From Nitriliruptorales bacterium (GTDB lineage: Bacteria > Actinomycetota > Nitriliruptoria > Euzebyales > JAHELV01): 64,000 nt of DNA. The DNA lies in contig JAHELV010000003.1 in NCBI GenBank assembly GCA_024644015.1, positions 44,166 to 108,165 on the forward strand, read 5' to 3'. Positions 1 to 64,000 of this stretch are shown here, in pieces. Positions within the stretch are counted from its first letter, which is position 1. Each line of letters starts with the position of its first letter. The notes beneath the pieces were generated by a model. It saw only the letters and a list, made by a program, of their open reading frames with translations, searched no databases and was not told the origin of the DNA. The position numbers and the translations under genes were made by a program.

Positions 1-399
1 GAAGAACGCCCGCAGGATGTTGCCGGTGTTGATGACCAACGCGATGTTGAGGGCACCGGCGATCTCGGTCGCCTGGTCGACGAGACCGAGCCGCCCGATG
101 AACGCCCACAGCACGGCGTTGGCGAGCATCCCGATGATCAACATGCACGTGTAGAAGACCACGCTGATCTTGAGCACCGACCATGGGTCGACGTGGCGAA
201 CCATGATGTCCCGGCGAATCAGACGTCGGGTCGGCCTGACGTTGGCCGGTCGGGTGCTCACCTCGCGGGCTCGCGCCGCCACGGTCTGGGTGAACCGCTG
301 TCGACGTCCATCGCTGGTCTCCCGTGTCGCGACGCCCCCGCCGCTGGTGCCGCTCTTGGCCGTCGGCGTCGAGCGCTCCGATGGCAGCCAGTCTTCCAT
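1..399 (-). CDS. DUF3566-family membrane protein, partial (3' end beyond window edge); Rv0007-like gene downstream of gyrA
   Basis: Absent from the ORF track because it runs off the window. My own translation from ATG (revcomp of 397-399) gives MEDWLPSERSTPTAKSG...RRLIRRDIMVRHVDPWSVLKISVVFYTCMLIIGMLANAVLWAFIGRLG, with no stop down to position 1. GGAGGA lies 9 nt upstream. The VDPWSV motif plus TM helix, and the position after gyrA, are typical of this family. Confidence 0.7.
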   Translation of the reverse strand, partial: MEDWLPSERSTPTAKSGTSGGGVATRETSDGRRQRFTQTVAARAREVSTRPANVRPTRRLIRRDIMVRHVDPWSVLKISVVFYTCMLIIGMLANAVLWAFIGRLGLVDQATEIAGALNIALVINTGNILRAFF

Positions 400-401
400 G
401 G

Positions 402-2879
402 CTATTCGTCCTCCAACTCGTCGCCTTCGCGGACCGGTGCGATCGACACCACTGTTGCGCCTTCGGCCGGCGTCATCACCCGCACGCCCTGCGTCGCGCG
501 GCCGGTCGGCCGGATGTCCTTGACGTCCATCCGGATGATGGTACCGGTGTCGGTGATGATGAAGATCTCCTGTTCGTAGGCGGCGACCAGCGCACCGACG
601 AGCGCGCCGCGGGCATCGGTCAGCTTCGCTGTCCGCACCCCCTTGCCGCCACGCCGCTGGCTGGGATATCGCTCCAGCGGCGTGCGCTTACCGTAGCCTT
701 CCTCGGTCACAACCAACAGTTGGCCGTCCGCCACCGTCGTCGCCATCGACAGCACCGCGTCGGCATCAGCGAGCTGCATGCCGATGACGCCGGTCGTGTC
801 GCGGCCCATCGCGCGGGCGTCGGACTCGTGGAACCGGATCGCCATCCCCTTGCGGGACACCAGGAATATGTCGTCGTCGCCTGTGGTGACCGCGACGCCG
901 ATCAGACGATCGCCTGGGCGCAGATTGATCGCGATGAGCACCTGGCGGGGTGAGTCGTACTCGTTGAGCTCGGTCCGCTTGACCATGCCCTGCTCGGTCG
1001 CGAACGTGAGGTAATGCCCGCCGTTGCCCTCGAAGTCGCGGAGCGCCAGTACCGCGGCAATGCGTTCGTCTGGCTCCAGCGCCAGCCCCTCCACGCTGGT
1101 GACGTACACCCCGCGTGCGGTGCGGGACTTCTCCGGGATGCTCCACGCGCGCACGCGGTAGACACGCCCGGCGTTGGTGAAGAACAGCAACCAGTGGTGT
1201 GTCGTGGTCACGAACAGGTCGCGGACGATGTCGTCCGACTTCAGACCGGCGCCGGCAACACCCTTGCCGCCGCGCCGCTGCGTGCGGTACTCGCTCACCT
1301 TGGTCCGCTTGACGTAGCCCGCCCGTGACACGGTGACCACGACGTCCTCGACAGGGATCAGGTCGGCCATGTCGAGGTCGCCCTCGCCGGGCATGATGCG
1401 GGTCCGGCGTGCGTCGCCGAACCGGTCGCGGATCTCTGTCAGCTCCTCGACGATGATCCCACGCACGCGCTCGGGCCGGGCGAGGATGTCACGTAGGTCG
1501 GCGATCCGCTCCTGCAGCTCGGCGTACTCGTCGAGGATGCGCTGGCGCTCCAGCGCCGCAAGCCTCCGCAGCTGCATGTCGAGGATCGCCCGTGCCTGCA
1601 CCTCCGAGAGGTCGAAGCGCTCCTGCAGCTCGCCGAGTGCCGCGTCGGCGGACGCCGCACCGCGGATGAGACTGATGACCTCGTCGAGGTTGTCGAGCGC
1701 GACGATGAGGCCTTCGAGGACGTGCGCCCGCTCCTCCGCCTTGCGCAGCCGATACCGCGTCCGGCGGGTGACGATCGTGATCTGGTGGTCGATGTAGATG
1801 CGGATCGTGTCGAGCAACCCGAGCGTGCGCGGGACGCCGTCGACCAGCGCGAGGTTGATGACCCCGAAGGTCTCCTGCAGCTGGGTCATCTTGTACAGCT
1901 GGTTGAGCACGACCTGGGCGTTCGCGCCCCGCTGCAGCTCGATGACCAGACGGATGCCCTCGCGGTTCGACTCGTCGCGCACGTCGCGGATGCCGCTGAT
2001 CCGTCGCTCGTTGACGAGCTCGGCGACCTTCACCGCGACGTTTGCCTTATTGACCTGGTACGGCAGTTCGCTGACGACGATGCGCTCGCCGTTGCGGTCC
2101 TCTTCGATCTCGCTGACCGCACGCATGCGGATCGACCCGCGGCCGGTCTCGTAGGCGTCACGGATGCCCGCCGTGCCCATGACCAGGGCACCGGTCGGAA
2201 AATCCGGTCCGGGGCAGATGCGCTGCACGTCCTCGAGCGTCATGTCCGGATCGTCGATGCACGCGATCACCGCGTTGCTCATCTCGACCAGGTTGTGCGG
2301 CGGCACGTTCGTCGACATGCCGACCGCGATGCCCGAACTGCCGTTGACCAGCAGGTTCGGGAACCGGCTCGGCAGAACGACGGGCTCAGACTCCTCGCCG
2401 TCGTAGTTGTCCACGAAGTCGACGGTGTCCTCGTCGATGTCGCGCAACAGCTCCATCGCCAGCGGCGACAGTCGCGCCTCGGTGTAGCGCATCGCCGCCG
2501 CCGCATCACCGTCGATGGAACCGAAGTTGCCGTGGCCGTCGATCAGCGGGTAACGGATCGCCCAGGGCTGGGCCATGCGTACCAACGCGTCGTAGATCGC
2601 CGAGTCGCCGTGCGGGTGGTACTTCTTCATCACGTCGCCGACAGCGGCCGCGGCCTTGCGCTGCTTGGCGGTCGCGCGCATCCCGCCCTCGTACATCGAG
2701 AACAGGATCCTGCGGTGCACCGGCTTCAAGCCGTCCTGTGCGCTCGGCAGCGCGCGGCCGACGATGACCGACATCGCGTAGTCGAGGTACGAGCGCTGCA
2801 GCTCGTCCTCGAGTTCGATCGGCTCGAACTGCTCGCCGGGATCCTGCGCGCCTGGTTCTGACAAGACTTCTTCACTCAT
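402..2879 (-). CDS. gyrA: DNA gyrase subunit A
   Basis: 825-aa ORF. N-terminus [30 protein letters not shown], active-site region [11 protein letters not shown], and C-terminal repeated beta-pinwheel-like segments. Lies immediately downstream of gyrB. Confidence 0.98.
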
Positions 2880-2905
2880 GTGGTGTGACCTACCGCCGGG
2901 GGGAG

Positions 2906-5017
<2,112 letters not shown>

Positions 5018-5087
5018 CTAGGCGCGCACGACACGTCATGTGCGATGTGCGCGGCGCTCCGGAGTCGAGGCCGTCTGTGTACCGTTG

Positions 5088-5096
5088 ATTATACCA
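5088..5096 (-). promoter_or_regulatory. Candidate extended -10 promoter element (TGGTATAAT) upstream of gyrB
   Basis: The reverse complement of 5088-5096 reads TGGTATAAT, a perfect TATAAT with a TGn extension. It sits in the 180-bp spacer upstream of gyrB and is a rare AT-rich hexamer in this GC-rich DNA. No -35 was identified. Confidence 0.35.
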
Positions 5097-5143
5097 CAGG
5101 CACAACGATGGCCTGTGCTAGGCCTTCCGCGCATTTCCGCTGG

Positions 5144-5515
5144 TCAGCGACTTCTTTGACGGCGGACCGACACTGTGATGGTGCGCACCGTGCCCGCACC
5201 GAGCCGTTCGTTGACACGCCGGGTGATCACGCTACCAAGCTGGCGGACCTCCGCCGCCCACAGTGGTGTGCTGGCCGCCAGCACGAGCACGCCCCCCTGT
5301 AACCGCAGCGGTGCCGTGTGCCCAGCCAACTGTGGTCCGACCACCGCCTCCCAGTCGCTGTACAGGTCACCCGCCACCAGGTGCGACTGCCACCCTTTTC
5401 GTGCGGCCAGCGCACGCAGTGCGCCACCGACCGGTTTCATCGCGCCTTCGGGTGCAGCCCGCTCTCCGGACTCGCCCAACGGGTCATACCAGCGACGGCG
5501 CGGCGGCTCAGGCAC
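5144..5515 (-). CDS. DUF721 (RecF-associated, zinc-ribbon-less) protein
   Basis: The C-terminal part of the 212-aa ORF reads ...LRALAARKGWQSHLVAGDLYSDWEAVVGPQLAGHTAPLRLQGGVLVLAASTPLWAAEVRQLGSVITRRVNERLG, a typical DUF721 pattern. The probable start GTG at 5515 overlaps the recF stop (5508-5510); an ATG at 5440 is the alternative. The rest of the track ORF is an artefactual extension. Confidence 0.72.
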   Translation of the reverse strand: MPEPPRRRWYDPLGESGERAAPEGAMKPVGGALRALAARKGWQSHLVAGDLYSDWEAVVGPQLAGHTAPLRLQGGVLVLAASTPLWAAEVRQLGSVITRRVNERLGAGTVRTITVSVRRQRSR

Positions 5516-6665
5516 TGGTGTTCTCCGGTGGTGGGATGATCGTCCTGTCGCGCACGATGTAACGCGGACCCGCGAGCGGCACGTCGTCCGCCACGGCTGC
5601 GGTGACGAGGACCTGGCTGAACCGGCTGCAGTGGGACGCCAGTCGGCGCCGACGCTCTTCGTCCAACTCGGCGAACACGTCGTCGAGCAACACGACCGGC
5701 TCGTCACCGACCTCGAACAGCACCTCGCGGCTGGCGAGCCGCAGTGCCAGGACCAGCGACCAGGTCTCACCGTGGCTGGCATACCCCTTCGCCGGCAGAC
5801 CTGACAGCGACAGCGCGAGGTCGTCGCGGTGGGGGCCGGCCAACGTCACGCCACGCTCGAGCTCGGTGGCGAGACGGTCGGCGAGACCCGCGCGCAGCTC
5901 TGCGCCGAGCAGTGCCGGATCGGGGACGCCGTGGCGTGAATCCCCCACCACGCACCGTCCCGTCGACAGCTGGTAGGCCAACTGCACCGCGCCATCCGCC
6001 ACCGCGTCACCGGCCACCAGGTCGGCGTACGCGCGCGCGGTCGGTCCTGCCAGCGCATGGACCCCAGCAATACGGGCAGCCAGGACGGCACTACCTGCTG
6101 CGACAAGCGCGTCGGTCCACGTATCGAGGGTCGTCGATGGGGGCACACGCCGGCCGCGCGCGGCCCGCAACAGCGCGTTGCGCTGACGTAGCACCCGGTC
6201 ATACTCCTGACGCGCCGCATGGTAGGCCGGCCTGCGCTGGGTCAGCAGCTCGTCAAGGAACCGGCGGCGGTCCGCCGGCTCCCCGCGAACCAGCTCGACG
6301 TCCTCCGGGGCGAACATCACCGCCCTGATCAGGCCGATGGCGTCGCGGGCACGCTGCTGCGGCTGCCCGCCGACACGCGCCCGCGAGCGTCCGCCCGGGC
6401 GCAGCTCATACTCGATCAGCACGTCGCGTCCCGCGTCGCTGCGTGCACGGGCGCGCACGATCGCCGCGTCCGCGCCGGAGCGCACCAACGGCGCGTCACT
6501 GCTCGTGCGATGACTCGACCCTGCCGCCAGGTAGTAGACGGCCTCGAGCACGTTGGTCTTGCCCTGGGCGTTGCGGCCGACCAGCACGTTCGAGCCGCGC
6601 CCGAAGGTCACCGCGACCGTCGGGTAGGCGCGGAAGTCGATCAGCTCGAGATGCTCGAGCAGCAC
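5508..6665 (-). CDS. recF: DNA replication/repair protein RecF
   Basis: N-terminus MLLEHLELIDFRAYPTVAVTFGRGSNVLVGRNAQGKTNVLEA (Walker A), and the C-terminal Walker B-like LLDDVFAELDEERR. Position between dnaN and gyrB is conserved. Confidence 0.95.
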   Translation of the reverse strand: MLLEHLELIDFRAYPTVAVTFGRGSNVLVGRNAQGKTNVLEAVYYLAAGSSHRTSSDAPLVRSGADAAIVRARARSDAGRDVLIEYELRPGGRSRARVGGQPQQRARDAIGLIRAVMFAPEDVELVRGEPADRRRFLDELLTQRRPAYHAARQEYDRVLRQRNALLRAARGRRVPPSTTLDTWTDALVAAGSAVLAARIAGVHALAGPTARAYADLVAGDAVADGAVQLAYQLSTGRCVVGDSRHGVPDPALLGAELRAGLADRLATELERGVTLAGPHRDDLALSLSGLPAKGYASHGETWSLVLALRLASREVLFEVGDEPVVLLDDVFAELDEERRRRLASHCSRFSQVLVTAAVADDVPLAGPRYIVRDRTIIPPPENTSA

Positions 6666-6671
6666 CAGCTG

Positions 6672-7793
6672 TCACAGCCGCACAGGCATCAGCAGATACA
6701 GGAAGTCGACGTCGGACTCGTCGCTCTCCGCCTCGTCGACCGGCCTGATGACCGCCGGTTTGAGCTCGTCGCGGAACTCCATCGCGACCTGCTGGGTGCC
6801 GGCCGCGTCGAGACCGTCGGTCAGATAGCGCGGGTTGAACGCGATCTGCAGATCGTCGCCCTCGAGCACTCCCGGAAGCGATTCCTCGGCCTCGCCGATC
6901 TCACCGCTGCCCGCGGTGACCCGCACGGTGTCGGCTGTCAGATGCAGCGTGACGGGTGTCGCGGTGGTGTTCGCGTCCCCGACCACCGATACCCTGCGCA
7001 CGACCTCGATCAGGTCGGACCGGTCGACCTCGAGCCGCCGTTCGTACCCCGCCGGGATGAGCTGCCGGAACGGCGGAAACGATCCCTCGATGAGTCGGGT
7101 GACCAGCTGCCGGTCGCCGAAATCGAACGCGACCTGGCTCTCCTCGAACGTGATCCGGACCTCCGAGCCGAGTTGCTCGGCAGACCGCCGTGCCTCGTCG
7201 AGCGCTCGCCGAGGCAGCAGCACCGTGCCATCGACATCCTGCTTCCAACCGAGTGTCAACACCGCGAGCCGGTACGAATCGGTTGCTGCGAGCACCAGGT
7301 TGTCGGCGGCCGCCTCGACGTACACACCGGTCAGCACCGGGCGGGCGTCGTCGGTGCTGGCCGCGCGCGCGACCTGCGCCACCCGGCCCGCGAACTCGTC
7401 GGCCTTCATGACCGCCGGCGTGCTCTCGCCGCTCGCGGTCGCCAGCGACGGGAAGTCCTCGAGCGGCATGAGCCGCAGGTCGAACCACGCGTTGCCGCAC
7501 TCCAGATGCAGCCGGTCGTTGTCGGCGTCGGCGCTGACGGCGGCGTTCGGCAGGCTGCGGACGACGTCGCCGAGGAGCCGCCCGGGAACCAGCGCCGTCC
7601 CTTCCCTCACGGCCTGCACCGGAATGGACAACGTGCTCGAGATCTCGAGATCGGTCGAGCCGAGGAGCAGCCGGTCACCGGCGACCTCCATGCGAACGCC
7701 CGACAACGCCGGCAGGGTCGCGCGGGCGCCGACGGTTCGCAACGCCCAGGTCGCGGCCTCGGCGAACTCGGTGCGCTCAGCCCGGAACTTCAT
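6672..7793 (-). CDS. dnaN: DNA polymerase III beta sliding clamp
   Basis: 373-aa ORF beginning MKFRAERTEFAEAATWALRTV, with a three-domain clamp length and the C-terminal end YLLMPVRL. Lies directly downstream of dnaA/oriC. Confidence 0.95.
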   Translation of the reverse strand: MKFRAERTEFAEAATWALRTVGARATLPALSGVRMEVAGDRLLLGSTDLEISSTLSIPVQAVREGTALVPGRLLGDVVRSLPNAAVSADADNDRLHLECGNAWFDLRLMPLEDFPSLATASGESTPAVMKADEFAGRVAQVARAASTDDARPVLTGVYVEAAADNLVLAATDSYRLAVLTLGWKQDVDGTVLLPRRALDEARRSAEQLGSEVRITFEESQVAFDFGDRQLVTRLIEGSFPPFRQLIPAGYERRLEVDRSDLIEVVRRVSVVGDANTTATPVTLHLTADTVRVTAGSGEIGEAEESLPGVLEGDDLQIAFNPRYLTDGLDAAGTQQVAMEFRDELKPAVIRPVDEAESDESDVDFLYLLMPVRL

Positions 7794-8144
7794 GACTTCC
7801 TCCGAAGGGGGTGGGTCGGGTAGCTACTTACCCGGCGGAGCCGGTCCGCGGAGTTGTACACATCGTGCCTGCTGCCCGACTGAAGAACGTGTTGGATATT
7901 CAAATCTGTCGTCGTCGTAGGGAAACCGCTGTTCTGTGGATATCCCCTGATCGCGCCAGCTCACCCCGGGTATTGCGGGTGTGCACGACGGGTGTACGGC
8001 GTGTTGATGACGCGTGGACAACATGGCGCTTGTCCCCATGACAGCGATGTGGTTCATTCCGACGGTGGACAACCCCCAGTTTTCCACATGCTGTCCCGCG
8101 CGTGGTGCACAGGCGGTCCACAGGTCTCGCATGACTGGTCCCGC
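7794..8144. other. Candidate oriC (dnaA-dnaN intergenic DnaA-box cluster with AT-rich patch)
   Basis: Six 9-mers match TTGTCCACA with one mismatch or fewer on either strand: 7854-7862 TTGTACACA, 7935-7943 (rc ATATCCACA), 8013-8021 (rc TTGTCCACG), 8030-8038 TTGTCCCCA, 8064-8072 (rc TTGTCCACC), 8080-8088 TTTTCCACA. The most AT-rich stretch, GGATATTCAAATCT at 7894-7907, is a possible unwinding element. Confidence 0.8.
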
Positions 8145-9530
8145 CTAGGCGTTCGCGGCGTTCTTGATGCGGGTCGTCAGTTCCTGAACCTGATCGAAGA
8201 TGGCATGGCGCTCCTGCATCAGGCCGCCGATCTTGTTGGTCGCGTGGATGACCGTCGTGTGGTCGCGTCCGCCGAACGCCTGACCGATCTTGGGCAGCGA
8301 GAGGTCAGTCAGCTCGCGCGTGAGGTACATCGCGATCTGCCGCGCGTTGACGAGCTGCCTGGTCCGACTCGTTGAGCACAGGTCGTCAAGGGTGAGGCTG
8401 AAGTAGTCGGCGGTCTCGGTCATGATGAGGCCGACCGTGATGTCGACCGCTGACGGTTCGGGCAGCAGATCCTTGAGCACCATCTGCGCCAGCTCGAGGG
8501 TGATCTCGGTCCGCTGGAGGCTGGCGAACGCGGCGACACGGATGAGCGCGCCCTCGAGTTCGCGGATGTTCGACGCGATGCGGCTGGCGATCAGCTCGAG
8601 CACGTCATCGGGGATCGGAAGCTGGTCCTGCTGCGACTTCTTGCGCAGGATCGCCAGCCGGGTCTCGAGATCCGGCGGCTGGATGTCAGTGATCAGGCCC
8701 CAGCTGAACCGTGTCCGCAGCCGTTCCTCGAGCTGGCCGATCTCCTTCGGCGGGCGATCCGACGAGATGACGATCTGCTTCTGTGCGTTGTGCAGCGCGT
8801 TGAAGGTGTGGAAGAACTCCTCCTGCGTCTGCTCCTTGTTCTCGAGGAACTGGATGTCGTCGATCATGAGCACGTCGACATCCCGGTAGCGCCGCTGGAA
8901 TCCGACCCGCCGACCGTTCTGGATGGCGTCGATGAACTCGTTGGTGAACTGCTCACTCGTCGCGTAGTGCACCCGCAGGTCGCTGAACAGCGAGGTGGTG
9001 TAGTGACCGACCGCCTGCAGCAGGTGCGTCTTGCCGAGCCCCGCGCCGCCGTAGATGAACAGAGGGTTGTACGCCTGGGCCGGCGCCTCCGCCACCGCAA
9101 AGGCGGCCGCATGGGCGAAGCGGTTGCTCGCGCCGATCACGAACCGGTCGAACGTGTACTTCTCGTTCAACCTGCCACCGACCGCGGCGGTGATCGTCGG
9201 CGCGGCCTCGGGCACGTAGGGGGTGGCCGTCACCGCCGCCGGTGACGGCTCGGGCGACTGGTCGTCGGCGCGAACGATCACCAGCACGTTCACCGCGCGC
9301 CCGGCGGCCGCTGTCAGAGCTGCCCGCAGCGCGTCGCCGTAGCGGGCATCGAGTTGCTCACGGGCGAAGCGGTGCGGAGCAGCGAGCACCACGGTGTCGT
9401 TCTCGATGCCGATCGGCTGCGTGTCGTCGAGCCAGACATGGATCGCCGCAGCGGTCAGGTCCTCCCGCAGGATCTTGAGGCTTGCCTGCCACATCTGATT
9501 CAGATCGCCCACAACAGTGTCCACAGGCAC
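8145..9530 (-). CDS. dnaA: Chromosomal replication initiator DnaA
   Basis: 461 aa. AAA+ Walker [12 protein letters not shown], Walker [10 protein letters not shown], and the C-terminal DNA-binding domain with [11 protein letters not shown]. Confidence 0.97.
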
Positions 9531-9615
9531 GATCCTCCCTGGTTATCTATGGCGATCTTGCGATCGCTATGGACAACCGGGCGGTTGTCCACATACATAT
9601 CCACAGCTGTGGACT
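9517..9615. promoter_or_regulatory. Second DnaA-box cluster at the dnaA 5' end and promoter region
   Basis: Boxes: 9585-9593 TTGTCCACA (perfect), 9597-9605 ATATCCACA, 9568-9576 (rc TTGTCCATA), 9517-9525 GTGTCCACA (inside dnaA codons 2-4), 9608-9615 (rc AGTCCACA). Confidence 0.6.
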
Positions 9616-10140
9616 CGTGCCACGAGCGATGGCCTCCACCGGCGCGCAGGACGCGTGATCTGGTCGTCGCCACACAGTTGCGCTAGGGAAGCGGTGCCGT
9701 TGGGTCGACCCGCCAGACAGTGACCCCGCCCATCCCGCGGCGAAGCCTTCTGAGCTCACTCGGTGACGATCGTGATCCAGGTCTGGCAGGCGACCGAACG
9801 CGGGGCAGGAGTATAGGTTCGTGTCGCGGTGAGCCGCAACAGCTTTCTTGGGGTGGTCGACATGCCCGACCGCTCACCCCACGCCGCGCGCGATCCGTGG
9901 TTGCGGGGGGTTCTTGCCGTTCTAGACTCGTAGTCACGCAATCGACATGGTCGTCGTTGCAACGGCTCCGTTGTCCTGCAGCGACCGGCGGAACCTCCAG
10001 TTGCCAGTGCACCGCGGCCGGCTCCGCTACGGGCGCGTACTTCGGACCCCGGTCCCGCTCGCCCACCAGAACACTCGGCCGCTGCGGCAGCACATCCTGG
10101 CCAGTTGACCGTTCGCTCCGGCGAGCACTCGAGGACGAGC

Positions 10141-10275
10141 ATGAAGCGCACGTATCAGCCGAACACCCGCCGCCGCAAGCGCAAGCACGGATTCCGGTCA
10201 CGAATGCGCACCCGCGGGGGCCGGGCCATCATCCGTCGGCGCCGTGCGAAGGGGCGCAAGACACTGACCGCATAG
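10141..10275 (+). CDS. rpmH: 50S ribosomal protein L34
   Basis: Too short for the ORF track. My own translation is [44 protein letters not shown] followed by a stop, a canonical L34 sequence, directly upstream of rnpA. Confidence 0.95.
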
Positions 10276-10284
10276 GGAAGTCCA

Positions 10285-10614
10285 GTGGCAGCCTTGTCGT
10301 CCCGGCAGGTCCGTGCAGTGCGATCGGCTCGGATCCGTTCGGCATCCCCGACGATGGTCGTGCACGCGCTGGCTCGCGATGACGGCGCCGGGACGACGCA
10401 GGTCGCGGTGGTGGCGAGCCGTGCCATCGGCGGCGCGGTGGTGCGCAACCGGGCCAAGCGTCGCCTGCGCGCGGCGGCCCGGCAGGCTCGGCTTCCGCAT
10501 GCCGTCGATCTGGTCATCGATGCGCGACCGGCGGTCGTGAGCGCTCCGTTCACCGCGTTGCATCGGGATCTCGAGCGGCTGAGCCGGCGGGCGGCGGAAC
10601 GGGCGGCGCGATGA
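10285..10614 (+). CDS. rnpA: Ribonuclease P protein component
   Basis: 109 aa, GTG start preceded by AGGGAAG. Basic protein with the [21 protein letters not shown] motif, positioned between rpmH and yidD. Confidence 0.85.
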
Positions 10615-10925
10615 CGGCTGACCACGAGAGCCCGACCGCGTCGGCACGTTGGAGCCCGCTGGCGAACCTGCTGGTGCTGCTCATGCGCGCGTGGCAGTTG
10701 GTGCCGCGCGTCGATCGGCAACGCTGCCGGTTCTATCCCAGCTGCTCGGCCTACGGGATCACGGCGGTGCAACGGTTCGGCGCGCTGCGCGGCGGTTGGC
10801 TCGCGCTGCGCAGGCTCGGACGATGCCACCCGTGGAACCCTGGCGGCATTGATCACGTGCCGTCTCGAGTCGGGCACACTCCTCGGCGCGGTGGCGCGAC
10901 GGCCACCACCAGCGAAGGTCTGTAG
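10611..10925 (+). CDS. yidD: Membrane protein insertion efficiency factor YidD
   Basis: [46 protein letters not shown] is the YidD signature. ATGA overlap with the rnpA stop. Carries a C-terminal extension. Confidence 0.85.
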
Positions 10926-11885
10926 ATGAGCATTTGGAACGGCCTGCTCCAGGGCCTCGGCGAGATCCTGCGGTTCTTCCACGACGTGACGGTCGGCTTG
11001 TTCGGCGACTACTCGTGGGCGGTGGCCATCGTGCTGCTGACCGTTGCTGTCCGGCTCGCGATGCTGCCGCTCGCCGTCAAGCAGTTCCGGTCGATGCAGG
11101 CGATGCAGAAGATCCGTCCGGAGATGAAGAAGATCCAGCAGAAGTACAAGACCGACCGCGGCATGATGCGGACCGATCCCGACAAGTACAAGGAGCGGCG
11201 CCAGAAGCAGCAGGAGGAGCTGATGGCGCTGTACAAGGTCCACGACGTGAATCCCGCGTCGAGCTGCCTGCCGCTGGTCGCGCAGATGCCGATCTTCGTC
11301 GCGCTGTTCAGCCTGCTCCGCAGCCCTGACGTCATTCCGGAGCTGGTGAGGGCCCCGTTCCCCATCAACGCCACGCTCCAGCAGGCTGCGAGCGAGGCCG
11401 GCATCGTCGCTCTCACGATGCTTCTGCTGATGGGCGTGACCACCTTCATCCAGCAGAAGCAGATGATGGGTCGGCAGGTCGCGATGGCCGACGATCAGCA
11501 GCTGCAGCAGCAGAAGCTGATGCTGTACATCATGCCGGTGTTCCTGGTGTTCCTGGGCTTCAATCTGCCCGTCGGCGTCCTGCTGTACTGGGTGACGACG
11601 AATGTGTGGCAGATGTCGCAGCAGTGGTTCATGCTGCGGGAGGTCGGCAGCGCTCCAACCAACGGTGGGCAGTCGAAGGGTTCATCACGATCGCCGGACT
11701 CGGGTGGCCCGTCGGCCCGCAGACAGCGCCCCGACCAGTCTCCCGGTCGCAAGCCGGACGGCGGCCGCAAACGTCGGGGCAAAGGCGGTTCTGACACCAA
11801 CGGCACCACCGGCAACGGGCATCGACCAGGTGGACCAGGTCGAATCAGTAAGAAACGCGACGAGACGAGGGACAAGCGGCGATGA
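10926..11885 (+). CDS. yidC: YidC/Oxa1-family membrane protein insertase
   Basis: 319 aa, starting immediately after the yidD stop. TM-rich core (LPLAVKQFRSMQAMQKIRPEMKKIQQKY..., PVGVLLYWVTTNVWQMSQQ) followed by a long basic Gly/Arg/Lys tail. Confidence 0.9.
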   Translation: MSIWNGLLQGLGEILRFFHDVTVGLFGDYSWAVAIVLLTVAVRLAMLPLAVKQFRSMQAMQKIRPEMKKIQQKYKTDRGMMRTDPDKYKERRQKQQEELMALYKVHDVNPASSCLPLVAQMPIFVALFSLLRSPDVIPELVRAPFPINATLQQAASEAGIVALTMLLLMGVTTFIQQKQMMGRQVAMADDQQLQQQKLMLYIMPVFLVFLGFNLPVGVLLYWVTTNVWQMSQQWFMLREVGSAPTNGGQSKGSSRSPDSGGPSARRQRPDQSPGRKPDGGRKRRGKGGSDTNGTTGNGHRPGGPGRISKKRDETRDKRR

Positions 11886-12688
11886 CGCGAAAGGTCGAGA
11901 AGCGCGCTTCTACAGTCGAGGACGCAACGGCCGCGGCGCTGAGGGAACTCGGTGTCGGGCCGGATGAGGCCACCGTCGAGGTCCTCAGCGAGGGCCGACG
12001 CGGCCTGTTCGGCGGCAGGAGTCGCGCACACGTCCGAGTGACCGTTCGTGAGGACCGCAGCAACGGAGAAGCGCCAGTGACGGAGACTGTTGTCCAGGAG
12101 GCCGAGCAGTCGGCGAATGACGCCGCTGTCGGCACGGGGCAGGAACCTGCGCCCCACGAGCTCGAAGAATCGACAGCGGCAGGAGATGGGAGCGAGGGTT
12201 CGGAGGGCGCGACACCCGACCGATTGGTTGAGTTGAACGAGGAGGCTGACCTGGCCGCCGACTTCCTCGAGGGCATGCTCGACATCCTCGAGTTGCCCGG
12301 TGACATCGAGATCGAGGTCGACGAGAACCAGGCGTTCGTCAATGTCGTCGAGGTCGGCAGCGGGTTGTTGATCGGCCGTCGCGGCGCGACGCTCGAGGCG
12401 CTGCAGGAGCTTGTCCGGGCCGCGACGCAACGCCAGATCGAGCGTCGGTCACACGTCCGCATCGACATCGAGGGCTATCGACAGCGGCAGCTGGAGAAGA
12501 TGCGGGACCGTTGCCGAGACGGGATCGCCCAGGTGCGTGAGACGGGTGAACCGTTCCGCCTCGAACCGATGGACGCCTACGAGCGCAAGGTGATGCACGA
12601 CCTCGTCGGGCGGACGGGCGGCGTGACCTCGGCGAGCGAGGGTGTGGAGCCGCGACGGCGCGTCGTCGTGTACGTGTCGGACGAATGA
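11882..12688 (+). CDS. jag: Jag/KhpB-like RNA-binding protein (Jag_N, KH, R3H domains)
   Basis: ATGA overlap with yidC. N-terminus ASTVEDATAAALRELGVGPDEATVEVLSEGRRGLFG (Jag_N), and the C-terminal R3H region LEPMDAYERKVMHDLVGRTGGVTSASEGVEPRRRVVVY. Confidence 0.85.
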   Translation: MTRKVEKRASTVEDATAAALRELGVGPDEATVEVLSEGRRGLFGGRSRAHVRVTVREDRSNGEAPVTETVVQEAEQSANDAAVGTGQEPAPHELEESTAAGDGSEGSEGATPDRLVELNEEADLAADFLEGMLDILELPGDIEIEVDENQAFVNVVEVGSGLLIGRRGATLEALQELVRAATQRQIERRSHVRIDIEGYRQRQLEKMRDRCRDGIAQVRETGEPFRLEPMDAYERKVMHDLVGRTGGVTSASEGVEPRRRVVVYVSDE

Positions 12689-12697
12689 TGCCGGCGT

Positions 12698-12713
12698 AGT
12701 TTCACGTGAAACA
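12698..12713. other. parS centromere-like site 1
   Basis: aGTTTCACGTGAAACa matches the consensus tGTTTCACGTGAAACa at 15 of 16 positions, with a perfect 14-bp palindrome core. Lies in the jag-rsmG spacer. Confidence 0.85.
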
Positions 12714-12751
12714 TTCGCTGAAAGGACGGTCGGTCCTGAGCGGTCCGCTCC

Positions 12752-13450
12752 GTGGATGATCAGGTAGGCCCGCGAGAGCTCGGCGAGGACTGGACGAGCC
12801 GACTCGCCGAACTCGTCGCAGGGTCGCCCGTCAACCTCGTCTCGCGGCGCGACCGTGGTGACGTGCGCCGGCTACACATCGACGAGTGCGTACTGGTTGC
12901 GTCTGCACTGCGCCTCCGTCCCGGCGCGCGCTGGATGGACCTCGGGACCGGCGGCGGGTTGCCGGGCCTGGTGCTCGCCGGTGCGTTTCCCGGCGTGTCG
13001 TGGGTGCTGCTGGACGCACGAGCGAAGAAGGTCGATCAGGTCCGTTCCTTCGCGACCGCGTTGGGTCTCGCCAACGTCGAGGCGGTGCACGCCCGAGCGG
13101 AGGACCTGTGGTCCGACCGCACAGCAACTGGCGGATTCGACGGGGTGATCAGTCGCGCCGTTGGTTCGCTCGAGCACACCGCGGCGTTGGCACGCGGTTT
13201 CGTCACGACCGGGCAGATCGTCTCGATACGCGGACCGCGCGCGGTTCAGGAGGTCGAGCGGTTTGGCTCATCTGCCGACGATCTCGGCCTGCTGGTCGAC
13301 GAGGTGGTCAAGATCGACGGTACGATCCGGCCCACCTGGCTGGTGCGGATGCGTGGCCAGGGCCCGGCTCCGGCCGACTTCCCCAGCACTCGACGTACAC
13401 TGCTGCGTTCCACCCGTGGAGGAGCAAGTGACGGCCCTGCCCGAGCGTGA
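12752..13450 (+). CDS. rsmG: 16S rRNA (guanine527-N7)-methyltransferase RsmG (GidB)
   Basis: 232 aa. SAM-binding motif WMDLGTGGGLPGLVLA and the conserved position upstream of parAB. Confidence 0.9.
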   Translation: MDDQVGPRELGEDWTSRLAELVAGSPVNLVSRRDRGDVRRLHIDECVLVASALRLRPGARWMDLGTGGGLPGLVLAGAFPGVSWVLLDARAKKVDQVRSFATALGLANVEAVHARAEDLWSDRTATGGFDGVISRAVGSLEHTAALARGFVTTGQIVSIRGPRAVQEVERFGSSADDLGLLVDEVVKIDGTIRPTWLVRMRGQGPAPADFPSTRRTLLRSTRGGASDGPARA

Positions 13451-14315
13451 TCGCTGGTACGGCTACTGGCGGTCGGAGAAACGGTTTCACGTGAAACACG
13501 ACGACCCCCGCCACGCGCCGCCGGCGTCGGTGATCGTGGTCGCGAACCAGAAGGGCGGGGTCGGCAAGACGACGACGGCGGTGAGTGTGGCGTCGGCTTT
13601 GGCCCAGCAGTCGGTCCGTGTGCTCCTGGTCGACAGTGACCCGCAGGCGAACTGCACGTCGGGTATCGGCATCAGGTTGCGGGAGGGACAGCCGAGCATC
13701 TACGACGTGCTGAGCGACGGCCTGCCCGTCGCGAAGGTGATCGAGCAGACCGATGTGGCCAACCTGTGGTTGCTGCCGTCATCAATCGACCTGGCTGGCG
13801 CCGAGATCGAACTCGTGAGCGCCCTCAGCCGCGAACAGCAGCTTCGGCGAGCGCTCGACGATGTACGGTCCGACTTCGACATCATCATCGTCGACTGCCC
13901 GCCGAGCCTGGGCCTGCTGACGATCAATGCGATGTCAGCGGCCGACGGGGTCGTTGTGCCGATCCAGTGTGAGTACTACGCGCTGGAAGGACTTGGCGCG
14001 TTGACCCGGAACGCCGAACTGATCCGTCAGACACTGAATCGCGACCTGAAGATCACCGGCTTCGCGCTCACCATGTACGACGGGCGCACGAAGCTGTCCC
14101 ACGAAGTTGCCGAAGAGGTTCGGCGTCATTTCGGTGACCTCGTGTTCCAGACGCGGATCCCCCGCTCAGTGCGCCTCGCCGAGGCACCGTCGTATGGTCA
14201 GCCGATCACGGTGTTCGACCCTGGCTCGCGTGGGGCGGTTGCGTACCATCGTCTGGCCACGGAGGTCTGGGAGCGGGTGCTGGCCGCAGAAGCTGCTGCA
14301 AGGAGCACATCATGA
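13428..14315 (+). CDS. parA: Chromosome partitioning ATPase ParA (Soj)
   Basis: Deviant Walker A VANQKGGVGKTTTAV. Chosen start is GTG 13428, preceded by GGAGGAG (13418-13424). The upstream part of the 384-aa track ORF overlaps rsmG out of frame and looks artefactual. Confidence 0.92.
   Translation: MTALPERDRWYGYWRSEKRFHVKHDDPRHAPPASVIVVANQKGGVGKTTTAVSVASALAQQSVRVLLVDSDPQANCTSGIGIRLREGQPSIYDVLSDGLPVAKVIEQTDVANLWLLPSSIDLAGAEIELVSALSREQQLRRALDDVRSDFDIIIVDCPPSLGLLTINAMSAADGVVVPIQCEYYALEGLGALTRNAELIRQTLNRDLKITGFALTMYDGRTKLSHEVAEEVRRHFGDLVFQTRIPRSVRLAEAPSYGQPITVFDPGSRGAVAYHRLATEVWERVLAAEAAARSTS
13483..13498. other. parS centromere-like site 2 (inside the parA 5' coding region)
   Basis: GGTTTCACGTGAAACA has the same perfect 14-bp palindrome core (13484-13497). 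Confidence 0.85.
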
Positions 14316-15193
14316 GTCGGACCGGCGGGCTGGGGCGGGGGCTGGAGGCACTGATCCCGACGGCCACCGCGGAGCGGGATGGACTGCGGACGGTCGGTGT
14401 CGGACAGATCCAGCTGAATCCGATGCAGCCGCGAGAGGCCTTCGACCAACAGGCACTGGCGGAGCTTGCGCAGTCGCTGCAGACGGTTGGTCTGCTGCAG
14501 CCGATCATCGTGCGTGAGGTGGGTCCCGACCGCTACCAGATCATCGCCGGTGAGCGCCGCTACCGGGCGGCGCAACTGGCCGGCTTCCGCGAGATCCGGG
14601 CCGTGGTGCGGCACACCGATGACGACCAGCTCCTCACCGAGGCGCTGGTCGAGAACATCCACCGCGTCGATCTGAATGCGCTCGAGGAGGCTGCCGCCTA
14701 TCAACAGCTGCTCGATGATTTCGGTTTCACGCACGAGCAGCTCGCTGCGCGGCTCGGCAGGTCGCGGTCGGCCATCACCAATACGCTCCGGCTCCTCAGC
14801 CTCGGACCCGAGCTGCAACGCCACGTGGCTGCCGGCGCACTCAGCCCGGGGCACGCGCGCGCGTTGCTGGCGATTCCCGACCCGGACGTGCGACGTGACG
14901 TTGCGCAGCGGATCATGGCCGATGAGCTGTCCGTGCGAGCCGCCGAGCGGCTGGTCAGGCGAGTGCTCGACGAACCGTCGACGGAGCCGGACGCGGCACG
15001 TGAGCCCGACGGCGGACCGTACGTCGGGCTCCAGCGTCGGCTGTCCGATGCGTTCTCGACCAAGGTCCGCATCACCGGCACCCCACGGCGGGGGCAGGTC
15101 GTCATCGACTTCTCCGGCCAGGAGGATCTGCAACGACTCCTGGGCGTGCTGGAGGGCGGCGTGGGCCACGGGCTTGCGCGGGAGCCGGCGTAG
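14312..15193 (+). CDS. parB: Chromosome partitioning protein ParB (Spo0J)
   Basis: ATGA overlap with parA, with AAGGAG upstream. GLGRGLEALIP, the ParB box IIAGERRYRAAQLAG, and an HTH region. Confidence 0.93.
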   Translation: MSRTGGLGRGLEALIPTATAERDGLRTVGVGQIQLNPMQPREAFDQQALAELAQSLQTVGLLQPIIVREVGPDRYQIIAGERRYRAAQLAGFREIRAVVRHTDDDQLLTEALVENIHRVDLNALEEAAAYQQLLDDFGFTHEQLAARLGRSRSAITNTLRLLSLGPELQRHVAAGALSPGHARALLAIPDPDVRRDVAQRIMADELSVRAAERLVRRVLDEPSTEPDAAREPDGGPYVGLQRRLSDAFSTKVRITGTPRRGQVVIDFSGQEDLQRLLGVLEGGVGHGLAREPA

Positions 15194-15223
15194 CGCTGTG
15201 CGCGACGTCTCGACCCAGCGCGG

Positions 15224-16150
15224 TCAGACGGCGCCCGTCGCCAGCTGGATCATCCGCTCGCACAGTCCGTCGAACGGGAGTCCAGCGGCACCGGCGGACA
15301 GCGGGAGCAGTGAGGTCTCGGTCAGGCCGGGACAGGTGTCCACCTCGAGCACCCACGGCACACCATGCTCGTCGACCATCATGTCGGCACGCATGATGTG
15401 ACGGCAGCCCAGCGTGTTCCATGCCTGGACTGCGGCGTCCGCGCACGCGTTGGCCACGTGCTCGTCGAGGCGTGCAGGGACGTGGAACTCCGTTGCGCCG
15501 TGGGTGTAGCGCGCGGCGAAGTCGTAGGCGCCGTCCTTGGCGTGGATCTCGACCGCCGGGAGCGCGGTGCCGTCGACGATCGACACCGCGACCTCCGTGC
15601 CGGCGACGACCTGTTCGAGCAGGACGGCCGGGTGATAGTGGAAGGCCGACATCACTGCCGCCGCCAGACCTTCTCGGCGTTCGACCCGACGCACCCCGAG
15701 CGATGCGCCTCCCTGCACGGGCTTGACCATCAGTGGGAATGTCAGTTGGCCGCCGATCCGGTCGAGCGCTTGTCCGGCGCCATACTCCCGGACGGCGTCG
15801 GCGCTGAGCACCTGCCAGTCGGGCGTCGTGACCCCGTTGCGACGGAGCACGCCCTTGCTGACGCTCTTGTCCCAGGCGAGCGCCGACGCGGTCGCGTCGG
15901 AGCCGGTGTATGGCGCACCGAGCAGGTCGAGCAGGCGTTGGATGCTGCCGTCCTCGCCGGCCTGCCCGTGGAGCGCGAGGAACACCACCTCGACGGCGGT
16001 CTCGGTGAGCGCACCGACCAGTTGGGCGTCGAGGTCGAGTGGAATGACCTCGTATCCGCGTCCACGCAGTGCCTCGGCGACACGCTTGCCAGACCGTAGG
16101 CTGACCTCGCGCTCGAAGCTGGTGCCGCCGGACAGCACCGCGACCGTCAT
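15224..16150 (-). CDS. ddl: D-alanine--D-alanine ligase
   Basis: 308 aa. MTVAVLSGGTSFEREVSLRSGKRVAEAL, LHGQAGEDGSIQRLLDLLGAPYTGS, and an ATP-grasp C-terminal half. Confidence 0.9.
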   Translation of the reverse strand: MTVAVLSGGTSFEREVSLRSGKRVAEALRGRGYEVIPLDLDAQLVGALTETAVEVVFLALHGQAGEDGSIQRLLDLLGAPYTGSDATASALAWDKSVSKGVLRRNGVTTPDWQVLSADAVREYGAGQALDRIGGQLTFPLMVKPVQGGASLGVRRVERREGLAAAVMSAFHYHPAVLLEQVVAGTEVAVSIVDGTALPAVEIHAKDGAYDFAARYTHGATEFHVPARLDEHVANACADAAVQAWNTLGCRHIMRADMMVDEHGVPWVLEVDTCPGLTETSLLPLSAGAAGLPFDGLCERMIQLATGAV

Positions 16151-17409
16151 GAGCTGCTCCTCCGGGTCGTATCGCCGTACAGCGCCGCGCGTAGGGCGTC
16201 CTGGTCGCGGATCACTGTCGCGAGCCGGCGCACGCCCTCACGGATGCGTTCGCTGGTCGGGAAGCAGAACGACAAGCGCATCTCGGAGCCGCCGGAGCCG
16301 TCGGCATAGAACGCCCTCCCTGGAACGTATGCCACGCGTGCGTTGAGCGCACTTGGCAGCAGTTCCTTACTGTCCATGCCATCTGGGAGGCGCAACCAGA
16401 CGAAGAAGCCCCCGGTCGGGATACTCCACGAGCAGTCGTTGGGCAGCTGCCGGGTGAGCTCCTCCAACATGGCGTCACAACGCTCGCGGTACAGCTCGCG
16501 GAAACGGGCGACCTGGTCGAGCCACGGTTGGGTGGCCAGCCAGCGCTCGGCGACGTACTGCGTCAAGTTCGACTGGCTCAGGTCGGCCGTCTCCTTGAGC
16601 AACGTCAGCTTCGTCCGGATCGGCGCGGGTGCGACGGCCCAGCCGATGCGGATGCCCGGCGAGAAGATCTTCGACAGCGTTCCGAGGTAGATGACCCGTT
16701 CGGGTGCCATGGTGTGCAGGCATGGCAACTGCTCGCCCTTGAAGTCGAGCAAGCCGTACGGGTTGTCTTCGACCAGGAGCAGATCGTAGCGCGCGGCGCG
16801 TTCGACGAGGGCCTCGCGACGCGCCATCGACAGTGACACGCCGGCCGGGTTCTGGTGGTTCGGCACCGTGTAGAGGAACTTCGCGGCCCGCCCGGCGTGC
16901 TGGAGCGCCGCCATGGTGTCGTCCAGCGCTTCTGGTATCAGTCCGTGCTCGTCCATGTCGATGTGAACGACATGGCCTTGGTACGCTGAAAATGCACCTA
17001 ATGCACCGACGTATGCGGGTCCTTCGGCCAGAACGATGTCGCCGGGATTCAAGAAGAGCCGGCTGATGAGGTCGAGCGCCTGCTGACCGCCGTTCGTGAC
17101 GACCAGGTCGTCGGGATTGGCGTCGAGGTGTTCCGCGGTCATCACATCCGCGAGGCGCACGCGGAGCGCTTCGAGTCCCTGGCCGCCCCCGTACTGGAGC
17201 GCGGCCGCACCCTGGTCGCGGAGCACCGCCGTCGTCACCGCCGCCACGGCTTCGTTGTCCAGTGCGGCCGTGTAGGGCATACCACCAGCAAGCGAGACGA
17301 TCTCGGGCCTGGTCGCCACCGCGAACAGCGCGCGGATCTCCGACGCGGTCATCCCGCGGGCGCGGCGGGCGTACCGGCCCTGGTACGGATCGAGTCGGAC
17401 CTCAGTCAT
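16147..17409 (-). CDS. PLP-dependent aminotransferase, class I/II (ARO8/LysN-like)
   Basis: 420 aa. IVSLAGGMPYTAALD, NPDDLVVTNGGQQALDL, VPNHQNPAGVSL, and LGTLSKIFSPGIRIGW (PLP-lysine motif SK). Its stop overlaps the ddl start (ATGA at 16147-16150). Confidence 0.85.
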   Translation of the reverse strand: MTEVRLDPYQGRYARRARGMTASEIRALFAVATRPEIVSLAGGMPYTAALDNEAVAAVTTAVLRDQGAAALQYGGGQGLEALRVRLADVMTAEHLDANPDDLVVTNGGQQALDLISRLFLNPGDIVLAEGPAYVGALGAFSAYQGHVVHIDMDEHGLIPEALDDTMAALQHAGRAAKFLYTVPNHQNPAGVSLSMARREALVERAARYDLLLVEDNPYGLLDFKGEQLPCLHTMAPERVIYLGTLSKIFSPGIRIGWAVAPAPIRTKLTLLKETADLSQSNLTQYVAERWLATQPWLDQVARFRELYRERCDAMLEELTRQLPNDCSWSIPTGGFFVWLRLPDGMDSKELLPSALNARVAYVPGRAFYADGSGGSEMRLSFCFPTSERIREGVRRLATVIRDQDALRAALYGDTTRRSSS

Positions 17410-17636
17410 GACACTCGCCTCGTCGCGTCGGCGTCCCGCCGGTCATGCCGACCGAGCCTATCGAACCACCGGCCGATTCGCCGGTCGGCGGCCTCTTCGC
17501 ACGCCGCCGGCCCGGCCGCACCGTACACTGCGCGCTGGGCAGTGACCGCGCTGGGGCACCGGCACGCCGAGCCGATGACGCCGCGGCGGCCGCGGTCACC
17601 CGGTGGCCGAGGACAAGAAGAACCAGAGGTGGCCAA

Positions 17637-17786
17637 GTGCGCAAGCAGCAACCTGTCGACGCCGGTGACGTGGCCGACGTGGGCCCCACACCGCTGACGC
17701 GGGCGATCATCGGGCTGGCGGTCGGGCTGGCGGTCGGAGTGCTGCTTGCGCTGATCATGCCGCGCGGCCTGCTGCGACGCCGGTGA
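17637..17786 (+). CDS. Possible small single-TM protein (about 49 aa)
   Basis: The tail of the 113-aa track ORF reads VRKQQPVDAGDVADVGPTPLTRAIIGLAVGLAVGVLLALIMPRGLLRRR, a clear TM helix. Its stop overlaps the start of the next gene (GTGA at 17783-17786). The GTG 17637 start (GAGG 8 nt upstream) is a guess. Confidence 0.3.
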   Translation: MRKQQPVDAGDVADVGPTPLTRAIIGLAVGLAVGVLLALIMPRGLLRRR

Positions 17787-18406
17787 GCGATCGCGCTCGC
17801 CCGCTGACCGCGGCCGAGATCACGCATCTTCCAGTGGCGTGCCAGACGTGTGTCTTCTGGGAGCTCCCCAACTCGCCCCGCGGTCCGCAACCCCAGCGCG
17901 CGGCCGAGGCGACCGAGGCCAAGCACCTGTGGTACCGCTCGGTCGAGCTCGACTGGGGTGCCCCCGGGATCGTGCTGCGGGAAGGTGACACGACCCTGGG
18001 CTTCGCGACCTTCATGCCCGCCGGCCAGGCCCATCGCACCAGACGACTCGGCGCCACGCCGAGCGACGACGCGCTGGTGCTCGCCACGCTGTGGGTCGCA
18101 CCCGACGCGCGCGGCGCCGGCGTTGCGACGACCCTGCTGCACCGTGTGCTCAGGCGCGCCCACGACGCGGGTCTGCGCGCGGTCGAGGCGACCGGGGCGC
18201 GTGACGCCGCAGCACCCTGCATGCTGCCCGAAGCGTTCCTGGTGGCCAGCGGTTTCGTGGTGCACCACCACCATCCACGGTTCCCGCTGCTGCGGCTAGA
18301 TCTGCGTCAGACCGTCCGCTGGCAGGACGCGATGGAGCACGCGTTGGAAGGCGTACGGGCCGCACTGTCGCGCCGCGAGCGCCGAACCGCGCCGTCGACC
18401 CCCTGA
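17783..18406 (+). CDS. GNAT-family N-acetyltransferase-like protein (Rv3916c-like position)
   Basis: 207 aa. The core LATLWVAPDARGAGVATTLLHRVLRRAHDAGLRAVEA resembles the GNAT acetyl-CoA motif (Q/RxxGxG/A). N-terminus carries a CQTC pair. Confidence 0.65.
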   Translation: MSDRARPLTAAEITHLPVACQTCVFWELPNSPRGPQPQRAAEATEAKHLWYRSVELDWGAPGIVLREGDTTLGFATFMPAGQAHRTRRLGATPSDDALVLATLWVAPDARGAGVATTLLHRVLRRAHDAGLRAVEATGARDAAAPCMLPEAFLVASGFVVHHHHPRFPLLRLDLRQTVRWQDAMEHALEGVRAALSRRERRTAPSTP

Positions 18407-18443
18407 CGCGTCCCGGCGGCGCGCGCGGCTGCTCGACGCCGGG

Positions 18444-19541
18444 TCAACCGCCCACGCCGGCTGGTATCGGCGCCACGAAGAACCGTGCGATGCCCATCAG
18501 CAGTGCCGCCGCGATGGTCGCCTGCGATCGGGAGTCCACGAGTCGCGCCTCGTCGGCCGGTGAGGTCAGGAAACCGGGCTCGACGACCACCGCCGGCATG
18601 CGGGTCTCGCGCAGGATCGCCCACGTCATCGGATGCACACGGCAGTCCGGCACCCATTCGTGGGCGACCAGCTCGTCGAGCAGAGACTCGGCCAGTTGCA
18701 GCCCCGACTCGGAGACGAACTGCTGCGTGCCGAAGTAGTACGTCGCGGCTCCACGCGCTTCCGCGTTGGCGAGCGCGTTGATGCTGACGGAAACCACAGC
18801 GTCGACGTCGAGTTCGTTGGCGAGCCGTGCGCGCGCGCTGCCTGATGGTGAGGTCCGCGGACCGCGCGACAGGAACGCACTGGCGCCCACAGCGTTCAGG
18901 CGCGCCGCGAGCTGGCTGCCGATCGCCCAGGTGACGTCGGCAGCCATGACGCCGGACGGTCCGAGCGCGCCTGCGCTCTCGGGTCCGAATGCAGGATCGA
19001 CGAGCAGCCGGCGGCTGGTCAGGGACTGGCCGATCCATTCGCGCAGGCGTTCACGCTGCCGCGCGCGAACGCCCGCGCCGGGACGCTGGTGATCGCGGCG
19101 CAGCCGGCGCAGCTGCTCCGCCGTGGCCGGACCGGCACGCCCGTCGACCGCCATCCCCATGTTGCGCTGGAACTCCTCGACGGCGGCTTGTGTCGCCACG
19201 CCGAAGATGCCGTCTTCGTTGCCGGCATCGAAGCCCAGCTGGTTCAGCCGCTGCTGCAGCTCGACGACGTCGTCGCCCCGCAGTGGCACGCGGGTACGGA
19301 GCAGCAGCCGATCTCCCAGCCCGTAGCCGGCTTCGACGAGTGCCAGCCAGGTCTCTTCGGTGATGGCGCCGTCAGCCGGCAGCCCGCGCATGCGCTGAAA
19401 CTGGCGGACGGCCCGTTCGGTTTCGAAGTCAAAGCTTCCGCTCACAGCGACGTTGTCCATGCGCAGCCGGATGAGACGTCGCTGAACGTCAGTTACCTCG
19501 GGTCCCTCCGCGCCGCGGCCGAGTCCTGAATCTGCATCCAC
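18444..19541 (-). CDS. cwlM: CwlM-like N-acetylmuramoyl-L-alanine amidase with two peptidoglycan-binding repeats
   Basis: Two PG_binding_1-like repeats (GPEVTDVQRRLIRL...FDFETERAVRQFQRMRGLPADG and GDDVVELQQRLNQLGFDAGNEDGIFGVATQAAVEEFQ), then an Amidase_3-like domain. Position after trxB-trxA matches M. tuberculosis Rv3913-3915 (from memory). Confidence 0.85.
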   Translation of the reverse strand: MDADSGLGRGAEGPEVTDVQRRLIRLRMDNVAVSGSFDFETERAVRQFQRMRGLPADGAITEETWLALVEAGYGLGDRLLLRTRVPLRGDDVVELQQRLNQLGFDAGNEDGIFGVATQAAVEEFQRNMGMAVDGRAGPATAEQLRRLRRDHQRPGAGVRARQRERLREWIGQSLTSRRLLVDPAFGPESAGALGPSGVMAADVTWAIGSQLAARLNAVGASAFLSRGPRTSPSGSARARLANELDVDAVVSVSINALANAEARGAATYYFGTQQFVSESGLQLAESLLDELVAHEWVPDCRVHPMTWAILRETRMPAVVVEPGFLTSPADEARLVDSRSQATIAAALLMGIARFFVAPIPAGVGG

Positions 19542-19649
19542 GGGCCAGACGTTACCGCCTTCGCGGTCGACACGTCGATCGCTGGTGAGCGCGCGCCGGC
19601 CGAGTCTGTCGGCGCATGCGCCGGGCGCCGGCCGTGCGCCGCAAACTGG

Positions 19650-19976
19650 CTATCCGATGAACTCCGACACCTCGTTGAGCAGCTGCGCCTTGCCTCGTGC
19701 GCCCACGATCCGCTTGCGCTCGTCGCCATCGGCGAAGACCATCAGCGTCGGGATGGACATCACGCGGTATTTGCGAGCGATGTCCGGATTGTCGTCGACG
19801 TTGAGCTTGACGACCTTCAGGCTGTCGGGGTGCTCTGCTGCGACCTCTTCAACGATTGGGCTGACCATACGACACGGGCCACACCATTCGGCCCAGAAAT
19901 CGACCAGCACCGGCGTGTCTGCCTGGAGTACCTCTGTCTCCCAGCTGGTCTCGGTGACGGCGGTGGCGTTGCTCAA
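19650..19976 (-). CDS. trxA: Thioredoxin
   Basis: 108 aa with VLVDFWAEWCGPCRMVSP (WCGPC active site). TTG start preceded by GGAAAGG. Confidence 0.95.
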   Translation of the reverse strand: MSNATAVTETSWETEVLQADTPVLVDFWAEWCGPCRMVSPIVEEVAAEHPDSLKVVKLNVDDNPDIARKYRVMSIPTLMVFADGDERKRIVGARGKAQLLNEVSEFIG

Positions 19977-20103
19977 TCTTCTGCCTTTCCAATGAGAATG
20001 TCGGGCGGTCCAACGGGGAGCTGCGTGAGATTATTCCGCTGCGTCCGGCCCCACGGCGAACCCGGACCCGTACCTGGGCTGCCGCTCGCCACTGAGCCGG
20101 CGA

Positions 20104-21048
20104 CTACCAGTTGTGGGCGTCGATCCCCAACTGGTGCTCGGCATCGATTGCGGCCTTGCACCCCATTCCGGCCGCTGTGACGGCCTGCCGGTACGTGTGA
20201 TCGACCACGTCACCCGCCGCGAACACCCCGGGCACGCTGGTGCGGGTGCTCGGTTCGTCGACGACGATGTAGCCCTGATCGTCGAGCTCGACCTGGCCGT
20301 CGAACATCCTGGTCTCCGGGTCGTGCCCGATGGCGACGAACAAGCCGTCGGTCTCGAGCCGCCGCCGCTCGCCGGTCATCGTGTCCGTCAACTCGACGGC
20401 ACTCACCTTGTCGTCACCGAACACGTCGGTGACGACCGCGTTCCACACGAAGTCGATCTTGTCGTTTGCGAACGCTCGATCCTGCATGACCTTCGACGCA
20501 CGCAGCTCGTCGCGGCGGTGCACGACGGTGACGGCACTGGCGAACTTGGTCAGGAACGTCGCCTCCTCCATGGCCGAGTCACCGCCTCCGACGACGACGA
20601 GCTTGAGGTCGCGGAAGAAGAAGCCGTCGCAGGTGGCGCAGCTCGACACGCCTTTGCCGATGAGGCGCTGCTCATTGGGGAGGTCGAGCCACCGGGCCTT
20701 CGCGCCGGTCGAGATGATGATGGTCTTCGCGCGGTGCGTGTCACCGCCGACCCGGACGACGAACGGCGGGCCGGAGGTGAGGTCGACCTCGTCGACGTCC
20801 TGGGACAGGAACGTCGTCCCGAACCGCTCGGCCTGCTTGCGCATGTCGGCCATGAGCTCGGGCCCCATCACACCGTCGGGGAACCCCGGATAGTTCTCGA
20901 CATCGGTGGTCAGCATCAACTGCCCGCCAGCCGCGCGACCCTCGATCATGAGTGGTCGCAGCGACCCACGTGCCGCGTAGAGCGCGGCTGTCAGACCGGC
21001 CGGTCCGGAGCCGATGATGATGACGTCGTGCACCACGTCGTCGCTCAT
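20104..21048 (-). CDS. trxB: Thioredoxin-disulfide reductase
   Basis: True start is the ATG at 21048 (MSDDVVHDVIIIGSGPAGLTAALYAAR). Redox-active CATCDG and NADPH motif VVGGGDSAMEEA. The 115 upstream codons of the track ORF are an artefact. Confidence 0.95.
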   Translation of the reverse strand: MSDDVVHDVIIIGSGPAGLTAALYAARGSLRPLMIEGRAAGGQLMLTTDVENYPGFPDGVMGPELMADMRKQAERFGTTFLSQDVDEVDLTSGPPFVVRVGGDTHRAKTIIISTGAKARWLDLPNEQRLIGKGVSSCATCDGFFFRDLKLVVVGGGDSAMEEATFLTKFASAVTVVHRRDELRASKVMQDRAFANDKIDFVWNAVVTDVFGDDKVSAVELTDTMTGERRRLETDGLFVAIGHDPETRMFDGQVELDDQGYIVVDEPSTRTSVPGVFAAGDVVDHTYRQAVTAAGMGCKAAIDAEHQLGIDAHNW

Positions 21049-21096
21049 GTGGTGGTCAATTCCCCTCGTGTGGCGTTGATTCCCGACACCTCGTGC

Positions 21097-21123
21097 AACG
21101 CGGATCCCGGTGCAGGATATTCC
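21097..21123 (-). promoter_or_regulatory. Candidate ECF-type promoter (GGAAT-N18-CGTT) upstream of trxB
   Basis: The minus strand reads GGAAT atcctgcaccgggatccg CGTT, about 50 nt upstream of the trxB ATG. It resembles ECF -35/-10 architecture, and an adjacent SigM-like sigma is encoded nearby. Weak evidence from pattern only. Confidence 0.2.
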
Positions 21124-21204
21124 GCTTCCCTCCCGCGTGAGGGCGGCCTGGCCAGTGTCGGCCATCGACGTGGCACGGTGGTTGGTGGCCGACCGGCCTG
21201 CATC

Positions 21205-21210
21205 TAGGGT
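21205..21210 (+). promoter_or_regulatory. Candidate -10 (TAGGGT) for leaderless transcript of the 21217 gene
   Basis: TAGGGT, then 6 nt, then GTG start at 21217, with no SD. This is the TANNNT-N6-7-start arrangement typical of actinobacterial leaderless mRNAs. An identical TAGGGT-N6-GTG is found at sodX. Confidence 0.35.
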
Positions 21211-21216
21211 GGTGCT

Positions 21217-21708
21217 GTGGCTGAGATCGTCAAGACCTGCGTCAATCATCCCGATACCGAGACGAGGATCTCGTGTTCGACGTGCGGTGACCCGATCTGC
21301 ACACGCTGCATGCGCACTGCTGCGGTCGGTCAGAAATGCCCGCGCTGCGCGATGACGCCACGGTCTGCGCGCGCACGTGGCAAGCCCGAGCACTACGTGC
21401 GCGTGATCGCTGGTGGCGTGCCGGCGGCGCTGCTCGGCGGCGTCGTGTATGCGCAGCTGCTGGCCGCCGTCGGGTTCGGCGGGCTGATCCTGGCGGGCCT
21501 GCTCGGCTTCGCCATTGGACGCGTCGTCAAGTGGGGTGCGCGAGGCCAGAGCCAGCAGCCGTTCCGCGGGATCGCGATGGCGCTGGCGGCGGTCGCCATC
21601 GCCGTCGGCTTCATCGCCGCGTTCGGCAGCCTGTTGCCGTTGGGCGGCCTGATCATCCTCGCCTACCCGGTGGCGGTCTGGCTGTCACTGCGTGGACTGC
21701 AGAGCTAG
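21217..21708 (+). CDS. B-box-like zinc-finger membrane protein (hypothetical)
   Basis: 163 aa. N-terminus CVNHPDTETRISCSTCGDPICTRCMRTAAVGQKCPRC (8 Cys/His ligands) followed by about 4 hydrophobic helices. Confidence 0.6.
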   Translation: MAEIVKTCVNHPDTETRISCSTCGDPICTRCMRTAAVGQKCPRCAMTPRSARARGKPEHYVRVIAGGVPAALLGGVVYAQLLAAVGFGGLILAGLLGFAIGRVVKWGARGQSQQPFRGIAMALAAVAIAVGFIAAFGSLLPLGGLIILAYPVAVWLSLRGLQS

Positions 21709-21722
21709 GCGCTACGGGATGT

Positions 21723-22565
21723 CTAGCGGTTGGTCGAGATCATGCGGATCGGTGCGCACGTCGTTGGATCGAGCAGCACGATCTGACCGGCCTCCTCGTC
21801 GAGCAACACGGCAAGCGCGACGCGGCCGTCCTCGGCAATGAGGTCGACGGTCGATGCTTCCAGGTCGGCCACACAGGTCACGTCCGACGGTAGACCGGCG
21901 CGACGGCGCAGTCGCCGCTCGCGGGCTCCGAGGCTGACCGGCGGGTCCTGGAGCAGACGCTCGGCCCTCGCAGCGATCTCCGCGTCACCGTCCACGGCGG
22001 CCGGCGGCTTGATGACACGGCCCTGAGTGGCCTCCGCCGGCGGTTCGGCCTCCGCGGCGCCGTTGGCGGCCGCGTCGTTCTGGGCCGCCGGATCGGACAC
22101 CGCCGGCGGTTCGGCGTCCGCGGCGCCGGCCGCCTGCTCGACGGAATCTGCCGACCCGTCCGCGGACTCCTCGGCGCCCTGCTCGACAGTGCCCGGGATG
22201 ACCGACGCCAGGCCCACCACGACGACGAGCACGACCGCTGCGGCGGCCGCGAGCGGTGCGAGCCGTGGCGTCCACCGCGGGCGACGCCGCCGCACAACGG
22301 CGGCGGGTGTCTGCTCCTCGCGCTCCCGGATCAGCCGCGCCCGCAGCCGCTGCCGAGCGTCGTCGGGCATTTCAACCTGCGCCAGCCGCTGCAACTGGGC
22401 CCGGGTCGCCGCGAGCGCATCGAGCCGGGCCGCCAGGTCGGGGTCGAGCGCGAGCCTGCGCTCGAGCCGGGTCGTCGTGACGTCGTCGGTCTGGCCGTCG
22501 AGGTAGGCAGCCAGCAGTTCACCCTCGCCGAGGGCGTCGGTGTCATGCTCGCGGGCGTCACTCAT
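21723..22565 (-). CDS. Anti-sigma factor (single-pass membrane, RsmA-like position)
   Basis: Starts right after the sigma stop. N-terminus LLAAYLDGQTDDVTTTRLERRLALDPDLAARLDAL is an anti-sigma helical motif. TM segment LAPLAAAAAVVLVVVVGLASVI, then an extracytoplasmic Ala/Glu-rich domain. Confidence 0.6.
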   Translation of the reverse strand: MSDAREHDTDALGEGELLAAYLDGQTDDVTTTRLERRLALDPDLAARLDALAATRAQLQRLAQVEMPDDARQRLRARLIREREEQTPAAVVRRRRPRWTPRLAPLAAAAAVVLVVVVGLASVIPGTVEQGAEESADGSADSVEQAAGAADAEPPAVSDPAAQNDAAANGAAEAEPPAEATQGRVIKPPAAVDGDAEIAARAERLLQDPPVSLGARERRLRRRAGLPSDVTCVADLEASTVDLIAEDGRVALAVLLDEEAGQIVLLDPTTCAPIRMISTNR

Positions 22566-23162
22566 CTACGATTCGTCCTGCCCTGTTGGAGTGCGCCGAC
22601 CCCCGGTTTGGTTCCGAACGGGCTGCAGAATCTCGGCCAGGCGCGCGTGACCGCGGTGGACACGGGACTTGGCGGTGCCGACCGCCACCGATTGCATGTG
22701 GGCGATCTCCGTGTAGCTGGCACCGACGACGTCGCGCAGCACCACGGCGTGGCGTTGCGCGGCGTCCAGCTGCCGCAGCGCGTCGAGCAGCTGCGGCTGG
22801 AGCTCCGCGGCGGCGAGGCGGTCGAGTGCCGCCTGGTCGAACGGCTCACGTGACGGACGGCCCCGCTCGTCATCCAGCGGCACGGTGCGGGGCTGTCGTG
22901 CCTGACGGCGGGCGAGATCGTGGCAGGCGTTCGTGGCGACGCGGTACAGCCACGTCGACAAGGCCGCTTGACCACGGAACTTCGACAGGCCGCGGTAGCA
23001 GGCGATGAACGCTGCCTGCGCCGCGTCCTCGGCATCGTGGGCGTTGCCGAAGTACCGCCAGCAGATGGCGTACACGTGGTCGGCGTGCCGGTCCACGAGC
23101 TCGTCGAACGCCGCGTGGTCGCCTGCCCGCGCGCGGACCACGAGTTCATCGTCGTTCACCAT
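22566..23162 (-). CDS. ECF RNA polymerase sigma factor (SigM-like by context)
   Basis: 198 aa. Region 2 is FDELVDRHADHVYAICWRYFGNAHDAEDAAQAAFIACYRGLSKFRG...STWLYRVATNACHDLARR. Region 4 is LRDVVGASYTEIAHMQSVAVGTAKSRVHRGHARL. Confidence 0.9.
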   Translation of the reverse strand: MVNDDELVVRARAGDHAAFDELVDRHADHVYAICWRYFGNAHDAEDAAQAAFIACYRGLSKFRGQAALSTWLYRVATNACHDLARRQARQPRTVPLDDERGRPSREPFDQAALDRLAAAELQPQLLDALRQLDAAQRHAVVLRDVVGASYTEIAHMQSVAVGTAKSRVHRGHARLAEILQPVRNQTGGRRTPTGQDES

Positions 23163-23180
23163 GGCGTCGGCGGCCGCCTG

Positions 23181-24785
23181 TCAGGAGCGGATGCCCTCGA
23201 TCGAGACCTCGGAGAACGCGGCACTCCAACCACGGTCGTACTGTACGAGCGGCGCGATGATCCAGATCATCAGGTACTGCGTGTCGATCCGCTCGTTCTC
23301 GAACGTCATGACCGGTCGGCTGACCGAGCCTCGCACCTCTCCGACGGTCCGCCAGGCTTCCGGATCGGCAAGTGCTTCGTCGGCGACCCGGATGTCGTAG
23401 CTGATTCCCGGGCTCGGCGTCTCGAGCGTGAGCGCCGTCAGCTGCGCCGTTTCGCCGAGGTCGATGACGATCCCCAGCCCCTCCTTGAGGTTGCCGTAGT
23501 CCGCGGAGCTGTAGGTGTTCGTGCGCCATCGGGTTTCTGGGTCGGCGTCGACGAGATCGCTGAGCAGATCATCGTTCTCCGTCGGTGGCGAGCCGTCCGG
23601 GTCCAGCGTCGACAGACCCGCGATCTTGAGTTCCTGCGGCGTCACCGCCGGCGCCGAGGCTTCGTCGTTGCTGGTCGCGGTGAGGCTGGGAACGCCACGG
23701 ATCTCGAACACGCCCGTGGCGACACCGACGGCGGTCAGCAGCGCCGACAGCACCACCAGCGCGAGCACCGACGCCAGCCAGCGGCCCTCGCTGCGCAGGA
23801 ATGACCGACTGTTGATCGGCTGGGACAGGTACGGCGATTCGTCGGCCTCGGGGAGCGACTCGCCGCGCACGAGCATCTGTGTGGCCTGCGTCAGCACCTC
23901 GTCATCGCGCGCCCACGGCTCGAGCGCCTCGGCGAACGCACGGCAGTTCGGATGCCGGGCCTCGGGGTCGCGCGCCAGCGCATGCATCACGACGTCGTCG
24001 AGCTCGCGGGGCACGTCGGCGCGCAGCGACCGCAGAGGCAGCGGCTCATGGTCGAGCCGCTGCGCGGCGATGGCGACCGTCGACACCGCCGAGAACGGCT
24101 GCTGCCCACTGAGCGCTTCGTAGAGGACGCAGCCCAGCGAGTACTGGTCGGCGCGACCGTCGACCGTGCCGTCCTCGACCTGCTCCGGTGCGACGTACGC
24201 GGCGGTCCCCAGCACCATGCCGGTCCTGGTCAACTCGCTGCGTGTGTGCTCGACCTTGACGATGCCGAAGTCGGCGACCTTCACCGCGCCTTCCTGGCCG
24301 AGGAGGATGTTGGCTGGTTTCACATCCCGGTGCACCAGCGCGCGCTCGTGCGCGAAGTCGAGAGCGAATGCGACACGCATGCCGATGCTTGCGGCCAGGC
24401 CCGGTTCGAGGCAGCCGTACTGGACCATGACCTCACGCATCGTGACGCCCTGGACGAACTCCATGACGAGATAGACCCAGTCGCCGTCGCGTCCGGTGTC
24501 GTAGATCCCGACGATGCCGGGGTGTGCCAGCTTCGCCGCGGCGACGGCTTCCCGACGGAAGCGCTCACGAAAGTCACGGTCGTTCGACAGGTGTTTGTGG
24601 AGAAGCTTGACGGCGACGGTCCGCGCGAGCTTCTCGTCGTGGGCACGCCAGACGGTGGCCATGCCGCCGATGGCGATGCGCTCCTCGAGGAGGTAACGGT
24701 CGCTGAGCACGCGGGGAGGCAACGAGGGATCCGGCTCGGGACCTCCCCCGGTCAGGACCCCGGTGCGGTCGACGTCGTCGCTCAT
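23181..24785 (-). CDS. Ser/Thr protein kinase with TM helix and extracellular discoidin/CBM-like domain
   Basis: Hanks motifs are intact: IGGMATVW, VAVKLL, HRDVKPANILL, DFGIV, YVAPEQ. TM helix WLASVLALVVLSALLTAVGVATGVF. The C-terminal domain is NTYSSADYGNLKEGLGIVIDLGE...YLMIWI. Start ATG 24785 is preferred over the track start 24866. Confidence 0.9.
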   Translation of the reverse strand: MSDDVDRTGVLTGGGPEPDPSLPPRVLSDRYLLEERIAIGGMATVWRAHDEKLARTVAVKLLHKHLSNDRDFRERFRREAVAAAKLAHPGIVGIYDTGRDGDWVYLVMEFVQGVTMREVMVQYGCLEPGLAASIGMRVAFALDFAHERALVHRDVKPANILLGQEGAVKVADFGIVKVEHTRSELTRTGMVLGTAAYVAPEQVEDGTVDGRADQYSLGCVLYEALSGQQPFSAVSTVAIAAQRLDHEPLPLRSLRADVPRELDDVVMHALARDPEARHPNCRAFAEALEPWARDDEVLTQATQMLVRGESLPEADESPYLSQPINSRSFLRSEGRWLASVLALVVLSALLTAVGVATGVFEIRGVPSLTATSNDEASAPAVTPQELKIAGLSTLDPDGSPPTENDDLLSDLVDADPETRWRTNTYSSADYGNLKEGLGIVIDLGETAQLTALTLETPSPGISYDIRVADEALADPEAWRTVGEVRGSVSRPVMTFENERIDTQYLMIWIIAPLVQYDRGWSAAFSEVSIEGIRS

Positions 24786-24998
24786 GTCACGGGGTGCAGG
24801 CGCGCAACGGTGGGCCGGGCGCGCACGTCGGCTGCGTGGCAGGCGAGGGCGGTGGGCGGCGGACACGACGATCCAGGGCCTCGACCAGTGCTCGAACGCC
24901 CAATTGCATTCGGTTGCTCACTCCAGACCAACAGACCCGCTTGTGTGGCTGAACCAGTGACCGAGTCTACTTCGCGGGAGAACGGCGCAAATGCTTCC

Positions 24999-25391
24999 TC
25001 ACAGGCCCGACGGATGGAGCTCGGCCTGCTGGGTGATGGACATGTCGATACGTCGCCGCACCGGTGGGAGTTTGTCGAGTACGAGCACCGGCGGCGGCCG
25101 CCGCAGCGTCACCCACACCGCCTTGTTGTCCAGCGCTATCCGGTCGATCTGCACGTTGTCGACGTCGGCGACCTCGTTGGCGACCGCCGTCTCGACGACG
25201 GCCGCGGTCGGGGCGTCCCGCCAGGCGGCCGCGGCCGACTGCGCGGCGCGCTGACTGAGCTCGTCGAGCTGGAAGACGTTGACGACGATGGCGCTCAGAT
25301 CGAACGTGATGACGGCCAGGATCACCATCACGATTGCCAGGCGGGCAGCGGTGGTGAGCCGTGCCACGCCCCGCTCGGACGCGAGGTCCAT
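24999..25391 (-). CDS. Small N-terminally anchored membrane protein (hypothetical; faint TadE-like N-terminus)
   Basis: 130 aa: MDLASERGVARLTTAARLAIVMVILAVITFDLSAIVVNVF, then a soluble domain. Lies between murJ and the kinase on the same strand. Confidence 0.45.
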   Translation of the reverse strand: MDLASERGVARLTTAARLAIVMVILAVITFDLSAIVVNVFQLDELSQRAAQSAAAAWRDAPTAAVVETAVANEVADVDNVQIDRIALDNKAVWVTLRRPPPVLVLDKLPPVRRRIDMSITQQAELHPSGL

Positions 25392-25499
25392 GTGTCGACT
25401 CCCACAGAAGACGAAATCGGCGGTATGCGCGGCTCGTCGGCCGCTCGGGCGGTGGCGTAAGCCGTCTGGTCGCGCCGGATGGGCTATCGCGGCCGCCCG

Positions 25500-27314
25500 T
25501 CACCGCAGCGCGCGCGATGCCATCCGGCGCATGTCGGCGAGCTGTGGAAGGCCGAGCGCGGCTGCAACCGCCAGGTACGTCACACCGATCGCGGCGGCCG
25601 TGGCCGGAAGCAGCAACGGGAGGGGCTGCCCGCCGAGCAGCACGCGCGCACCCAACCCGGCCGCACCCGCGAGCACGCCGGCGAGGCTGGTGCGTGCGAG
25701 GAAGCCGCCGCCGATCCGCACGGCGATCGTGCGGCGCCGCGCCAGATACCGGCGCAGGAGACCGAACTCGATCCATGACGACGCCCCGGCGGCCAGTGCG
25801 AGTCCGACCGCCCCCAGGCGCAGCGCCTCGGTCGGATCGGTCGCGCGTTCCGCGGGTGGTAGAGGCATGAACGCCGGTAGGGTGCCCTGCACCGCGAAGC
25901 CGGCGTCGGTCAGCACGACGCGGTCGAACTGCAGCATGAGCACGGCGCCGACCACCGATGCGACGACCACACGCAGGATCGCGTACCGGGCCGGGGTCCT
26001 GGTGTCACCGCCGGCGTACAGCGCCGACTGCAGCAGCCGCGAGGAGGTGTTGGACAGCAGGCCGACGGTCGAGCCGAGCAGGACCAGCCACACCAGACGT
26101 GCCGCCAGCGGCAGCAGGACGACGTCGTAGAGCAGATCGCCCATGACGACGAAGACCGCGATCGTCGGCACGACGAAGAACGCGATGCGCGCCAACGTCG
26201 GCGCGAGCCTGTGTGCCACCGCCGCACGCTCGTGGATGTCAAGTGAGGACAATGCAGGCAGCTCTGATGCGGCGGCGCTCATGCCGAACAGGCTGATCGG
26301 CAGCAGCGCGAGCCGCGTCGCATACTCCAGCGCCGACACGGCGCCCACGGCGAGCAGGCTGGCCAGGGCGATGTCGATGTAGGTCATCACCTGGACGACA
26401 CCGCGACCGCCCACCACGGGCCAGAACGAGCGCACGGCCCTGCGCACACCCGCGAGTTGGACGTCGAGAGACAGTCGCAGCGGTCCGGCCGATCGCAGCA
26501 CTGCGGGAAGCTGCACCGCGAACTGCAGGACGCCACCCGCCACGACCCCCCACGCGAGCGCAACCGCCAGTTGCTCGAGAACCGCGTTCGGCGCGGTACC
26601 CGACACCACGTCACCGTCGGCGAGCAGCAGGGCAGCGACGACCACGACTGCGATCTGTGTCACGTTCCATATCACCGGAGCGACGTAGGACAGGAAGAAC
26701 CGCCGGTGGCTGTTCAGCACACCCAGGCACCACGCCGAGAGGACCAGGAAGCCGACCCCCGGAAACAGGATCCTGGTCAGCGACACGGTCAGTTCCAGGG
26801 TGCGGCCGGTGAATCCGATGGCGATCACCCGCGTGATCGGACCTGCCAGCAGGACTCCGATCAGCGTCAGGACTCCGGTCAGTGCGATCAACAGACCGGC
26901 GATGGCCCCGGCGACGCGTCCCGCTTCCTCCTGCCGTCCCTGCGCGAGCAGCCGGCTGTACACCGGGATGAACGACGCCGACAGCACCCCCTCACCGAGG
27001 AGGTTCTGCAACAGGTTGGGGATCCGCATGGCCGCCTGGAACGCGTCGGCGACCGCGCCCACCCCGAGGAACGTGGCGATGACCGCCGTGCGCGCGAGTC
27101 CGGAGATGCGCGACAGCAGGATTCCCGCGGCCACGAGGGCCGAGTTGCGTGACGAACGCCAGTCTTCCTGGGCCGGGTGCGCCTCCGTCGCTGCTCCGGG
27201 ATCGCTCACGCCGCCGGGCCGACGAGTCGGCTGCCGGGCACTGGTGGCGGAGCGTGCAACCGAGCAAGCATGTCGAGCAAGGATAATTCGCCCCGCAGAA
27301 CCCTCCGATATCAC
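25500..27314 (-). CDS. murJ: Lipid II flippase MurJ (MviN)
   Basis: NSALVAAGILLSRISGLARTAVIATFLG, followed by about 14 TM segments. Start uncertain: an alternative GTG at 27209 is more plausible than the track start 27314. Confidence 0.9.
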   Translation of the reverse strand: MISEGSAGRIILARHACSVARSATSARQPTRRPGGVSDPGAATEAHPAQEDWRSSRNSALVAAGILLSRISGLARTAVIATFLGVGAVADAFQAAMRIPNLLQNLLGEGVLSASFIPVYSRLLAQGRQEEAGRVAGAIAGLLIALTGVLTLIGVLLAGPITRVIAIGFTGRTLELTVSLTRILFPGVGFLVLSAWCLGVLNSHRRFFLSYVAPVIWNVTQIAVVVVAALLLADGDVVSGTAPNAVLEQLAVALAWGVVAGGVLQFAVQLPAVLRSAGPLRLSLDVQLAGVRRAVRSFWPVVGGRGVVQVMTYIDIALASLLAVGAVSALEYATRLALLPISLFGMSAAASELPALSSLDIHERAAVAHRLAPTLARIAFFVVPTIAVFVVMGDLLYDVVLLPLAARLVWLVLLGSTVGLLSNTSSRLLQSALYAGGDTRTPARYAILRVVVASVVGAVLMLQFDRVVLTDAGFAVQGTLPAFMPLPPAERATDPTEALRLGAVGLALAAGASSWIEFGLLRRYLARRRTIAVRIGGGFLARTSLAGVLAGAAGLGARVLLGGQPLPLLLPATAAAIGVTYLAVAAALGLPQLADMRRMASRALR

Positions 27315-27353
27315 GCGGGTCGGCCGACAGAACCTCGACGCCTGTGTCAGCCG

Positions 27354-28448
27354 ATGAGTGTGAGGACGATCGTGCCAGACCTAGTGGACTACATGCGACT
27401 GACCGAGCAGTGGGACGGCTCGGACCTGCATCTCAAGGCCGGCGGCCCGGCCTACATCCGGGTGTCGGGCACCCTCCGACAGGTCGACGCCCTGCCACAG
27501 CTCACTCCGCGGGACACCGCCGGGTTCGTGGAACAGATCCTTCCGGACAGCCAGCGCGAGAAGTACGAGCGCTGCGGCGAGGCTGACTTCGCCTATTCGG
27601 TTACCGGACTCGCCCGGTTTCGCGTCGCCGCGTTCCTGCAACGCGGCTCGGCCGGTCTGGTCCTGCGTCGCGTCCGCGACGGCAGCCAGACGCTGGACGA
27701 GTTGGAGTTGCCGGCAGCGGTGCGCGGGCTCGCGGAGGAGCACCGCGGTCTGGTGCTGGTCACCGGTCCGACGGGGTCCGGAAAGACCACCACCACGGCG
27801 GCGATGCTCGGCCACATCAACGCGACCCGGCGCTGCCACATCGTGACGATCGAAGATCCGATCGAGATCCTGCACCCCGACAACCTGGCCATCGTCGATC
27901 AGCGCGAGATCGGCGTCGACACGAACGACTTCCAGACAGCGATGCGGGCAGTTGCCCGGCAGGACCCTGACGTCATCTTCATCGGTGAGATGCGCGACAC
28001 CGAGACGGTCAGCGCCGCTCTGCAGGCGGCCGAGACCGGGCACCTGGTGCTGTCGACCCTGCACACGACGGATGCGGCGCAGACCGTCAACCGGGTCATC
28101 GACCTGTTCCCGCCGCACCAGCAGGAACAGACGCGGATCGCGCTCGCCGAGTCGCTGAAGGGCGTGGTCTCCCAGCGGTTGGTGCCGCGCATCGAAGGCG
28201 GGCTGGTCGCCGCCGTCGAGGTGTTGGTCATGAGCCTGCGGATGCGCGAGTTCGTGCTGGATTCGGACAAGACCGACCAGCTGCCGGACGCGATCGCCGA
28301 TGGCGAGTACTACGGCATGCAGACGTTCGACCAGCACCTCCTGACCCTGTTGAGCCAGGGTGAGATCGCGATGGAAGCGGCGTTGGACGCGGCAACGAGC
28401 CCGCACGACTTCCGCATCGCGGCCCGGGGCGTCGCCGTCGGCATGTGA
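27354..28448 (+). CDS. pilT: Type IV pilus retraction ATPase PilT family
   Basis: Start is the ATG at 27354 (MSVRTIVPDLVDYM). Walker A GPTGSGKTTT, Asp box IVTIEDPIE, Walker B DVIFIGEMRD, His box GHLVLSTLHT. The upstream 59 codons of the track ORF are an artefact. Confidence 0.9.
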   Translation: MSVRTIVPDLVDYMRLTEQWDGSDLHLKAGGPAYIRVSGTLRQVDALPQLTPRDTAGFVEQILPDSQREKYERCGEADFAYSVTGLARFRVAAFLQRGSAGLVLRRVRDGSQTLDELELPAAVRGLAEEHRGLVLVTGPTGSGKTTTTAAMLGHINATRRCHIVTIEDPIEILHPDNLAIVDQREIGVDTNDFQTAMRAVARQDPDVIFIGEMRDTETVSAALQAAETGHLVLSTLHTTDAAQTVNRVIDLFPPHQQEQTRIALAESLKGVVSQRLVPRIEGGLVAAVEVLVMSLRMREFVLDSDKTDQLPDAIADGEYYGMQTFDQHLLTLLSQGEIAMEAALDAATSPHDFRIAARGVAVGM

Positions 28449-28510
28449 CGGCCGTCCCGGGGGGCCCGGCTTGCGCAACGGGGTCCGGGCGCCGACTACC
28501 ATGGCGCACC

Positions 28511-29917
28511 ATGGCCGATGCCGACCACCAGCGCCAGCTCGCCGAGCTCGTCGCCGTCTACCCTGAAGCCGACGAGCTCGCGAGCCGCTTCTCCGCGGCT
28601 GGCCACGAGCTGTTCCTCGTCGGCGGCACGGTCCGTGACACGCTGCTGGGCGGCCGCTCCGATGGCGACCTGGATCTCGCGACGTCTGCGCGCCCCGAGC
28701 AGACCGAGCGGCTGCTGCGAGGCTGGGTCGATCGGATCTGGCTGACCGGAGCCCGGTTCGGGACCGTGAGCGCCAAGCGTGGCACGAGGACGTTCGAGGT
28801 CACTACCTTCAGGTCCGACAGCTACCAGGTCGGTTCGCGGCATCCCGAAGTCAGCTTCGGTGACGACATCACGACGGACCTGTCGCGCCGCGACTTCACG
28901 TGCAACGCGATGGCGGTCGACCTGGTGCACCGGCGGTTCGTCGATCCCTTCGGTGGGCTGGCGGACCTGCGGCGTGGGCGGCTGCGCACGCCGCTGGCGG
29001 CGGAGACCAGCTTCGGGGACGATCCACTGCGCATGGTGCGCATGGCCCGGTTCGCCGCTGTGCTCGACGTGGAGGTCGACGACGAGGCGCGCAAGGCCGC
29101 GACCGCCATGGCGACAGAGCTGGCGACCATCAGCCGGGAACGAATCCGCGACGAGCTCAGCAAGCTGATCGTCGCGCCCGCCGTCGCGCGCGGCCTGGAT
29201 CTGCTGTGCGAGACCGGCCTGGCCGACGAGTTCCTGCCGGAGCTGCCCGCACTACGGATGGAGGCTGACCCGGCACACCACCACAAGGACGTGTACGCGC
29301 ACACGCTCGCGGTCGTCGCGGGGTGCCCTGCCGAGGATCTGGTCCTCCGGCTCGCCGGGCTGCTCCACGACATCGGCAAGCCAGCGACCCGGCGTTTCGC
29401 GTCAGGTGGCAAAGTGACGTTCCACCATCACGAGGTCGTCGGCGCCAGGATGGCGCGGGCGCGCCTGAGCGAGTTGCGCTATCCCAAGCAGACGGTCGAA
29501 CAGGTCGGTCAGCTGGTGGCCCTGCATCTGCGCTTCCACGGCTACCGTGAACAGGGCTGGACCGACGCCGCCGTACGCCGCTACGTGCGTGACGCCGGCT
29601 CGCCGGACCAGCTGCGGCGCTTGAACCGGCTGACCCGCGCCGACGTGACGACGCAGAACCAACGCAAGGCGGACGCGCTGGGTCAGGCGATGGACGACCT
29701 CGAGCGTCGCATCGTCGAGTTGCAGCGCGAGGAGGAGCTGTCGGCGCTGCGACCCCCGCTCGACGGTCACCAGATCATGGAGCATCTCGGCGTCGAGCCG
29801 GGGCCGACCGTCGGACGCGCGTACAAGTACCTGTTGGAGGCACGGATCGAACGCGGACCGTTGAGTGCCGAGGAGGGCTACGCGTTGCTCGACGAGTGGG
29901 CACGCGACATCAGCTGA
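28511..29917 (+). CDS. cca: CCA tRNA nucleotidyltransferase / poly(A) polymerase family (PcnA-like) with HD domain
   Basis: LFLVGGTVRDTLLGGRSDGDLDLAT (GG...DxD), and HD-domain motifs HHHKDVYAHTLAV and LLHDIGKP. Start is the ATG at 28511. Confidence 0.9.
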   Translation: MADADHQRQLAELVAVYPEADELASRFSAAGHELFLVGGTVRDTLLGGRSDGDLDLATSARPEQTERLLRGWVDRIWLTGARFGTVSAKRGTRTFEVTTFRSDSYQVGSRHPEVSFGDDITTDLSRRDFTCNAMAVDLVHRRFVDPFGGLADLRRGRLRTPLAAETSFGDDPLRMVRMARFAAVLDVEVDDEARKAATAMATELATISRERIRDELSKLIVAPAVARGLDLLCETGLADEFLPELPALRMEADPAHHHKDVYAHTLAVVAGCPAEDLVLRLAGLLHDIGKPATRRFASGGKVTFHHHEVVGARMARARLSELRYPKQTVEQVGQLVALHLRFHGYREQGWTDAAVRRYVRDAGSPDQLRRLNRLTRADVTTQNQRKADALGQAMDDLERRIVELQREEELSALRPPLDGHQIMEHLGVEPGPTVGRAYKYLLEARIERGPLSAEEGYALLDEWARDIS

Positions 29918-31556
29918 GCGCCGACTCCACGAGGTGCTCGCCCTGCGCGGGCTTCGGCGCCCCGAGAAGGAAGCCCTGCCCGAACGCCACTCCGAGCCCC
30001 CGCAGCGTGTCGAGCTGCTCGGCCGTCTCGATGCCTTCGGCGATCAACCGGCAGCCACTGCGCTGCGCGAAGTGCTGGAGCCCGGCCACCAGAGCCTGGC
30101 GGACCGGATCCGTGGCGATCCCATGCACCCAGCCGCGATCCAGCTTCGTGAACGCCGGCCGGAGTGCGAGCACGTGGGTGAGGCACGCGTAGCCCGACCC
30201 CGCGTCGTCGACCGACAGCCGGACCTGAGGGCCGAGCGCATCGACGGCCTGGCGGACCCGCGGATAGTCGTCGATGCGATCGTGCTCGGTCAGCTCGAGC
30301 ACCACGGGACGGTCGGCGAGCGACAGGATGTCCCCCAGGTCGGGGCACGCAACCAGCACCAACGGCGACACGTTCACGCTGATCATGCCGACCTCGGGAA
30401 GCGCCCGCAGAGCCGTGAGGGCGTTGGTGATCGTGGCGACTTCGAGCGCGACTCCCAGCCCGACCTCGGCGGCCTCGGCAAACCGCAGCTCGGGGCTGGT
30501 GCCGTCGTGGAAGCGCGTGAGCGCTTCGTGACCGATCACCCGCATCGTGTCGAGCTCGACGATCGGCTGGAACACCGTCGAGAAGGTGTGCTGGTCGATG
30601 ATCTGCCTGATCGCGCTGCGCAACGTCTCGGTCTGGCTCCAGCTCTGCAGCGACGGCGCGAGCAACGCGGCGGCGACGGCCGACACGTCGATCGCGAGCG
30701 ACAGGCTGCGACCGAACACGTCGCCGGTCGAGTCGCTGCCTGTCACGGCGAGGAGCCCCAGCAGGTCGCCCCGCGAGCGCAGCGGTGCCCACGCCGTCTC
30801 GCCGTGTGATCCCACCGGGTGCGCTGACGGCATCGTGCCGCCTACGGCCGGCGTTGCGCGCTCTGACCACGGGCCGGTGCCCGCCCGGTCCCGCAGGCGT
30901 GTCGCCAGCGACGCCGGCAACGGTCGCCCGATCCGGATCTGCGGTGCGTAGGTGCCGTGGAGTGCGAGCGGGATGATGGCGCCGTCACCGATGAACGCAT
31001 AGACACCGCTGCCGTCGAGACCGGGCAGCTGGGCAAGGCGGGAGCAGATCATCTCTGCCGTCTCGGATGGCGAGTGTGACGGGCGCCCCCTGGTCAGGGC
31101 GCTCAGCACCTGGTTTCGCTCGCGCATGCGTTTGCCGAGCACACTCAGCCACTCAGCCTGCCCGCGCAGCTGAGCCCGGACACGCGCGACGAGCTCCTGC
31201 ACGTGGATGGGCTTCGTCAGGTAGTCGTCGGCGCCAGACTCCAGGGCGGTCACGCGATGGTCGATGTCGGACTCGTCGGTCACGACGATCACTGGCAGGG
31301 TTCGGGAGTCCTCACGTTCGCGCAGGATCTGCAGCAGATTGGCCCCCGACGCGTCGGGAAGGTTGCTGTCGAGCAGCAGTGCCGCGATCTTGCGTTGTTC
31401 CAGGACTGCGAGTGCCTCGTCCCCGGTCGCGACAGCGATCGCGCGCACTCCCGCTGCACGCAGCACGCTGACGAACAGCGTGCGGATCGCTTGGTCGTCG
31501 TCAACGACGAGTACCGGGGCGGCCGCTTCGTCGTCCGGCAACCAATGTGCCGTCAC
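29910..31556 (-). CDS. Response-regulator receiver + unassigned middle domain + EAL c-di-GMP phosphodiesterase
   Basis: REC motifs: VLVVDDD...LLLDSNLPDASG...DDYLTKP. The EAL domain has a full catalytic set: GHEALTR, SVNVS, VLELTEH, VDDAGSGYA, TKLD, AEGIET, FGQGF. Confidence 0.88.
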   Translation of the reverse strand: MTAHWLPDDEAAAPVLVVDDDQAIRTLFVSVLRAAGVRAIAVATGDEALAVLEQRKIAALLLDSNLPDASGANLLQILREREDSRTLPVIVVTDESDIDHRVTALESGADDYLTKPIHVQELVARVRAQLRGQAEWLSVLGKRMRERNQVLSALTRGRPSHSPSETAEMICSRLAQLPGLDGSGVYAFIGDGAIIPLALHGTYAPQIRIGRPLPASLATRLRDRAGTGPWSERATPAVGGTMPSAHPVGSHGETAWAPLRSRGDLLGLLAVTGSDSTGDVFGRSLSLAIDVSAVAAALLAPSLQSWSQTETLRSAIRQIIDQHTFSTVFQPIVELDTMRVIGHEALTRFHDGTSPELRFAEAAEVGLGVALEVATITNALTALRALPEVGMISVNVSPLVLVACPDLGDILSLADRPVVLELTEHDRIDDYPRVRQAVDALGPQVRLSVDDAGSGYACLTHVLALRPAFTKLDRGWVHGIATDPVRQALVAGLQHFAQRSGCRLIAEGIETAEQLDTLRGLGVAFGQGFLLGAPKPAQGEHLVESALS

Positions 31557-31829
31557 ACGCTCCGCCTTGTTTCTCCGCTGGCTGAGTCTCTTGTCCGGCG
31601 GAGCCGATCCACCGGGTCGTCGGTGGACCTGCTCCGAACGTTTGACGCAAGGTAGTACCAGGGTGGCTCTTAGTACAAGTACTGTGATCCGATCGGCATG
31701 TCCACCGCCGGATCAAGCTCCGTGCAGTCGCGCCAGGGGCCGTGCAGACGGATTTGACGCTCGCGCTGCTCGCGTCCGTCTGGCGCGCGGGCGGTCGTCG
31801 GCACCGCCCGGCGGCGACGCGACTCGGTC

Positions 31830-33944
31830 TCAGCGGTCGACGACCGCCACCAGCGCCTCGACGGCAGCGGATGCCTCGAGGTCTGTGGTCGTGAGCGGCT
31901 GCCAGCCTCCAGGCGTGGGAACGGCCAGCGGAAGCCGCCAGTTCGGATACGAGTCGACGGTGCCGGGCACGTTGGGCGGCCGCGGATCGCCCACCGCGTC
32001 CCACAGCGCCACCGCCACCAACCTGGTGGGAGTCGACGCCAGGAACCGGTACATGGCGAGCACACGCCTTCGGACGTCACCGTCGTCGGCTCCCAGGCAG
32101 TCGTGCGCTCGCAGCAGCTCGAGCAACGAGTCGTGCTCGTCGACCAGTTTCCGCTCAGCCACCGCACGCGGCTCGACGAGCAGTCCGAGCTCCTCGCGTA
32201 GCACGAGCGCCGATCCGTCCCACCAGCCGGTCGCGGTGGGAAGGTCGTGGGTGGTCACGGACGCCAGGGCGTCCCGCGGGTAGCGGCTCGCAGGTCGCCG
32301 GCGCCCTTCGTCGACCTCGAAGTACAGGACCGCGCTGCCGGCGACGCCACGCCGGCGCATCAGCCGGCGGATCCGGTCGTCGACCGTTCCGAGGTCCTCG
32401 CCGATCACGATCGCGTCGGCGCGGTGAGCCTCGAGCGTCACGACCGCGAACTGCTCCTCGGCGGGATAGCGCACGTAGGTGCCCTCGGAAGGACTGGCGC
32501 CATCGGGAATCCAGAACCGGCGCGACAGCCCCAGGATGTGGTCGATCCGCAGCCCACCGCCGGCGGTCAACGCCGCCGCGAGGGTTTCGCGCAGGGTCCG
32601 GTAGCCGCGGGCACGCATGACATCGGGCAGTGGCGGTGGCTGCGCCCAGTTCTGGCCGTGCTGGTTGAACGCATCCGGCGGCGCGCCGACGCCCATCGCA
32701 CGGGCGAACTCGCCCGGCAACGACCACACGTCGGCGCCGCCGGGATCGACTCCGACCGCCAGGTCATGGATGATGCCCACCGCCATGCCCGCGGTGGTTG
32801 CCCGCTCCTGCGCCGCCCGCAGCTGGCGCGTGCACAGCAACTGCAGCCACGCGTGGAACGCGACCACGTCCTCGTGGTCCCGGGCCCACCGGTCCACGGC
32901 GTGGTGGCGGGGATCGCGCAGCGGCTCCGGCCAGCGCTCGAACGGCACGCCGTGGTGCTCCGCGATGGCACAGAAGACTGCGAACCGTTGGAGTGCGGCG
33001 CCCCGTTCGTCCCGGAATTCCGCCAGCTGTGCCCGTCGTGGGGCGCCGGACAGCCCGAACAGCCGCCACAGCGCCGCACGTTTGACACGCCAGACGGCAT
33101 CGCGGTCGATGCGCTCGCTGTCGGGCGACAGCCCGTGCGGCAACGTGCGCCAGCGCTCCTGCTCGTCTGGAGCCAGCGCCGAGAACTCCTCGACGTCCGG
33201 CACGTGCAGGTAGCAGGGGTTGAAGAACCGCCGGCTGGTCGGCGAGTACGGCGACGGTTGGACCGGCGTGACCGGCGCGCACGCGTGTACCGGGTTGATC
33301 AGCGCGAAGTCGGCGCCGTGCCGCGCGCCCCACTCGGTCACTGCAGCCAGGTCGCGGAACTCGCCCTGTCCCCAGCTTGCCGGCGACCGGACCGCGTAGA
33401 GCTGGAGCATCCAGCCCCAGCGCCGCGCGTCCCCGAGCAGCGGGGCGTGGGCGGGTGCCACCACGACCGTGCACGTCGCGGCCGGCCGGTCGTCGTCGAG
33501 CGTGAGCCGGTGATATCCGAGTGGCAGATCGGCGGCCAGCGCGACCGTCCCACGTCTCCGCGCGCCTCCCGGCAGATCGACACGGCCGCCCCACGACACG
33601 GCCGGCAACCGAGCGACGGAGCCGTCCTCGAGCGTCAGTCGCAACCGCGGACGCACGTCTGCTGCACAGCTGATCGTGACGTGCGTGCCGCGCCCGGAGG
33701 CGGCGGCGCCGCGCCAGACGACGGCGACCGGGTCGATCGGCCGGGTCCATGGCCGCCGTCGCAGCGCGCGCAACGACCTCATCGCGGCCTCGTCGTCGGC
33801 GCAGGGATGCCCGAGTTCGGTGAGCGCCGCGCGCAGCGTGGAGTCCGGCGGGCGATGTGTGGCACCGGACGCGCTGTAGGCATCCGCCACGCCCGCGGCG
33901 CGGGCGAGCCGACGAAGTGCGGTCGATCCGTGAGGTGGAGGCAT
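31830..33944 (-). CDS. malQ: 4-alpha-glucanotransferase (amylomaltase, GH77)
   Basis: About 704 aa from the ATG at 33944. GH77-like segments WGWMLQLYAVRS, FALINPVHA, IIHDLAVGVDPGGADVW, LRIDHILGL, IGEDLGTV, TTHDLPT. Confidence 0.9.
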   Translation of the reverse strand: MPPPHGSTALRRLARAAGVADAYSASGATHRPPDSTLRAALTELGHPCADDEAAMRSLRALRRRPWTRPIDPVAVVWRGAAASGRGTHVTISCAADVRPRLRLTLEDGSVARLPAVSWGGRVDLPGGARRRGTVALAADLPLGYHRLTLDDDRPAATCTVVVAPAHAPLLGDARRWGWMLQLYAVRSPASWGQGEFRDLAAVTEWGARHGADFALINPVHACAPVTPVQPSPYSPTSRRFFNPCYLHVPDVEEFSALAPDEQERWRTLPHGLSPDSERIDRDAVWRVKRAALWRLFGLSGAPRRAQLAEFRDERGAALQRFAVFCAIAEHHGVPFERWPEPLRDPRHHAVDRWARDHEDVVAFHAWLQLLCTRQLRAAQERATTAGMAVGIIHDLAVGVDPGGADVWSLPGEFARAMGVGAPPDAFNQHGQNWAQPPPLPDVMRARGYRTLRETLAAALTAGGGLRIDHILGLSRRFWIPDGASPSEGTYVRYPAEEQFAVVTLEAHRADAIVIGEDLGTVDDRIRRLMRRRGVAGSAVLYFEVDEGRRRPASRYPRDALASVTTHDLPTATGWWDGSALVLREELGLLVEPRAVAERKLVDEHDSLLELLRAHDCLGADDGDVRRRVLAMYRFLASTPTRLVAVALWDAVGDPRPPNVPGTVDSYPNWRLPLAVPTPGGWQPLTTTDLEASAAVEALVAVVDR

Positions 33945-34014
33945 GCGTGATCTCGTCGGCGAAACGACAGCGGGTCCCGTCGTGCGACGGGACCCGCGCG
34001 ACGTACAGCTGACC

Positions 34015-34464
34015 CTAGCCGGGCCGCCCGCTGACCCGTGTCTCCTCAAGACCGCCGGTCTTCTTCCACATGTCGTCGATCTCGTCGACGAGGTCGAGCA
34101 GCTTGCGACCCTCGGCCGGATCCATGCTCCGCTTGACCTCGGAGCACTGCTTCAGGGCGCGCCAGAAAGTGTCCTGCAGGTTGGGGAACTGGTCGAGGTG
34201 ATCTGGCTTGAAGCGGTCGCTGTACAGCACCGAGATGTGGTGCTTGGCGAGCTCTGCGCGCTCCTCCTTGACAATGACGCACCGCTGGCGGAACGTCTCG
34301 TCGTCGGAGTCCTGGTACTTCTGGGCGATCTTGTAGCAGGACTCGGCTTCGATCCGCGCCTGCTCCGGGTCATAGATGCCGCACGGGATGTCGCAGTGGG
34401 CGTGGACCGTGGTGGGCGCCGCCACACGGTCGATCATCGCGAGCAGTCGGGTGGTGATGTTCAT
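34015..34464 (-). CDS. sodN: Nickel superoxide dismutase precursor
   Basis: 149 aa. Propeptide ...TTVHA, then the Ni-hook HCDIPCGIYDP. AAGGAG lies 10 nt upstream of the ATG. Confidence 0.95.
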   Translation of the reverse strand: MNITTRLLAMIDRVAAPTTVHAHCDIPCGIYDPEQARIEAESCYKIAQKYQDSDDETFRQRCVIVKEERAELAKHHISVLYSDRFKPDHLDQFPNLQDTFWRALKQCSEVKRSMDPAEGRKLLDLVDEIDDMWKKTGGLEETRVSGRPG

Positions 34465-34518
34465 CGGTTTCAGACTCCTTGGAACCCTCGGAAGCGCCGG
34501 TCACGTCATTCGGACCCG

Positions 34519-34524
34519 TAGGGT
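34519..34524 (+). promoter_or_regulatory. Candidate -10 (TAGGGT) for leaderless sodX transcript
   Basis: TAGGGT, then 6 nt (atccgt), then GTG at 34531, in the 66-bp sodN/sodX divergent spacer. Confidence 0.35.
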
Positions 34525-34530
34525 ATCCGT

Positions 34531-34974
34531 GTGCTCCGTCCGATAATCATGGTGCTCGGTGTCGCGACCGCCGTCGTCTGGGCGCGGCGGACCGTCCGGC
34601 ACGCGCTCGTCGCCGGACCGAGCATGCTGCCGACGCTCGCGCCGGGAGACCGGCTGGTGCTGATCCGCACCCACCGGAACCCACGAGTGGGGCAACTGGT
34701 CATGGTCGGCGACCCGCGCGCCCCCCACCGGGCCCTGCTCAAGCGCGTGCACGCCGTGGACGGCGACGCGGTCGACGTCCGTGGCGACAACGCCGCGGCC
34801 AGCACCGACAGCCGCGCCTTCGGTACGCTGCCGGCCGCCGCGGTCGATGCCTGCCTGGCCTGGCGCTACGCCCCGATCAGTCGGGTCGGGCTCGTCGGTG
34901 ACCGGGGCGGAGGTCTCAGCGCGTCGCGTGTTCCGGCAGATCGACGGCGAAGTCACCGATCGGCCCGGCGATGA
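34531..34974 (+). CDS. sodX: Ni-SOD maturation protease SodX (S26 signal-peptidase family)
   Basis: 147 aa. N-terminal TM helix, the S26 catalytic Ser motif GPSMLPTL, the [11 protein letters not shown] box and [11 protein letters not shown]. Divergent from sodN. The 3' end overlaps ino1 convergently by 59 nt. Confidence 0.8.
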
Positions 34975-36046
34975 ACTCCTCGACCATCCGGTGGCAGACA
35001 TCGTCGGTGAACTGGGCCGGTGGCGACTTCATGAAGTAGCTGGAGGGCCCCAGCAACGGTCCGCCGATACCGCGGTCGAGGGCCAGCTTCGCGCACCGCA
35101 CGGCGTCGATGACCACGCCGGCCGAGTTCGGGGAGTCCCAGACCTCGAGCTTGATCTCGACGCTGATCGGCACGTCGCCGAAGTTCCGGCCCTCCATGCG
35201 GATGTAGGCCCACTTGCGGTCCTCGAGCCAGGGCACGTGATCGCTCGGGCCGATGTGGATGTTGTCGCGACCGATGGGTGCGTCGAGCTGGCTGGTGACG
35301 GACTGGGTCTTTGACACCTTCTTCGACGTCAGCCGGTTGCGCTCCAGCATGTTCATGAAGTCCATGTTCCCGCCGAAGTTCAACTGGTAGGTGCGGTCGA
35401 TCGCCGCGCCCCGGTCCTCGAACAGGCGGGTGAGCATGCGGTGGGTGATGGTCGCACCGACCTGCGACTTGATGTCGTCGCCGACGATCGGCACACCGGC
35501 CGCGGTGAAGCGGTCGGCCCATGCCGGATCGCTGGCGATGAACACCGGCAGGCAGTTGACGACCGCAACACCTGCTGCGAGCGCCTGCTCCGCGTAGTGA
35601 CGCGCTGCAGCCTCCGACCCGACTGGCAGGTAGTTGACCAGCACGTCGGCACGGCTCTCGCGCAGGACCTCGGCGACATCGACGACCGCCGCGTCGCTCT
35701 CTTCGCTGACGGCGCGGTAGTACTCACCGAACCCGTCGAGCGTCGGGCCCCGCTGGACGTCCACTCCGATCGGCGGCACCTCCGCGAACTGGATGGTGTT
35801 GTTCGGTGGCGCGACGATGGCCTCCGACAGGTCGCGTCCGACCTTCTTGGCGTCGACGTCGAACGCGGCGACGAACTCCAGGTCGCCGACGTGATAGCCC
35901 CCCACATCGACGTGCATCAGACCGGGCACGTCACCGTCGGGCTGGGCGTCGGCGTAGTAGTGCACGCCCTGCACCAGCGAACTGGCGCAGTTGCCGACCC
36001 CGACGACAGCGACGCGGACGGGGGATGCTGATCGGTGTGTGCCCAT
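34916..36046 (-). CDS. ino1: myo-inositol-1-phosphate synthase
   Basis: 376 aa. [45 protein letters not shown], and [11 protein letters not shown]. Confidence 0.95.
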
Positions 36047-36097
36047 TACGTGTGTACTCCTTGCGTCGACGCCGGAGCGCCGCTCGCTGATCGATGA

Positions 36098-36748
36098 TCA
36101 GGCTCGAGGTTCCTGCCGCCCCGATGTCGGCGTCGTCGGTGACGCCGGTGGGCCGGTGGTGTCGTGCGGGTTCGCCGCTGCCGTGCGGGGATCGTCGGCG
36201 ACGTCAGGTTCGCCGCGGTCCTCGGTGATGCGGACGCGTTCGGCGGCGATCAACTCGTCGAGCCAGACGAGGTCGTTGTTGATGCCGTTGAGGCCGTGAC
36301 GCATCAGCGCGATCGTGTAGGTGTCAGCGCGGAGCCGCAGCGCGCGATCAAGGGCGCGCTCGGCCTGTGCGAGGCGTTCGTGAAGGTATGACCGGCGTCG
36401 CTCGAGCAGGCGCAGCCGGATCTCGGGTCGCAGATAGCGGAAGAACGCCAGCCGCAACGGAAACTTCTCTTCCTCCAGTGTGTTGGAGTCGAGCTCGCCG
36501 AGCAGTTCGAGGAAGTCCGCCTCCCCCGCGTCGGTGATGCGGTACTCCTGCTTTCTGCGCAGGCGCTCCTCAGCGTCGCTGGGCACCTTCTCGACCACAC
36601 CACGACGCTCGAGCTTCTTCAGCGTCGGATACAGCGAACCGAATGAGACGGTCCAGAACAGACCGAGCTTCTGGGCGAGCTGCTTGCGCAGCTCGTAACC
36701 ATGCATCGGGCGCTCCTTGAGCAACCCCAGGATGGCCAGTTCCAGCAC
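36098..36748 (-). CDS. PadR-family transcriptional regulator
   Basis: LELAILGLLKERPMHGYELRKQL...FGSLYPTLKKLERRGVV is a PadR winged helix. Start taken as GTG 36748; the track start at 36829 would place the tandem repeat below inside the coding sequence. Confidence 0.85.
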   Translation of the reverse strand: MLELAILGLLKERPMHGYELRKQLAQKLGLFWTVSFGSLYPTLKKLERRGVVEKVPSDAEERLRRKQEYRITDAGEADFLELLGELDSNTLEEEKFPLRLAFFRYLRPEIRLRLLERRRSYLHERLAQAERALDRALRLRADTYTIALMRHGLNGINNDLVWLDELIAAERVRITEDRGEPDVADDPRTAAANPHDTTGPPASPTTPTSGRQEPRA

Positions 36749-36787
36749 GCGCAGATCCTTGAAATGGGAGGTTCGACACCGCAAGTC

Positions 36788-36812
36788 TATCGCGCCGATG
36801 TATCGCGCCGAT
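36788..36812. repeat. Tandem 13-bp direct repeat TATCGCGCCGAT(g)TATCGCGCCGAT, candidate operator
   Basis: Two adjacent copies, 12 of 12 identical cores at 36788-36799 and 36801-36812. Each contains the small inverted repeat ATCG-N3-CGAT. Lies in the padR / DUF5318 divergent spacer. Confidence 0.4.
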
Positions 36813-36916
36813 ATGTCTTGCCGCAACAACCTGAACGATCGGTCAGGATGGGGCGGCGAACCCGGACCCGCCCCCAGTCGCAGTCGGGAACCCGCCTACA
36901 CTTGCCCGTAACGAAG

Positions 36917-37318
36917 ATGCAGGGCTCGACGGACTATCAGATGGCCAAGCGGGCGATCGTGCGCCAGGTATCGCAGGGCACGATCTCCGTTCGCGACGTC
37001 TGCGACGCGCATCCCGAGCTGCTCCGGGCGGCGCGCAACATCGGCACCCCTAGTGATCGTCAATGCCCGATCTGTGAGCTGGCGGATCAGCGGGCCAGGG
37101 TCCCCGCCGACGACAGCTCGTCGCTGCGGTTGGTCACCTACGTGTTCGGCAGGGACCTGCGACGACGGTCGGGCAGCCCCGTGTGGAGCAGGCAGGAGCT
37201 GCTGGATCTGGCCGCCGACCATCACTCGTTCACTGCCTACACGGTCGAGTGCTGCCTGGCCTGCGGCTGGAACCACCTCCACGAGAGCGTCCTGATGGGG
37301 CGGGCACACCAGGCATAG
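36917..37318 (+). CDS. DUF5318-like Cys-rich protein (Rv0049-like position)
   Basis: 133 aa from the ATG at 36917. Begins MQGSTDYQMAKRAIVRQVSQGTISVRDVCDAHPELLRAARN and carries CPICE and CCLACGWNHL Cys pairs. Sits between padR and ponA as in mycobacteria (from memory). Confidence 0.6.
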   Translation: MQGSTDYQMAKRAIVRQVSQGTISVRDVCDAHPELLRAARNIGTPSDRQCPICELADQRARVPADDSSSLRLVTYVFGRDLRRRSGSPVWSRQELLDLAADHHSFTAYTVECCLACGWNHLHESVLMGRAHQA

Positions 37319-37333
37319 CCGGCGTGATCGGAC

Positions 37334-39718
37334 GTGGACGTGGGTGTCCGCACACGCACGGAGCTGTCCGACCGGTACCTGCGACGTTCCATTGCGGTGG
37401 CAGACTCGTTGCTCATGAACACGCCGCACCCGCCGCGGACACTGCATGCTTCGCCCACGACCCGGGCACGAGAGCGTGCCGGCTGGAGTCCGCCGCGCCA
37501 GCCGTCCCGGTCGCGCGCCAGGCGTCGCCCACGGTGGTATCGCCGCCCCAGCTTCTGGTTCGGACTGCTGCTCGTCGTCGTGCTGATCGTGCTCACGATT
37601 GGTGGCGCCGTCGTCTATGCGGTGGCCACCGTGCCGCTGCCGAGCTCACTCGACACGTCGCCGACCGTCGTGCTCGACGTCCGCGGCCGCGAGATCGGTG
37701 AGCTGTACGTCGAGGCGACGCGCGAAGACGTCGACCTCGACCAGATCCCCGAACACACCCGGCAGGCCGTGCTCGCCGCCGAGGACGCGGGGTTCTACGA
37801 GCACCCCGGCGTCAGCGTGGCCGGGATCGTCCGCGCCGCGCTCCGCAACATCCAGTCGGGCGAGGTGCGTCAGGGCGGGTCGACGATCAGCCAGCAGTAC
37901 GTCAAGAGCGTGACCGGCGACACCGAACAGACCGCGATGCGCAAGGCGCGGGAAGCGGTGCTCGCGATGAAGCTGGAGCGCGAGGTCTCCAAGGACCAGA
38001 TCCTCGAGTGGTACCTGAACACCATCTATTTCGGGCGTGGTGCGTACGGCATTCAGGCCGCGTCGCGGGCCTACTTCGACAAGAACGTCAGCAAGCTCAC
38101 CCTGGCGGAGTCGGCGCTGCTCGCTGGGTTCATCCCGGCGCCGTCCGCGTCGGACCCGGTCGAACACCCCGAGCGGGCGGCCGAGCGCTACGGCTATGTG
38201 ATCGATCAGCTGCGCGCGCACGAGTGGATCAGCGACGCAGAGGCGGCTGAGCTCGGCGCCAACCAGCCCGCCGTGACGCCCAAAGCCAAACGGCGGTCCG
38301 GCACGGCCTCGTTCTTCATGGACATGGTCGAGAAGGAGCTCGCGGACCGCCTCGGCGAAGATCAGGCCTACCGCGGGCTGACGGTCACGACCACGCTGAA
38401 CCTGCGGATGCAGCGCACCGCCGAGAAGGTCTACGACCAGCGCTTCGACCAGTTGCGCGACGACCTTCGGGCCCAGGCGGGTGACAACGTCGAGATCCCC
38501 ACGGGTGCCCTGGTGTCGCTCGACCCCGACAATGGCGCGATCCGGGCCCTGGTCGGTGGTCGCAACTACGCTCGCGACCAGTACAACCTGGCCACCGGGG
38601 GGCCCGACAGGCTCGGACGGCAGCCCGGGTCGACGTTCAAGCCGTGGGCCCTGGCCGCATGGATCGCCAGTGGCAAATCCCCCGAAAGCCGCTTCGACGG
38701 ACCGTCGACCATCACGTTCAGCCCCGAGGAGAGCGGCGACCCCAACGGGTGGGAGGTGTCCAACTACGGCGGATACGGCTACGGATCGACGACGCTGCGC
38801 GAAGCCACCTGGAAGTCGATCAACACGGTGTTCGCCCAGGTCGCGCTCGACGTCGGCCCCGAACAGATCGCCAGCCTCGCCGAAGACGCCGGCATCACCT
38901 CGCGGCTCGACGCCAACCCGTCCATCGTGCTCGGCGCCGAGGAGGTGACGCCACTGGACCTCGCATCGGCGTACAACACGTTGGCCAGCGGTGGCGTGTC
39001 GCGGGTCCCACGCACGATCGCCAAGGTCGAGCGTGACGGCGACCTGCTGTACAAACCCAGAACGCATCGTCGGCGTGTGCTCGACGAAGACGTCGCCTGG
39101 ACCACAGTGGACGTCCTGCGCGGCGTCATCGACCAGGGCACCGGCACCGCCGCCCAGATCGGGCGGCCCGCGGCCGGCAAGACCGGCACGACGCAGAACG
39201 GTGCCGACGCGTGGTTCGCCGGATTCACGCCTGATCTGACCACCGTCACGTGGATGGGGTACCGCGACTCCAACGAAGCCATGCCGGGCGCGCCCACCGG
39301 TGGGGGCTTTCCCGCGCAGCTGTGGGCCGAGTACATGACCGAGGCCCTCGAGAACACCGATCCGAACGACTTCCCTGCGCCGAGCGGCGATTTCGAGGTC
39401 GTCGGCGAATCCGCTCCGGCGCCGACCACCGCACCCGAACCCCAGCCAGAGCCCAACGACGAGCCCACGATCGACCCGCAGCCGTCAGCGCCCCCGCCGG
39501 AGCCCGAACCGGCCCCCGAGCCGTCCCTGCCCGCGCCACAGGGCGATCCGCCACCGGACGAGCCCCCACCCACCGTGGACGAACCCGGGCAACCGCCGCC
39601 CGATCAGGCCGGTGGTCAGGCCGGGCCGCCAAATCCCGGGCGGGGAGCACAGGCGGCGCCAGGTGACCCTGCAGTCGAAGCCGCGGACGCGCCGCCACCG
39701 CCAGCAGATTCCGCCTGA
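37334..39718 (+). CDS. ponA: Class A penicillin-binding protein (transglycosylase/transpeptidase, PonA1-like)
   Basis: GT51 motifs EDAGFYEHPGV and GGSTISQQY. Transpeptidase motifs STFKP, SIN and KTGTT. Pro-rich C-terminal tail. Start is either 37334 (GTG) or the ATG at 37415. Confidence 0.92.
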   Translation: MDVGVRTRTELSDRYLRRSIAVADSLLMNTPHPPRTLHASPTTRARERAGWSPPRQPSRSRARRRPRWYRRPSFWFGLLLVVVLIVLTIGGAVVYAVATVPLPSSLDTSPTVVLDVRGREIGELYVEATREDVDLDQIPEHTRQAVLAAEDAGFYEHPGVSVAGIVRAALRNIQSGEVRQGGSTISQQYVKSVTGDTEQTAMRKAREAVLAMKLEREVSKDQILEWYLNTIYFGRGAYGIQAASRAYFDKNVSKLTLAESALLAGFIPAPSASDPVEHPERAAERYGYVIDQLRAHEWISDAEAAELGANQPAVTPKAKRRSGTASFFMDMVEKELADRLGEDQAYRGLTVTTTLNLRMQRTAEKVYDQRFDQLRDDLRAQAGDNVEIPTGALVSLDPDNGAIRALVGGRNYARDQYNLATGGPDRLGRQPGSTFKPWALAAWIASGKSPESRFDGPSTITFSPEESGDPNGWEVSNYGGYGYGSTTLREATWKSINTVFAQVALDVGPEQIASLAEDAGITSRLDANPSIVLGAEEVTPLDLASAYNTLASGGVSRVPRTIAKVERDGDLLYKPRTHRRRVLDEDVAWTTVDVLRGVIDQGTGTAAQIGRPAAGKTGTTQNGADAWFAGFTPDLTTVTWMGYRDSNEAMPGAPTGGGFPAQLWAEYMTEALENTDPNDFPAPSGDFEVVGESAPAPTTAPEPQPEPNDEPTIDPQPSAPPPEPEPAPEPSLPAPQGDPPPDEPPPTVDEPGQPPPDQAGGQAGPPNPGRGAQAAPGDPAVEAADAPPPPADSA

Positions 39719-39763
39719 CGGCTCAGACCTCCCGTTCAGCCGGCGCGTGGCCGTGGCGTCGTG

Positions 39764-40213
39764 TCAGATGGTCAGCCCCTCGGTCTGCACATGTGCACCG
39801 GACGCGGTGTGCACGGTCAGCTTGACCGCGCCGGGGGGAACACCATCGAACGAGAAGCGCCCCAAGGCGTCCGTGTCGGTCCGCATGGTGCGGTCACCCT
39901 GGCGGAGTTCGACCGCGGCTTCCTGTGCCGGCACGAGCTGCCCGATGACGACCCGGGCGCGCTCGGAGACCACCTCGACCTCGATCTCCAACCCCGGTGC
40001 GCGAAAGGTCACCTGTCGGGCCGCGCCAGTGCCACGGACACCGCTGACGGCAGCCGTGTCCGAGTCGTAGACGAGCTCGGCAAGCTCCGCGTCGATCCCG
40101 TGCCAGGCGAACGCCTCACGGGCGTGGCTGACAACGTGGGCGGGCGGCGGGTCGACGATGTCGAACATGCGCTGGAGCGCCTGCAGTACCTCGGTGTCCG
40201 TGTCGTCGCTCAT
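39764..40213 (-). CDS. Hypothetical soluble protein with CarboxypepD_reg-like beta domain, coupled to ECF sigma
   Basis: 149 aa from the ATG at 40213 (ATGA overlap with the sigma stop). C-terminus ALGRFSFDGVPPGAVKLTV is typical of carboxypeptidase-regulatory-like folds. No TM helix and no HxxxCxxC motif. Confidence 0.5.
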   Translation of the reverse strand: MSDDTDTEVLQALQRMFDIVDPPPAHVVSHAREAFAWHGIDAELAELVYDSDTAAVSGVRGTGAARQVTFRAPGLEIEVEVVSERARVVIGQLVPAQEAAVELRQGDRTMRTDTDALGRFSFDGVPPGAVKLTVHTASGAHVQTEGLTI

Positions 40214-40773
40214 GTGACCGCTCTCCCTTCGGGCTTGGGGCTCCCCATCAACCGACGGAGTTGATCGAGGCAGCGGGCACGCGTCGGCCCGATGCTGCCC
40301 ACCGGGCGACCGATCACGCCGGAGATGGTCGCGTAGTCCAGGCGGGGCTCTGCACACAGCAGACGCAGGAGCTGCTGGCAGCTGTCGGACAGCTCACCGA
40401 AGGCAGCAAAGACAGCCCGTGACGTCTCGTCGTCGATGAGGAGCTCGTCGGGCTGCGGGGAGACGCGATCGGGGGTGTTGGCCACCATCTCGGATGGCTG
40501 CTGCCGGCGCTGGCTCTTCAGAACGCGCAACGCCTCACGTCGCGTCGTCGTCGCCAGCCAACCTGCCAGGCGCTCCGGATCCCTGATCCGGTCGCAGTGC
40601 TCCACGAGCCGCAGCCACACCGTCTGGCTGACGTCCGCAGCGGTTGCGTCCTCCAGGCCGAACGACCGCGCCACCGACCAGACCAGTCGCGAGTAACGAT
40701 CGACCAACTCGTCCCACGCCGGCCGGTCACCATCGGCTGCCCGGCGCAGCAACTGCCCCACATCAGCGGTCAT
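40210..40773 (-). CDS. ECF RNA polymerase sigma factor
   Basis: 187 aa from the ATG at 40773. Region 2 is WDELVDRYSRLVWSVARSFGLEDATAADVSQTVWLRLVEH. Region 4 is LDYATISGVIGRPVGSIGPTRARCLDQLRRL. The upstream 150 codons of the track ORF are an artefact. Confidence 0.85.
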   Translation of the reverse strand: MTADVGQLLRRAADGDRPAWDELVDRYSRLVWSVARSFGLEDATAADVSQTVWLRLVEHCDRIRDPERLAGWLATTTRREALRVLKSQRRQQPSEMVANTPDRVSPQPDELLIDDETSRAVFAAFGELSDSCQQLLRLLCAEPRLDYATISGVIGRPVGSIGPTRARCLDQLRRLMGSPKPEGRAVT

Positions 40774-40781
40774 ATCGCGGG

Positions 40782-40787
40782 ATTGTA
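40782..40787 (-). promoter_or_regulatory. Candidate -10 (TACAAT) for near-leaderless ECF sigma transcript
   Basis: The minus strand reads TACAAT, then 8 nt, then ATG (40773). No SD is visible. Confidence 0.3.
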
Positions 40788-40934
40788 GGCAGCGCCCGCA
40801 GGCTGCGATCGCTAACTGCGTGGAAATCATCTGCAATACGAGGCGCGCCACGGTCGCCTGATACGACAAATCCGGTCCGGCCGACCGCCGCCGCACCGGG
40901 GCGCCGGGCCAGATCGCGTGCTGTGCAGCGGCCG

Positions 40935-42296
40935 CTACGCAGCGATGTACCGCTGCTGTTCCTCTACCTCCGAGGTCGGCACGTCCCGTCCCTTGCGGTC
41001 GAGCCGACGGCGGGCATAGCGGGCGATGCCGAGTCCCAGCACGACCGGCACGACGATCACGGCGACGCGGGCGATCCACGTGATCACTTCGATCGGGATG
41101 CCGAGCATGCGCGACAGGATGTCGTTGGTCGCAGCCGCCGACAGGATCAGCAGCGCGCTGAAGACGCCGAGCATCACGCCGGCACGCAACGGGATCTCCA
41201 ACGGGTTCTGCAGCACATGCCACTCGCCCTCGAGCTTGTAGCGCCGCTTCTCGATGAACGGATAGATCCCGAGGAACGCGAAGATCAACCCCGGCAGCAC
41301 CACGCCGGCGACGAACGGCCCCGAGATGATCATGCCGCCGGGGACGCCGAACTCGATCGGTGGGAAGATCCGCAACGCGCCTTCCAGCCAGAACAGGAAC
41401 CAGTCGGGCTGGGCGTTGTTGCCGACCTCACCCGGCACGTAGGGCCCGAGCAGCGTCACGTCGCTCCATGGGATCAGCACCGCGGCCGCCGCCAGCAGCC
41501 CGGCGGTCCACAGGAACAGCGTGGCGCTCTCGGCGAACTGCAGCGGCCACAGCGGCTTGCCCAGCACGAGCCGGTGGCCGTCGACGCCGAGTCGGGGGAA
41601 CTGCGTGTGCTTCTGCCGGTAGATGATGAACAGATGCAGGCCGACCGTGCCGATCAGCGCCGCGGGCAGGATCATCACGTGCAGCACGAAGAAGCGTGGG
41701 ATCACGTCGCCGGTCGGGAACGCGCCACCGAAGATCCAGAATGCGATCCGATCGCCGATCAGCGGCAACGACAGCAGTTCGGTGTAGGCGATCCGGATCC
41801 CAGTGCCGGCCAGCGAGTCGTACGGCAGCGAATAGCCGGTGAAGCCCGCACCGAACGCCAGCGTCAGCAGGCCGATTCCGACGAAGTAGTTGATCTCGCG
41901 GGGCTTGCGGAACGCGCCGGTCAGCAGGATCCGCAGCATGTGCAGGACGATGGTTGCGATGAACAGATGCGATGCGCCACGGTGCAGGCGACGAAACAGC
42001 AGGCCACCGTTGATGTCGCTGGACAGGCGCACGATCGACTCGAAGGCCGCCGGCAGCGACCGACCGGCAAAGACCGGGTTGGTTCCGGTGTACGTGACCG
42101 CCTCGACGTTGGGGCTGTAGAAGAAGGTCAGGAACGTGCCGGTCAGAACCAGGATGACCAGCGAGAACAAGGCGACCTCGCCGAGCAGGAACGACCAGTT
42201 GCTCGGAAACACCTTGTTCGCGGCCTTCCGTGCGTCCCCCCGCACGTGCAGACGTTCGTCGAGCTGGTCGAACAGCTTGGCGAACAGCGGCGTCAT
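40935..42296 (-). CDS. qcrB: Cytochrome bc1 complex cytochrome b subunit
   Basis: 453 aa. SFLLGEVALFSLVILVLTGTFL, haem-ligand regions RRLHRGASHLFIATIVLHMLR and FFVLHVMILPAAL. Order is qcrC-qcrA-qcrB. Confidence 0.93.
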   Translation of the reverse strand: MTPLFAKLFDQLDERLHVRGDARKAANKVFPSNWSFLLGEVALFSLVILVLTGTFLTFFYSPNVEAVTYTGTNPVFAGRSLPAAFESIVRLSSDINGGLLFRRLHRGASHLFIATIVLHMLRILLTGAFRKPREINYFVGIGLLTLAFGAGFTGYSLPYDSLAGTGIRIAYTELLSLPLIGDRIAFWIFGGAFPTGDVIPRFFVLHVMILPAALIGTVGLHLFIIYRQKHTQFPRLGVDGHRLVLGKPLWPLQFAESATLFLWTAGLLAAAAVLIPWSDVTLLGPYVPGEVGNNAQPDWFLFWLEGALRIFPPIEFGVPGGMIISGPFVAGVVLPGLIFAFLGIYPFIEKRRYKLEGEWHVLQNPLEIPLRAGVMLGVFSALLILSAAATNDILSRMLGIPIEVITWIARVAVIVVPVVLGLGIARYARRRLDRKGRDVPTSEVEEQQRYIAA

Positions 42297-42338
42297 CGCA
42301 TCCCTTCCGTGCCGTGGTTCCCACTGTAATTGACGGTG

Positions 42339-43220
42339 CTATCCGTATGCGGGGCCGACCAGCTCCTTGAAGTCGCCGAGCGCGATCAGGAACCCCTCCG
42401 CATTTGTGCCCAACGGCAACTGTGGGAGCGCGCGTGCCGTCGGTCCGAACGTCGGGATCGCGCCTCGTACCGCGTCGAAGGTCGATTGGTGGCACGGGCA
42501 GAACAACGCGTTGTCCTGCTCGCGGAACAGGCCGACCGGACACCCGGCGTGCGTACACACCTTCGAGTACGCGACGAGCTCCCCGTTGACGACCCAGTCG
42601 AGGTTGGTTGGTGGGGCGAAGCCGACATCACCGACGCGTACGAGGATGACGGCCGATATCTCGTTGTCGATCGCACCTTCCGGCCAGACCGTTGCCACGC
42701 CGCCGCTCGCGACGTTGTCGGCGCGGATCGGTTCACCGTCGGTGGTGACCAGCCGGGTACCGCGGCGCCAGGCGGTGCGCGTCAACGTGTCGCCCGGAGC
42801 CGGGCCCAGCGACGGGACGGTGGAGCCGACGATTCCCAGCCCGAGGATGCCGCCGGCGCCAATCAGTGCATTGCGCAGCAGTGAGCGGCGTTCCAACGGT
42901 TCGATCGCCGACACGGCCTCCTCGGAGGCGTCCGGTTCCGGATGGCGTGGCTCCACCGCCTCGATGTCGGGGAACAGATCGCTGAAGTACCGGCGGACGC
43001 CGAAGCCCAGTGCGAGCAGGCCGATCGCCAGGGCCGAGCCGTACACGGCGAGGGACGTCCCCAGCGCCAGCGCGACGGCGAACCCGACCCCGGCGAGCGC
43101 GGCGATGATCGCGCTGCCGATCACCAGCGCGTCGTTCGCCTCGCTGGGCGGAGGCGTCTCCTCGCTGACGATCGTCAGGTCCGGCCGCCGCGGTTCGCTC
43201 TCGTGTCCACTCATGGCCAC
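42339..43220 (-). CDS. qcrA: Cytochrome bc1 complex Rieske iron-sulfur subunit
   Basis: Rieske boxes CTHAGCPVG and CPCHQSTF. N-terminal TM helices. Confidence 0.92.
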   Translation of the reverse strand: MAMSGHESEPRRPDLTIVSEETPPPSEANDALVIGSAIIAALAGVGFAVALALGTSLAVYGSALAIGLLALGFGVRRYFSDLFPDIEAVEPRHPEPDASEEAVSAIEPLERRSLLRNALIGAGGILGLGIVGSTVPSLGPAPGDTLTRTAWRRGTRLVTTDGEPIRADNVASGGVATVWPEGAIDNEISAVILVRVGDVGFAPPTNLDWVVNGELVAYSKVCTHAGCPVGLFREQDNALFCPCHQSTFDAVRGAIPTFGPTARALPQLPLGTNAEGFLIALGDFKELVGPAYG

Positions 43221-43239
43221 TCCCTGCGGCTCGCCGCGA

Positions 43240-44130
43240 TCACGATTGGTCGGAGGGGTCGATGGGCGTCACAGACGCGGATGGCGGGACGCTGCGGTCG
43301 TCGTCGCCGTCCGCTTCGGGATCGGGGAACCAGGTGGGTTTCGACGAGATCCAGAACAGCGACAGGATCGTCGCCAGCGCGAGCAGTGCGACGAACCCCG
43401 ACGCGAACACCGGGTTCAGCTCGATCAGGCCCAGCGGCGTGCCGGACTCGCTGCTGACTTCCTCGAGGAACGCACCGACGTCGGCGACCTCCTGGTCGGT
43501 GATCTGGTCGGTGCCGAACGCGGGCATCTGGAACGGCCCGACTCTGATGGCCTCGGCAATTGTCGCCGGCTCGTAGTTGGTCACCGTGGGCGTCCACGCC
43601 CCGCCGCCGGCAACGCCGCCACTGCCTGTCGACCCGTGGCACGCCGCACAGTTCGTTGCGTACACGTTCTGTCCACTGCCGGCGTTGCCTTCGGGCAGCT
43701 GCGTGACCTCGGACAGGTTGTTGGTGATCCCGAACTCGTTGACGAGGTAGGCGACGATCGCCAGTCGCTGCGCCTCGTCGTAGACGACGACGCGCGGCTG
43801 GTTGTCGAAGGGGTTCGCCGCCGGCGGCATGCGGCCGGTCCGCATGACCAGATCGACGTACGCCGCCGTGACGTCAGCCTGTCCCGACAAGGGGGGCGCC
43901 ATCCTGTCGGTGCCGGGAACCGTGGCGCCACTGCCGTCCGAGGCATGGCACTGCGCGCAGGCCTGTGCGTACAGCTGGCTGCCGAGGGCGACGTCGCCGA
44001 TCTGGTCGCCGGGCTGCACCTGGGCCGACACGTCGCCCGGCGCCCACCACAGCGCAACGCCGATGCCAGACGCCACGACCACGAGCCATCCGAGCAGAGT
44101 CCGCCACATGGGCGGTGACAGCGTTCGCAT
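43240..44130 (-). CDS. qcrC: Cytochrome bc1 complex dihaem cytochrome c subunit
   Basis: Two CxxCH motifs (CAQCHAS and CAACHGS), an N-terminal signal/TM helix and a C-terminal TM anchor. Confidence 0.92.
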   Translation of the reverse strand: MRTLSPPMWRTLLGWLVVVASGIGVALWWAPGDVSAQVQPGDQIGDVALGSQLYAQACAQCHASDGSGATVPGTDRMAPPLSGQADVTAAYVDLVMRTGRMPPAANPFDNQPRVVVYDEAQRLAIVAYLVNEFGITNNLSEVTQLPEGNAGSGQNVYATNCAACHGSTGSGGVAGGGAWTPTVTNYEPATIAEAIRVGPFQMPAFGTDQITDQEVADVGAFLEEVSSESGTPLGLIELNPVFASGFVALLALATILSLFWISSKPTWFPDPEADGDDDRSVPPSASVTPIDPSDQS

Positions 44131-44271
44131 CGCCTGGACAACCCTTCGCTCGTCGCAGAACCCTGTCTACCAGTGGTCTGAGATCCACGCAGGTGTTGCG
44201 TCGGACGGACAAGGTGTTTCAGGGTGTGTGATAGGCGATACAAACAGCGAGACGTCGATCAAGGGATCACT

Positions 44272-44766
44272 GTGAGCGATGAACTGACCATCCGTGAGGC
44301 CCGCGACGACGAGTTGGACATCGTCGCGTCGCTCGTCGTCGACGCGTACAGCGAGTTCGCCGCGCGGATGGCTCCCGACGCATGGTCCTCGTTCGCTCAG
44401 GACATCGCGAACGTCCGTGGACGCACCATCGACGCCCAGCTCCTCGTCGCCCTGCGGGACGGACGCATCGTCGGCACCGTGACGCGATACCCGGCCTGGA
44501 GAGGCGCCCAGGAGGACGCGTCGGCGGTCCGGGTTCTGGCCGTTCCACCCGACGAACGTGGCACCGGCGTTGGCCGGACGTTGATGGAGCACTGCATCCG
44601 GCTCACCCGCGAGGAACGCAAGAAGCGCCTCGTGCTGGCCGTCACCCAGGAGATGGAGAACGCGCGCGACCTGTACGACAGCCTCGGGTTCGAGCGCGAC
44701 CCCGGGCTGGATCACGAGCCGGCGCCCGGCGTGCGCGCGACGGGATACTCGCTGCTGCTCGGCTAG
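44272..44766 (+). CDS. GNAT-family N-acetyltransferase
   Basis: VLAVPPDERGTGVGRTLMEHCIRLTREERKKRLVL...ARDLYDSLGFE (GNAT motifs A and B). Start GTG 44272 preferred; the track start is 44224. Confidence 0.8.
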   Translation: MSDELTIREARDDELDIVASLVVDAYSEFAARMAPDAWSSFAQDIANVRGRTIDAQLLVALRDGRIVGTVTRYPAWRGAQEDASAVRVLAVPPDERGTGVGRTLMEHCIRLTREERKKRLVLAVTQEMENARDLYDSLGFERDPGLDHEPAPGVRATGYSLLLG

Positions 44767-45500
44767 CGGGTGTCCGCAGGGTCGCGGACAGCGATCCGCA
44801 CGCGCTTGTTGGCCTTGCCCTTCGACTCCGTACCGGTGACCTCCACGGCGCCGACCTCGGTCGTCGACGCGACATGGGTCCCGCCGTCTGCCTGGCGGTC
44901 CAAGCCGCGGATGTCGATGACCCGCAGCGGGTCGATGCTCGCGGGGATCAGGTTCGCCTTCGTGCGGATCAGTGCCGGGTCGGCGTCGGCCGCGGCACGG
45001 TCCACGAACATGACGGCGATGTCGCGGGCCCGCTGGATCTCCTGGTTCATCCGCGCCTCCATCTGCCGTCCGAGCTCTGACGACATCTGCGGCAGCTCGA
45101 AGTCCAGCCTGCCCCGGCCGGGTTCCATGTTGCCGCCCGTGACCGCGACCTTGAAGTCGTGCCAGATGACGCCGCAGAGGATGTGCAACGCGGTATGGGT
45201 GCGCATGAGCAGGTGGCGCCGCTCCCAGTCGAGGTGACCCTGCAGCTGTGTGCCGGGGCCGGGCAACGGCTGGTCGGGCGCGATCGCGTGCCACAACCTG
45301 CCCGACGCCCGCCTGACCCTCGTGACGTCGGCGGAGCCGTCGTGCCACTGCAGAGACCCGACGTCGTGCGGCTGCCCGCCTCCGCCCGGATAGAACGCGG
45401 AACGGTCGAGTGCGATCAGCCGTTCGTCCTCGTCGACGGCTTCGACGATCGCTTCGAATGTATGCACGTAGGCGTCTGTCGCGAACAGCTCATCGGTCAC
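44763..45500 (-). CDS. alaX: Alanyl-tRNA editing protein AlaX (AlaRS second additional domain)
   Basis: 245 aa. YPGGGGQPHD, zinc/editing motifs HTALHILCGV and DGGTHV. Convergent 4-nt overlap with the GNAT gene. Confidence 0.85.
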   Translation of the reverse strand: MTDELFATDAYVHTFEAIVEAVDEDERLIALDRSAFYPGGGGQPHDVGSLQWHDGSADVTRVRRASGRLWHAIAPDQPLPGPGTQLQGHLDWERRHLLMRTHTALHILCGVIWHDFKVAVTGGNMEPGRGRLDFELPQMSSELGRQMEARMNQEIQRARDIAVMFVDRAAADADPALIRTKANLIPASIDPLRVIDIRGLDRQADGGTHVASTTEVGAVEVTGTESKGKANKRVRIAVRDPADTR

Positions 45501-45533
45501 AGGAACGCCTTGTCGCTTGCCGGACCACCAACG

Positions 45534-46397
45534 CTACGCCAGCGGGTTGCGCCCTGGCGCCGAGTCGGTCAGATCGGAGATCTCCTCCCACGACAAGGCG
45601 ATCTCCTCGACCGACGGCACGTGGTCGAACTGCACGCCCTGCGCCTGCATGTAGGCGATGCGTGCGTAGTGCCCGCCGCTGGCCATCATGATGGCGCCGG
45701 TGTCGGTGCACTCCTCCGAGCACAGGTACACGACCATCGGGGACACATACGCCGGGTCGAGGTCCAACCTCGCGTCGTCCGGGATGACATCGGCGGTCAT
45801 GCGGGTGTTGGCCAGCGGGGCGACGGCGTTGGCTGTGATGTTGCTGCGTGCGCCCTCGACGGCAAGGGTGTTGATCAGGCCGACCATGCCCATCTTGGCG
45901 GCGCCGTAGTTCGCCTGACCGAAGTTGCCGAACAGCCCGGAGGTCGACGTCGTCACCACGACGCGGCCGTACTGCTGCTCGCGCATGTGCGGCCATGCGG
46001 CCCGTGTCACATTGAATGTGCCGTACAGGTGGACACGCAACACCGCATCCCACTGCTCCGGTGCCATCTTGTGAAACGACTTGTCGCGCAGGATGCCCGC
46101 GTTGTTGACCACCACGTCGACCTGGCCGAACGCGTCGAGAGCGGTGGAAACCACATCGGCCCCGCCCTCGACGGTGGCGACGTTGTCGTAGTTGGCGATC
46201 GCCTCACCGCCCGCCCTGGTGATCTCCGAGACGACGGCATCGGCCATGTCGGACCCGAAACCCGAGCCCTCCCGATCGCCACCCAGATCATTGACGACCA
46301 CGCGCGCACCCTGTTGCGCGAACAGCAGTGCGTGCTGGCGGCCGAGTCCGCCGCCGGCGCCGGTGATCACGACGACCCTGCCCTTGACTCCGGCCAT
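45534..46397 (-). CDS. Short-chain dehydrogenase/reductase (MFE-2 / 3-hydroxyacyl-CoA dehydrogenase-like)
   Basis: VVVITGAGGGLGR, NNAGILRD, and the catalytic YGAAK in NYGAAKMG. Confidence 0.9.
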   Translation of the reverse strand: MAGVKGRVVVITGAGGGLGRQHALLFAQQGARVVVNDLGGDREGSGFGSDMADAVVSEITRAGGEAIANYDNVATVEGGADVVSTALDAFGQVDVVVNNAGILRDKSFHKMAPEQWDAVLRVHLYGTFNVTRAAWPHMREQQYGRVVVTTSTSGLFGNFGQANYGAAKMGMVGLINTLAVEGARSNITANAVAPLANTRMTADVIPDDARLDLDPAYVSPMVVYLCSEECTDTGAIMMASGGHYARIAYMQAQGVQFDHVPSVEEIALSWEEISDLTDSAPGRNPLA

Positions 46398-46631
46398 GCG
46401 AGCCCCGATCCACGCGTATTGCTTGTTTAGCAGGTGCTAGGCATACGAAGCAAGTTTAGCGGGCGCAGCAGCCGTGCGCCGGGCAGCGATCGGCGTGATA
46501 CGTCGTTGCAGGCGTGGAGCGGCCTGCAGTGCCGCCGTTGTGCGCCGCGGTTCCTCGTCGCGGCACCTCTCCAGTCGTGCAGGGCGGTGACACTGGCGGC
46601 CCCACGGTGAGACCCTAGACTCGCGACGACG

Positions 46632-47168
46632 ATGCATGACGGGCCACGGGGGCGGCGCGTGCGCGATGACCAGCTTCAGGCGTTCGTGAGTGCGGCGCGC
46701 GCTCGTACCGCCGTCGACACGCGCCGTCACCGCCGCTGGCTGCAGCGGCAGCTGGACGAGAGTCAGACCTTCGAAGGGCTGTGTCGCAGCGTGGCGGACT
46801 CGGGCGCACGGGTGCGCCTGAGCGTAGCCAGCGGTCATACGCACAGCGGTCGGATCGTCGCCGCCGGAGCAGATCTGCTCGCGTTGGCCGGAGACACCGA
46901 CGTCGTCTACATCGTGATGTCAGCCGTCGTCGCGGTCGAGCTGCTCGACGCATCGCAGCCGGGTGCCGTGCCCGCAGGAATCCGCGCGTCCACCGTTGCC
47001 GACGCGGTGGTCGAGCTGGCCGAGCTGCGCGAGACGATCGTCGTCGGCACGTCCGACGGAGGCGTACACCGGGGGCGGGTCGCGGGTATCGGCCATGACG
47101 TGCTGTGGTTCGACAACGGTTGCCACGTCCGGTTCGCGGCGATCACCGAGGTGGCCGCAGCGTCATGA
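46632..47168 (+). CDS. Hypothetical protein (no family recognised)
   Basis: 178-aa ORF with protein-like composition (ARVRLSVASGHTHSGRIVAAGADLLALAGDTDVVYIVMSAVVAVELLD). TAGACT lies 10 nt upstream of the ATG. I recognise no motif. Confidence 0.45.
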   Translation: MHDGPRGRRVRDDQLQAFVSAARARTAVDTRRHRRWLQRQLDESQTFEGLCRSVADSGARVRLSVASGHTHSGRIVAAGADLLALAGDTDVVYIVMSAVVAVELLDASQPGAVPAGIRASTVADAVVELAELRETIVVGTSDGGVHRGRVAGIGHDVLWFDNGCHVRFAAITEVAAAS

Positions 47169-47250
47169 GCACCGCGGTGCAGCTGCTTCCGCCCTTTGCG
47201 CCGCGCAGCGCGTGTCGCGGCGATGCAAGCGCCCATGGGCGCTCGAGCCG

Positions 47251-47484
47251 CTAGTCGGAGCTGGATCGTGCGGGGTCGGGATACAGGTGTTCCAGCGAGC
47301 CGGGCACGATTCGGCTGCGTTCGATGAACGCGTTCACATCGCGCTCCTGGAGACGGATGACGCGACCGAACTTGTACGCCGCGATCTCACCCTCGTCGAT
47401 CAACCGGTACAGCGTCCTGGGGGTGATCCCGAGATGTCGGGCGGCCGCAGCCGTGCTAAGCCAGGTGATTTCTTGTTGCGCCAT
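47251..47484 (-). CDS. Excisionase/MerR-type helix-turn-helix DNA-binding protein
   Basis: 77 aa from the ATG at 47484: WLSTAAAARHLGITPRTLYRLIDEGEIAAYKFGRVIRLQERDVNAFIE. TATCAT lies 8 nt upstream of the ATG, so the transcript is possibly leaderless. The rest of the 278-aa track ORF is an artefact. Confidence 0.8.
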   Translation of the reverse strand: MAQQEITWLSTAAAARHLGITPRTLYRLIDEGEIAAYKFGRVIRLQERDVNAFIERSRIVPGSLEHLYPDPARSSSD

Positions 47485-47547
47485 CGCCCGCCATGATACA
47501 CCGGAGATTTGGCATTGCACTGCGATGTATACGACGGTAAAGGTCTG

Positions 47548-48801
47548 ATGCGCCCTCGACAGGCGGTGCTGGGGCTCGTCAGCCGCACGGCGTCGTGGCC
47601 ACAACGGATCGCTGCATGGGTGTCGTCGGGCGCCGTTCAGGTCGCCGTGTCGTACTGCGAATCGGTCGCGCATCTCCAGGCACGACTGGGCGCGGACCGC
47701 GGAACGCAGGTGGTGCTGCTCGACGGCGATCTTTCCCTGGTCGACCGGGACCTGCTCACCGACATCGCCACGGGTGGCGGCGTGCCGGTAGTCGTCGAAG
47801 GCCGACGCCGGCGGAGGGACTGGGTCCGGTTGGGTGCTGCCGAGGTGCTCCCATCGGAGTTCGATCGAGCGCAACTGCTGCGGGCGGTGGGTTCGGTCAT
47901 GTCGCCCCGAGCGGCTGCGCCTCCGGAGCGTCGCGAGTCTGCCCTGTTCGCGGTCACCGGACCAGGCGGCACCGGTGCCAGCGTCACCGCCATCGCGCTC
48001 TCGCAGGGCCTCGCGGTCGAGCATCGACGCGTGCTGCTCGCGGACTGCTGCCTGCACGCCGAGCAGGCGATGCTGCACAACGCGCATGGTTCACAGCCAG
48101 GTCTCAGCGACGTCGTGGACCTCCACGCCGAGCGCACACCCGACCATCGCCAGATCCGGCGGTCCGCGCTGGGGATCGTCGAACGCGGCTACTACCTGCT
48201 ACCGGGGCTCCCCCGCGCGCGCCACTGGTCCCGCATCCGTGCCGGCTCGCTGCAGTCGGCCCTGCGGTCGTTGCGGACGGCATTCGACGTCGTGGTCGCC
48301 GACGTGGATCCCGAGGTCGAGGGAGAGGCCGAAGGCGGATCGATCGACGTCGAGGAGCGCAACGTGCTCGCGCGCACGGTTCTCACGGCGGCGGACGTGG
48401 TCCTCGTCGTGGGTCAGCCGACCATGAAGGGGATCTATGCGATGGTGCGGACGATGGTCGAGTTGCTGGAGTTCGGCATCCGACCCCAACGGCTGTTGCC
48501 CGTCGTCAACCAGTCCGCTGCGCCGCCAGCCGCCCGCGCGGAGCTCAGCCGCACGGTGCGGCAGCTGATCAACGGCGTTGCCGGCGGTCACGCCGTCGGC
48601 CCCGCGCTGTTCGCCCCGACGGTTGCGCTGGACGAGGCGCTGCGTGAGCGCGACGCGCTGCCAGGCACCTGGTCGGCGATGCTCGCCGGCGCGGCGACGA
48701 CGGTCCTTGGCCGGCGCGGAGCACAGGGCGCCACATCGGCGCTCACACCGATCGCCGCGGGGTCACTGGGGCATTGGGACGACGCGGACGACGAGCGGTG
48801 A
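47548..48801 (+). CDS. CpaE/Ssd-like ParA-superfamily protein with lysine-less P-loop
   Basis: LFAVTGPGGTGASVTAIALSQGLAV...VLLADCC replaces the GxxGxGK[ST] motif. A receiver-like N-terminal domain is present, with VVVADVDPE and VVLVVGQPTMKG segments. Start is ATG 47548 (AAAGG upstream) or TTG 47509. Confidence 0.7.
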   Translation: MRPRQAVLGLVSRTASWPQRIAAWVSSGAVQVAVSYCESVAHLQARLGADRGTQVVLLDGDLSLVDRDLLTDIATGGGVPVVVEGRRRRRDWVRLGAAEVLPSEFDRAQLLRAVGSVMSPRAAAPPERRESALFAVTGPGGTGASVTAIALSQGLAVEHRRVLLADCCLHAEQAMLHNAHGSQPGLSDVVDLHAERTPDHRQIRRSALGIVERGYYLLPGLPRARHWSRIRAGSLQSALRSLRTAFDVVVADVDPEVEGEAEGGSIDVEERNVLARTVLTAADVVLVVGQPTMKGIYAMVRTMVELLEFGIRPQRLLPVVNQSAAPPAARAELSRTVRQLINGVAGGHAVGPALFAPTVALDEALRERDALPGTWSAMLAGAATTVLGRRGAQGATSALTPIAAGSLGHWDDADDER

Positions 48802-49403
48802 CGGCCGCCATCGCCGCGCTCATGGTGGTGGCGGTCGTGAGCGGGTACGACCACCGACGGCGCCGGGCGGACGGGGCCGTCCGCTGGTGGCCCTGGTTGA
48901 TCGGTGTCATCGAGGACCGGGCCGTGCAGGGGTGGGATGACCTGCCGACCGTGACGGTCGGCGTCTGCCTGCACGGACCTCCACGTGTGCGCCGCGCGGC
49001 GCGGGCGGCCCTGCGTATCCAGCCCGGCGTCGATGCGCTGTCTCTGATCGGCGCGCTGCGTGATCGGGTGGCCAGCGCCCGTGGCGACCGGCTGTTCGGG
49101 ACGGTCGCTGCGGTCGCGGTGCGCGCGGCGTCACCTGATCGTCCGTTGGCACGCCTGCGTGCGCGCGAGCTCACGATCACGGCCGACGAGCGGGCCTGTG
49201 GGATGACGGCAGCGGCCGGCGTGCCGCCACGGTGGCTGCTGCTGGCGCCGCTCGCCCCGGTCGTCGGCGGGCAACTGTCCGGCCTCACCGCCTGGCTCGC
49301 TGCGGGTGCGGCGGTCAGCTCGTGGTGGTTCGCCGCGCGTTGGCTGCGCCCGCGGACGTGCGTGCGGGTGTTCGCCACGGAGCCGATCGGGCGCCCCAGG
49401 TGA
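48798..49403 (+). CDS. Possible TadB/T2SS-F-like small membrane protein
   Basis: GTGA overlap with the upstream gene. N-terminal TM AAIAALMVVAVVSG, a cytoplasmic helical region, then the C-terminal hydrophobic pair PPRWLLLAPLAPVVGGQLSGLTAWLAAGAAVSSWWF. Family call is tentative. Confidence 0.35.
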   Translation: MTAAIAALMVVAVVSGYDHRRRRADGAVRWWPWLIGVIEDRAVQGWDDLPTVTVGVCLHGPPRVRRAARAALRIQPGVDALSLIGALRDRVASARGDRLFGTVAAVAVRAASPDRPLARLRARELTITADERACGMTAAAGVPPRWLLLAPLAPVVGGQLSGLTAWLAAGAAVSSWWFAARWLRPRTCVRVFATEPIGRPR

Positions 49404-49942
49404 GCAGCGACCGGGGCGACGATCTCGCGGCGCGACTGCGACCGCACCTTCGCCAGCGCTTCGACGTGCCGGACGCTGTCTGGTGGTCCCCGCCCCACCG
49501 GTCGGGCGGTGCGCGGCACCCGATCGGCGACGCGGCGTCCCGCGCCGACCAGCTGGTACAGGTCGTCGAACGCCTTGCGCTCCTGGTCGAGCTCGGCGAC
49601 GGACTGGTTGCTGCGGTGACCGAGGTCTGCGAGAGGGGTCGCGGCCGGGTGGTGGCCGAGTTGGACGAAGTGTGCGAGGCGCTGGCGTCGGGGCAGGCGA
49701 CCGCGGACGCGTTCCAGGCGTGGGCACGCCGCGCAAGATGCGAGCACGTCGGCGTCCTGGCGGCCGACATCCGCCTGTGCGCGTCATCGGACGCACTGGC
49801 TGCGGCGCTGTGGCGCAACGCGGGGGTTCTTCGACGGGCTGCTCGCGACCGACGCATGCGCGAGCTGCGCCGGCGGATGCACCTGCTGTGGCTGCTGGCT
49901 GCAGCGGTCTGCGCCGGCTCCGTCGTGCTCGTGCTGCAGTGA
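49400..49942 (+). CDS. Possible TadC/T2SS-F-like small membrane protein
   Basis: GTGA overlap with the upstream gene. AFQAWARRARCEHVGVLAADIRLCASSDALAAALWRNAGVLRRAARDRRMRELRRRMHLLWLLAAAVCAGSVVLVL resembles the C-terminal half of actinobacterial TadB/C-like proteins. Tentative. Confidence 0.4.
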   Translation: MSSDRGDDLAARLRPHLRQRFDVPDAVWWSPPHRSGGARHPIGDAASRADQLVQVVERLALLVELGDGLVAAVTEVCERGRGRVVAELDEVCEALASGQATADAFQAWARRARCEHVGVLAADIRLCASSDALAAALWRNAGVLRRAARDRRMRELRRRMHLLWLLAAAVCAGSVVLVLQ

Positions 49943-50095
49943 GTTCGGGAGACGCGGTGGTCGGCCACCGGCAGGTACCCCCGAAGGCCGCGGAGGCGTA
50001 CGATCGAGGGCACACGCCTCGTGCGGCGATCCCGGACGCGGCGGCAATCGACGTCGGACGTGACCCGCCCGGCGGCAGGAACGAGGAGCTCCACC

Positions 50096-51169
50096 ATGGA
50101 CGGACCGTTTGCACGCCTCGACGGTCACGAACAGGTCGTGTTCGGACATGACCCCGACATCGGCCTGCGCGCGATCATCGCGATCCACTCCACCACATTG
50201 GGTCCCGCGCTCGGCGGCACGCGCTTCTACCCGTACGCCGACGAGTCCGCCGCGCTGACCGATGTTCTGAGACTGGCCAAGGCGATGGCCTACAAGGCGG
50301 CAGCAGCAGGGCTGGATCTCGGCGGGGGCAAGGCGGTGATCATCGGCGACCCGGCGCGCGACAAGTCCGAGGCGCTGCTCCGAGCCTACGGCCGACTGGT
50401 CGAATCGCTGGGCGGGCGCTACGTCACTGCCTGCGACGTGGGCACCTACCCGGCCGACATGGCGATCGTGGCGCGGGAAACGCGATGGGCGACCGGCGCT
50501 GACCCGGTCGAAGGTGGATCGGGCGACTCCGGTGTGCTGACCGCCCACGGGGTGTTCGTCGGCTTGGAGGCGACTGTGGCGGAGGTGTGGGGCTCACCGT
50601 CGCTGCGAGGCCGGCATGTCGCGATCCAGGGCGTCGGCAAAGTGGGTCGACGGCTCGCTGCCTCGATCCACGAAGCCGGTGGCAAGGTGACCGTCGCGGA
50701 CGTCGACGACGAGGCGGCCGCCTGGTGCGCGGAGCGATTCGGTGCCGAGATCGTCAACGTCGACAAGATCCACGCCGTCGACGCCGACGTCTTCAGCCCC
50801 AACGCACTCGGTGCGGTACTCAACGACGACACGGTCCCCGAGCTGCAGTGCCAGGTGGTCGCGGGAGCCGCCAACAATCAGCTGGCGGAGCCACGGCACG
50901 CGAACGTGCTCGCCGATCTCGGCGTGCTGTATGCGCCTGACTTCGTGATCAACGCCGGCGGGCTCGTTCAGGTCGCAGACGAGCTGCACAGCGGCGGCTA
51001 CTCCCGCGAACGCGCGACGGCTCGTGTGGCACAGATCGGCGACCGCCTGCGGCAGATCTTCGCCATCGCCCGCGAGCAGGCAATCACGACCGCCGCGGCG
51101 GCCGACCACTTCGCCGAGCAGCGGATGGCTGACGTCGGGAGCCTTCGCCGCTTCTGGCTCCCAGGCTGA
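50096..51169 (+). CDS. Leucine/valine dehydrogenase (Glu/Leu/Phe/Val dehydrogenase family)
   Basis: Start is the ATG at 50096, preceded by GAGGAG. IAIHSTTLGPALGGTRFYPY, LAKAMAYKAAAAGLDLGGGKAVIIGDP, and the Rossmann motif IQGVGKVG. Confidence 0.9.
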   Translation: MDGPFARLDGHEQVVFGHDPDIGLRAIIAIHSTTLGPALGGTRFYPYADESAALTDVLRLAKAMAYKAAAAGLDLGGGKAVIIGDPARDKSEALLRAYGRLVESLGGRYVTACDVGTYPADMAIVARETRWATGADPVEGGSGDSGVLTAHGVFVGLEATVAEVWGSPSLRGRHVAIQGVGKVGRRLAASIHEAGGKVTVADVDDEAAAWCAERFGAEIVNVDKIHAVDADVFSPNALGAVLNDDTVPELQCQVVAGAANNQLAEPRHANVLADLGVLYAPDFVINAGGLVQVADELHSGGYSRERATARVAQIGDRLRQIFAIAREQAITTAAAADHFAEQRMADVGSLRRFWLPG

Positions 51170-51195
51170 GCCCACCCACCCGCACAGTCCGCGTG

Positions 51196-51446
51196 TCATG
51201 TCGGCAACGCCGGTTCGAATTGGTGGGCTTCGGTCCAGCCGGGTGGCGCGGTGCAGCCGATGCAGCCGCGGTCGCGGGCGATGAGGGCGCGGCGTTGTGC
51301 GCGGGTGACGGTGCGGGTGGCGCGTCCGACGTCGAGGATTTCGCTGGGGCCGCGGGTGATGATGCGGTGGATGTCGGCGTCGCACGCGATCTGGCGTGCG
51401 GTGTCGCCCGATATCGGTCCGGTGTGGCGTCGAGCGTGTCGAACAT
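51196..51446 (-). pseudogene. Internally deleted HNH endonuclease (DUF222 / REP13E12-like) relic
   Basis: My own translation of a frame not listed in the ORF track gives ...ARQIACDADIHRIITRGPSEILDVGRATRTVTRAQRRALIARDRGCIGCTAPPGWTEAHQFEPALPT, then a stop (51196-51198). This matches the C-terminal DUF222-HNH pattern (ACDA..I..VL.G.SE.LDLGR..R..T.AQR.AL..RD.GC..PGC..P..W.EAHH) but breaks off exactly at the HNH histidines. A different frame retains an ATG (51446, MFDTLDA). Confidence 0.65.
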
Positions 51447-51499
51447 GTGTTCATGATAGGAGATGCTATTGATCGCGTGTCAAGCCGTTCCAACACATC

Positions 51500-51508
51500 T
51501 GTGGACAA
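51500..51508. other. Isolated perfect DnaA-box sequence (rc TTGTCCACA)
   Basis: TGTGGACAA at 51500-51508, between the HNH relic and the purM 3' end, about 42 kb from oriC. A single copy, so the significance is unclear. Confidence 0.3.
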
Positions 51509-51634
51509 CTCGTGACATCGGCTGAAACGCCTGGTCACCAGTTCCAATGCGTACGCGTACGCAAATGCCGGAGCGTGCTCGGGGGCGGCCCGACCAGGCG
51601 CAGCCGCCGGTCCCGCGCGTGTACCGGCGTGCGG

Positions 51635-52669
51635 TCAGGCGCCGTCGAACCCGACGAGCTCCACACCCGTGGTCGTGCCGATGATCCGTCCGCACACCCA
51701 CGCGTCCACGCCGCGGTCGCCCAGCATGTCGACGGCGGCCGCGCCGTCACCGACGACGGCGATCATCCCGGCTCCCATGTTGAAAGTCCGCCACATCTCC
51801 GCGGGCTCGACGGGGCCGCGCTCGGCGATCATCCGCATGATCGGCGGAATGGAGAACGTCGCGGTGTCAACCACCGCGCCGAGCCCGTCGGGGAGCACCC
51901 GAGGCAGGTTGCCCGGGACGCCCCCGCCGGTCACATGGCACAAGGCGTGCACATCGAGCTGGTTGCTCAGCGCCAGGCAGTCGCGAACGTAGATCCGGGT
52001 CGGTCGCAGCAGCGCGTCACCCAACGGCTCGGCCAGCCCGTGATCGGCGGCGAGGTCGAGATCCCCAACGACGTGGCGCGCCAGCGAGTAGCCGTTGCTG
52101 TGCAACCCGGTCGACGCCATCGCCACCAGGTCGTCGCCGTCGCGCACACGGTGCGGTCCGAGCAGGTCGTCGCGTTCGACGATGCCGACCCCGAAGCCGG
52201 CGATGTCGACGTGGGTGGGGGCCAGCACGCCTGGGTGCTCTGCTGTCTCGCCGCCGACGAGCGCGCAGCCCGCGATGACGCAGGCATCCGCGATGCCGGC
52301 GACGATGCGTTCGACCGCGGCGACGTCCAGCGCCCCCACGGCGATGTAGTCATTGAACACGAGCGGTTCTGCGCCGCAGACCACGAGATCGTCGACAACC
52401 ATCGCCACCAGGTCCTGGCCTACGGTGTCGTACTGCCCGAGCTGTCGCGCGACCTCCAGCTTGGTCCCGACGCCATCGCAGCTGGTAACCAGCAGCGGCT
52501 GCCGCCAGCGGTCCGTCTGCAGCGCGAACAGACCGCTGAACCCGCCGAACGCCCCGGTCACCTCGGGCCGCGTCGTGCGCGCCACGTGCGGGCGTATCGC
52601 CTCGACCGCGGCGTCGGCGGCGTCGAGTGAGACGCCGGCGGCGGCATAGGTCAGCGGGTCATGCCCCAT
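51635..52669 (-). CDS. purM: Phosphoribosylformylglycinamidine cyclo-ligase (AIR synthetase)
   Basis: Start is the ATG at 52669 (MGHDPLTYAAAGVSLDAADAAV). GGFSGLF, SCDGVGTKL. Overlaps the purF stop by 11 nt. Confidence 0.95.
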   Translation of the reverse strand: MGHDPLTYAAAGVSLDAADAAVEAIRPHVARTTRPEVTGAFGGFSGLFALQTDRWRQPLLVTSCDGVGTKLEVARQLGQYDTVGQDLVAMVVDDLVVCGAEPLVFNDYIAVGALDVAAVERIVAGIADACVIAGCALVGGETAEHPGVLAPTHVDIAGFGVGIVERDDLLGPHRVRDGDDLVAMASTGLHSNGYSLARHVVGDLDLAADHGLAEPLGDALLRPTRIYVRDCLALSNQLDVHALCHVTGGGVPGNLPRVLPDGLGAVVDTATFSIPPIMRMIAERGPVEPAEMWRTFNMGAGMIAVVGDGAAAVDMLGDRGVDAWVCGRIIGTTTGVELVGFDGA

Positions 52670-54104
52670 GGGTGGCGAGTTCGAGCACCGGTAGCGTCGC
52701 GTCCTTCCCCGTCGGGATTGGGATCGGGTACTCACCGTCGAAGCACGCGCGGCACAATGACGACGCGGGTCTGCGGCTCGCGCTGATCAGCGCGTCAAGT
52801 GACAGGTAGGCCAGCGAATCGGCTTCGAGGTACCGGCGGATCTCTTCGGTCGACCGCCCCGCCGCCACCAACTCGTCGCTGCGGGCCATGTCGATGCCGT
52901 AGAAGCAGGGGTTTCGCACCGGTGGCGACGGGATGCGCAGGTGTACCTGTGTGGCGCCGGCCTCGCGCAGCATCCGCACCAACTGCCGGGACGTGTTGCC
53001 GCGGACGATCGAGTCGTCGACCACGACCAGGCGCTGGCCCTCGAGGACGTCGCGCAACGGGTTGAGCTTCAGACGGATCCCGAGCTGCCGCAGCGACTGT
53101 GACGGCTGGATGAAGGTACGTCCGACGTACCGGTTCTTCACCAGACCCTCGGCATAGGGGATGCCACTGTCCTGACTGAAGCCGGCGGCGGCCGCCAGAC
53201 CCGAGTCGGGCACCGGGATCACCAGATCGGCGTCCGCCGGCGCCTCACGCGCGAGCAGCTGTCCCATGCGGCGGCGAGCCGCGTAGACGCTCGTCTCGGG
53301 CGTGCGGTGGTCGGGTCGTGCGAGGTAGACGTACTCGAACACGCAGAACGACGGCGTGGCGGGCGCGAAGCGGCGGGAGCGCATGCCGTGCGCGTCGATG
53401 GCGACCATCTCGCCCGGCTCGACCTCCCGCAGCAGCGTGGCGCCGACGATGTCGAGCGCGGCCGTCTCGGATGCCAGCACGTAGCCGCCACCGTCGAGCA
53501 CACCGAGCACGAGTGGGCGGACCCCATGTGGATCACGGACGCCGTAGACCGTCGTCTCGTCCATGATCGCCAGGCAGTAGGCGCCCGAGATCCGTTTGCA
53601 CGCATCGACGATGATGTCGTCGAGCGCGCCCGTGCAGCCGTCCGCGCGCTCGGCCAGCAGTGTCGTCAGCAGCTCGGAGTCGCTGGTGCAGCCGGCACCG
53701 AGCGCACCGAGCTCGGCGGCCAGCGGACCGGTGTCGACCAGGTTGCCGTTGTGCCCGAGCGCGATGCCCCGACCGGACGGGCTGACCTTGAACGCGGGCT
53801 GCGCGTTGGACCAGGTCGACGCGCCCGTGGTCGAGTAGCGCACATGGCCGACCGCCAGATGCCCGTTGAGACCCGCCAGCCGGCGGTTGTCGAACACCTG
53901 GTTGACCAGCCCCATCTCCTTGGTGATGAGGATGTTGTCGCCGTCGGACACAGCGATGCCGGCGGACTCCTGACCACGATGCTGGAGCGCGTAGAGCCCG
54001 TAGTAGCAGTACCGGGCGACGTCCTCGCCGGGGGCGTAGATGGCGAACACGCCGCATTCGTCTCGGGCACCGGTGCGATCCAGTGCGCCTGGAGGCTGTG
54101 ACAT
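52659..54104 (-). CDS. purF: Amidophosphoribosyltransferase
   Basis: Start is the ATG at 54104. Short propeptide, then CGVFAIY (Ntn Cys), YGLYALQHRGQESAGI, and the PRPP loop VVVDDSIVRGNTS. The upstream 80 codons of the track ORF are an artefact. Confidence 0.95.
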   Translation of the reverse strand: MSQPPGALDRTGARDECGVFAIYAPGEDVARYCYYGLYALQHRGQESAGIAVSDGDNILITKEMGLVNQVFDNRRLAGLNGHLAVGHVRYSTTGASTWSNAQPAFKVSPSGRGIALGHNGNLVDTGPLAAELGALGAGCTSDSELLTTLLAERADGCTGALDDIIVDACKRISGAYCLAIMDETTVYGVRDPHGVRPLVLGVLDGGGYVLASETAALDIVGATLLREVEPGEMVAIDAHGMRSRRFAPATPSFCVFEYVYLARPDHRTPETSVYAARRRMGQLLAREAPADADLVIPVPDSGLAAAAGFSQDSGIPYAEGLVKNRYVGRTFIQPSQSLRQLGIRLKLNPLRDVLEGQRLVVVDDSIVRGNTSRQLVRMLREAGATQVHLRIPSPPVRNPCFYGIDMARSDELVAAGRSTEEIRRYLEADSLAYLSLDALISASRRPASSLCRACFDGEYPIPIPTGKDATLPVLELATHGA

Positions 54105-54241
54105 CAGGTTCACACCAGCTCGGCTCGACGGTGCCTGCCCGACCAGTATGCCCACGCGCCCCTCGTTCGTCGCGGAACGTGCACCGCCCGTGAGTATTCT
54201 CGTTGGTGACCGGAACACGGCGTGAGGACGGCGGTTGAACC

Positions 54242-54751
54242 ATGGACATGTTGGAGCGGCGAATCCGGGATGCGGTCGCCACGCTGCTGTCCAGAGGCGC
54301 CAAGGCGTTGGAGCGTACGGCGAGCGACCTGGAGCAGGCGGCAAGCGAATTGCGCAGCGCCCAGCGGCGTTCGAGCGAGGCCGAGCGGGTCTGGGCCGAG
54401 CCGCGACAGGAGCCCGACACCATGATTCGCAGCGCGCCGCTGCGAGCGGTTCCCGACAGCCCGTCCGACGAGCGCGGGCCGACCGCCGAACGACCGGTGC
54501 CCCCGGTCAGGCCCGTCCAGCCGCGGGTCGACGCCGCGGTCGGCGGTGGTCCGCAGGCGCCTGATCTCGGCGCCGACGTCGAACCGGATGGCCTCCGGGA
54601 GCTGGCCACCGGCACCGTCAGCGAGATCCGCTCGCAGCTGGCCGATCTGTCCCCGTCGCAACTGCGCAGCCTGCGGCAGATCGAGACCGAGAACCGCAAC
54701 CGGGTGACCCTGCTCACCGCGATCGATCGCGCGCTCGACGCCGACCAGTAG
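54242..54751 (+). CDS. Hypothetical protein (coiled-coil N-terminus, Pro-rich linker, conserved-looking C-terminal helix pair)
   Basis: 169 aa: MDMLERRIRDAVATLLSRGAKALERTASDLEQAASELRSAQRR...LATGTVSEIRSQLADLSPSQLRSLRQIETENRNRVTLLTAIDRAL. Divergent from purF. Confidence 0.5.
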   Translation: MDMLERRIRDAVATLLSRGAKALERTASDLEQAASELRSAQRRSSEAERVWAEPRQEPDTMIRSAPLRAVPDSPSDERGPTAERPVPPVRPVQPRVDAAVGGGPQAPDLGADVEPDGLRELATGTVSEIRSQLADLSPSQLRSLRQIETENRNRVTLLTAIDRALDADQ

Positions 54752-54779
54752 CGCGGCGGGCCCGGCCCCGCCCGGAGCC

Positions 54780-55469
54780 TCACTCGTCGTCGCGGTCCAG
54801 CCCTCTGTGGATCGCATAACGCATGAGTTCGTAGCGCCCGCGCAGCTGAAGCTTCGCCAGGATGCTCTGGACGTGGTTCTGGACCGTACGCACGCTGATC
54901 ACGAGCCGGTCAGCGATCTCGCGGTAGGTGTAGCCTCGCGCGACGTGTCTGAGCACCTCGGTCTCGCGTTCGGTCAGGTCCTGCTCGCGGTCACCGCCCG
55001 AGGCAACCCGCCGGAACTCACCGAGCACCAGCGCCGCCAGTGATGGCGAGAACACCGGCTCGCCGGCCGCCACCTGCTGGACAGCGTCGACGAGTTCGTC
55101 GCCGGTGGCGCTCTTGAGCAGATAGCCGCTCGCCCCGGCTTTGACGGCTGCAAGCACGTCGGCCTCAGCCGCGGACGCGGACAGCACCAGCATGCGGGTG
55201 CCCGGTACCCGTTCGGCGATCCGCTGGATGGCGACCGTTCCCGGCAGGCCCGGCATGTTGAGGTCGATGAGCACCACATCGGGTCGCGCGCCCTCGACGA
55301 CCGTGATGGCCTCGTCGGCGCTCGCGGCCTCGCCGACCACGCGGCTGCGGCCGTCGGCTTCGAGATCGGCGCGCACTCCGTCGCGCCACATCGGGTGGTC
55401 GTCGACGACGACGACCTTCGTCGGTGGCCCGGTGCGCCTGGCGGCGCCCACGCGTTCGTCGTTGCTCAC
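54780..55469 (-). CDS. NarL/LuxR-family response regulator
   Basis: GTG 55469 overlaps the kinase stop (GTGA). REC motifs: VVVVDDHPMWRDG...VVLIDLNMPG...GYLLK. HTH: LTERETEVLRHVARGYTYREIADRLVISVRTVQNHV. Confidence 0.92.
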   Translation of the reverse strand: MSNDERVGAARRTGPPTKVVVVDDHPMWRDGVRADLEADGRSRVVGEAASADEAITVVEGARPDVVLIDLNMPGLPGTVAIQRIAERVPGTRMLVLSASAAEADVLAAVKAGASGYLLKSATGDELVDAVQQVAAGEPVFSPSLAALVLGEFRRVASGGDREQDLTERETEVLRHVARGYTYREIADRLVISVRTVQNHVQSILAKLQLRGRYELMRYAIHRGLDRDDE

Positions 55470-56752
55470 CCGTCGTCCTCCTGTCCGACCGGTGCCGGTA
55501 CCGGCACCCGCAGCTCGAGCTCCGTGCCGCGGCCCGGGGCGGTGTCGATCCGCAGGCGCCCACCCAGATCCTCGACCCTTCCGCCGATGCTGCGGAGCAG
55601 TCCGTACTTGCCGGCTGCGCGTAGTGCGGCCTCGTCGAAGTCGAACCCCGTTCCGTCGTCGCGGACGTCGACGACGACATCGTCCCCGTCGACCTCCGCA
55701 AAGACCCATGCGCGGCTCGCGTGGGCGTGGCGCACGACGTTCTGCAGCGCCTGGTCGACCGCGGCGCCGATCTCGTGGACGTGCCCGGCAGGCAGGCGGA
55801 TGTCACCGGTGCTGGTCACCGCCGCCGTGACGTGACCGTCCACAGCGGCGACCGCACGCTCCAGGCGCTCGCGCAGCGACGCGTGTCGCCCGTCGTCGCC
55901 GGTGACGTCCGGCGGACGCAGGATCATCGTGCGCAGCGCGCGCTCCTGAGCGGCCGCCAGATCCGCGAGACGGCCGACCTCCGCGCCGTCGACCTGCGCA
56001 CGGCCGGCAAGCTCCCTGCCACGTTTGTGCACCAACGCGAGCGCCTGCAGCACAGAATCGTGGATCTGGCGGCCCAGCGACTCGCGTTCGGTCATCCGGG
56101 CGGCGGCCTCCGTGGCGCGTACCTGCTCGGCCTGCGCGGCGCGTACCTGCGCAGCGGAGTTCTCCAGCAGCGTCGCGACGAACCCCATGCCGCCACCGGC
56201 GAGGGCGAAGTAGACGGGATCGCGTAGCACCTGCAGCGACTGCGCCGGGCCGTCCGTGGAGATCAGCGCGCCCGCGGAGACCGATATCAGACCGAGCACA
56301 CCGCCGGCGACGATGCCCCCGACGATGCCCCTGGTGGCTCCCCACGCCAGCGCCGCGGTCACCGGGTAGACGGTCGCCAGCCACCCGAACCGCGCGCCCA
56401 CGACGACCAGACCGCCGGCGACCAGGAGATCGGCCGTCAGCACGACCGGGGTGAACCGCGGCTGCGCGACGGTCAGCCAGCCGACCCACGCCGCCACCAC
56501 CGCCACGACGGTGACGGCCACGGCCAGATCTCTGCCCTCGACGACCCCGATCACCGCCAGGGCGAACATCCATGCCAGCACCGCCCAGCGCACGGCGAGC
56601 ACGCCGCGGGCAAGGGCCCGCACACCGCCTGTAGCCACGACCTCGGACCCGCCCGCCACCGGGGCCCGGTCGTCGTGGTGCGGGGCTGACGGGCTCACCG
56701 GACTCCCTGCCTGATCTCGTGCAGCGCGGCGGCAGGCGTCTGCGCCACGCAC
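55466..56752 (-). CDS. Sensor histidine kinase, HisKA_3 (NarX/DesK/LiaS-type) with multi-TM intramembrane sensor
   Basis: H-box RESLGRQIHDSVLQALA, N-box ALQNVVRHAHAS, G1 box VRDDGTGFD, and G2 box GLLRSIGGRVEDLGGRL. The N-terminal half consists of about 5-6 hydrophobic helices with very short loops. Start is 56752 or GTG 56698. Confidence 0.88.
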   Translation of the reverse strand: MRGADACRRAARDQAGSPVSPSAPHHDDRAPVAGGSEVVATGGVRALARGVLAVRWAVLAWMFALAVIGVVEGRDLAVAVTVVAVVAAWVGWLTVAQPRFTPVVLTADLLVAGGLVVVGARFGWLATVYPVTAALAWGATRGIVGGIVAGGVLGLISVSAGALISTDGPAQSLQVLRDPVYFALAGGGMGFVATLLENSAAQVRAAQAEQVRATEAAARMTERESLGRQIHDSVLQALALVHKRGRELAGRAQVDGAEVGRLADLAAAQERALRTMILRPPDVTGDDGRHASLRERLERAVAAVDGHVTAAVTSTGDIRLPAGHVHEIGAAVDQALQNVVRHAHASRAWVFAEVDGDDVVVDVRDDGTGFDFDEAALRAAGKYGLLRSIGGRVEDLGGRLRIDTAPGRGTELELRVPVPAPVGQEDDG

Positions 56753-56889
56753 TGCCGATCCTACTCACGACCGGGTTGCCGGATGTGCGTGCCCGAGTCG
56801 CGTCGCCGGTCACGGCACTGCAGGTGCAACCGCGGTGTCGCTGACGGGCCGCGTGCAACACGTTGGAACCACAGCCGAGGAGGACACCG

Positions 56890-58194
56890 ATGAACGTCCC
56901 AGCCCTGACCGCCGCTCCCGAGGCGCTGGCCGCTGCCACCCCGCCGGACCGCGACCGCTACCTGGATCTCCTTCGCGCACTGTCGATCGCCGCCGTCGTG
57001 TTCGGCCACTGGCTGGTCGCCGTCGTGTGGATCGGGGACGGGCAGCTACGCGCTGCCGCTGCGGTCGATCTGTCGCCGGCAACTCAGTGGGCGACCTGGA
57101 TCGTGCAGGTGATGCCGCTGTTCTTCCTGGTCGGCGGGGTCGTCAACGTGCGCTCCTGGCGTGCGACACGGCTCGCCGGCGGTGCCTACGCATCCTGGAT
57201 CGCCAGGCGAGCAGCCCGGCTGCTGCGGCCGACCACCGTGCTCGTATGGGTGTGGCTGGTGCTGGCACCGACCGCGCTCCTGGCAGGTGTCGATCGGGGG
57301 ATGATCCTGCTCGGCGCCCGGAGTGCGCTGGTGCCGCTGTGGTTCCTGGCGGTCTACCTGCTGATGATCGCACTCGTGCCGCCACTGCTCGGCCTGTACG
57401 AGCGTCTGGGCCTGTGGCTGCCCGCCGTCTGCATCGCGGGCGCGGCGACGGTCGACGCCGCCGTGGACGCGACGGTGCCGGCGATGGTCAACTATCTGCT
57501 GGTCTGGGCTGTGCCGACAACCCTCGGGTTCGCCTGGGCGGACGGACGGTTGGACCGGCGGTTCGTGCGGATCGGATTGCCGCTGGCGGGCCTCGCGGCG
57601 CTGATGGCGGCGGTCACGCTGGCCGGCTACCCGGTCAGCATGGTCGGTCTGGCCGAGGCGGGGACCGACGGCCCGAACGTGCCAGCCGTCACGCTGGCGC
57701 TCCTCGGCTGCGTGCAGACGGGGATCGCGAGCGCCGCGCGCACACCCGTGACGGCGTGGCTGCAGCGCCCCGGGACCTGGGCGTGGGTGGTGCGACTCAA
57801 CGCGGTGGCCATGACCGTCTACCTGTGGCACCTGACGGTGCTCGTGCTCGTGGTGGGAGGGTTGACCCTCACGGGATCGTGGTGGTCGATCACCCCTCTG
57901 TCCGTCGCGTGGTGGGCGACCAGGCCGCTGTGGCTGGCTGCGCTGGCGACGTGCCTCGCGCCGGTCGTCGTCGCGCTGTCGCCGATCGAGCACAGCGTCC
58001 CGGCGCCCCGCCCCCGCGGTCGCGGCTTCGCGGCGACCGCAGGCATGGTCGCGGTACCGCTGGCCGCCGCCGTCGCGATCGCTGCGCTGACACTCGGTGG
58101 GGTGCTCGGAGTGCCGGCGGTCGCGGGCACGATCCTGTTGACGGCCGCCGCCGTCCATGCCGGCGCCTTCGCGCCTCGGACGGTGACCCGATGA
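56890..58194 (+). CDS. Acyltransferase family 3 (AT3) integral membrane O-acyltransferase
   Basis: ATG 56890, with GAGGAGGA 5 nt upstream. RDRYLDLLRALSIAAVVFGHW (AT3 R..D..R / catalytic His), VMPLFFLVGG, and about 10 TM helices. Confidence 0.85.
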   Translation: MNVPALTAAPEALAAATPPDRDRYLDLLRALSIAAVVFGHWLVAVVWIGDGQLRAAAAVDLSPATQWATWIVQVMPLFFLVGGVVNVRSWRATRLAGGAYASWIARRAARLLRPTTVLVWVWLVLAPTALLAGVDRGMILLGARSALVPLWFLAVYLLMIALVPPLLGLYERLGLWLPAVCIAGAATVDAAVDATVPAMVNYLLVWAVPTTLGFAWADGRLDRRFVRIGLPLAGLAALMAAVTLAGYPVSMVGLAEAGTDGPNVPAVTLALLGCVQTGIASAARTPVTAWLQRPGTWAWVVRLNAVAMTVYLWHLTVLVLVVGGLTLTGSWWSITPLSVAWWATRPLWLAALATCLAPVVVALSPIEHSVPAPRPRGRGFAATAGMVAVPLAAAVAIAALTLGGVLGVPAVAGTILLTAAAVHAGAFAPRTVTR

Positions 58195-59204
58195 CCGACG
58201 CCTGGGTCGAGATCCTGCGGGCGGTTCGCCGGTACCCGTCGCCGCACAACAGCCAGCCGATCAAGCTCCGCATCGTCGACCGGCACTGTGCCGAGCTGTA
58301 CTACGACCTGGATCGCGGCCTGCCGGCGGAGCCGTACGGCATCCCCTTCGGCCACGTCTGCGCGGGCATCTTCGTCGAGCTGTTCGCGATCGCAGCGCAC
58401 GCGCGCGGCTTCGAGGTCGTAGAGCGGCTGCGCGCTGATGCGTTCGACTTCGATGGTGTCGACCGCCTCCACCTGCTCGGCACCTTGACCCTTGTGCCGG
58501 CGGCCGGCCCGGTGCCCGACCTGGATGCGGCCCTGATCGCCGAGCGGCGCACATCCCGGCTGCCGTATCAGCCGCGCACAGTCGACCCGACGGTGATCGA
58601 CGAGCTCGACGCCGAGGCCGGCCGGTGGGGCCATCGGGTGGCGACGACCACCGACGCCGGCCTGGTCGGCACCATCGTCGAGGTCAACCAGCGCACGTTG
58701 TTCGACGACCTGCGCAACCCGGCCGTGCGCCGCGAACTGGCGACGTGGCTGCGATACTCGCGTGACGAGGCGCAGCGCCGCGGGGACGGGCTGTCGGCCG
58801 AGTGCCTGCACCTCCCGGGCCGGGTGCTGCGTTGGTTCGTCGAACATCACCGCTGGTGGTCGCTGCCGGTCCTCGGCGCCCTCGCTCGCCGGCTGTATCG
58901 GCGGTCGATGCGTGGGGTCCGCCAGCTCGCATGGATCGTCGGCCCCTTCGACACCACCGAGGACTTCGTCCGTGCCGGCCGGGTGTTCATCCGCTGCTGG
59001 CTGCGGCTGACGGCGCACGGCGTGGCGCTGCAGCCGCTCGGCTCGGTCATCACCAACCCCGAGTCCCACGCCGCATTCACCGCGGCGGTGTCCGAGCGAT
59101 CCGACGGCATGGCGTGGATGCTCATGCGCGTCGGCTACAGCGCCGAACCTCCGCGCAGCCATCGGCTGCCAGCCGACGGGCTGCTGCTCGCGGAGGCCGG
59201 CTGA
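58191..59204 (+). CDS. Nitroreductase-superfamily flavoprotein, about 337 aa (Acg-like tandem-domain size)
   Basis: ATGA overlap with the AT3 stop. ILRAVRRYPSPHNSQPIKLRIV is the nitroreductase N-terminal motif. Length fits two-lobed Acg-type proteins. This is only the last 337 aa of the 789-aa track ORF. Confidence 0.68.
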   Translation: MTDAWVEILRAVRRYPSPHNSQPIKLRIVDRHCAELYYDLDRGLPAEPYGIPFGHVCAGIFVELFAIAAHARGFEVVERLRADAFDFDGVDRLHLLGTLTLVPAAGPVPDLDAALIAERRTSRLPYQPRTVDPTVIDELDAEAGRWGHRVATTTDAGLVGTIVEVNQRTLFDDLRNPAVRRELATWLRYSRDEAQRRGDGLSAECLHLPGRVLRWFVEHHRWWSLPVLGALARRLYRRSMRGVRQLAWIVGPFDTTEDFVRAGRVFIRCWLRLTAHGVALQPLGSVITNPESHAAFTAAVSERSDGMAWMLMRVGYSAEPPRSHRLPADGLLLAEAG

Positions 59205-60745
59205 TGGTCTGGACGATCCGCGTGCTGGCCACAGTCGCCGAGTCGGTCATCGGCCTGCTCATGCGCGGCCGACGCACCCGCGTGCTGCTGCTCGCGCCCG
59301 GCCTCGAGCGGGTCCGGTGGCGGGTGGGGCGCTGGCGCGCCCGTCGCGCCGCCGACCGCGCCAGGCGTCAAGTGCCGGCGTACACCCGGCACCTGGACGC
59401 GCGCGCCGGCGCGCCGGTCCGCCGCTTCGAGGACCTGCCGGAGACCGACAAGGCGTCCTACATCACGCCGAACCGCCTCGAGGCCCTCTGCCGCCACGGC
59501 CGTCTGCCGCGACGCGGGGTCGTGCTCGACGAGTCGTCCGGAAGCAGCGGCACTCCCACCAGTTGGGCGCGAGGTCCAGCGGAGCGTCGAGCGACGGCCC
59601 GGATGCTGCGATCGACGTTCGCCCGTGGCCTCCACGACGGCCCGGTGGTGGTCCTCAACGCCTTCTCGCTGGGTGCATGGGCCACCGGGCTGAACGTCAG
59701 CATGGCGCTGTCGTCGACGTGCAGGATCAAGTCCACGGGACCCGACCGCGACAAGATCATCCACACGCTGCGCGAGCTGGGGCCCGACTACAGGTACGTC
59801 GTCCTCGGCTACCCACCGTTCTTGAAGGACGTCGCGGACGACCCTCGGCTGGACCTGTCCCACTACGACGTGACCGCGGGGTTCGGCGGCGAGGGACTCA
59901 GCGAGAACATGCGGTCGTACCTGTTGCGCTCATACCGCCGGGTGAAGGGCTCCTACGGGGCATCGGACCTCGAGATCAACCTCGCGGCCGAGAGCGACTT
60001 CACGATAGCCCTGCGTCGCGAGCTGGCGGACAATGAACCGTTGCGCGCGGAGCTGCTGCGCCACGCCGGAGGGGTGCTGCCGATGGTGTTCCAGTTCAAC
60101 CCGCTGGACTACGTGATCGAGACGAACGCCGCGGGCGAACTGGTCGTCACGGTGTGCCGCGCCAGCAACCTGTCGCCCCGCATCCGGTACAACATCCACG
60201 ACGTCGGCCACGTCATGCGCATGCCGGCGCTCCGGCGGGTGCTGCGGCGGCACGGTGTTGCGCATCTGCTCGAGCAACCGGCACTGGATCTGCCCGTGCT
60301 GTTCCACTACGGCCGGTCCGACGCGTCGCTGGACTACTACGGAGCGGTCGTGACGCCAGACGGTCTGCGTGATGCGCTGTACGCCCAGCCGGAGCTGGCC
60401 GGTCGTATGCGCGAGTTCCGGCTGATCAGCTGGGAGGACGGCAGCGCCACCGCCCACCTGACGTTCGCGGTCGAGCTCCAGCCGGGACGCGAGCGCGACG
60501 GTCTGGACGAGGCGTCGCTCGGCGCCGCCGTCACGCGACATCTGGCCGGCTGCAACGCCGACTTCGCCAACGCCTGTCGGGTGGCCGCAGCGGGCGCCGA
60601 ACCGCGCCTCCGCCTGTTCGCGGCGGGCAGCGGGCCGTTCGGCGACGGCGCCGGGCTGAAGTACCGGTACGTCAGCCAGGTCGACGCGGCCGGTGCAGCG
60701 GCGCTCGGGCTCGGTGGCGTCGACGTGCGGCGTCGTGGGCGCTGA
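59204..60745 (+). CDS. Adenylate-forming enzyme of the PaaK/CapK/F390-synthetase-like family
   Basis: TGATG overlap with the upstream stop. LPETDKASYI, P-loop-like DESSGSSGTPTSW, FSLGAWATG, FGGEGLSENM, and GSYGASDLE. 513 aa, which is the last part of the 647-aa track ORF. Confidence 0.68.
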   Translation: MVWTIRVLATVAESVIGLLMRGRRTRVLLLAPGLERVRWRVGRWRARRAADRARRQVPAYTRHLDARAGAPVRRFEDLPETDKASYITPNRLEALCRHGRLPRRGVVLDESSGSSGTPTSWARGPAERRATARMLRSTFARGLHDGPVVVLNAFSLGAWATGLNVSMALSSTCRIKSTGPDRDKIIHTLRELGPDYRYVVLGYPPFLKDVADDPRLDLSHYDVTAGFGGEGLSENMRSYLLRSYRRVKGSYGASDLEINLAAESDFTIALRRELADNEPLRAELLRHAGGVLPMVFQFNPLDYVIETNAAGELVVTVCRASNLSPRIRYNIHDVGHVMRMPALRRVLRRHGVAHLLEQPALDLPVLFHYGRSDASLDYYGAVVTPDGLRDALYAQPELAGRMREFRLISWEDGSATAHLTFAVELQPGRERDGLDEASLGAAVTRHLAGCNADFANACRVAAAGAEPRLRLFAAGSGPFGDGAGLKYRYVSQVDAAGAAALGLGGVDVRRRGR

Positions 60746-60868
60746 CACCGTTGCCGGATGTACCTACCGCGATCAGGTAGCCACCGGCACACCAGATGGG
60801 TCGAAGTCCGCTGACGCCCGTCGGCGATGGGACCGACGATCACGTGACACCGATCAACAGGAGTCGCT

Positions 60869-63397
60869 GTGGACGCCGTGCGCTCGAGTGCTGACCAACG
60901 GGCACAGCGGTGCCCGTCGTGCTGGACGCCCCTGGGTGGGCCGCTGCCGCCGGCGTGCCCGGTCTGCCGGCTCCCCGTCGGCGGCGAACTGTGGCAGCGT
61001 GTGACAGCGCTCAACGCACGCATCGCCGAGCTGACCGCCGAACGGCGGGCGCTGCTGGCCCCGCCCGCGCCGCAGCGGGAACGGTCCGCGACACCGCACG
61101 CCAGCGACGGCGCCGGCGAGGTCGACCCGACGCCGGGCGTCGCGCTGTCACGTGGGCCGGACCGGCCGGGCGCTGTGCGTGCCTGGCTTGGCGCCGCGGG
61201 TCCGCAGACGCTGCTCGCGGCCGGTGGCGTGCTGCTGCTGGTGATCGCAGCCATCGTGTTCACCGCGGTCGCGTGGCGTGAGCTGCCACTGCTCCTGCGT
61301 GGCGGCCTGCTGCTGGCGGCATCGGCGGGCTGCGCCGCGCTGACCGGTTCGCTCACGCGTCGTGGTCTGCCCCGTACGGCCGAGGCGACCGGGGTGTTGT
61401 CGGTGGCCCTGCTCGCGGTGCTCGTCAACGGGCTGTGGCGCGGAGGCCTGCTCGACGGTGTCGGCGGCGGGCTCGTGGTGTTCGCGCTGACCGCCGTCAC
61501 GCTCGCCGCGGTCTCGCACCTGCTCGCCCGCGCGACGAACACCGGAGCACCGTTCGTGCTCGCCGCCTGGATGGCTCCCGCGGCGGCGGTCGCGGCCGGT
61601 GTGCGGGTCGCCGAGGCGCTCGCACCCCTGCGGATACCGGCGAGCGACCCCATCGCGGTGACCGCGGCGCTGCTCGCGGGCGCAGCCGTCGGGTGTGCGT
61701 ACGCGGAGCGCATGCTCGCCGGCCTGCCTGGATGGCGGCTTGGCACGCAGCTGGCCGGGGTGCTGCTGTGGCTGCTGTCGGTCGGCGGTCTTGTGCTGAC
61801 GTTGGCAGGCCTCGCTCCGAGCGTGCGGGAACAGCTGGGTCCGTTCGCCGCCGCCCTGGTTCTCGCCGCCGTCGGGGTCGGTGCGGCGGCGGGCGCGCGG
61901 CGCCTGGGTGGCGGTTCCCGCTGGTGGCGCATGGCAGGCGTGGCGGGCATGTGGTTCGCGGCGACGCTCGGCGCTGCCGGCGCGTTGTGGGAGCGCAGCG
62001 CGGCATGGCCCCAGCTGCAGGTCGTCGTCCCACTGGCGCTGGGCATCGCGGCGTTGTCGTGGTGCACGTCGCGGTCAGCCCGGCGCGGCGCGATCGTGGG
62101 GCTGCTGCCGATCACGCTCGCCGGGCTGACAGTTGTGGCCGACGCGGTCGAGGGCGTCCTCGAAGTGGCCGTGTGGCGGCTGGCCGCGCCGTGGACGGAC
62201 GTGCAGCGCGCCGCCCTGCTGGCCGTCGGCCCGTCGTCGCTGTTGTCCGCGTTCGCCGTCGTCGCCCTCGTCGTCGCGGTCGTCTGGCGGGTCGACCGCG
62301 TCGCCGCCACGGCGACAGCACTGGCCGGCGGCGGCATGGTCGGCGTCGCCGTCGGCGCGGCAGTCTGGCATGCCGGCGGGGGCTCGGTCGTCGCGCTCGG
62401 CATCGTTGCAGGCGCTGCCGTTGCCGTCCGACGCCACACGCCTGCGACGGTCCCGTTGCTGGCGGTCCTGAGCGCCACGGTCCTGGCGGTGACGCTCGCT
62501 CTGGCGACCGAGGCCCTGACGATCGCGACGCTGGCGATCGCTGCGGGGGTGACGCTGCCCGCCGTGGCGACCCGCGACCGCCGTGCGACGGTCGTCGCGC
62601 CCGCACTCGTGACGGCCGACGTGATCGGCCTGGTCGCTGCCGGCGTCGCTGCGGCGACGGCTGGTCCCGGGCCGGTCGGTGTGGCGATCGGTGTCGCAGC
62701 GGCTGGAGCGTGGATGGTCGCGTCGGCGACACGAGCCCGGCCTTCCGCCTCGACGGCGGTCGAAGGGACAGCGGCGGCCGCCTTCGGCATCGCGATCGGG
62801 CTCGCGGCGGCCGCCGACGCCGCGCCCTGGCTGGCGGTCACGCTGGGTCTGCTGGCGGTTGCGGCTGCTGGGGTAGCCGTCTGGCGGCCCGATCGACGGT
62901 GGATGCGATGGGTCGCCACCGCGGCAGCATCGGCGTCGTCGTGGACGGTGCTGTCGGATCTCGACATCGACCTCGTCGAGGCGTACACGGTGCCACCGGC
63001 GCTCGCGATCAGCGCACTGGGAGCGGCGTCGCTGCGCGCCCACCCGTCCGCATCGTCATGGCCGGTGCTGGGTACCGGCCTGAGCCTGCTGACGGTACCC
63101 ACGGTCGCGCAGCTCATGGCGGACCCCGGCGATCTGCGGCGCCTCGTCGTCACGGTCGTCGCGGGCTCGGTCCTGGCGGCCACCGGCCGTGCGCTGGGTC
63201 TCCAGTCACCGCTCGTGGCCGGTGTCGGCGCGCTGACGATGGCCGCGCTCTCCCAGCACGATGTCATCACGGATCTGCTGCCGCGCTGGGTGCTGCTCGC
63301 CGCCGCCGGCACCCTGCTGTTGTGGCTGTCGATCAGTTACGAACGCCAACGCGAGCGTGTCGCCGCGGCGACACGCCGGCTGGCGACGATGCGGTGA
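60869..63397 (+). CDS. Large polytopic membrane protein with N-terminal zinc-ribbon and coiled-coil (possibly SCO7613-C-terminal-domain type)
   Basis: 842 aa. GTG start with CAGGAG 5 nt upstream. CPSCWTPLGGPLPPACPVC, then LWQRVTALNARIAELTAERRALL, a Pro/Ala linker, then about 700 aa of near-continuous A/L/G/V-rich TM segments. Confidence 0.7.
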   Translation: MDAVRSSADQRAQRCPSCWTPLGGPLPPACPVCRLPVGGELWQRVTALNARIAELTAERRALLAPPAPQRERSATPHASDGAGEVDPTPGVALSRGPDRPGAVRAWLGAAGPQTLLAAGGVLLLVIAAIVFTAVAWRELPLLLRGGLLLAASAGCAALTGSLTRRGLPRTAEATGVLSVALLAVLVNGLWRGGLLDGVGGGLVVFALTAVTLAAVSHLLARATNTGAPFVLAAWMAPAAAVAAGVRVAEALAPLRIPASDPIAVTAALLAGAAVGCAYAERMLAGLPGWRLGTQLAGVLLWLLSVGGLVLTLAGLAPSVREQLGPFAAALVLAAVGVGAAAGARRLGGGSRWWRMAGVAGMWFAATLGAAGALWERSAAWPQLQVVVPLALGIAALSWCTSRSARRGAIVGLLPITLAGLTVVADAVEGVLEVAVWRLAAPWTDVQRAALLAVGPSSLLSAFAVVALVVAVVWRVDRVAATATALAGGGMVGVAVGAAVWHAGGGSVVALGIVAGAAVAVRRHTPATVPLLAVLSATVLAVTLALATEALTIATLAIAAGVTLPAVATRDRRATVVAPALVTADVIGLVAAGVAAATAGPGPVGVAIGVAAAGAWMVASATRARPSASTAVEGTAAAAFGIAIGLAAAADAAPWLAVTLGLLAVAAAGVAVWRPDRRWMRWVATAAASASSWTVLSDLDIDLVEAYTVPPALAISALGAASLRAHPSASSWPVLGTGLSLLTVPTVAQLMADPGDLRRLVVTVVAGSVLAATGRALGLQSPLVAGVGALTMAALSQHDVITDLLPRWVLLAAAGTLLLWLSISYERQRERVAAATRRLATMR

Positions 63398-63439
63398 GAT
63401 GTCGGCGGGGCGAGGCCGGCCCGTTGGGTGGACGTCGGA

Positions 63440-64000
63440 CTAGTGCTGCGATGCGGCCGTCGCGTCGGCCGGTTCGTTCTGGTCGAACAGGTCGGAGAAC
63501 ACCTGTCGTTGCGCGGCGCGCACCGCCACGAGGTCGAGCTGCAGCGTGTCACCCCAGCGCAGCAGCCGCTCGGCTGTCGCGGTGCCCACACGCCTGCACG
63601 ACAGCTCAGCGGCGGCGCACGCCCGCTCGAGGCTCGCGCCGGTGCTCGGCGACGTCGACACGACGACGCGGCTGGGGGACTCGCTGAACAGCCATTGGTG
63701 GGCCGGCAGCGCAGGCGCCGCGTCGATGACAGCACCGAACCGCTCGCCACAGGTCTCGACCAGTGTCGTCAGCACCCCTCCGGTGGCGACGTCGTGCGCG
63801 CTGCCGAGCAACCCGGCGTCGGCGGCGGCCACCAGCAGGTCCTGCAGCCGTCGTTCCTCGTCCAGGTCGATCTCCGGCGGGCGCCCGGCGATGCGTCCGG
63901 CGGTGCGCCACAGGAACTCGGATCCGCCGAGGCCCGGCCTGGTTTCCGCGCCGACCAGGTACAGCACCGCACCGGGCTCGCGCACGGTGTTGCCGACCGC
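63440..64000 (-). CDS. purL: Phosphoribosylformylglycinamidine synthase subunit PurL, C-terminal part (5' end beyond window)
   Basis: The frame stays open to the window edge (...AVGNTVREPGAVLYLVGAETRPGLGGSEFL...SAHDVATGGVLTTLVETC...LFSESPSRVVV). Confidence 0.9.
   Translation of the reverse strand, partial: AVGNTVREPGAVLYLVGAETRPGLGGSEFLWRTAGRIAGRPPEIDLDEERRLQDLLVAAADAGLLGSAHDVATGGVLTTLVETCGERFGAVIDAAPALPAHQWLFSESPSRVVVSTSPSTGASLERACAAAELSCRRVGTATAERLLRWGDTLQLDLVAVRAAQRQVFSDLFDQNEPADATAASQH

Follow-up and report, generated by a model that had tools for sequence, protein, structure and literature searches.

A nitroreductase-like gene coupled to a predicted PaaK-fold ligase gene forms the conserved core of a purF–purL gene cassette in a Nitriliruptorales bacterium

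Acyl-oxazolones and N-acyl-dehydro amino acids are products of FDO-type flavoproteins working together with ThiF (and an N-acyltransferase) (PMC10404671, PMC12856293, PMC12479983); among the FDOs, TyzC, OxzB and TrzS have been characterised as desaturases (PMC10404671, PMC12856293). For the FDO-B genes of Mycobacterium tuberculosis an adenylating partner is not described, and FDO/Acg proteins have a lid close to the active site (PMC10404671). The targets of the Streptomyces coelicolor regulator MacR are membrane-protein and lipoprotein genes (PMC9739842). The sole published claim on SCO7613 of the same species, that it is a putative PHA synthase, derives from a lipase-box-like GASAG together with an incomplete phenotype (PMC8313934), and is a weak one.

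The stretch of DNA analysed here, the window, comprises 64,000 nucleotides of a Nitriliruptorales bacterium. Pfam confirmed that purL, purF and purM all lie on the minus strand, with purL and purF separated by about 9.3 kb, and the ORF and database gene calls showed that this gap holds a real gene cassette. The features of the region are the following:

51635-52669, minus strand: purM (Pfam)
52659 to about 54101, minus strand: purF (Pfam)
54242-54751, plus strand: conserved hypothetical ORF, 169 aa (coding-potential call and exact database gene call)
54780-55469, minus strand: NarL-type response regulator (RR), 229 aa (Pfam Response_reg 2e-24 and GerE 4e-16)
55466-56698, minus strand: predicted MacS-like histidine kinase (HK), 410 aa (Pfam HATPase_c; longest ORF to 56752)
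56753-56769, no strand assigned: conserved 17-nt block TGCCGATCCTACTCACG in the divergent spacer, 16 of 17 columns invariant
56890-58194, plus strand: AT3 membrane acyltransferase, 434 aa (Pfam Acyl_transf_3 2.2e-26, 93 bits, cut-off 31)
58191-59204, plus strand: FDO-like (Acg-like) monomeric double nitroreductase-fold protein (NR), 337 aa (NCBIfam, PDB profile, Foldseek)
59204-60745, plus strand: predicted PaaK-fold adenylate-forming enzyme (LIG, the ligase), 513 aa (family profile, AlphaFold and Foldseek)
60869-63397, plus strand: giant polytopic membrane protein, 842 aa (NCBIfam NF047321, 138 bits, cut-off 45)
63440 to beyond 64000, minus strand: purL (Pfam)

The six genes, overlaps and motifs of the original prediction were all recovered. 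The exact protein sequences of the cassette equal called genes in a public collection, with all six genes matching database calls, and every call was backed by GC3 frame statistics. The junctions read from the sequence were GTGA at 55466-55469 (HK stop and RR start), ATGA at 58191-58194 (AT3 stop and NR start) and TGATG at 59202-59206; the AT3 gene is preceded by the ribosome-binding site GAGGAGG. The quoted motifs RDRYLDLLRALSIAAVVFGHW, YPSPHNSQP and SSGSSGTP were all found. Also the 169-aa ORF between purF and the RR gene is part of the conserved locus, as homologues with 59–65% identity are present at the equivalent position in the related loci L008, L087, L165 and L168; searches of Pfam and NCBIfam gave no match for it.

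The NR protein scored 155 bits against the NCBIfam Acg family NF047509 (cut-off 199), matched the NCBIfam Rv1355c family (FDO domain) at 1e-11, and matched PRK07877 and PRK14851, two families of ThiF-nitroreductase fusions. Its profile found MsAcg (2YMV) in the PDB at 2e-6, and its AlphaFold model (pLDDT 88) matched the same structure in Foldseek (E 1.8e-14, TM 0.74–0.76). In the predicted structure a large helical insertion covers the flavin site, and about 60 residues of the family are invariant across phyla. To our knowledge, no reaction has been demonstrated for the nearest FDO-B relatives, Acg and Rv3131. The idea of flavin sequestering or storage was raised earlier for Acg. A non-enzymatic storage role of NR, with an unrelated substrate of the ligase, would agree with the MsAcg-like fold, the insertion over the flavin site and the FDO/Acg lid near the active site (PMC10404671), but it is very improbable: the invariant residues and the strict coupling or fusion to an ATP-dependent enzyme speak for a catalytic role in a common pathway, and the characterised FDOs are desaturases.

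The single ligase sequence gave no match in Pfam, NCBIfam or the PDB sequences, nor did searches with TIGR02155, Pfam AMP-binding and LuxE. The profile of its family, which comprises 692 clusters (50% identity) at E ≤ 1e-30, matched PaaK structures at 4e-6 in an alignment that includes the P-loop and the YGxxE-, YRxxD- and GRSD-type motifs, and the ANL core motifs are kept across the whole family. Structure prediction, proposed originally as a way to approach the substrate, gave an AlphaFold model (pLDDT 86) that Foldseek matched to PaaK1 and PaaK2 at E 5e-21, and also to BT_0428, NatL2/AjiA1 and HCL. On this modelling the protein is predicted to be a PaaK-fold adenylate-forming enzyme of a family without an existing model. 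Some members of the PaaK family (F390 synthetase) transfer nucleotidyl groups to acceptors that are not carboxylates, and carboxylate adenylation by the ligase is therefore no more than likely. In the sources the ligase is named 'CoF (F390) synthetase', a legacy homology label and not evidence. The earlier AT3, nitroreductase-fold and PaaK-like assignments were thus borne out, by Pfam, by 2YMV (TM 0.74) and by PaaK1/2 (E 5e-21), respectively. Of the proposed HMM searches, that for Acyl_transf_3 succeeded (93 bits), while NR stayed below the Acg cut-off and the ligase as a single sequence found no Pfam or NCBIfam family.

The conserved core of the cassette is the two-gene NR-ligase pair. The NR gene adjoins the ligase gene, both in the same orientation, in 154 of the 161 related loci; 155 of the loci had enough flanking sequence to be judged. 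Of the seven exceptions, six are truncated by the end of a contig and the other has no NR. The pairing is thus obligate. Among 77 genome loci the two genes overlap in 70 (58 by 4 bp) and are at most 2 nt apart in five, and the order is inverted in L101, L111 and L112. Two ligase-NR fusion proteins (P0438 and P0479) were found, of which P0438 matched both PaaK and the Acg family in an NCBIfam scan. The pair is carried by hundreds of bacteria of four phyla, with members among the Actinomycetota, Patescibacteria, Alphaproteobacteria and Gemmatimonadota.

The triad of AT3, NR and ligase genes, which the original prediction treated as a unit, is not conserved as a neighbourhood, since the pair stands alone among unrelated housekeeping genes in more than 145 of the 155 informative loci. 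The acyltransferase and the two-component system (TCS) are absent near most NR-ligase loci. A Pfam search of 87 non-redundant flanking gene families for a consistent neighbour gave 119 families, none of them in more than two, and clustering of the loci showed synteny at lineage level only. Neither an N-acyl amino acid synthase gene nor a consistent lipid gene was found beside the pair. In TOMM synthetases an E1-like protein works with a nitroreductase-fold dehydrogenase, and the ThiF-nitroreductase fusion matches of NR would fit a RiPP-type (azole/TOMM-like) modification of a precursor peptide by such a dehydrogenase and an adenylating enzyme. This is extremely improbable, as there is neither a YcaO gene nor a conserved small ORF, many loci have no room for one (flanking gaps often below 100 nt), and the flanking families include no conserved neighbours of any kind.

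The AT3 protein has about 11 transmembrane helices by hydropathy and no SGNH domain. Its orthologues within the clade are 63–75% identical, and some homologues with 44–45% identity carry a fused phospholipase A2 domain. Simple acyl-CoA is the usual donor of AT3 enzymes. The giant protein combines an N-terminal CxxC...CxxC zinc ribbon with the SCO7613 C-terminal domain and has about 21 predicted transmembrane helices (hydropathy peaks). Homologues of it lie 3' of the ligase gene in L008, L085 and L086, and the giant gene lies directly 3' of the AT3 gene in L165 and L168. These last two loci read purM-purF-orf-RR-HK/AT3-giant-purL without the NR-ligase pair; because they keep the TCS, AT3 and giant genes, the cassette is composite and not one fixed pathway. 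Also in L008 and L087 the gene content of the gap differs, and the purF–purL interval is variable among relatives, as had been suggested.

The AT3 gene joins the pair only in the clade of the window and in one further genome with a different gene order. AT3-NR-LIG with overlapping codons is found in the window, L005 and L008, and in L086 and L087 AT3 lies directly 5' of NR with called junctions within a few bases; L173 has the order NR-LIG-AT3 with a 4-bp overlap. The translational coupling of AT3 to the pair was thereby upheld. An unrelated AT3 gene lies 116 bp upstream of the pair in Devosia (L084), and an Aas-like acyltransferase gene overlaps NR in Sphingomonas (L057). These overlaps, the second gene order and the adjoining acyltransferases, together with a TCS akin to envelope-stress and membrane-protein regulators (PMC9739842), are in line with a linear pathway of the kind supposed in the original prediction, one dedicated to envelope modification, in which the ligase would activate an unusual acid (acyl-AMP/acyl-CoA), NR would redox-tailor it and AT3 would transfer it to an extracytoplasmic glycan, with the giant protein assisting and the TCS in control. 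Such a pathway is nevertheless unlikely: more than 145 loci have the pair without any acyltransferase, L165 and L168 have AT3 and giant genes without the pair, the two pair-linked AT3s are only 38% identical to each other, and no glycan-synthesis genes were found within the cassette.

Response regulator orthologues with 67–85% identity adjoin the pair or the AT3-giant genes in L006, L008, L086, L087, L123, L165, L173 and L174. The regulatory neighbourhood proved real: the orthologous TCS and the NR-ligase operon diverge from each other in the clade of the window and in L006, L123, L173 and L174, the regulators of these four being 67–68% identical. The system had been described as a HisKA_3 kinase with a NarL-type regulator; the NarL type was retained, but a Pfam search at E ≤ 0.1 reported no HisKA_3. 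The kinase was instead classified by its full-length NCBIfam matches to MacS/LiaS-type kinases, to the MacS family NF047322 at 192.7 bits (cut-off 300) and more weakly to LiaS/MctS/MadS. With four or five N-terminal transmembrane helices joined by short loops (hydropathy), it is predicted to be an intramembrane-sensing, MacS-like kinase. In the database call it starts at GTG 56698 with GGGAG upstream, and the divergent spacer is therefore 191 bp and not 137 bp as stated earlier. In the 17-nt block of this spacer 16 of 17 columns are invariant across the window, L008, L086 and L087, the remaining spacer being about 50% identical. The block may serve as the −10 region for HK transcription (TAGGAT on the minus strand), as an operator, or as both; a consensus promoter scan found nothing, as expected at 72% GC.

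The recurrence of the orthologous TCS beside the pair in at least five lineages also bears on the possibility of a self-contained cytoplasmic pair unrelated to AT3 and the giant protein, inserted in a variable locus with incidental co-transcription and serving cofactor- or flavin-related nucleotidylation, detoxification or stress/dormancy metabolism. The pair is autonomous with heterogeneous neighbours, it is missing in the otherwise syntenic L165 and L168, the gap content varies in L008 and L087, and it occurs in the reduced genomes of Patescibacteria, which favours a self-contained function with no need of envelope acylation. The name 'CoF (F390) synthetase' would point the same way, but it is legacy naming. 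The TCS link, the recurring AT3 coupling in two gene orders and the 4-bp overlaps kept throughout the clade count against incidental co-transcription, and this explanation is rather doubtful.

The tentatively preferred reading, held at slightly less than even confidence, is that of a composite, lineage-specific, TCS-centred cassette in which a membrane module is joined to the autonomous pair. The operon divergent from the TCS unites two separable modules, the AT3 acyltransferase with the giant SCO7613-type polytopic protein, and the widespread FDO-type flavoprotein translationally coupled to the PaaK-fold enzyme. The pair would most likely act on a single carboxylate-bearing acyl metabolite: NR would carry out a flavin-dependent oxidation, an alpha,beta-desaturation by analogy with TyzC, OxzB and TrzS, and the ligase would adenylate the carboxylate, priming it either for ring closure or for attachment to a thiol, amine or hydroxyl acceptor. 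In the clade of the window, where the pair is predicted to be co-transcribed with AT3, its product may be or feed an acyl donor moved to the envelope by AT3, and the operon may be controlled by the envelope-sensing TCS. Transfer onto an envelope polymer is a pure inference. The AT3 step may also be unrelated to the pair, because close relatives have AT3 without the pair and most loci have neither an acyltransferase nor the TCS.

In comparison with MacRS (SCO2121/SCO2120), the kinase aligns with the MacS model from end to end, the regulator is of the NarL type, and the divergent operon likewise encodes membrane proteins. The kinase remains below the equivalog cut-off (192.7 against 300 bits), and is therefore a relative and not an orthologue. 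The giant protein shares with SCO7613 the C-terminal domain NF047321 (138 bits, over the cut-off). The AT3 protein resembles the OafA/Oac-type glycan acetylases in its well-supported Pfam domain, multi-transmembrane topology and N-terminal R...D..R...H motif, but it has no SGNH domain and no glycan-synthesis genes nearby, and in relatives it is coupled to the giant SCO7613-type protein.

The ligase shares the predicted two-domain ANL fold with the PaaK phenylacetate-CoA ligases and PaaK-family AMP ligases (BT_0428, NatL2/AjiA1, 2-hydroxyisobutyryl-CoA ligase; coenzyme F390 synthetase), with its P-loop SSGSSGTPT aligned to SSGTTGxPT and the A5, A7 and A8 motifs aligned. It differs in its 16–21% identity, in its greater length (by about 80 aa, with a helical extension at the N terminus), and in having no paa catabolic context. 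For NR the best sequence-profile and fold match is the Acg family (Acg/Rv2032, Rv3127, Rv3131; 2YMV; DosR-regulon 'nitroreductases'), with which it shares a full-length double nitroreductase fold in one chain and aligned PSxHNxQP and RRTxR motifs. However, it scores 155 bits against a cut-off of 199, is 21% identical to 2YMV, and has a fixed PaaK-like partner.

The closest known systems are OxzAB/TyzABC/TrzAS, which combine an FDO nitroreductase, a ThiF-type adenylating cyclase and an N-acyltransferase. In both cases a monomeric FDO-type flavoprotein of about 340 aa is obligately paired with an ATP-dependent enzyme of carboxylate adenylation (here predicted), encoded next to it or fused to it, an acyltransferase is within the operon in some lineages, and the fusions have the adenylating enzyme N-terminal and the FDO C-terminal (PMC10404671). 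The adenylating partner is here a PaaK-fold ANL enzyme and not ThiF/E1, the acyltransferase is a polytopic AT3 whereas theirs is a soluble N-acyl amino acid synthase of the AHL-synthase-like or GNAT type, and NR is nearer to Acg/Rv3131 (FDO-B) than to the ThiF-associated FDO-A (155 against 44 bits). The oxazolone analogy holds for the logic only, because no N-acyl amino acid synthase or consistent lipid gene accompanies the pair. The original prediction knew of no characterised system with this gene combination; a system of the same logic does exist, with ThiF and a soluble N-acyltransferase in the places of PaaK and AT3, and the statement has to be qualified accordingly. The chemical logic of the pair would be that of the FDO and ThiF oxazolone synthetases, with ThiF replaced by a non-homologous ANL enzyme.

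Gene calls for the window, which has a G+C content of about 72%, were based on codon-position GC and on a gene caller whose codon-usage model was trained on this locus. The gene set of the original prediction was recovered, the GTGA, ATGA and TGATG overlaps can be read in the sequence, as can the three peptide motifs that the prediction quoted, and Pfam agrees on the identities of purM, purF and purL. The public gene calls of the 123-kb NCBI contig give identical boundaries for all these proteins. They include a histidine kinase (HK) of 410 aa starting from a GTG with GGGAG ahead of it, and with this start the divergent spacer is 191 bp and not 137 bp long as first measured. The cassette and its flanks contain the following features:

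51635-52669, minus strand: purM, confirmed by Pfam
52659 to about 54101, minus strand: purF, confirmed by Pfam
54242-54751, plus strand: ORF of 169 aa, gene call
54780-55469, minus strand: response regulator (RR), Response_reg and GerE domains
55466-56698 or 56752, minus strand: HK, MacS-family match below the cut-off
56890-58194, plus strand: membrane acyltransferase (AT3), Pfam PF01757
58191-59204, plus strand: nitroreductase-fold flavoprotein (NR-like), end-to-end Acg-family alignment and fold match to 2YMV
59204-60745, plus strand: ligase, PaaK fold
60869-63397, plus strand: giant membrane protein of 842 aa, NCBIfam SCO7613 C-terminal domain
from 63440, minus strand: 3' end of purL, confirmed by Pfam

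The 169-aa ORF at 54242-54751(+), between purF and RR, was absent from the original prediction. It has no Pfam or NCBIfam match, and it is kept at the same position in four of the related loci collected for comparison (L008, L087, L165 and L168; 59-65% identity). Elsewhere in the window, three successive genes lie at 47509-49942(+), upstream of the gene for a Glu/Leu/Phe/Val dehydrogenase. An AAA_31/CbiA-like ATPase and a T2SSF-like membrane protein are among their products, and the group may be the remnant of a Tad/pilus-type assembly system. A riboswitch or leader RNA ahead of the flavoprotein and ligase genes was rejected on the Rfam scan, which was empty for the window and for seven loci with long upstream gaps. 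Scans for sigma-70 and terminator consensus sequences were uninformative at this G+C content. Carriage by a mobile element was rejected, as no phage match was found and the only "plasmid" matches were one megaplasmid and one chromosome-sized record. Also a role in anti-phage defence was dropped because PADLOC had no model match for AT3, the NR-like protein, the ligase or the giant protein; for RR it gave generic HTH and receiver-domain matches only.

The family assignments originally made for AT3, the Acg-like nitroreductase fold and the PaaK-like ligase proved right by Pfam, profile and Foldseek evidence, AT3 scoring above its cut-off, the NR-like protein below threshold, and the ligase being matchless in HMM searches with its PaaK fold recovered by profile and model. 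AT3 belongs to PF01757 (93.1 bits against a Pfam gathering score of 31), its residues 23-358 spanning profile positions 2-320 of 326. It is polytopic, with 11 hydropathy peaks where the family has about 10 TM helices, and carries the N-terminal Arg/His motif of TM1, RDRYLDLLRALSIAAVVFGHW, which we take to be the catalytic motif of the family. The NR-like protein had only a sub-threshold Pfam nitroreductase match. Against the NCBIfam Acg family (NF047509) it scored 155.4 bits over residues 9-329 (model positions 3-316 of 319), under the curated cut-off of 199 bits, and is a relative of this family rather than a member; the NCBIfam Rv1355c family aligned more weakly, through its nitroreductase part. 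The family profile search of the PDB found MsAcg (2YMV), and the structural model (pLDDT 88) matched the same entry over its full length in Foldseek (E 1.8e-14, TM 0.74/0.76). As modelled, the protein has the single-chain double nitroreductase fold of about 340 aa and the lid-like insertion of the FDO flavoprotein subgroup as defined by Grigg et al. 2023, the insertion being helical and located at about residues 156-240. The motifs PSPHNSQP and RRTSR have counterparts in 2YMV by profile alignment, and the flavin binding and O2-dependent desaturase activity of the FDO subgroup are putative for this protein.

The single ligase sequence had no Pfam, NCBIfam or PDB sequence match. A search with the family profile retrieved PaaK structures, to which the P-loop and the A5, A7 and A8 motifs could be aligned (SSGSSGTPT, YGASD, IRYNIHD and YGRSD in the alignment to 4R1L and 2Y4O), and these core motifs are invariant in 47 sequences. 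The closest Foldseek matches of the model (pLDDT 86) were the PaaK-fold structures 2Y27 and 2Y4O (E 5e-21 to 1e-19), and NatL2/AjiA1 and 2-hydroxyisobutyryl-CoA ligase were among those that followed. With its two-domain fold, P-loop and A5, A7 and A8 motifs the ligase belongs to the ANL/PaaK-fold superfamily. It is a relative and not a member of the phenylacetate-CoA ligases proper: it had no match to TIGR02155 (cut-off 646 bits) at E ≤ 0.1, its farther relatives reached only about 28-32 bits, and there are no paa genes near it in the window. Neither Pfam nor NCBIfam has a model for this family of 692 clusters (50% identity, E ≤ 1e-30); its members are labelled "phenylacetate-CoA ligase family" or "CoF synthetase" in the sources by homology only.

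N-terminal extensions are present in some more divergent ligase relatives. In P0478 the extension matches Pfam Acyl_transf_2 and NCBIfam LuxD, and in P0447 and P0464 it is about 500 aa long, has no family match and is alpha/beta hydrolase-like on inspection; these extensions hint at fatty-acyl substrates in that branch. Five others (P0406, P0410, P0428, P0442 and P0469) have extensions of about 150-210 aa of no known kind.

The distribution of the ligase and the flavoprotein identified the two as a unit. Relatives of the ligase are encoded in 320 stretches of species-representative genomes and in more than 443 of metagenomes. The sample, collected via the ligase family, consisted of 80 loci of each kind and the Curtobacterium locus L004. 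With the window's own locus excluded, an NR gene adjoins the ligase gene on the same strand in 154 of 161 loci, upstream in 151 and downstream in three; six of the seven exceptions end at the ligase, and one (L065) is without NR. Among the 77 genome loci with gene calls the junction overlaps in 70 (by 4 bp in 58) and is separated by at most 2 nt in five more. Ligase-NR fusion proteins represent two independent clusters (P0438 and P0479), the former matching both the PaaK and the Acg family (NCBIfam). A flavin-storage role for the NR-like protein is very improbable beside this pairing. The inverted order, ligase then NR as in the fusion proteins, was seen in the metagenome loci L101, L111 and L112. 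An 883-aa NR-ligase fusion in Actinomycetospora lemnae (L062) was discarded as an artefact or pseudogene, its junction being a frameshift inside NR.

No third gene was conserved with the pair, either by clustering or in the Pfam census of flanking genes. All-against-all clustering of the neighbouring genes revealed nothing conserved beyond genus-level synteny, and of the 119 Pfam families matched by 87 non-redundant flanking gene families, among them helicases, Rho, aconitase, Hsp70 and H+-PPase, none occurred in more than two. A RiPP system is most improbable with such neighbours. The pair occurs in Actinomycetota, Patescibacteria (Saccharimonadales, Gottesmanbacteria, Peribacteria), Alphaproteobacteria and Gemmatimonadota. 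The regularity of the pairing together with the lack of any other conserved neighbour makes the conserved unit a two-gene module; the AT3/NR/ligase triad did not hold as a conserved neighbourhood.

Two local arrangements were observed in addition. In Curtobacterium L004 (4340-8878) the genes divergent from the pair are a 4'-phosphopantetheinyl transferase gene, a 95-aa ORF, an acyl-CoA dehydrogenase-like gene and the gene of an 847-aa hydrolase, a layout kept in about 13 Curtobacterium loci and not elsewhere. In Nonomuraea gerenzanensis (L172, 5785-9765) a distant variant operon on one strand encodes a PaaK-like ligase, a 131-aa protein with a weak af470-like monooxygenase match, a 355-aa protein matching no family and an Acg-family FDO; the second gene overlaps the third, and the third the fourth, by 4 bp.

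In close relatives of the window (L005, L008, L085, L086 and L087; ligase 71-74% identical) the order AT3-NR-ligase is kept wherever the contig allows. The giant gene follows the ligase in L008, L085 and L086, and purL is reached in L005 and L008. L087 has the order purM-purF-ORF-...-RR-HK/AT3-NR-ligase, and L008, whose contig begins within purF, has the same order from purF onward. Two loci as close to the window as these, L165 (a Euzebyales MAG; AT3 64% and RR 82% identical) and L168 (AT3 66%), have purM-purF-ORF-RR-HK/AT3-giant-purL without NR and without ligase, AT3 overlapping the giant gene by 4 bp in L165. The cassette is therefore composite, a backbone of the two-component system (TCS), AT3 and the giant gene with the NR-ligase pair as an optional insert. 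The interval was rightly suspected to be a variable locus, since gene content differs in L008, L087, L165 and L168. Further, differing genes in L008 and L087 encode a sulfotransferase, DoxX, GNAT, HAD, a GGDEF-EAL protein and an A-T-R carboxylate reductase-like protein: in L008 the sulfotransferase (10543-11289) lies between ligase and giant, and in L087 (9823-19320) GNAT overlaps the ligase stop and is followed by HAD-like, PAS-GGDEF-EAL, sulfotransferase and 1028-aa A-T-R (carboxylic-acid-reductase-like) genes. A putative short-chain dehydrogenase was noted in the same stretch of L087 by inspection only.

The giant protein has a CxxC...CxxC motif at the N terminus and about 21 predicted TM helices, and its residues 655-842 match the SCO7613 C-terminal domain (NF047321; 138.4 bits, cut-off 45), which is found also in the homologues of L008 and L168. 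The published evidence for SCO7613 as a PHA synthase is weak, and this candidate function was set aside as giving no mechanism for the giant protein. Farther AT3 homologues (47-56% identical) have unrelated neighbourhoods. Fusions of AT3 homologues were observed with a prokaryotic phospholipase A2 domain (PF09056) and DUF4383 (P0349, P0357 and P0366; 44-45% identical) and with GNAT domains (P0282).

The RR is of the NarL type (Response_reg and GerE in Pfam). By hydropathy, the N-terminal part of the HK contains four or five TM helices joined by short loops. The HK is a relative and not a member of the MacS family: residues 45-417 align to positions 4-367 of the 367 in NF047322 with 192.7 bits, below the equivalog cut-off of 300. 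It also matches the LiaS, MctS and MadS models, more weakly (NCBIfam). In the HK/AT3 spacer a 17-nt block, TGCCGATC[C/G]TACTCACG (TGCCGATCCTACTCACG in the window), at 56753-56769 has 16 positions invariant in four members of the clade, the rest of the spacer being about 50% identical. On the minus strand it contains TAGGAT, 5 nt before the GTG of the longest ORF and upstream of the RBS-led HK start, and this position ahead of both starts makes the block a candidate -10 element of the HK promoter and/or an operator. MacR reportedly has a palindromic operator consensus; a MacR-type operator is not claimed for the block.

An orthologous TCS is divergent from NR-ligase without AT3 in L006, L123 and L174 (RR 67-68%, HK about 50% identical), and L175 has neither TCS nor AT3. 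L173 (record name Jannaschia sp. R86511) also has the TCS and arranges these components in another order, RR-HK/NR-ligase-AT3; its AT3 is 38% identical to that of the window, with a 4-bp overlap at the ligase stop. The link between pair and TCS is recurrent. A cytoplasmic module unrelated to its neighbours and inserted by chance, a reading that the optional presence of the pair would suit, is rather improbable alongside this link. In two Alphaproteobacteria NR is immediately preceded by the gene of another acyltransferase, which in Devosia (L084) is an unrelated AT3 and in Sphingomonas (L057) an Aas-like protein of the MFS-PlsC-AMP-binding type. In L170 (6814-10332) an AT3 homologue of 50% identity is divergent from an orphan MASE9-HisKA_3 histidine kinase, so that the pairing of AT3 with a kinase may recur outside the clade of the window.

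The reading we favour, with a confidence just short of even, is that the flavoprotein would oxidise or desaturate a carboxylate-bearing acyl metabolite and the ligase would adenylate the carboxylate of the same molecule, for cyclisation or ligation. In the clade of the window the pair would be co-transcribed with AT3, followed by the giant gene, all divergent from a putative intramembrane-sensing TCS that probably controls the AT3-NR-ligase-giant genes. This arrangement suggests that the product of the pair may have an envelope function in the clade, perhaps by way of AT3. The originally proposed single linear envelope-acylation pathway named the right components and families, but its triad is not a conserved unit and its chemistry and hand-over are inferred; as a whole it is improbable.

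A broader version of the two-enzyme reading is possible but doubtful. The pair would then be an unrecognised system spread broadly over Actinomycetota, CPR/Patescibacteria, Alphaproteobacteria and Gemmatimonadota, with about 700 clusters at 50% identity. It would make acyl metabolites of a new class, desaturated and carboxyl-activated, as an ANL counterpart of the ThiF oxazolone synthetases, and in Euzebyales-like actinobacteria AT3 would pass the product to the envelope under the direction of an envelope-sensing TCS. If true, a partner enzyme would for the first time point to the chemistry of the dormancy-associated "nitroreductases" of the Acg/Rv3131 branch. The pair is also a compact, testable module of two genes with several culturable carriers, and the window genome has this mobile enzyme pair wired into a membrane-protein operon that is probably TCS-controlled.

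The FDO subgroup consists of monomeric nitroreductase-superfamily proteins of about 340 aa with a lid and includes the N-acyl amino acid desaturases TyzC, OxzB and TrzS (PMC10404671; PMC12856293; PMC12479983). In these systems the FDO works with a ThiF-type ATP-dependent cyclase, separate or fused, and an N-acyltransferase, the products being acyl-oxazolones or N-acyl-dehydro amino acids (PMC10404671; PMC12856293; PMC12479983). The FDO-B branch, which contains the FDO-type dormancy proteins Acg, Rv3127 and Rv3131 of M. tuberculosis, has no known partner or reaction, and rv3131 and the acyltransferase gene tgs1 are divergently oriented (PMC10404671). None of the three papers mentions a PaaK-like partner, and no literature was found on the combination of NR and PaaK. 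The gene neighbourhoods in these papers were drawn with Pfam families, and the association with a ligase that lacks a Pfam model may for this reason have gone unreported. The original remark that no characterised system with this gene combination was known calls for a qualification: a close analogue, FDO with ThiF, has been characterised.

The window pair is an analogue and not a member of the oxazolone systems (OxzAB/TyzABC/TrzAS). No ThiF/E1-type cyclase was found among the neighbours of the pair, whose partner is PaaK-fold, and no N-acyl amino acid synthase (OxzA/TyzA/NasY-type) in the window or flanking genes; the only acyltransferase-type neighbours seen were AT3 (window clade, L173, L084), the Aas-like gene (L057) and a RimJ-type GNAT (L087). 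The oxazolone synthetases use ThiF, whereas the window pair uses a non-homologous ANL enzyme and its FDO is nearer to the Acg branch. The two share the design of an FDO with a carboxylate-adenylating enzyme, with fusions in the same domain order. The FDO-PaaK-like pair is thus an undescribed, very widespread variant of a recently discovered system design. The only characterised FDOs have a ThiF-type adenylating partner and acyl-oxazolone lipids as products, and the second, far more widespread FDO branch is obligately coupled, sometimes fused, to a PaaK-fold ligase, which suggests that a flavin desaturase combined with carboxylate activation is a general two-enzyme design.
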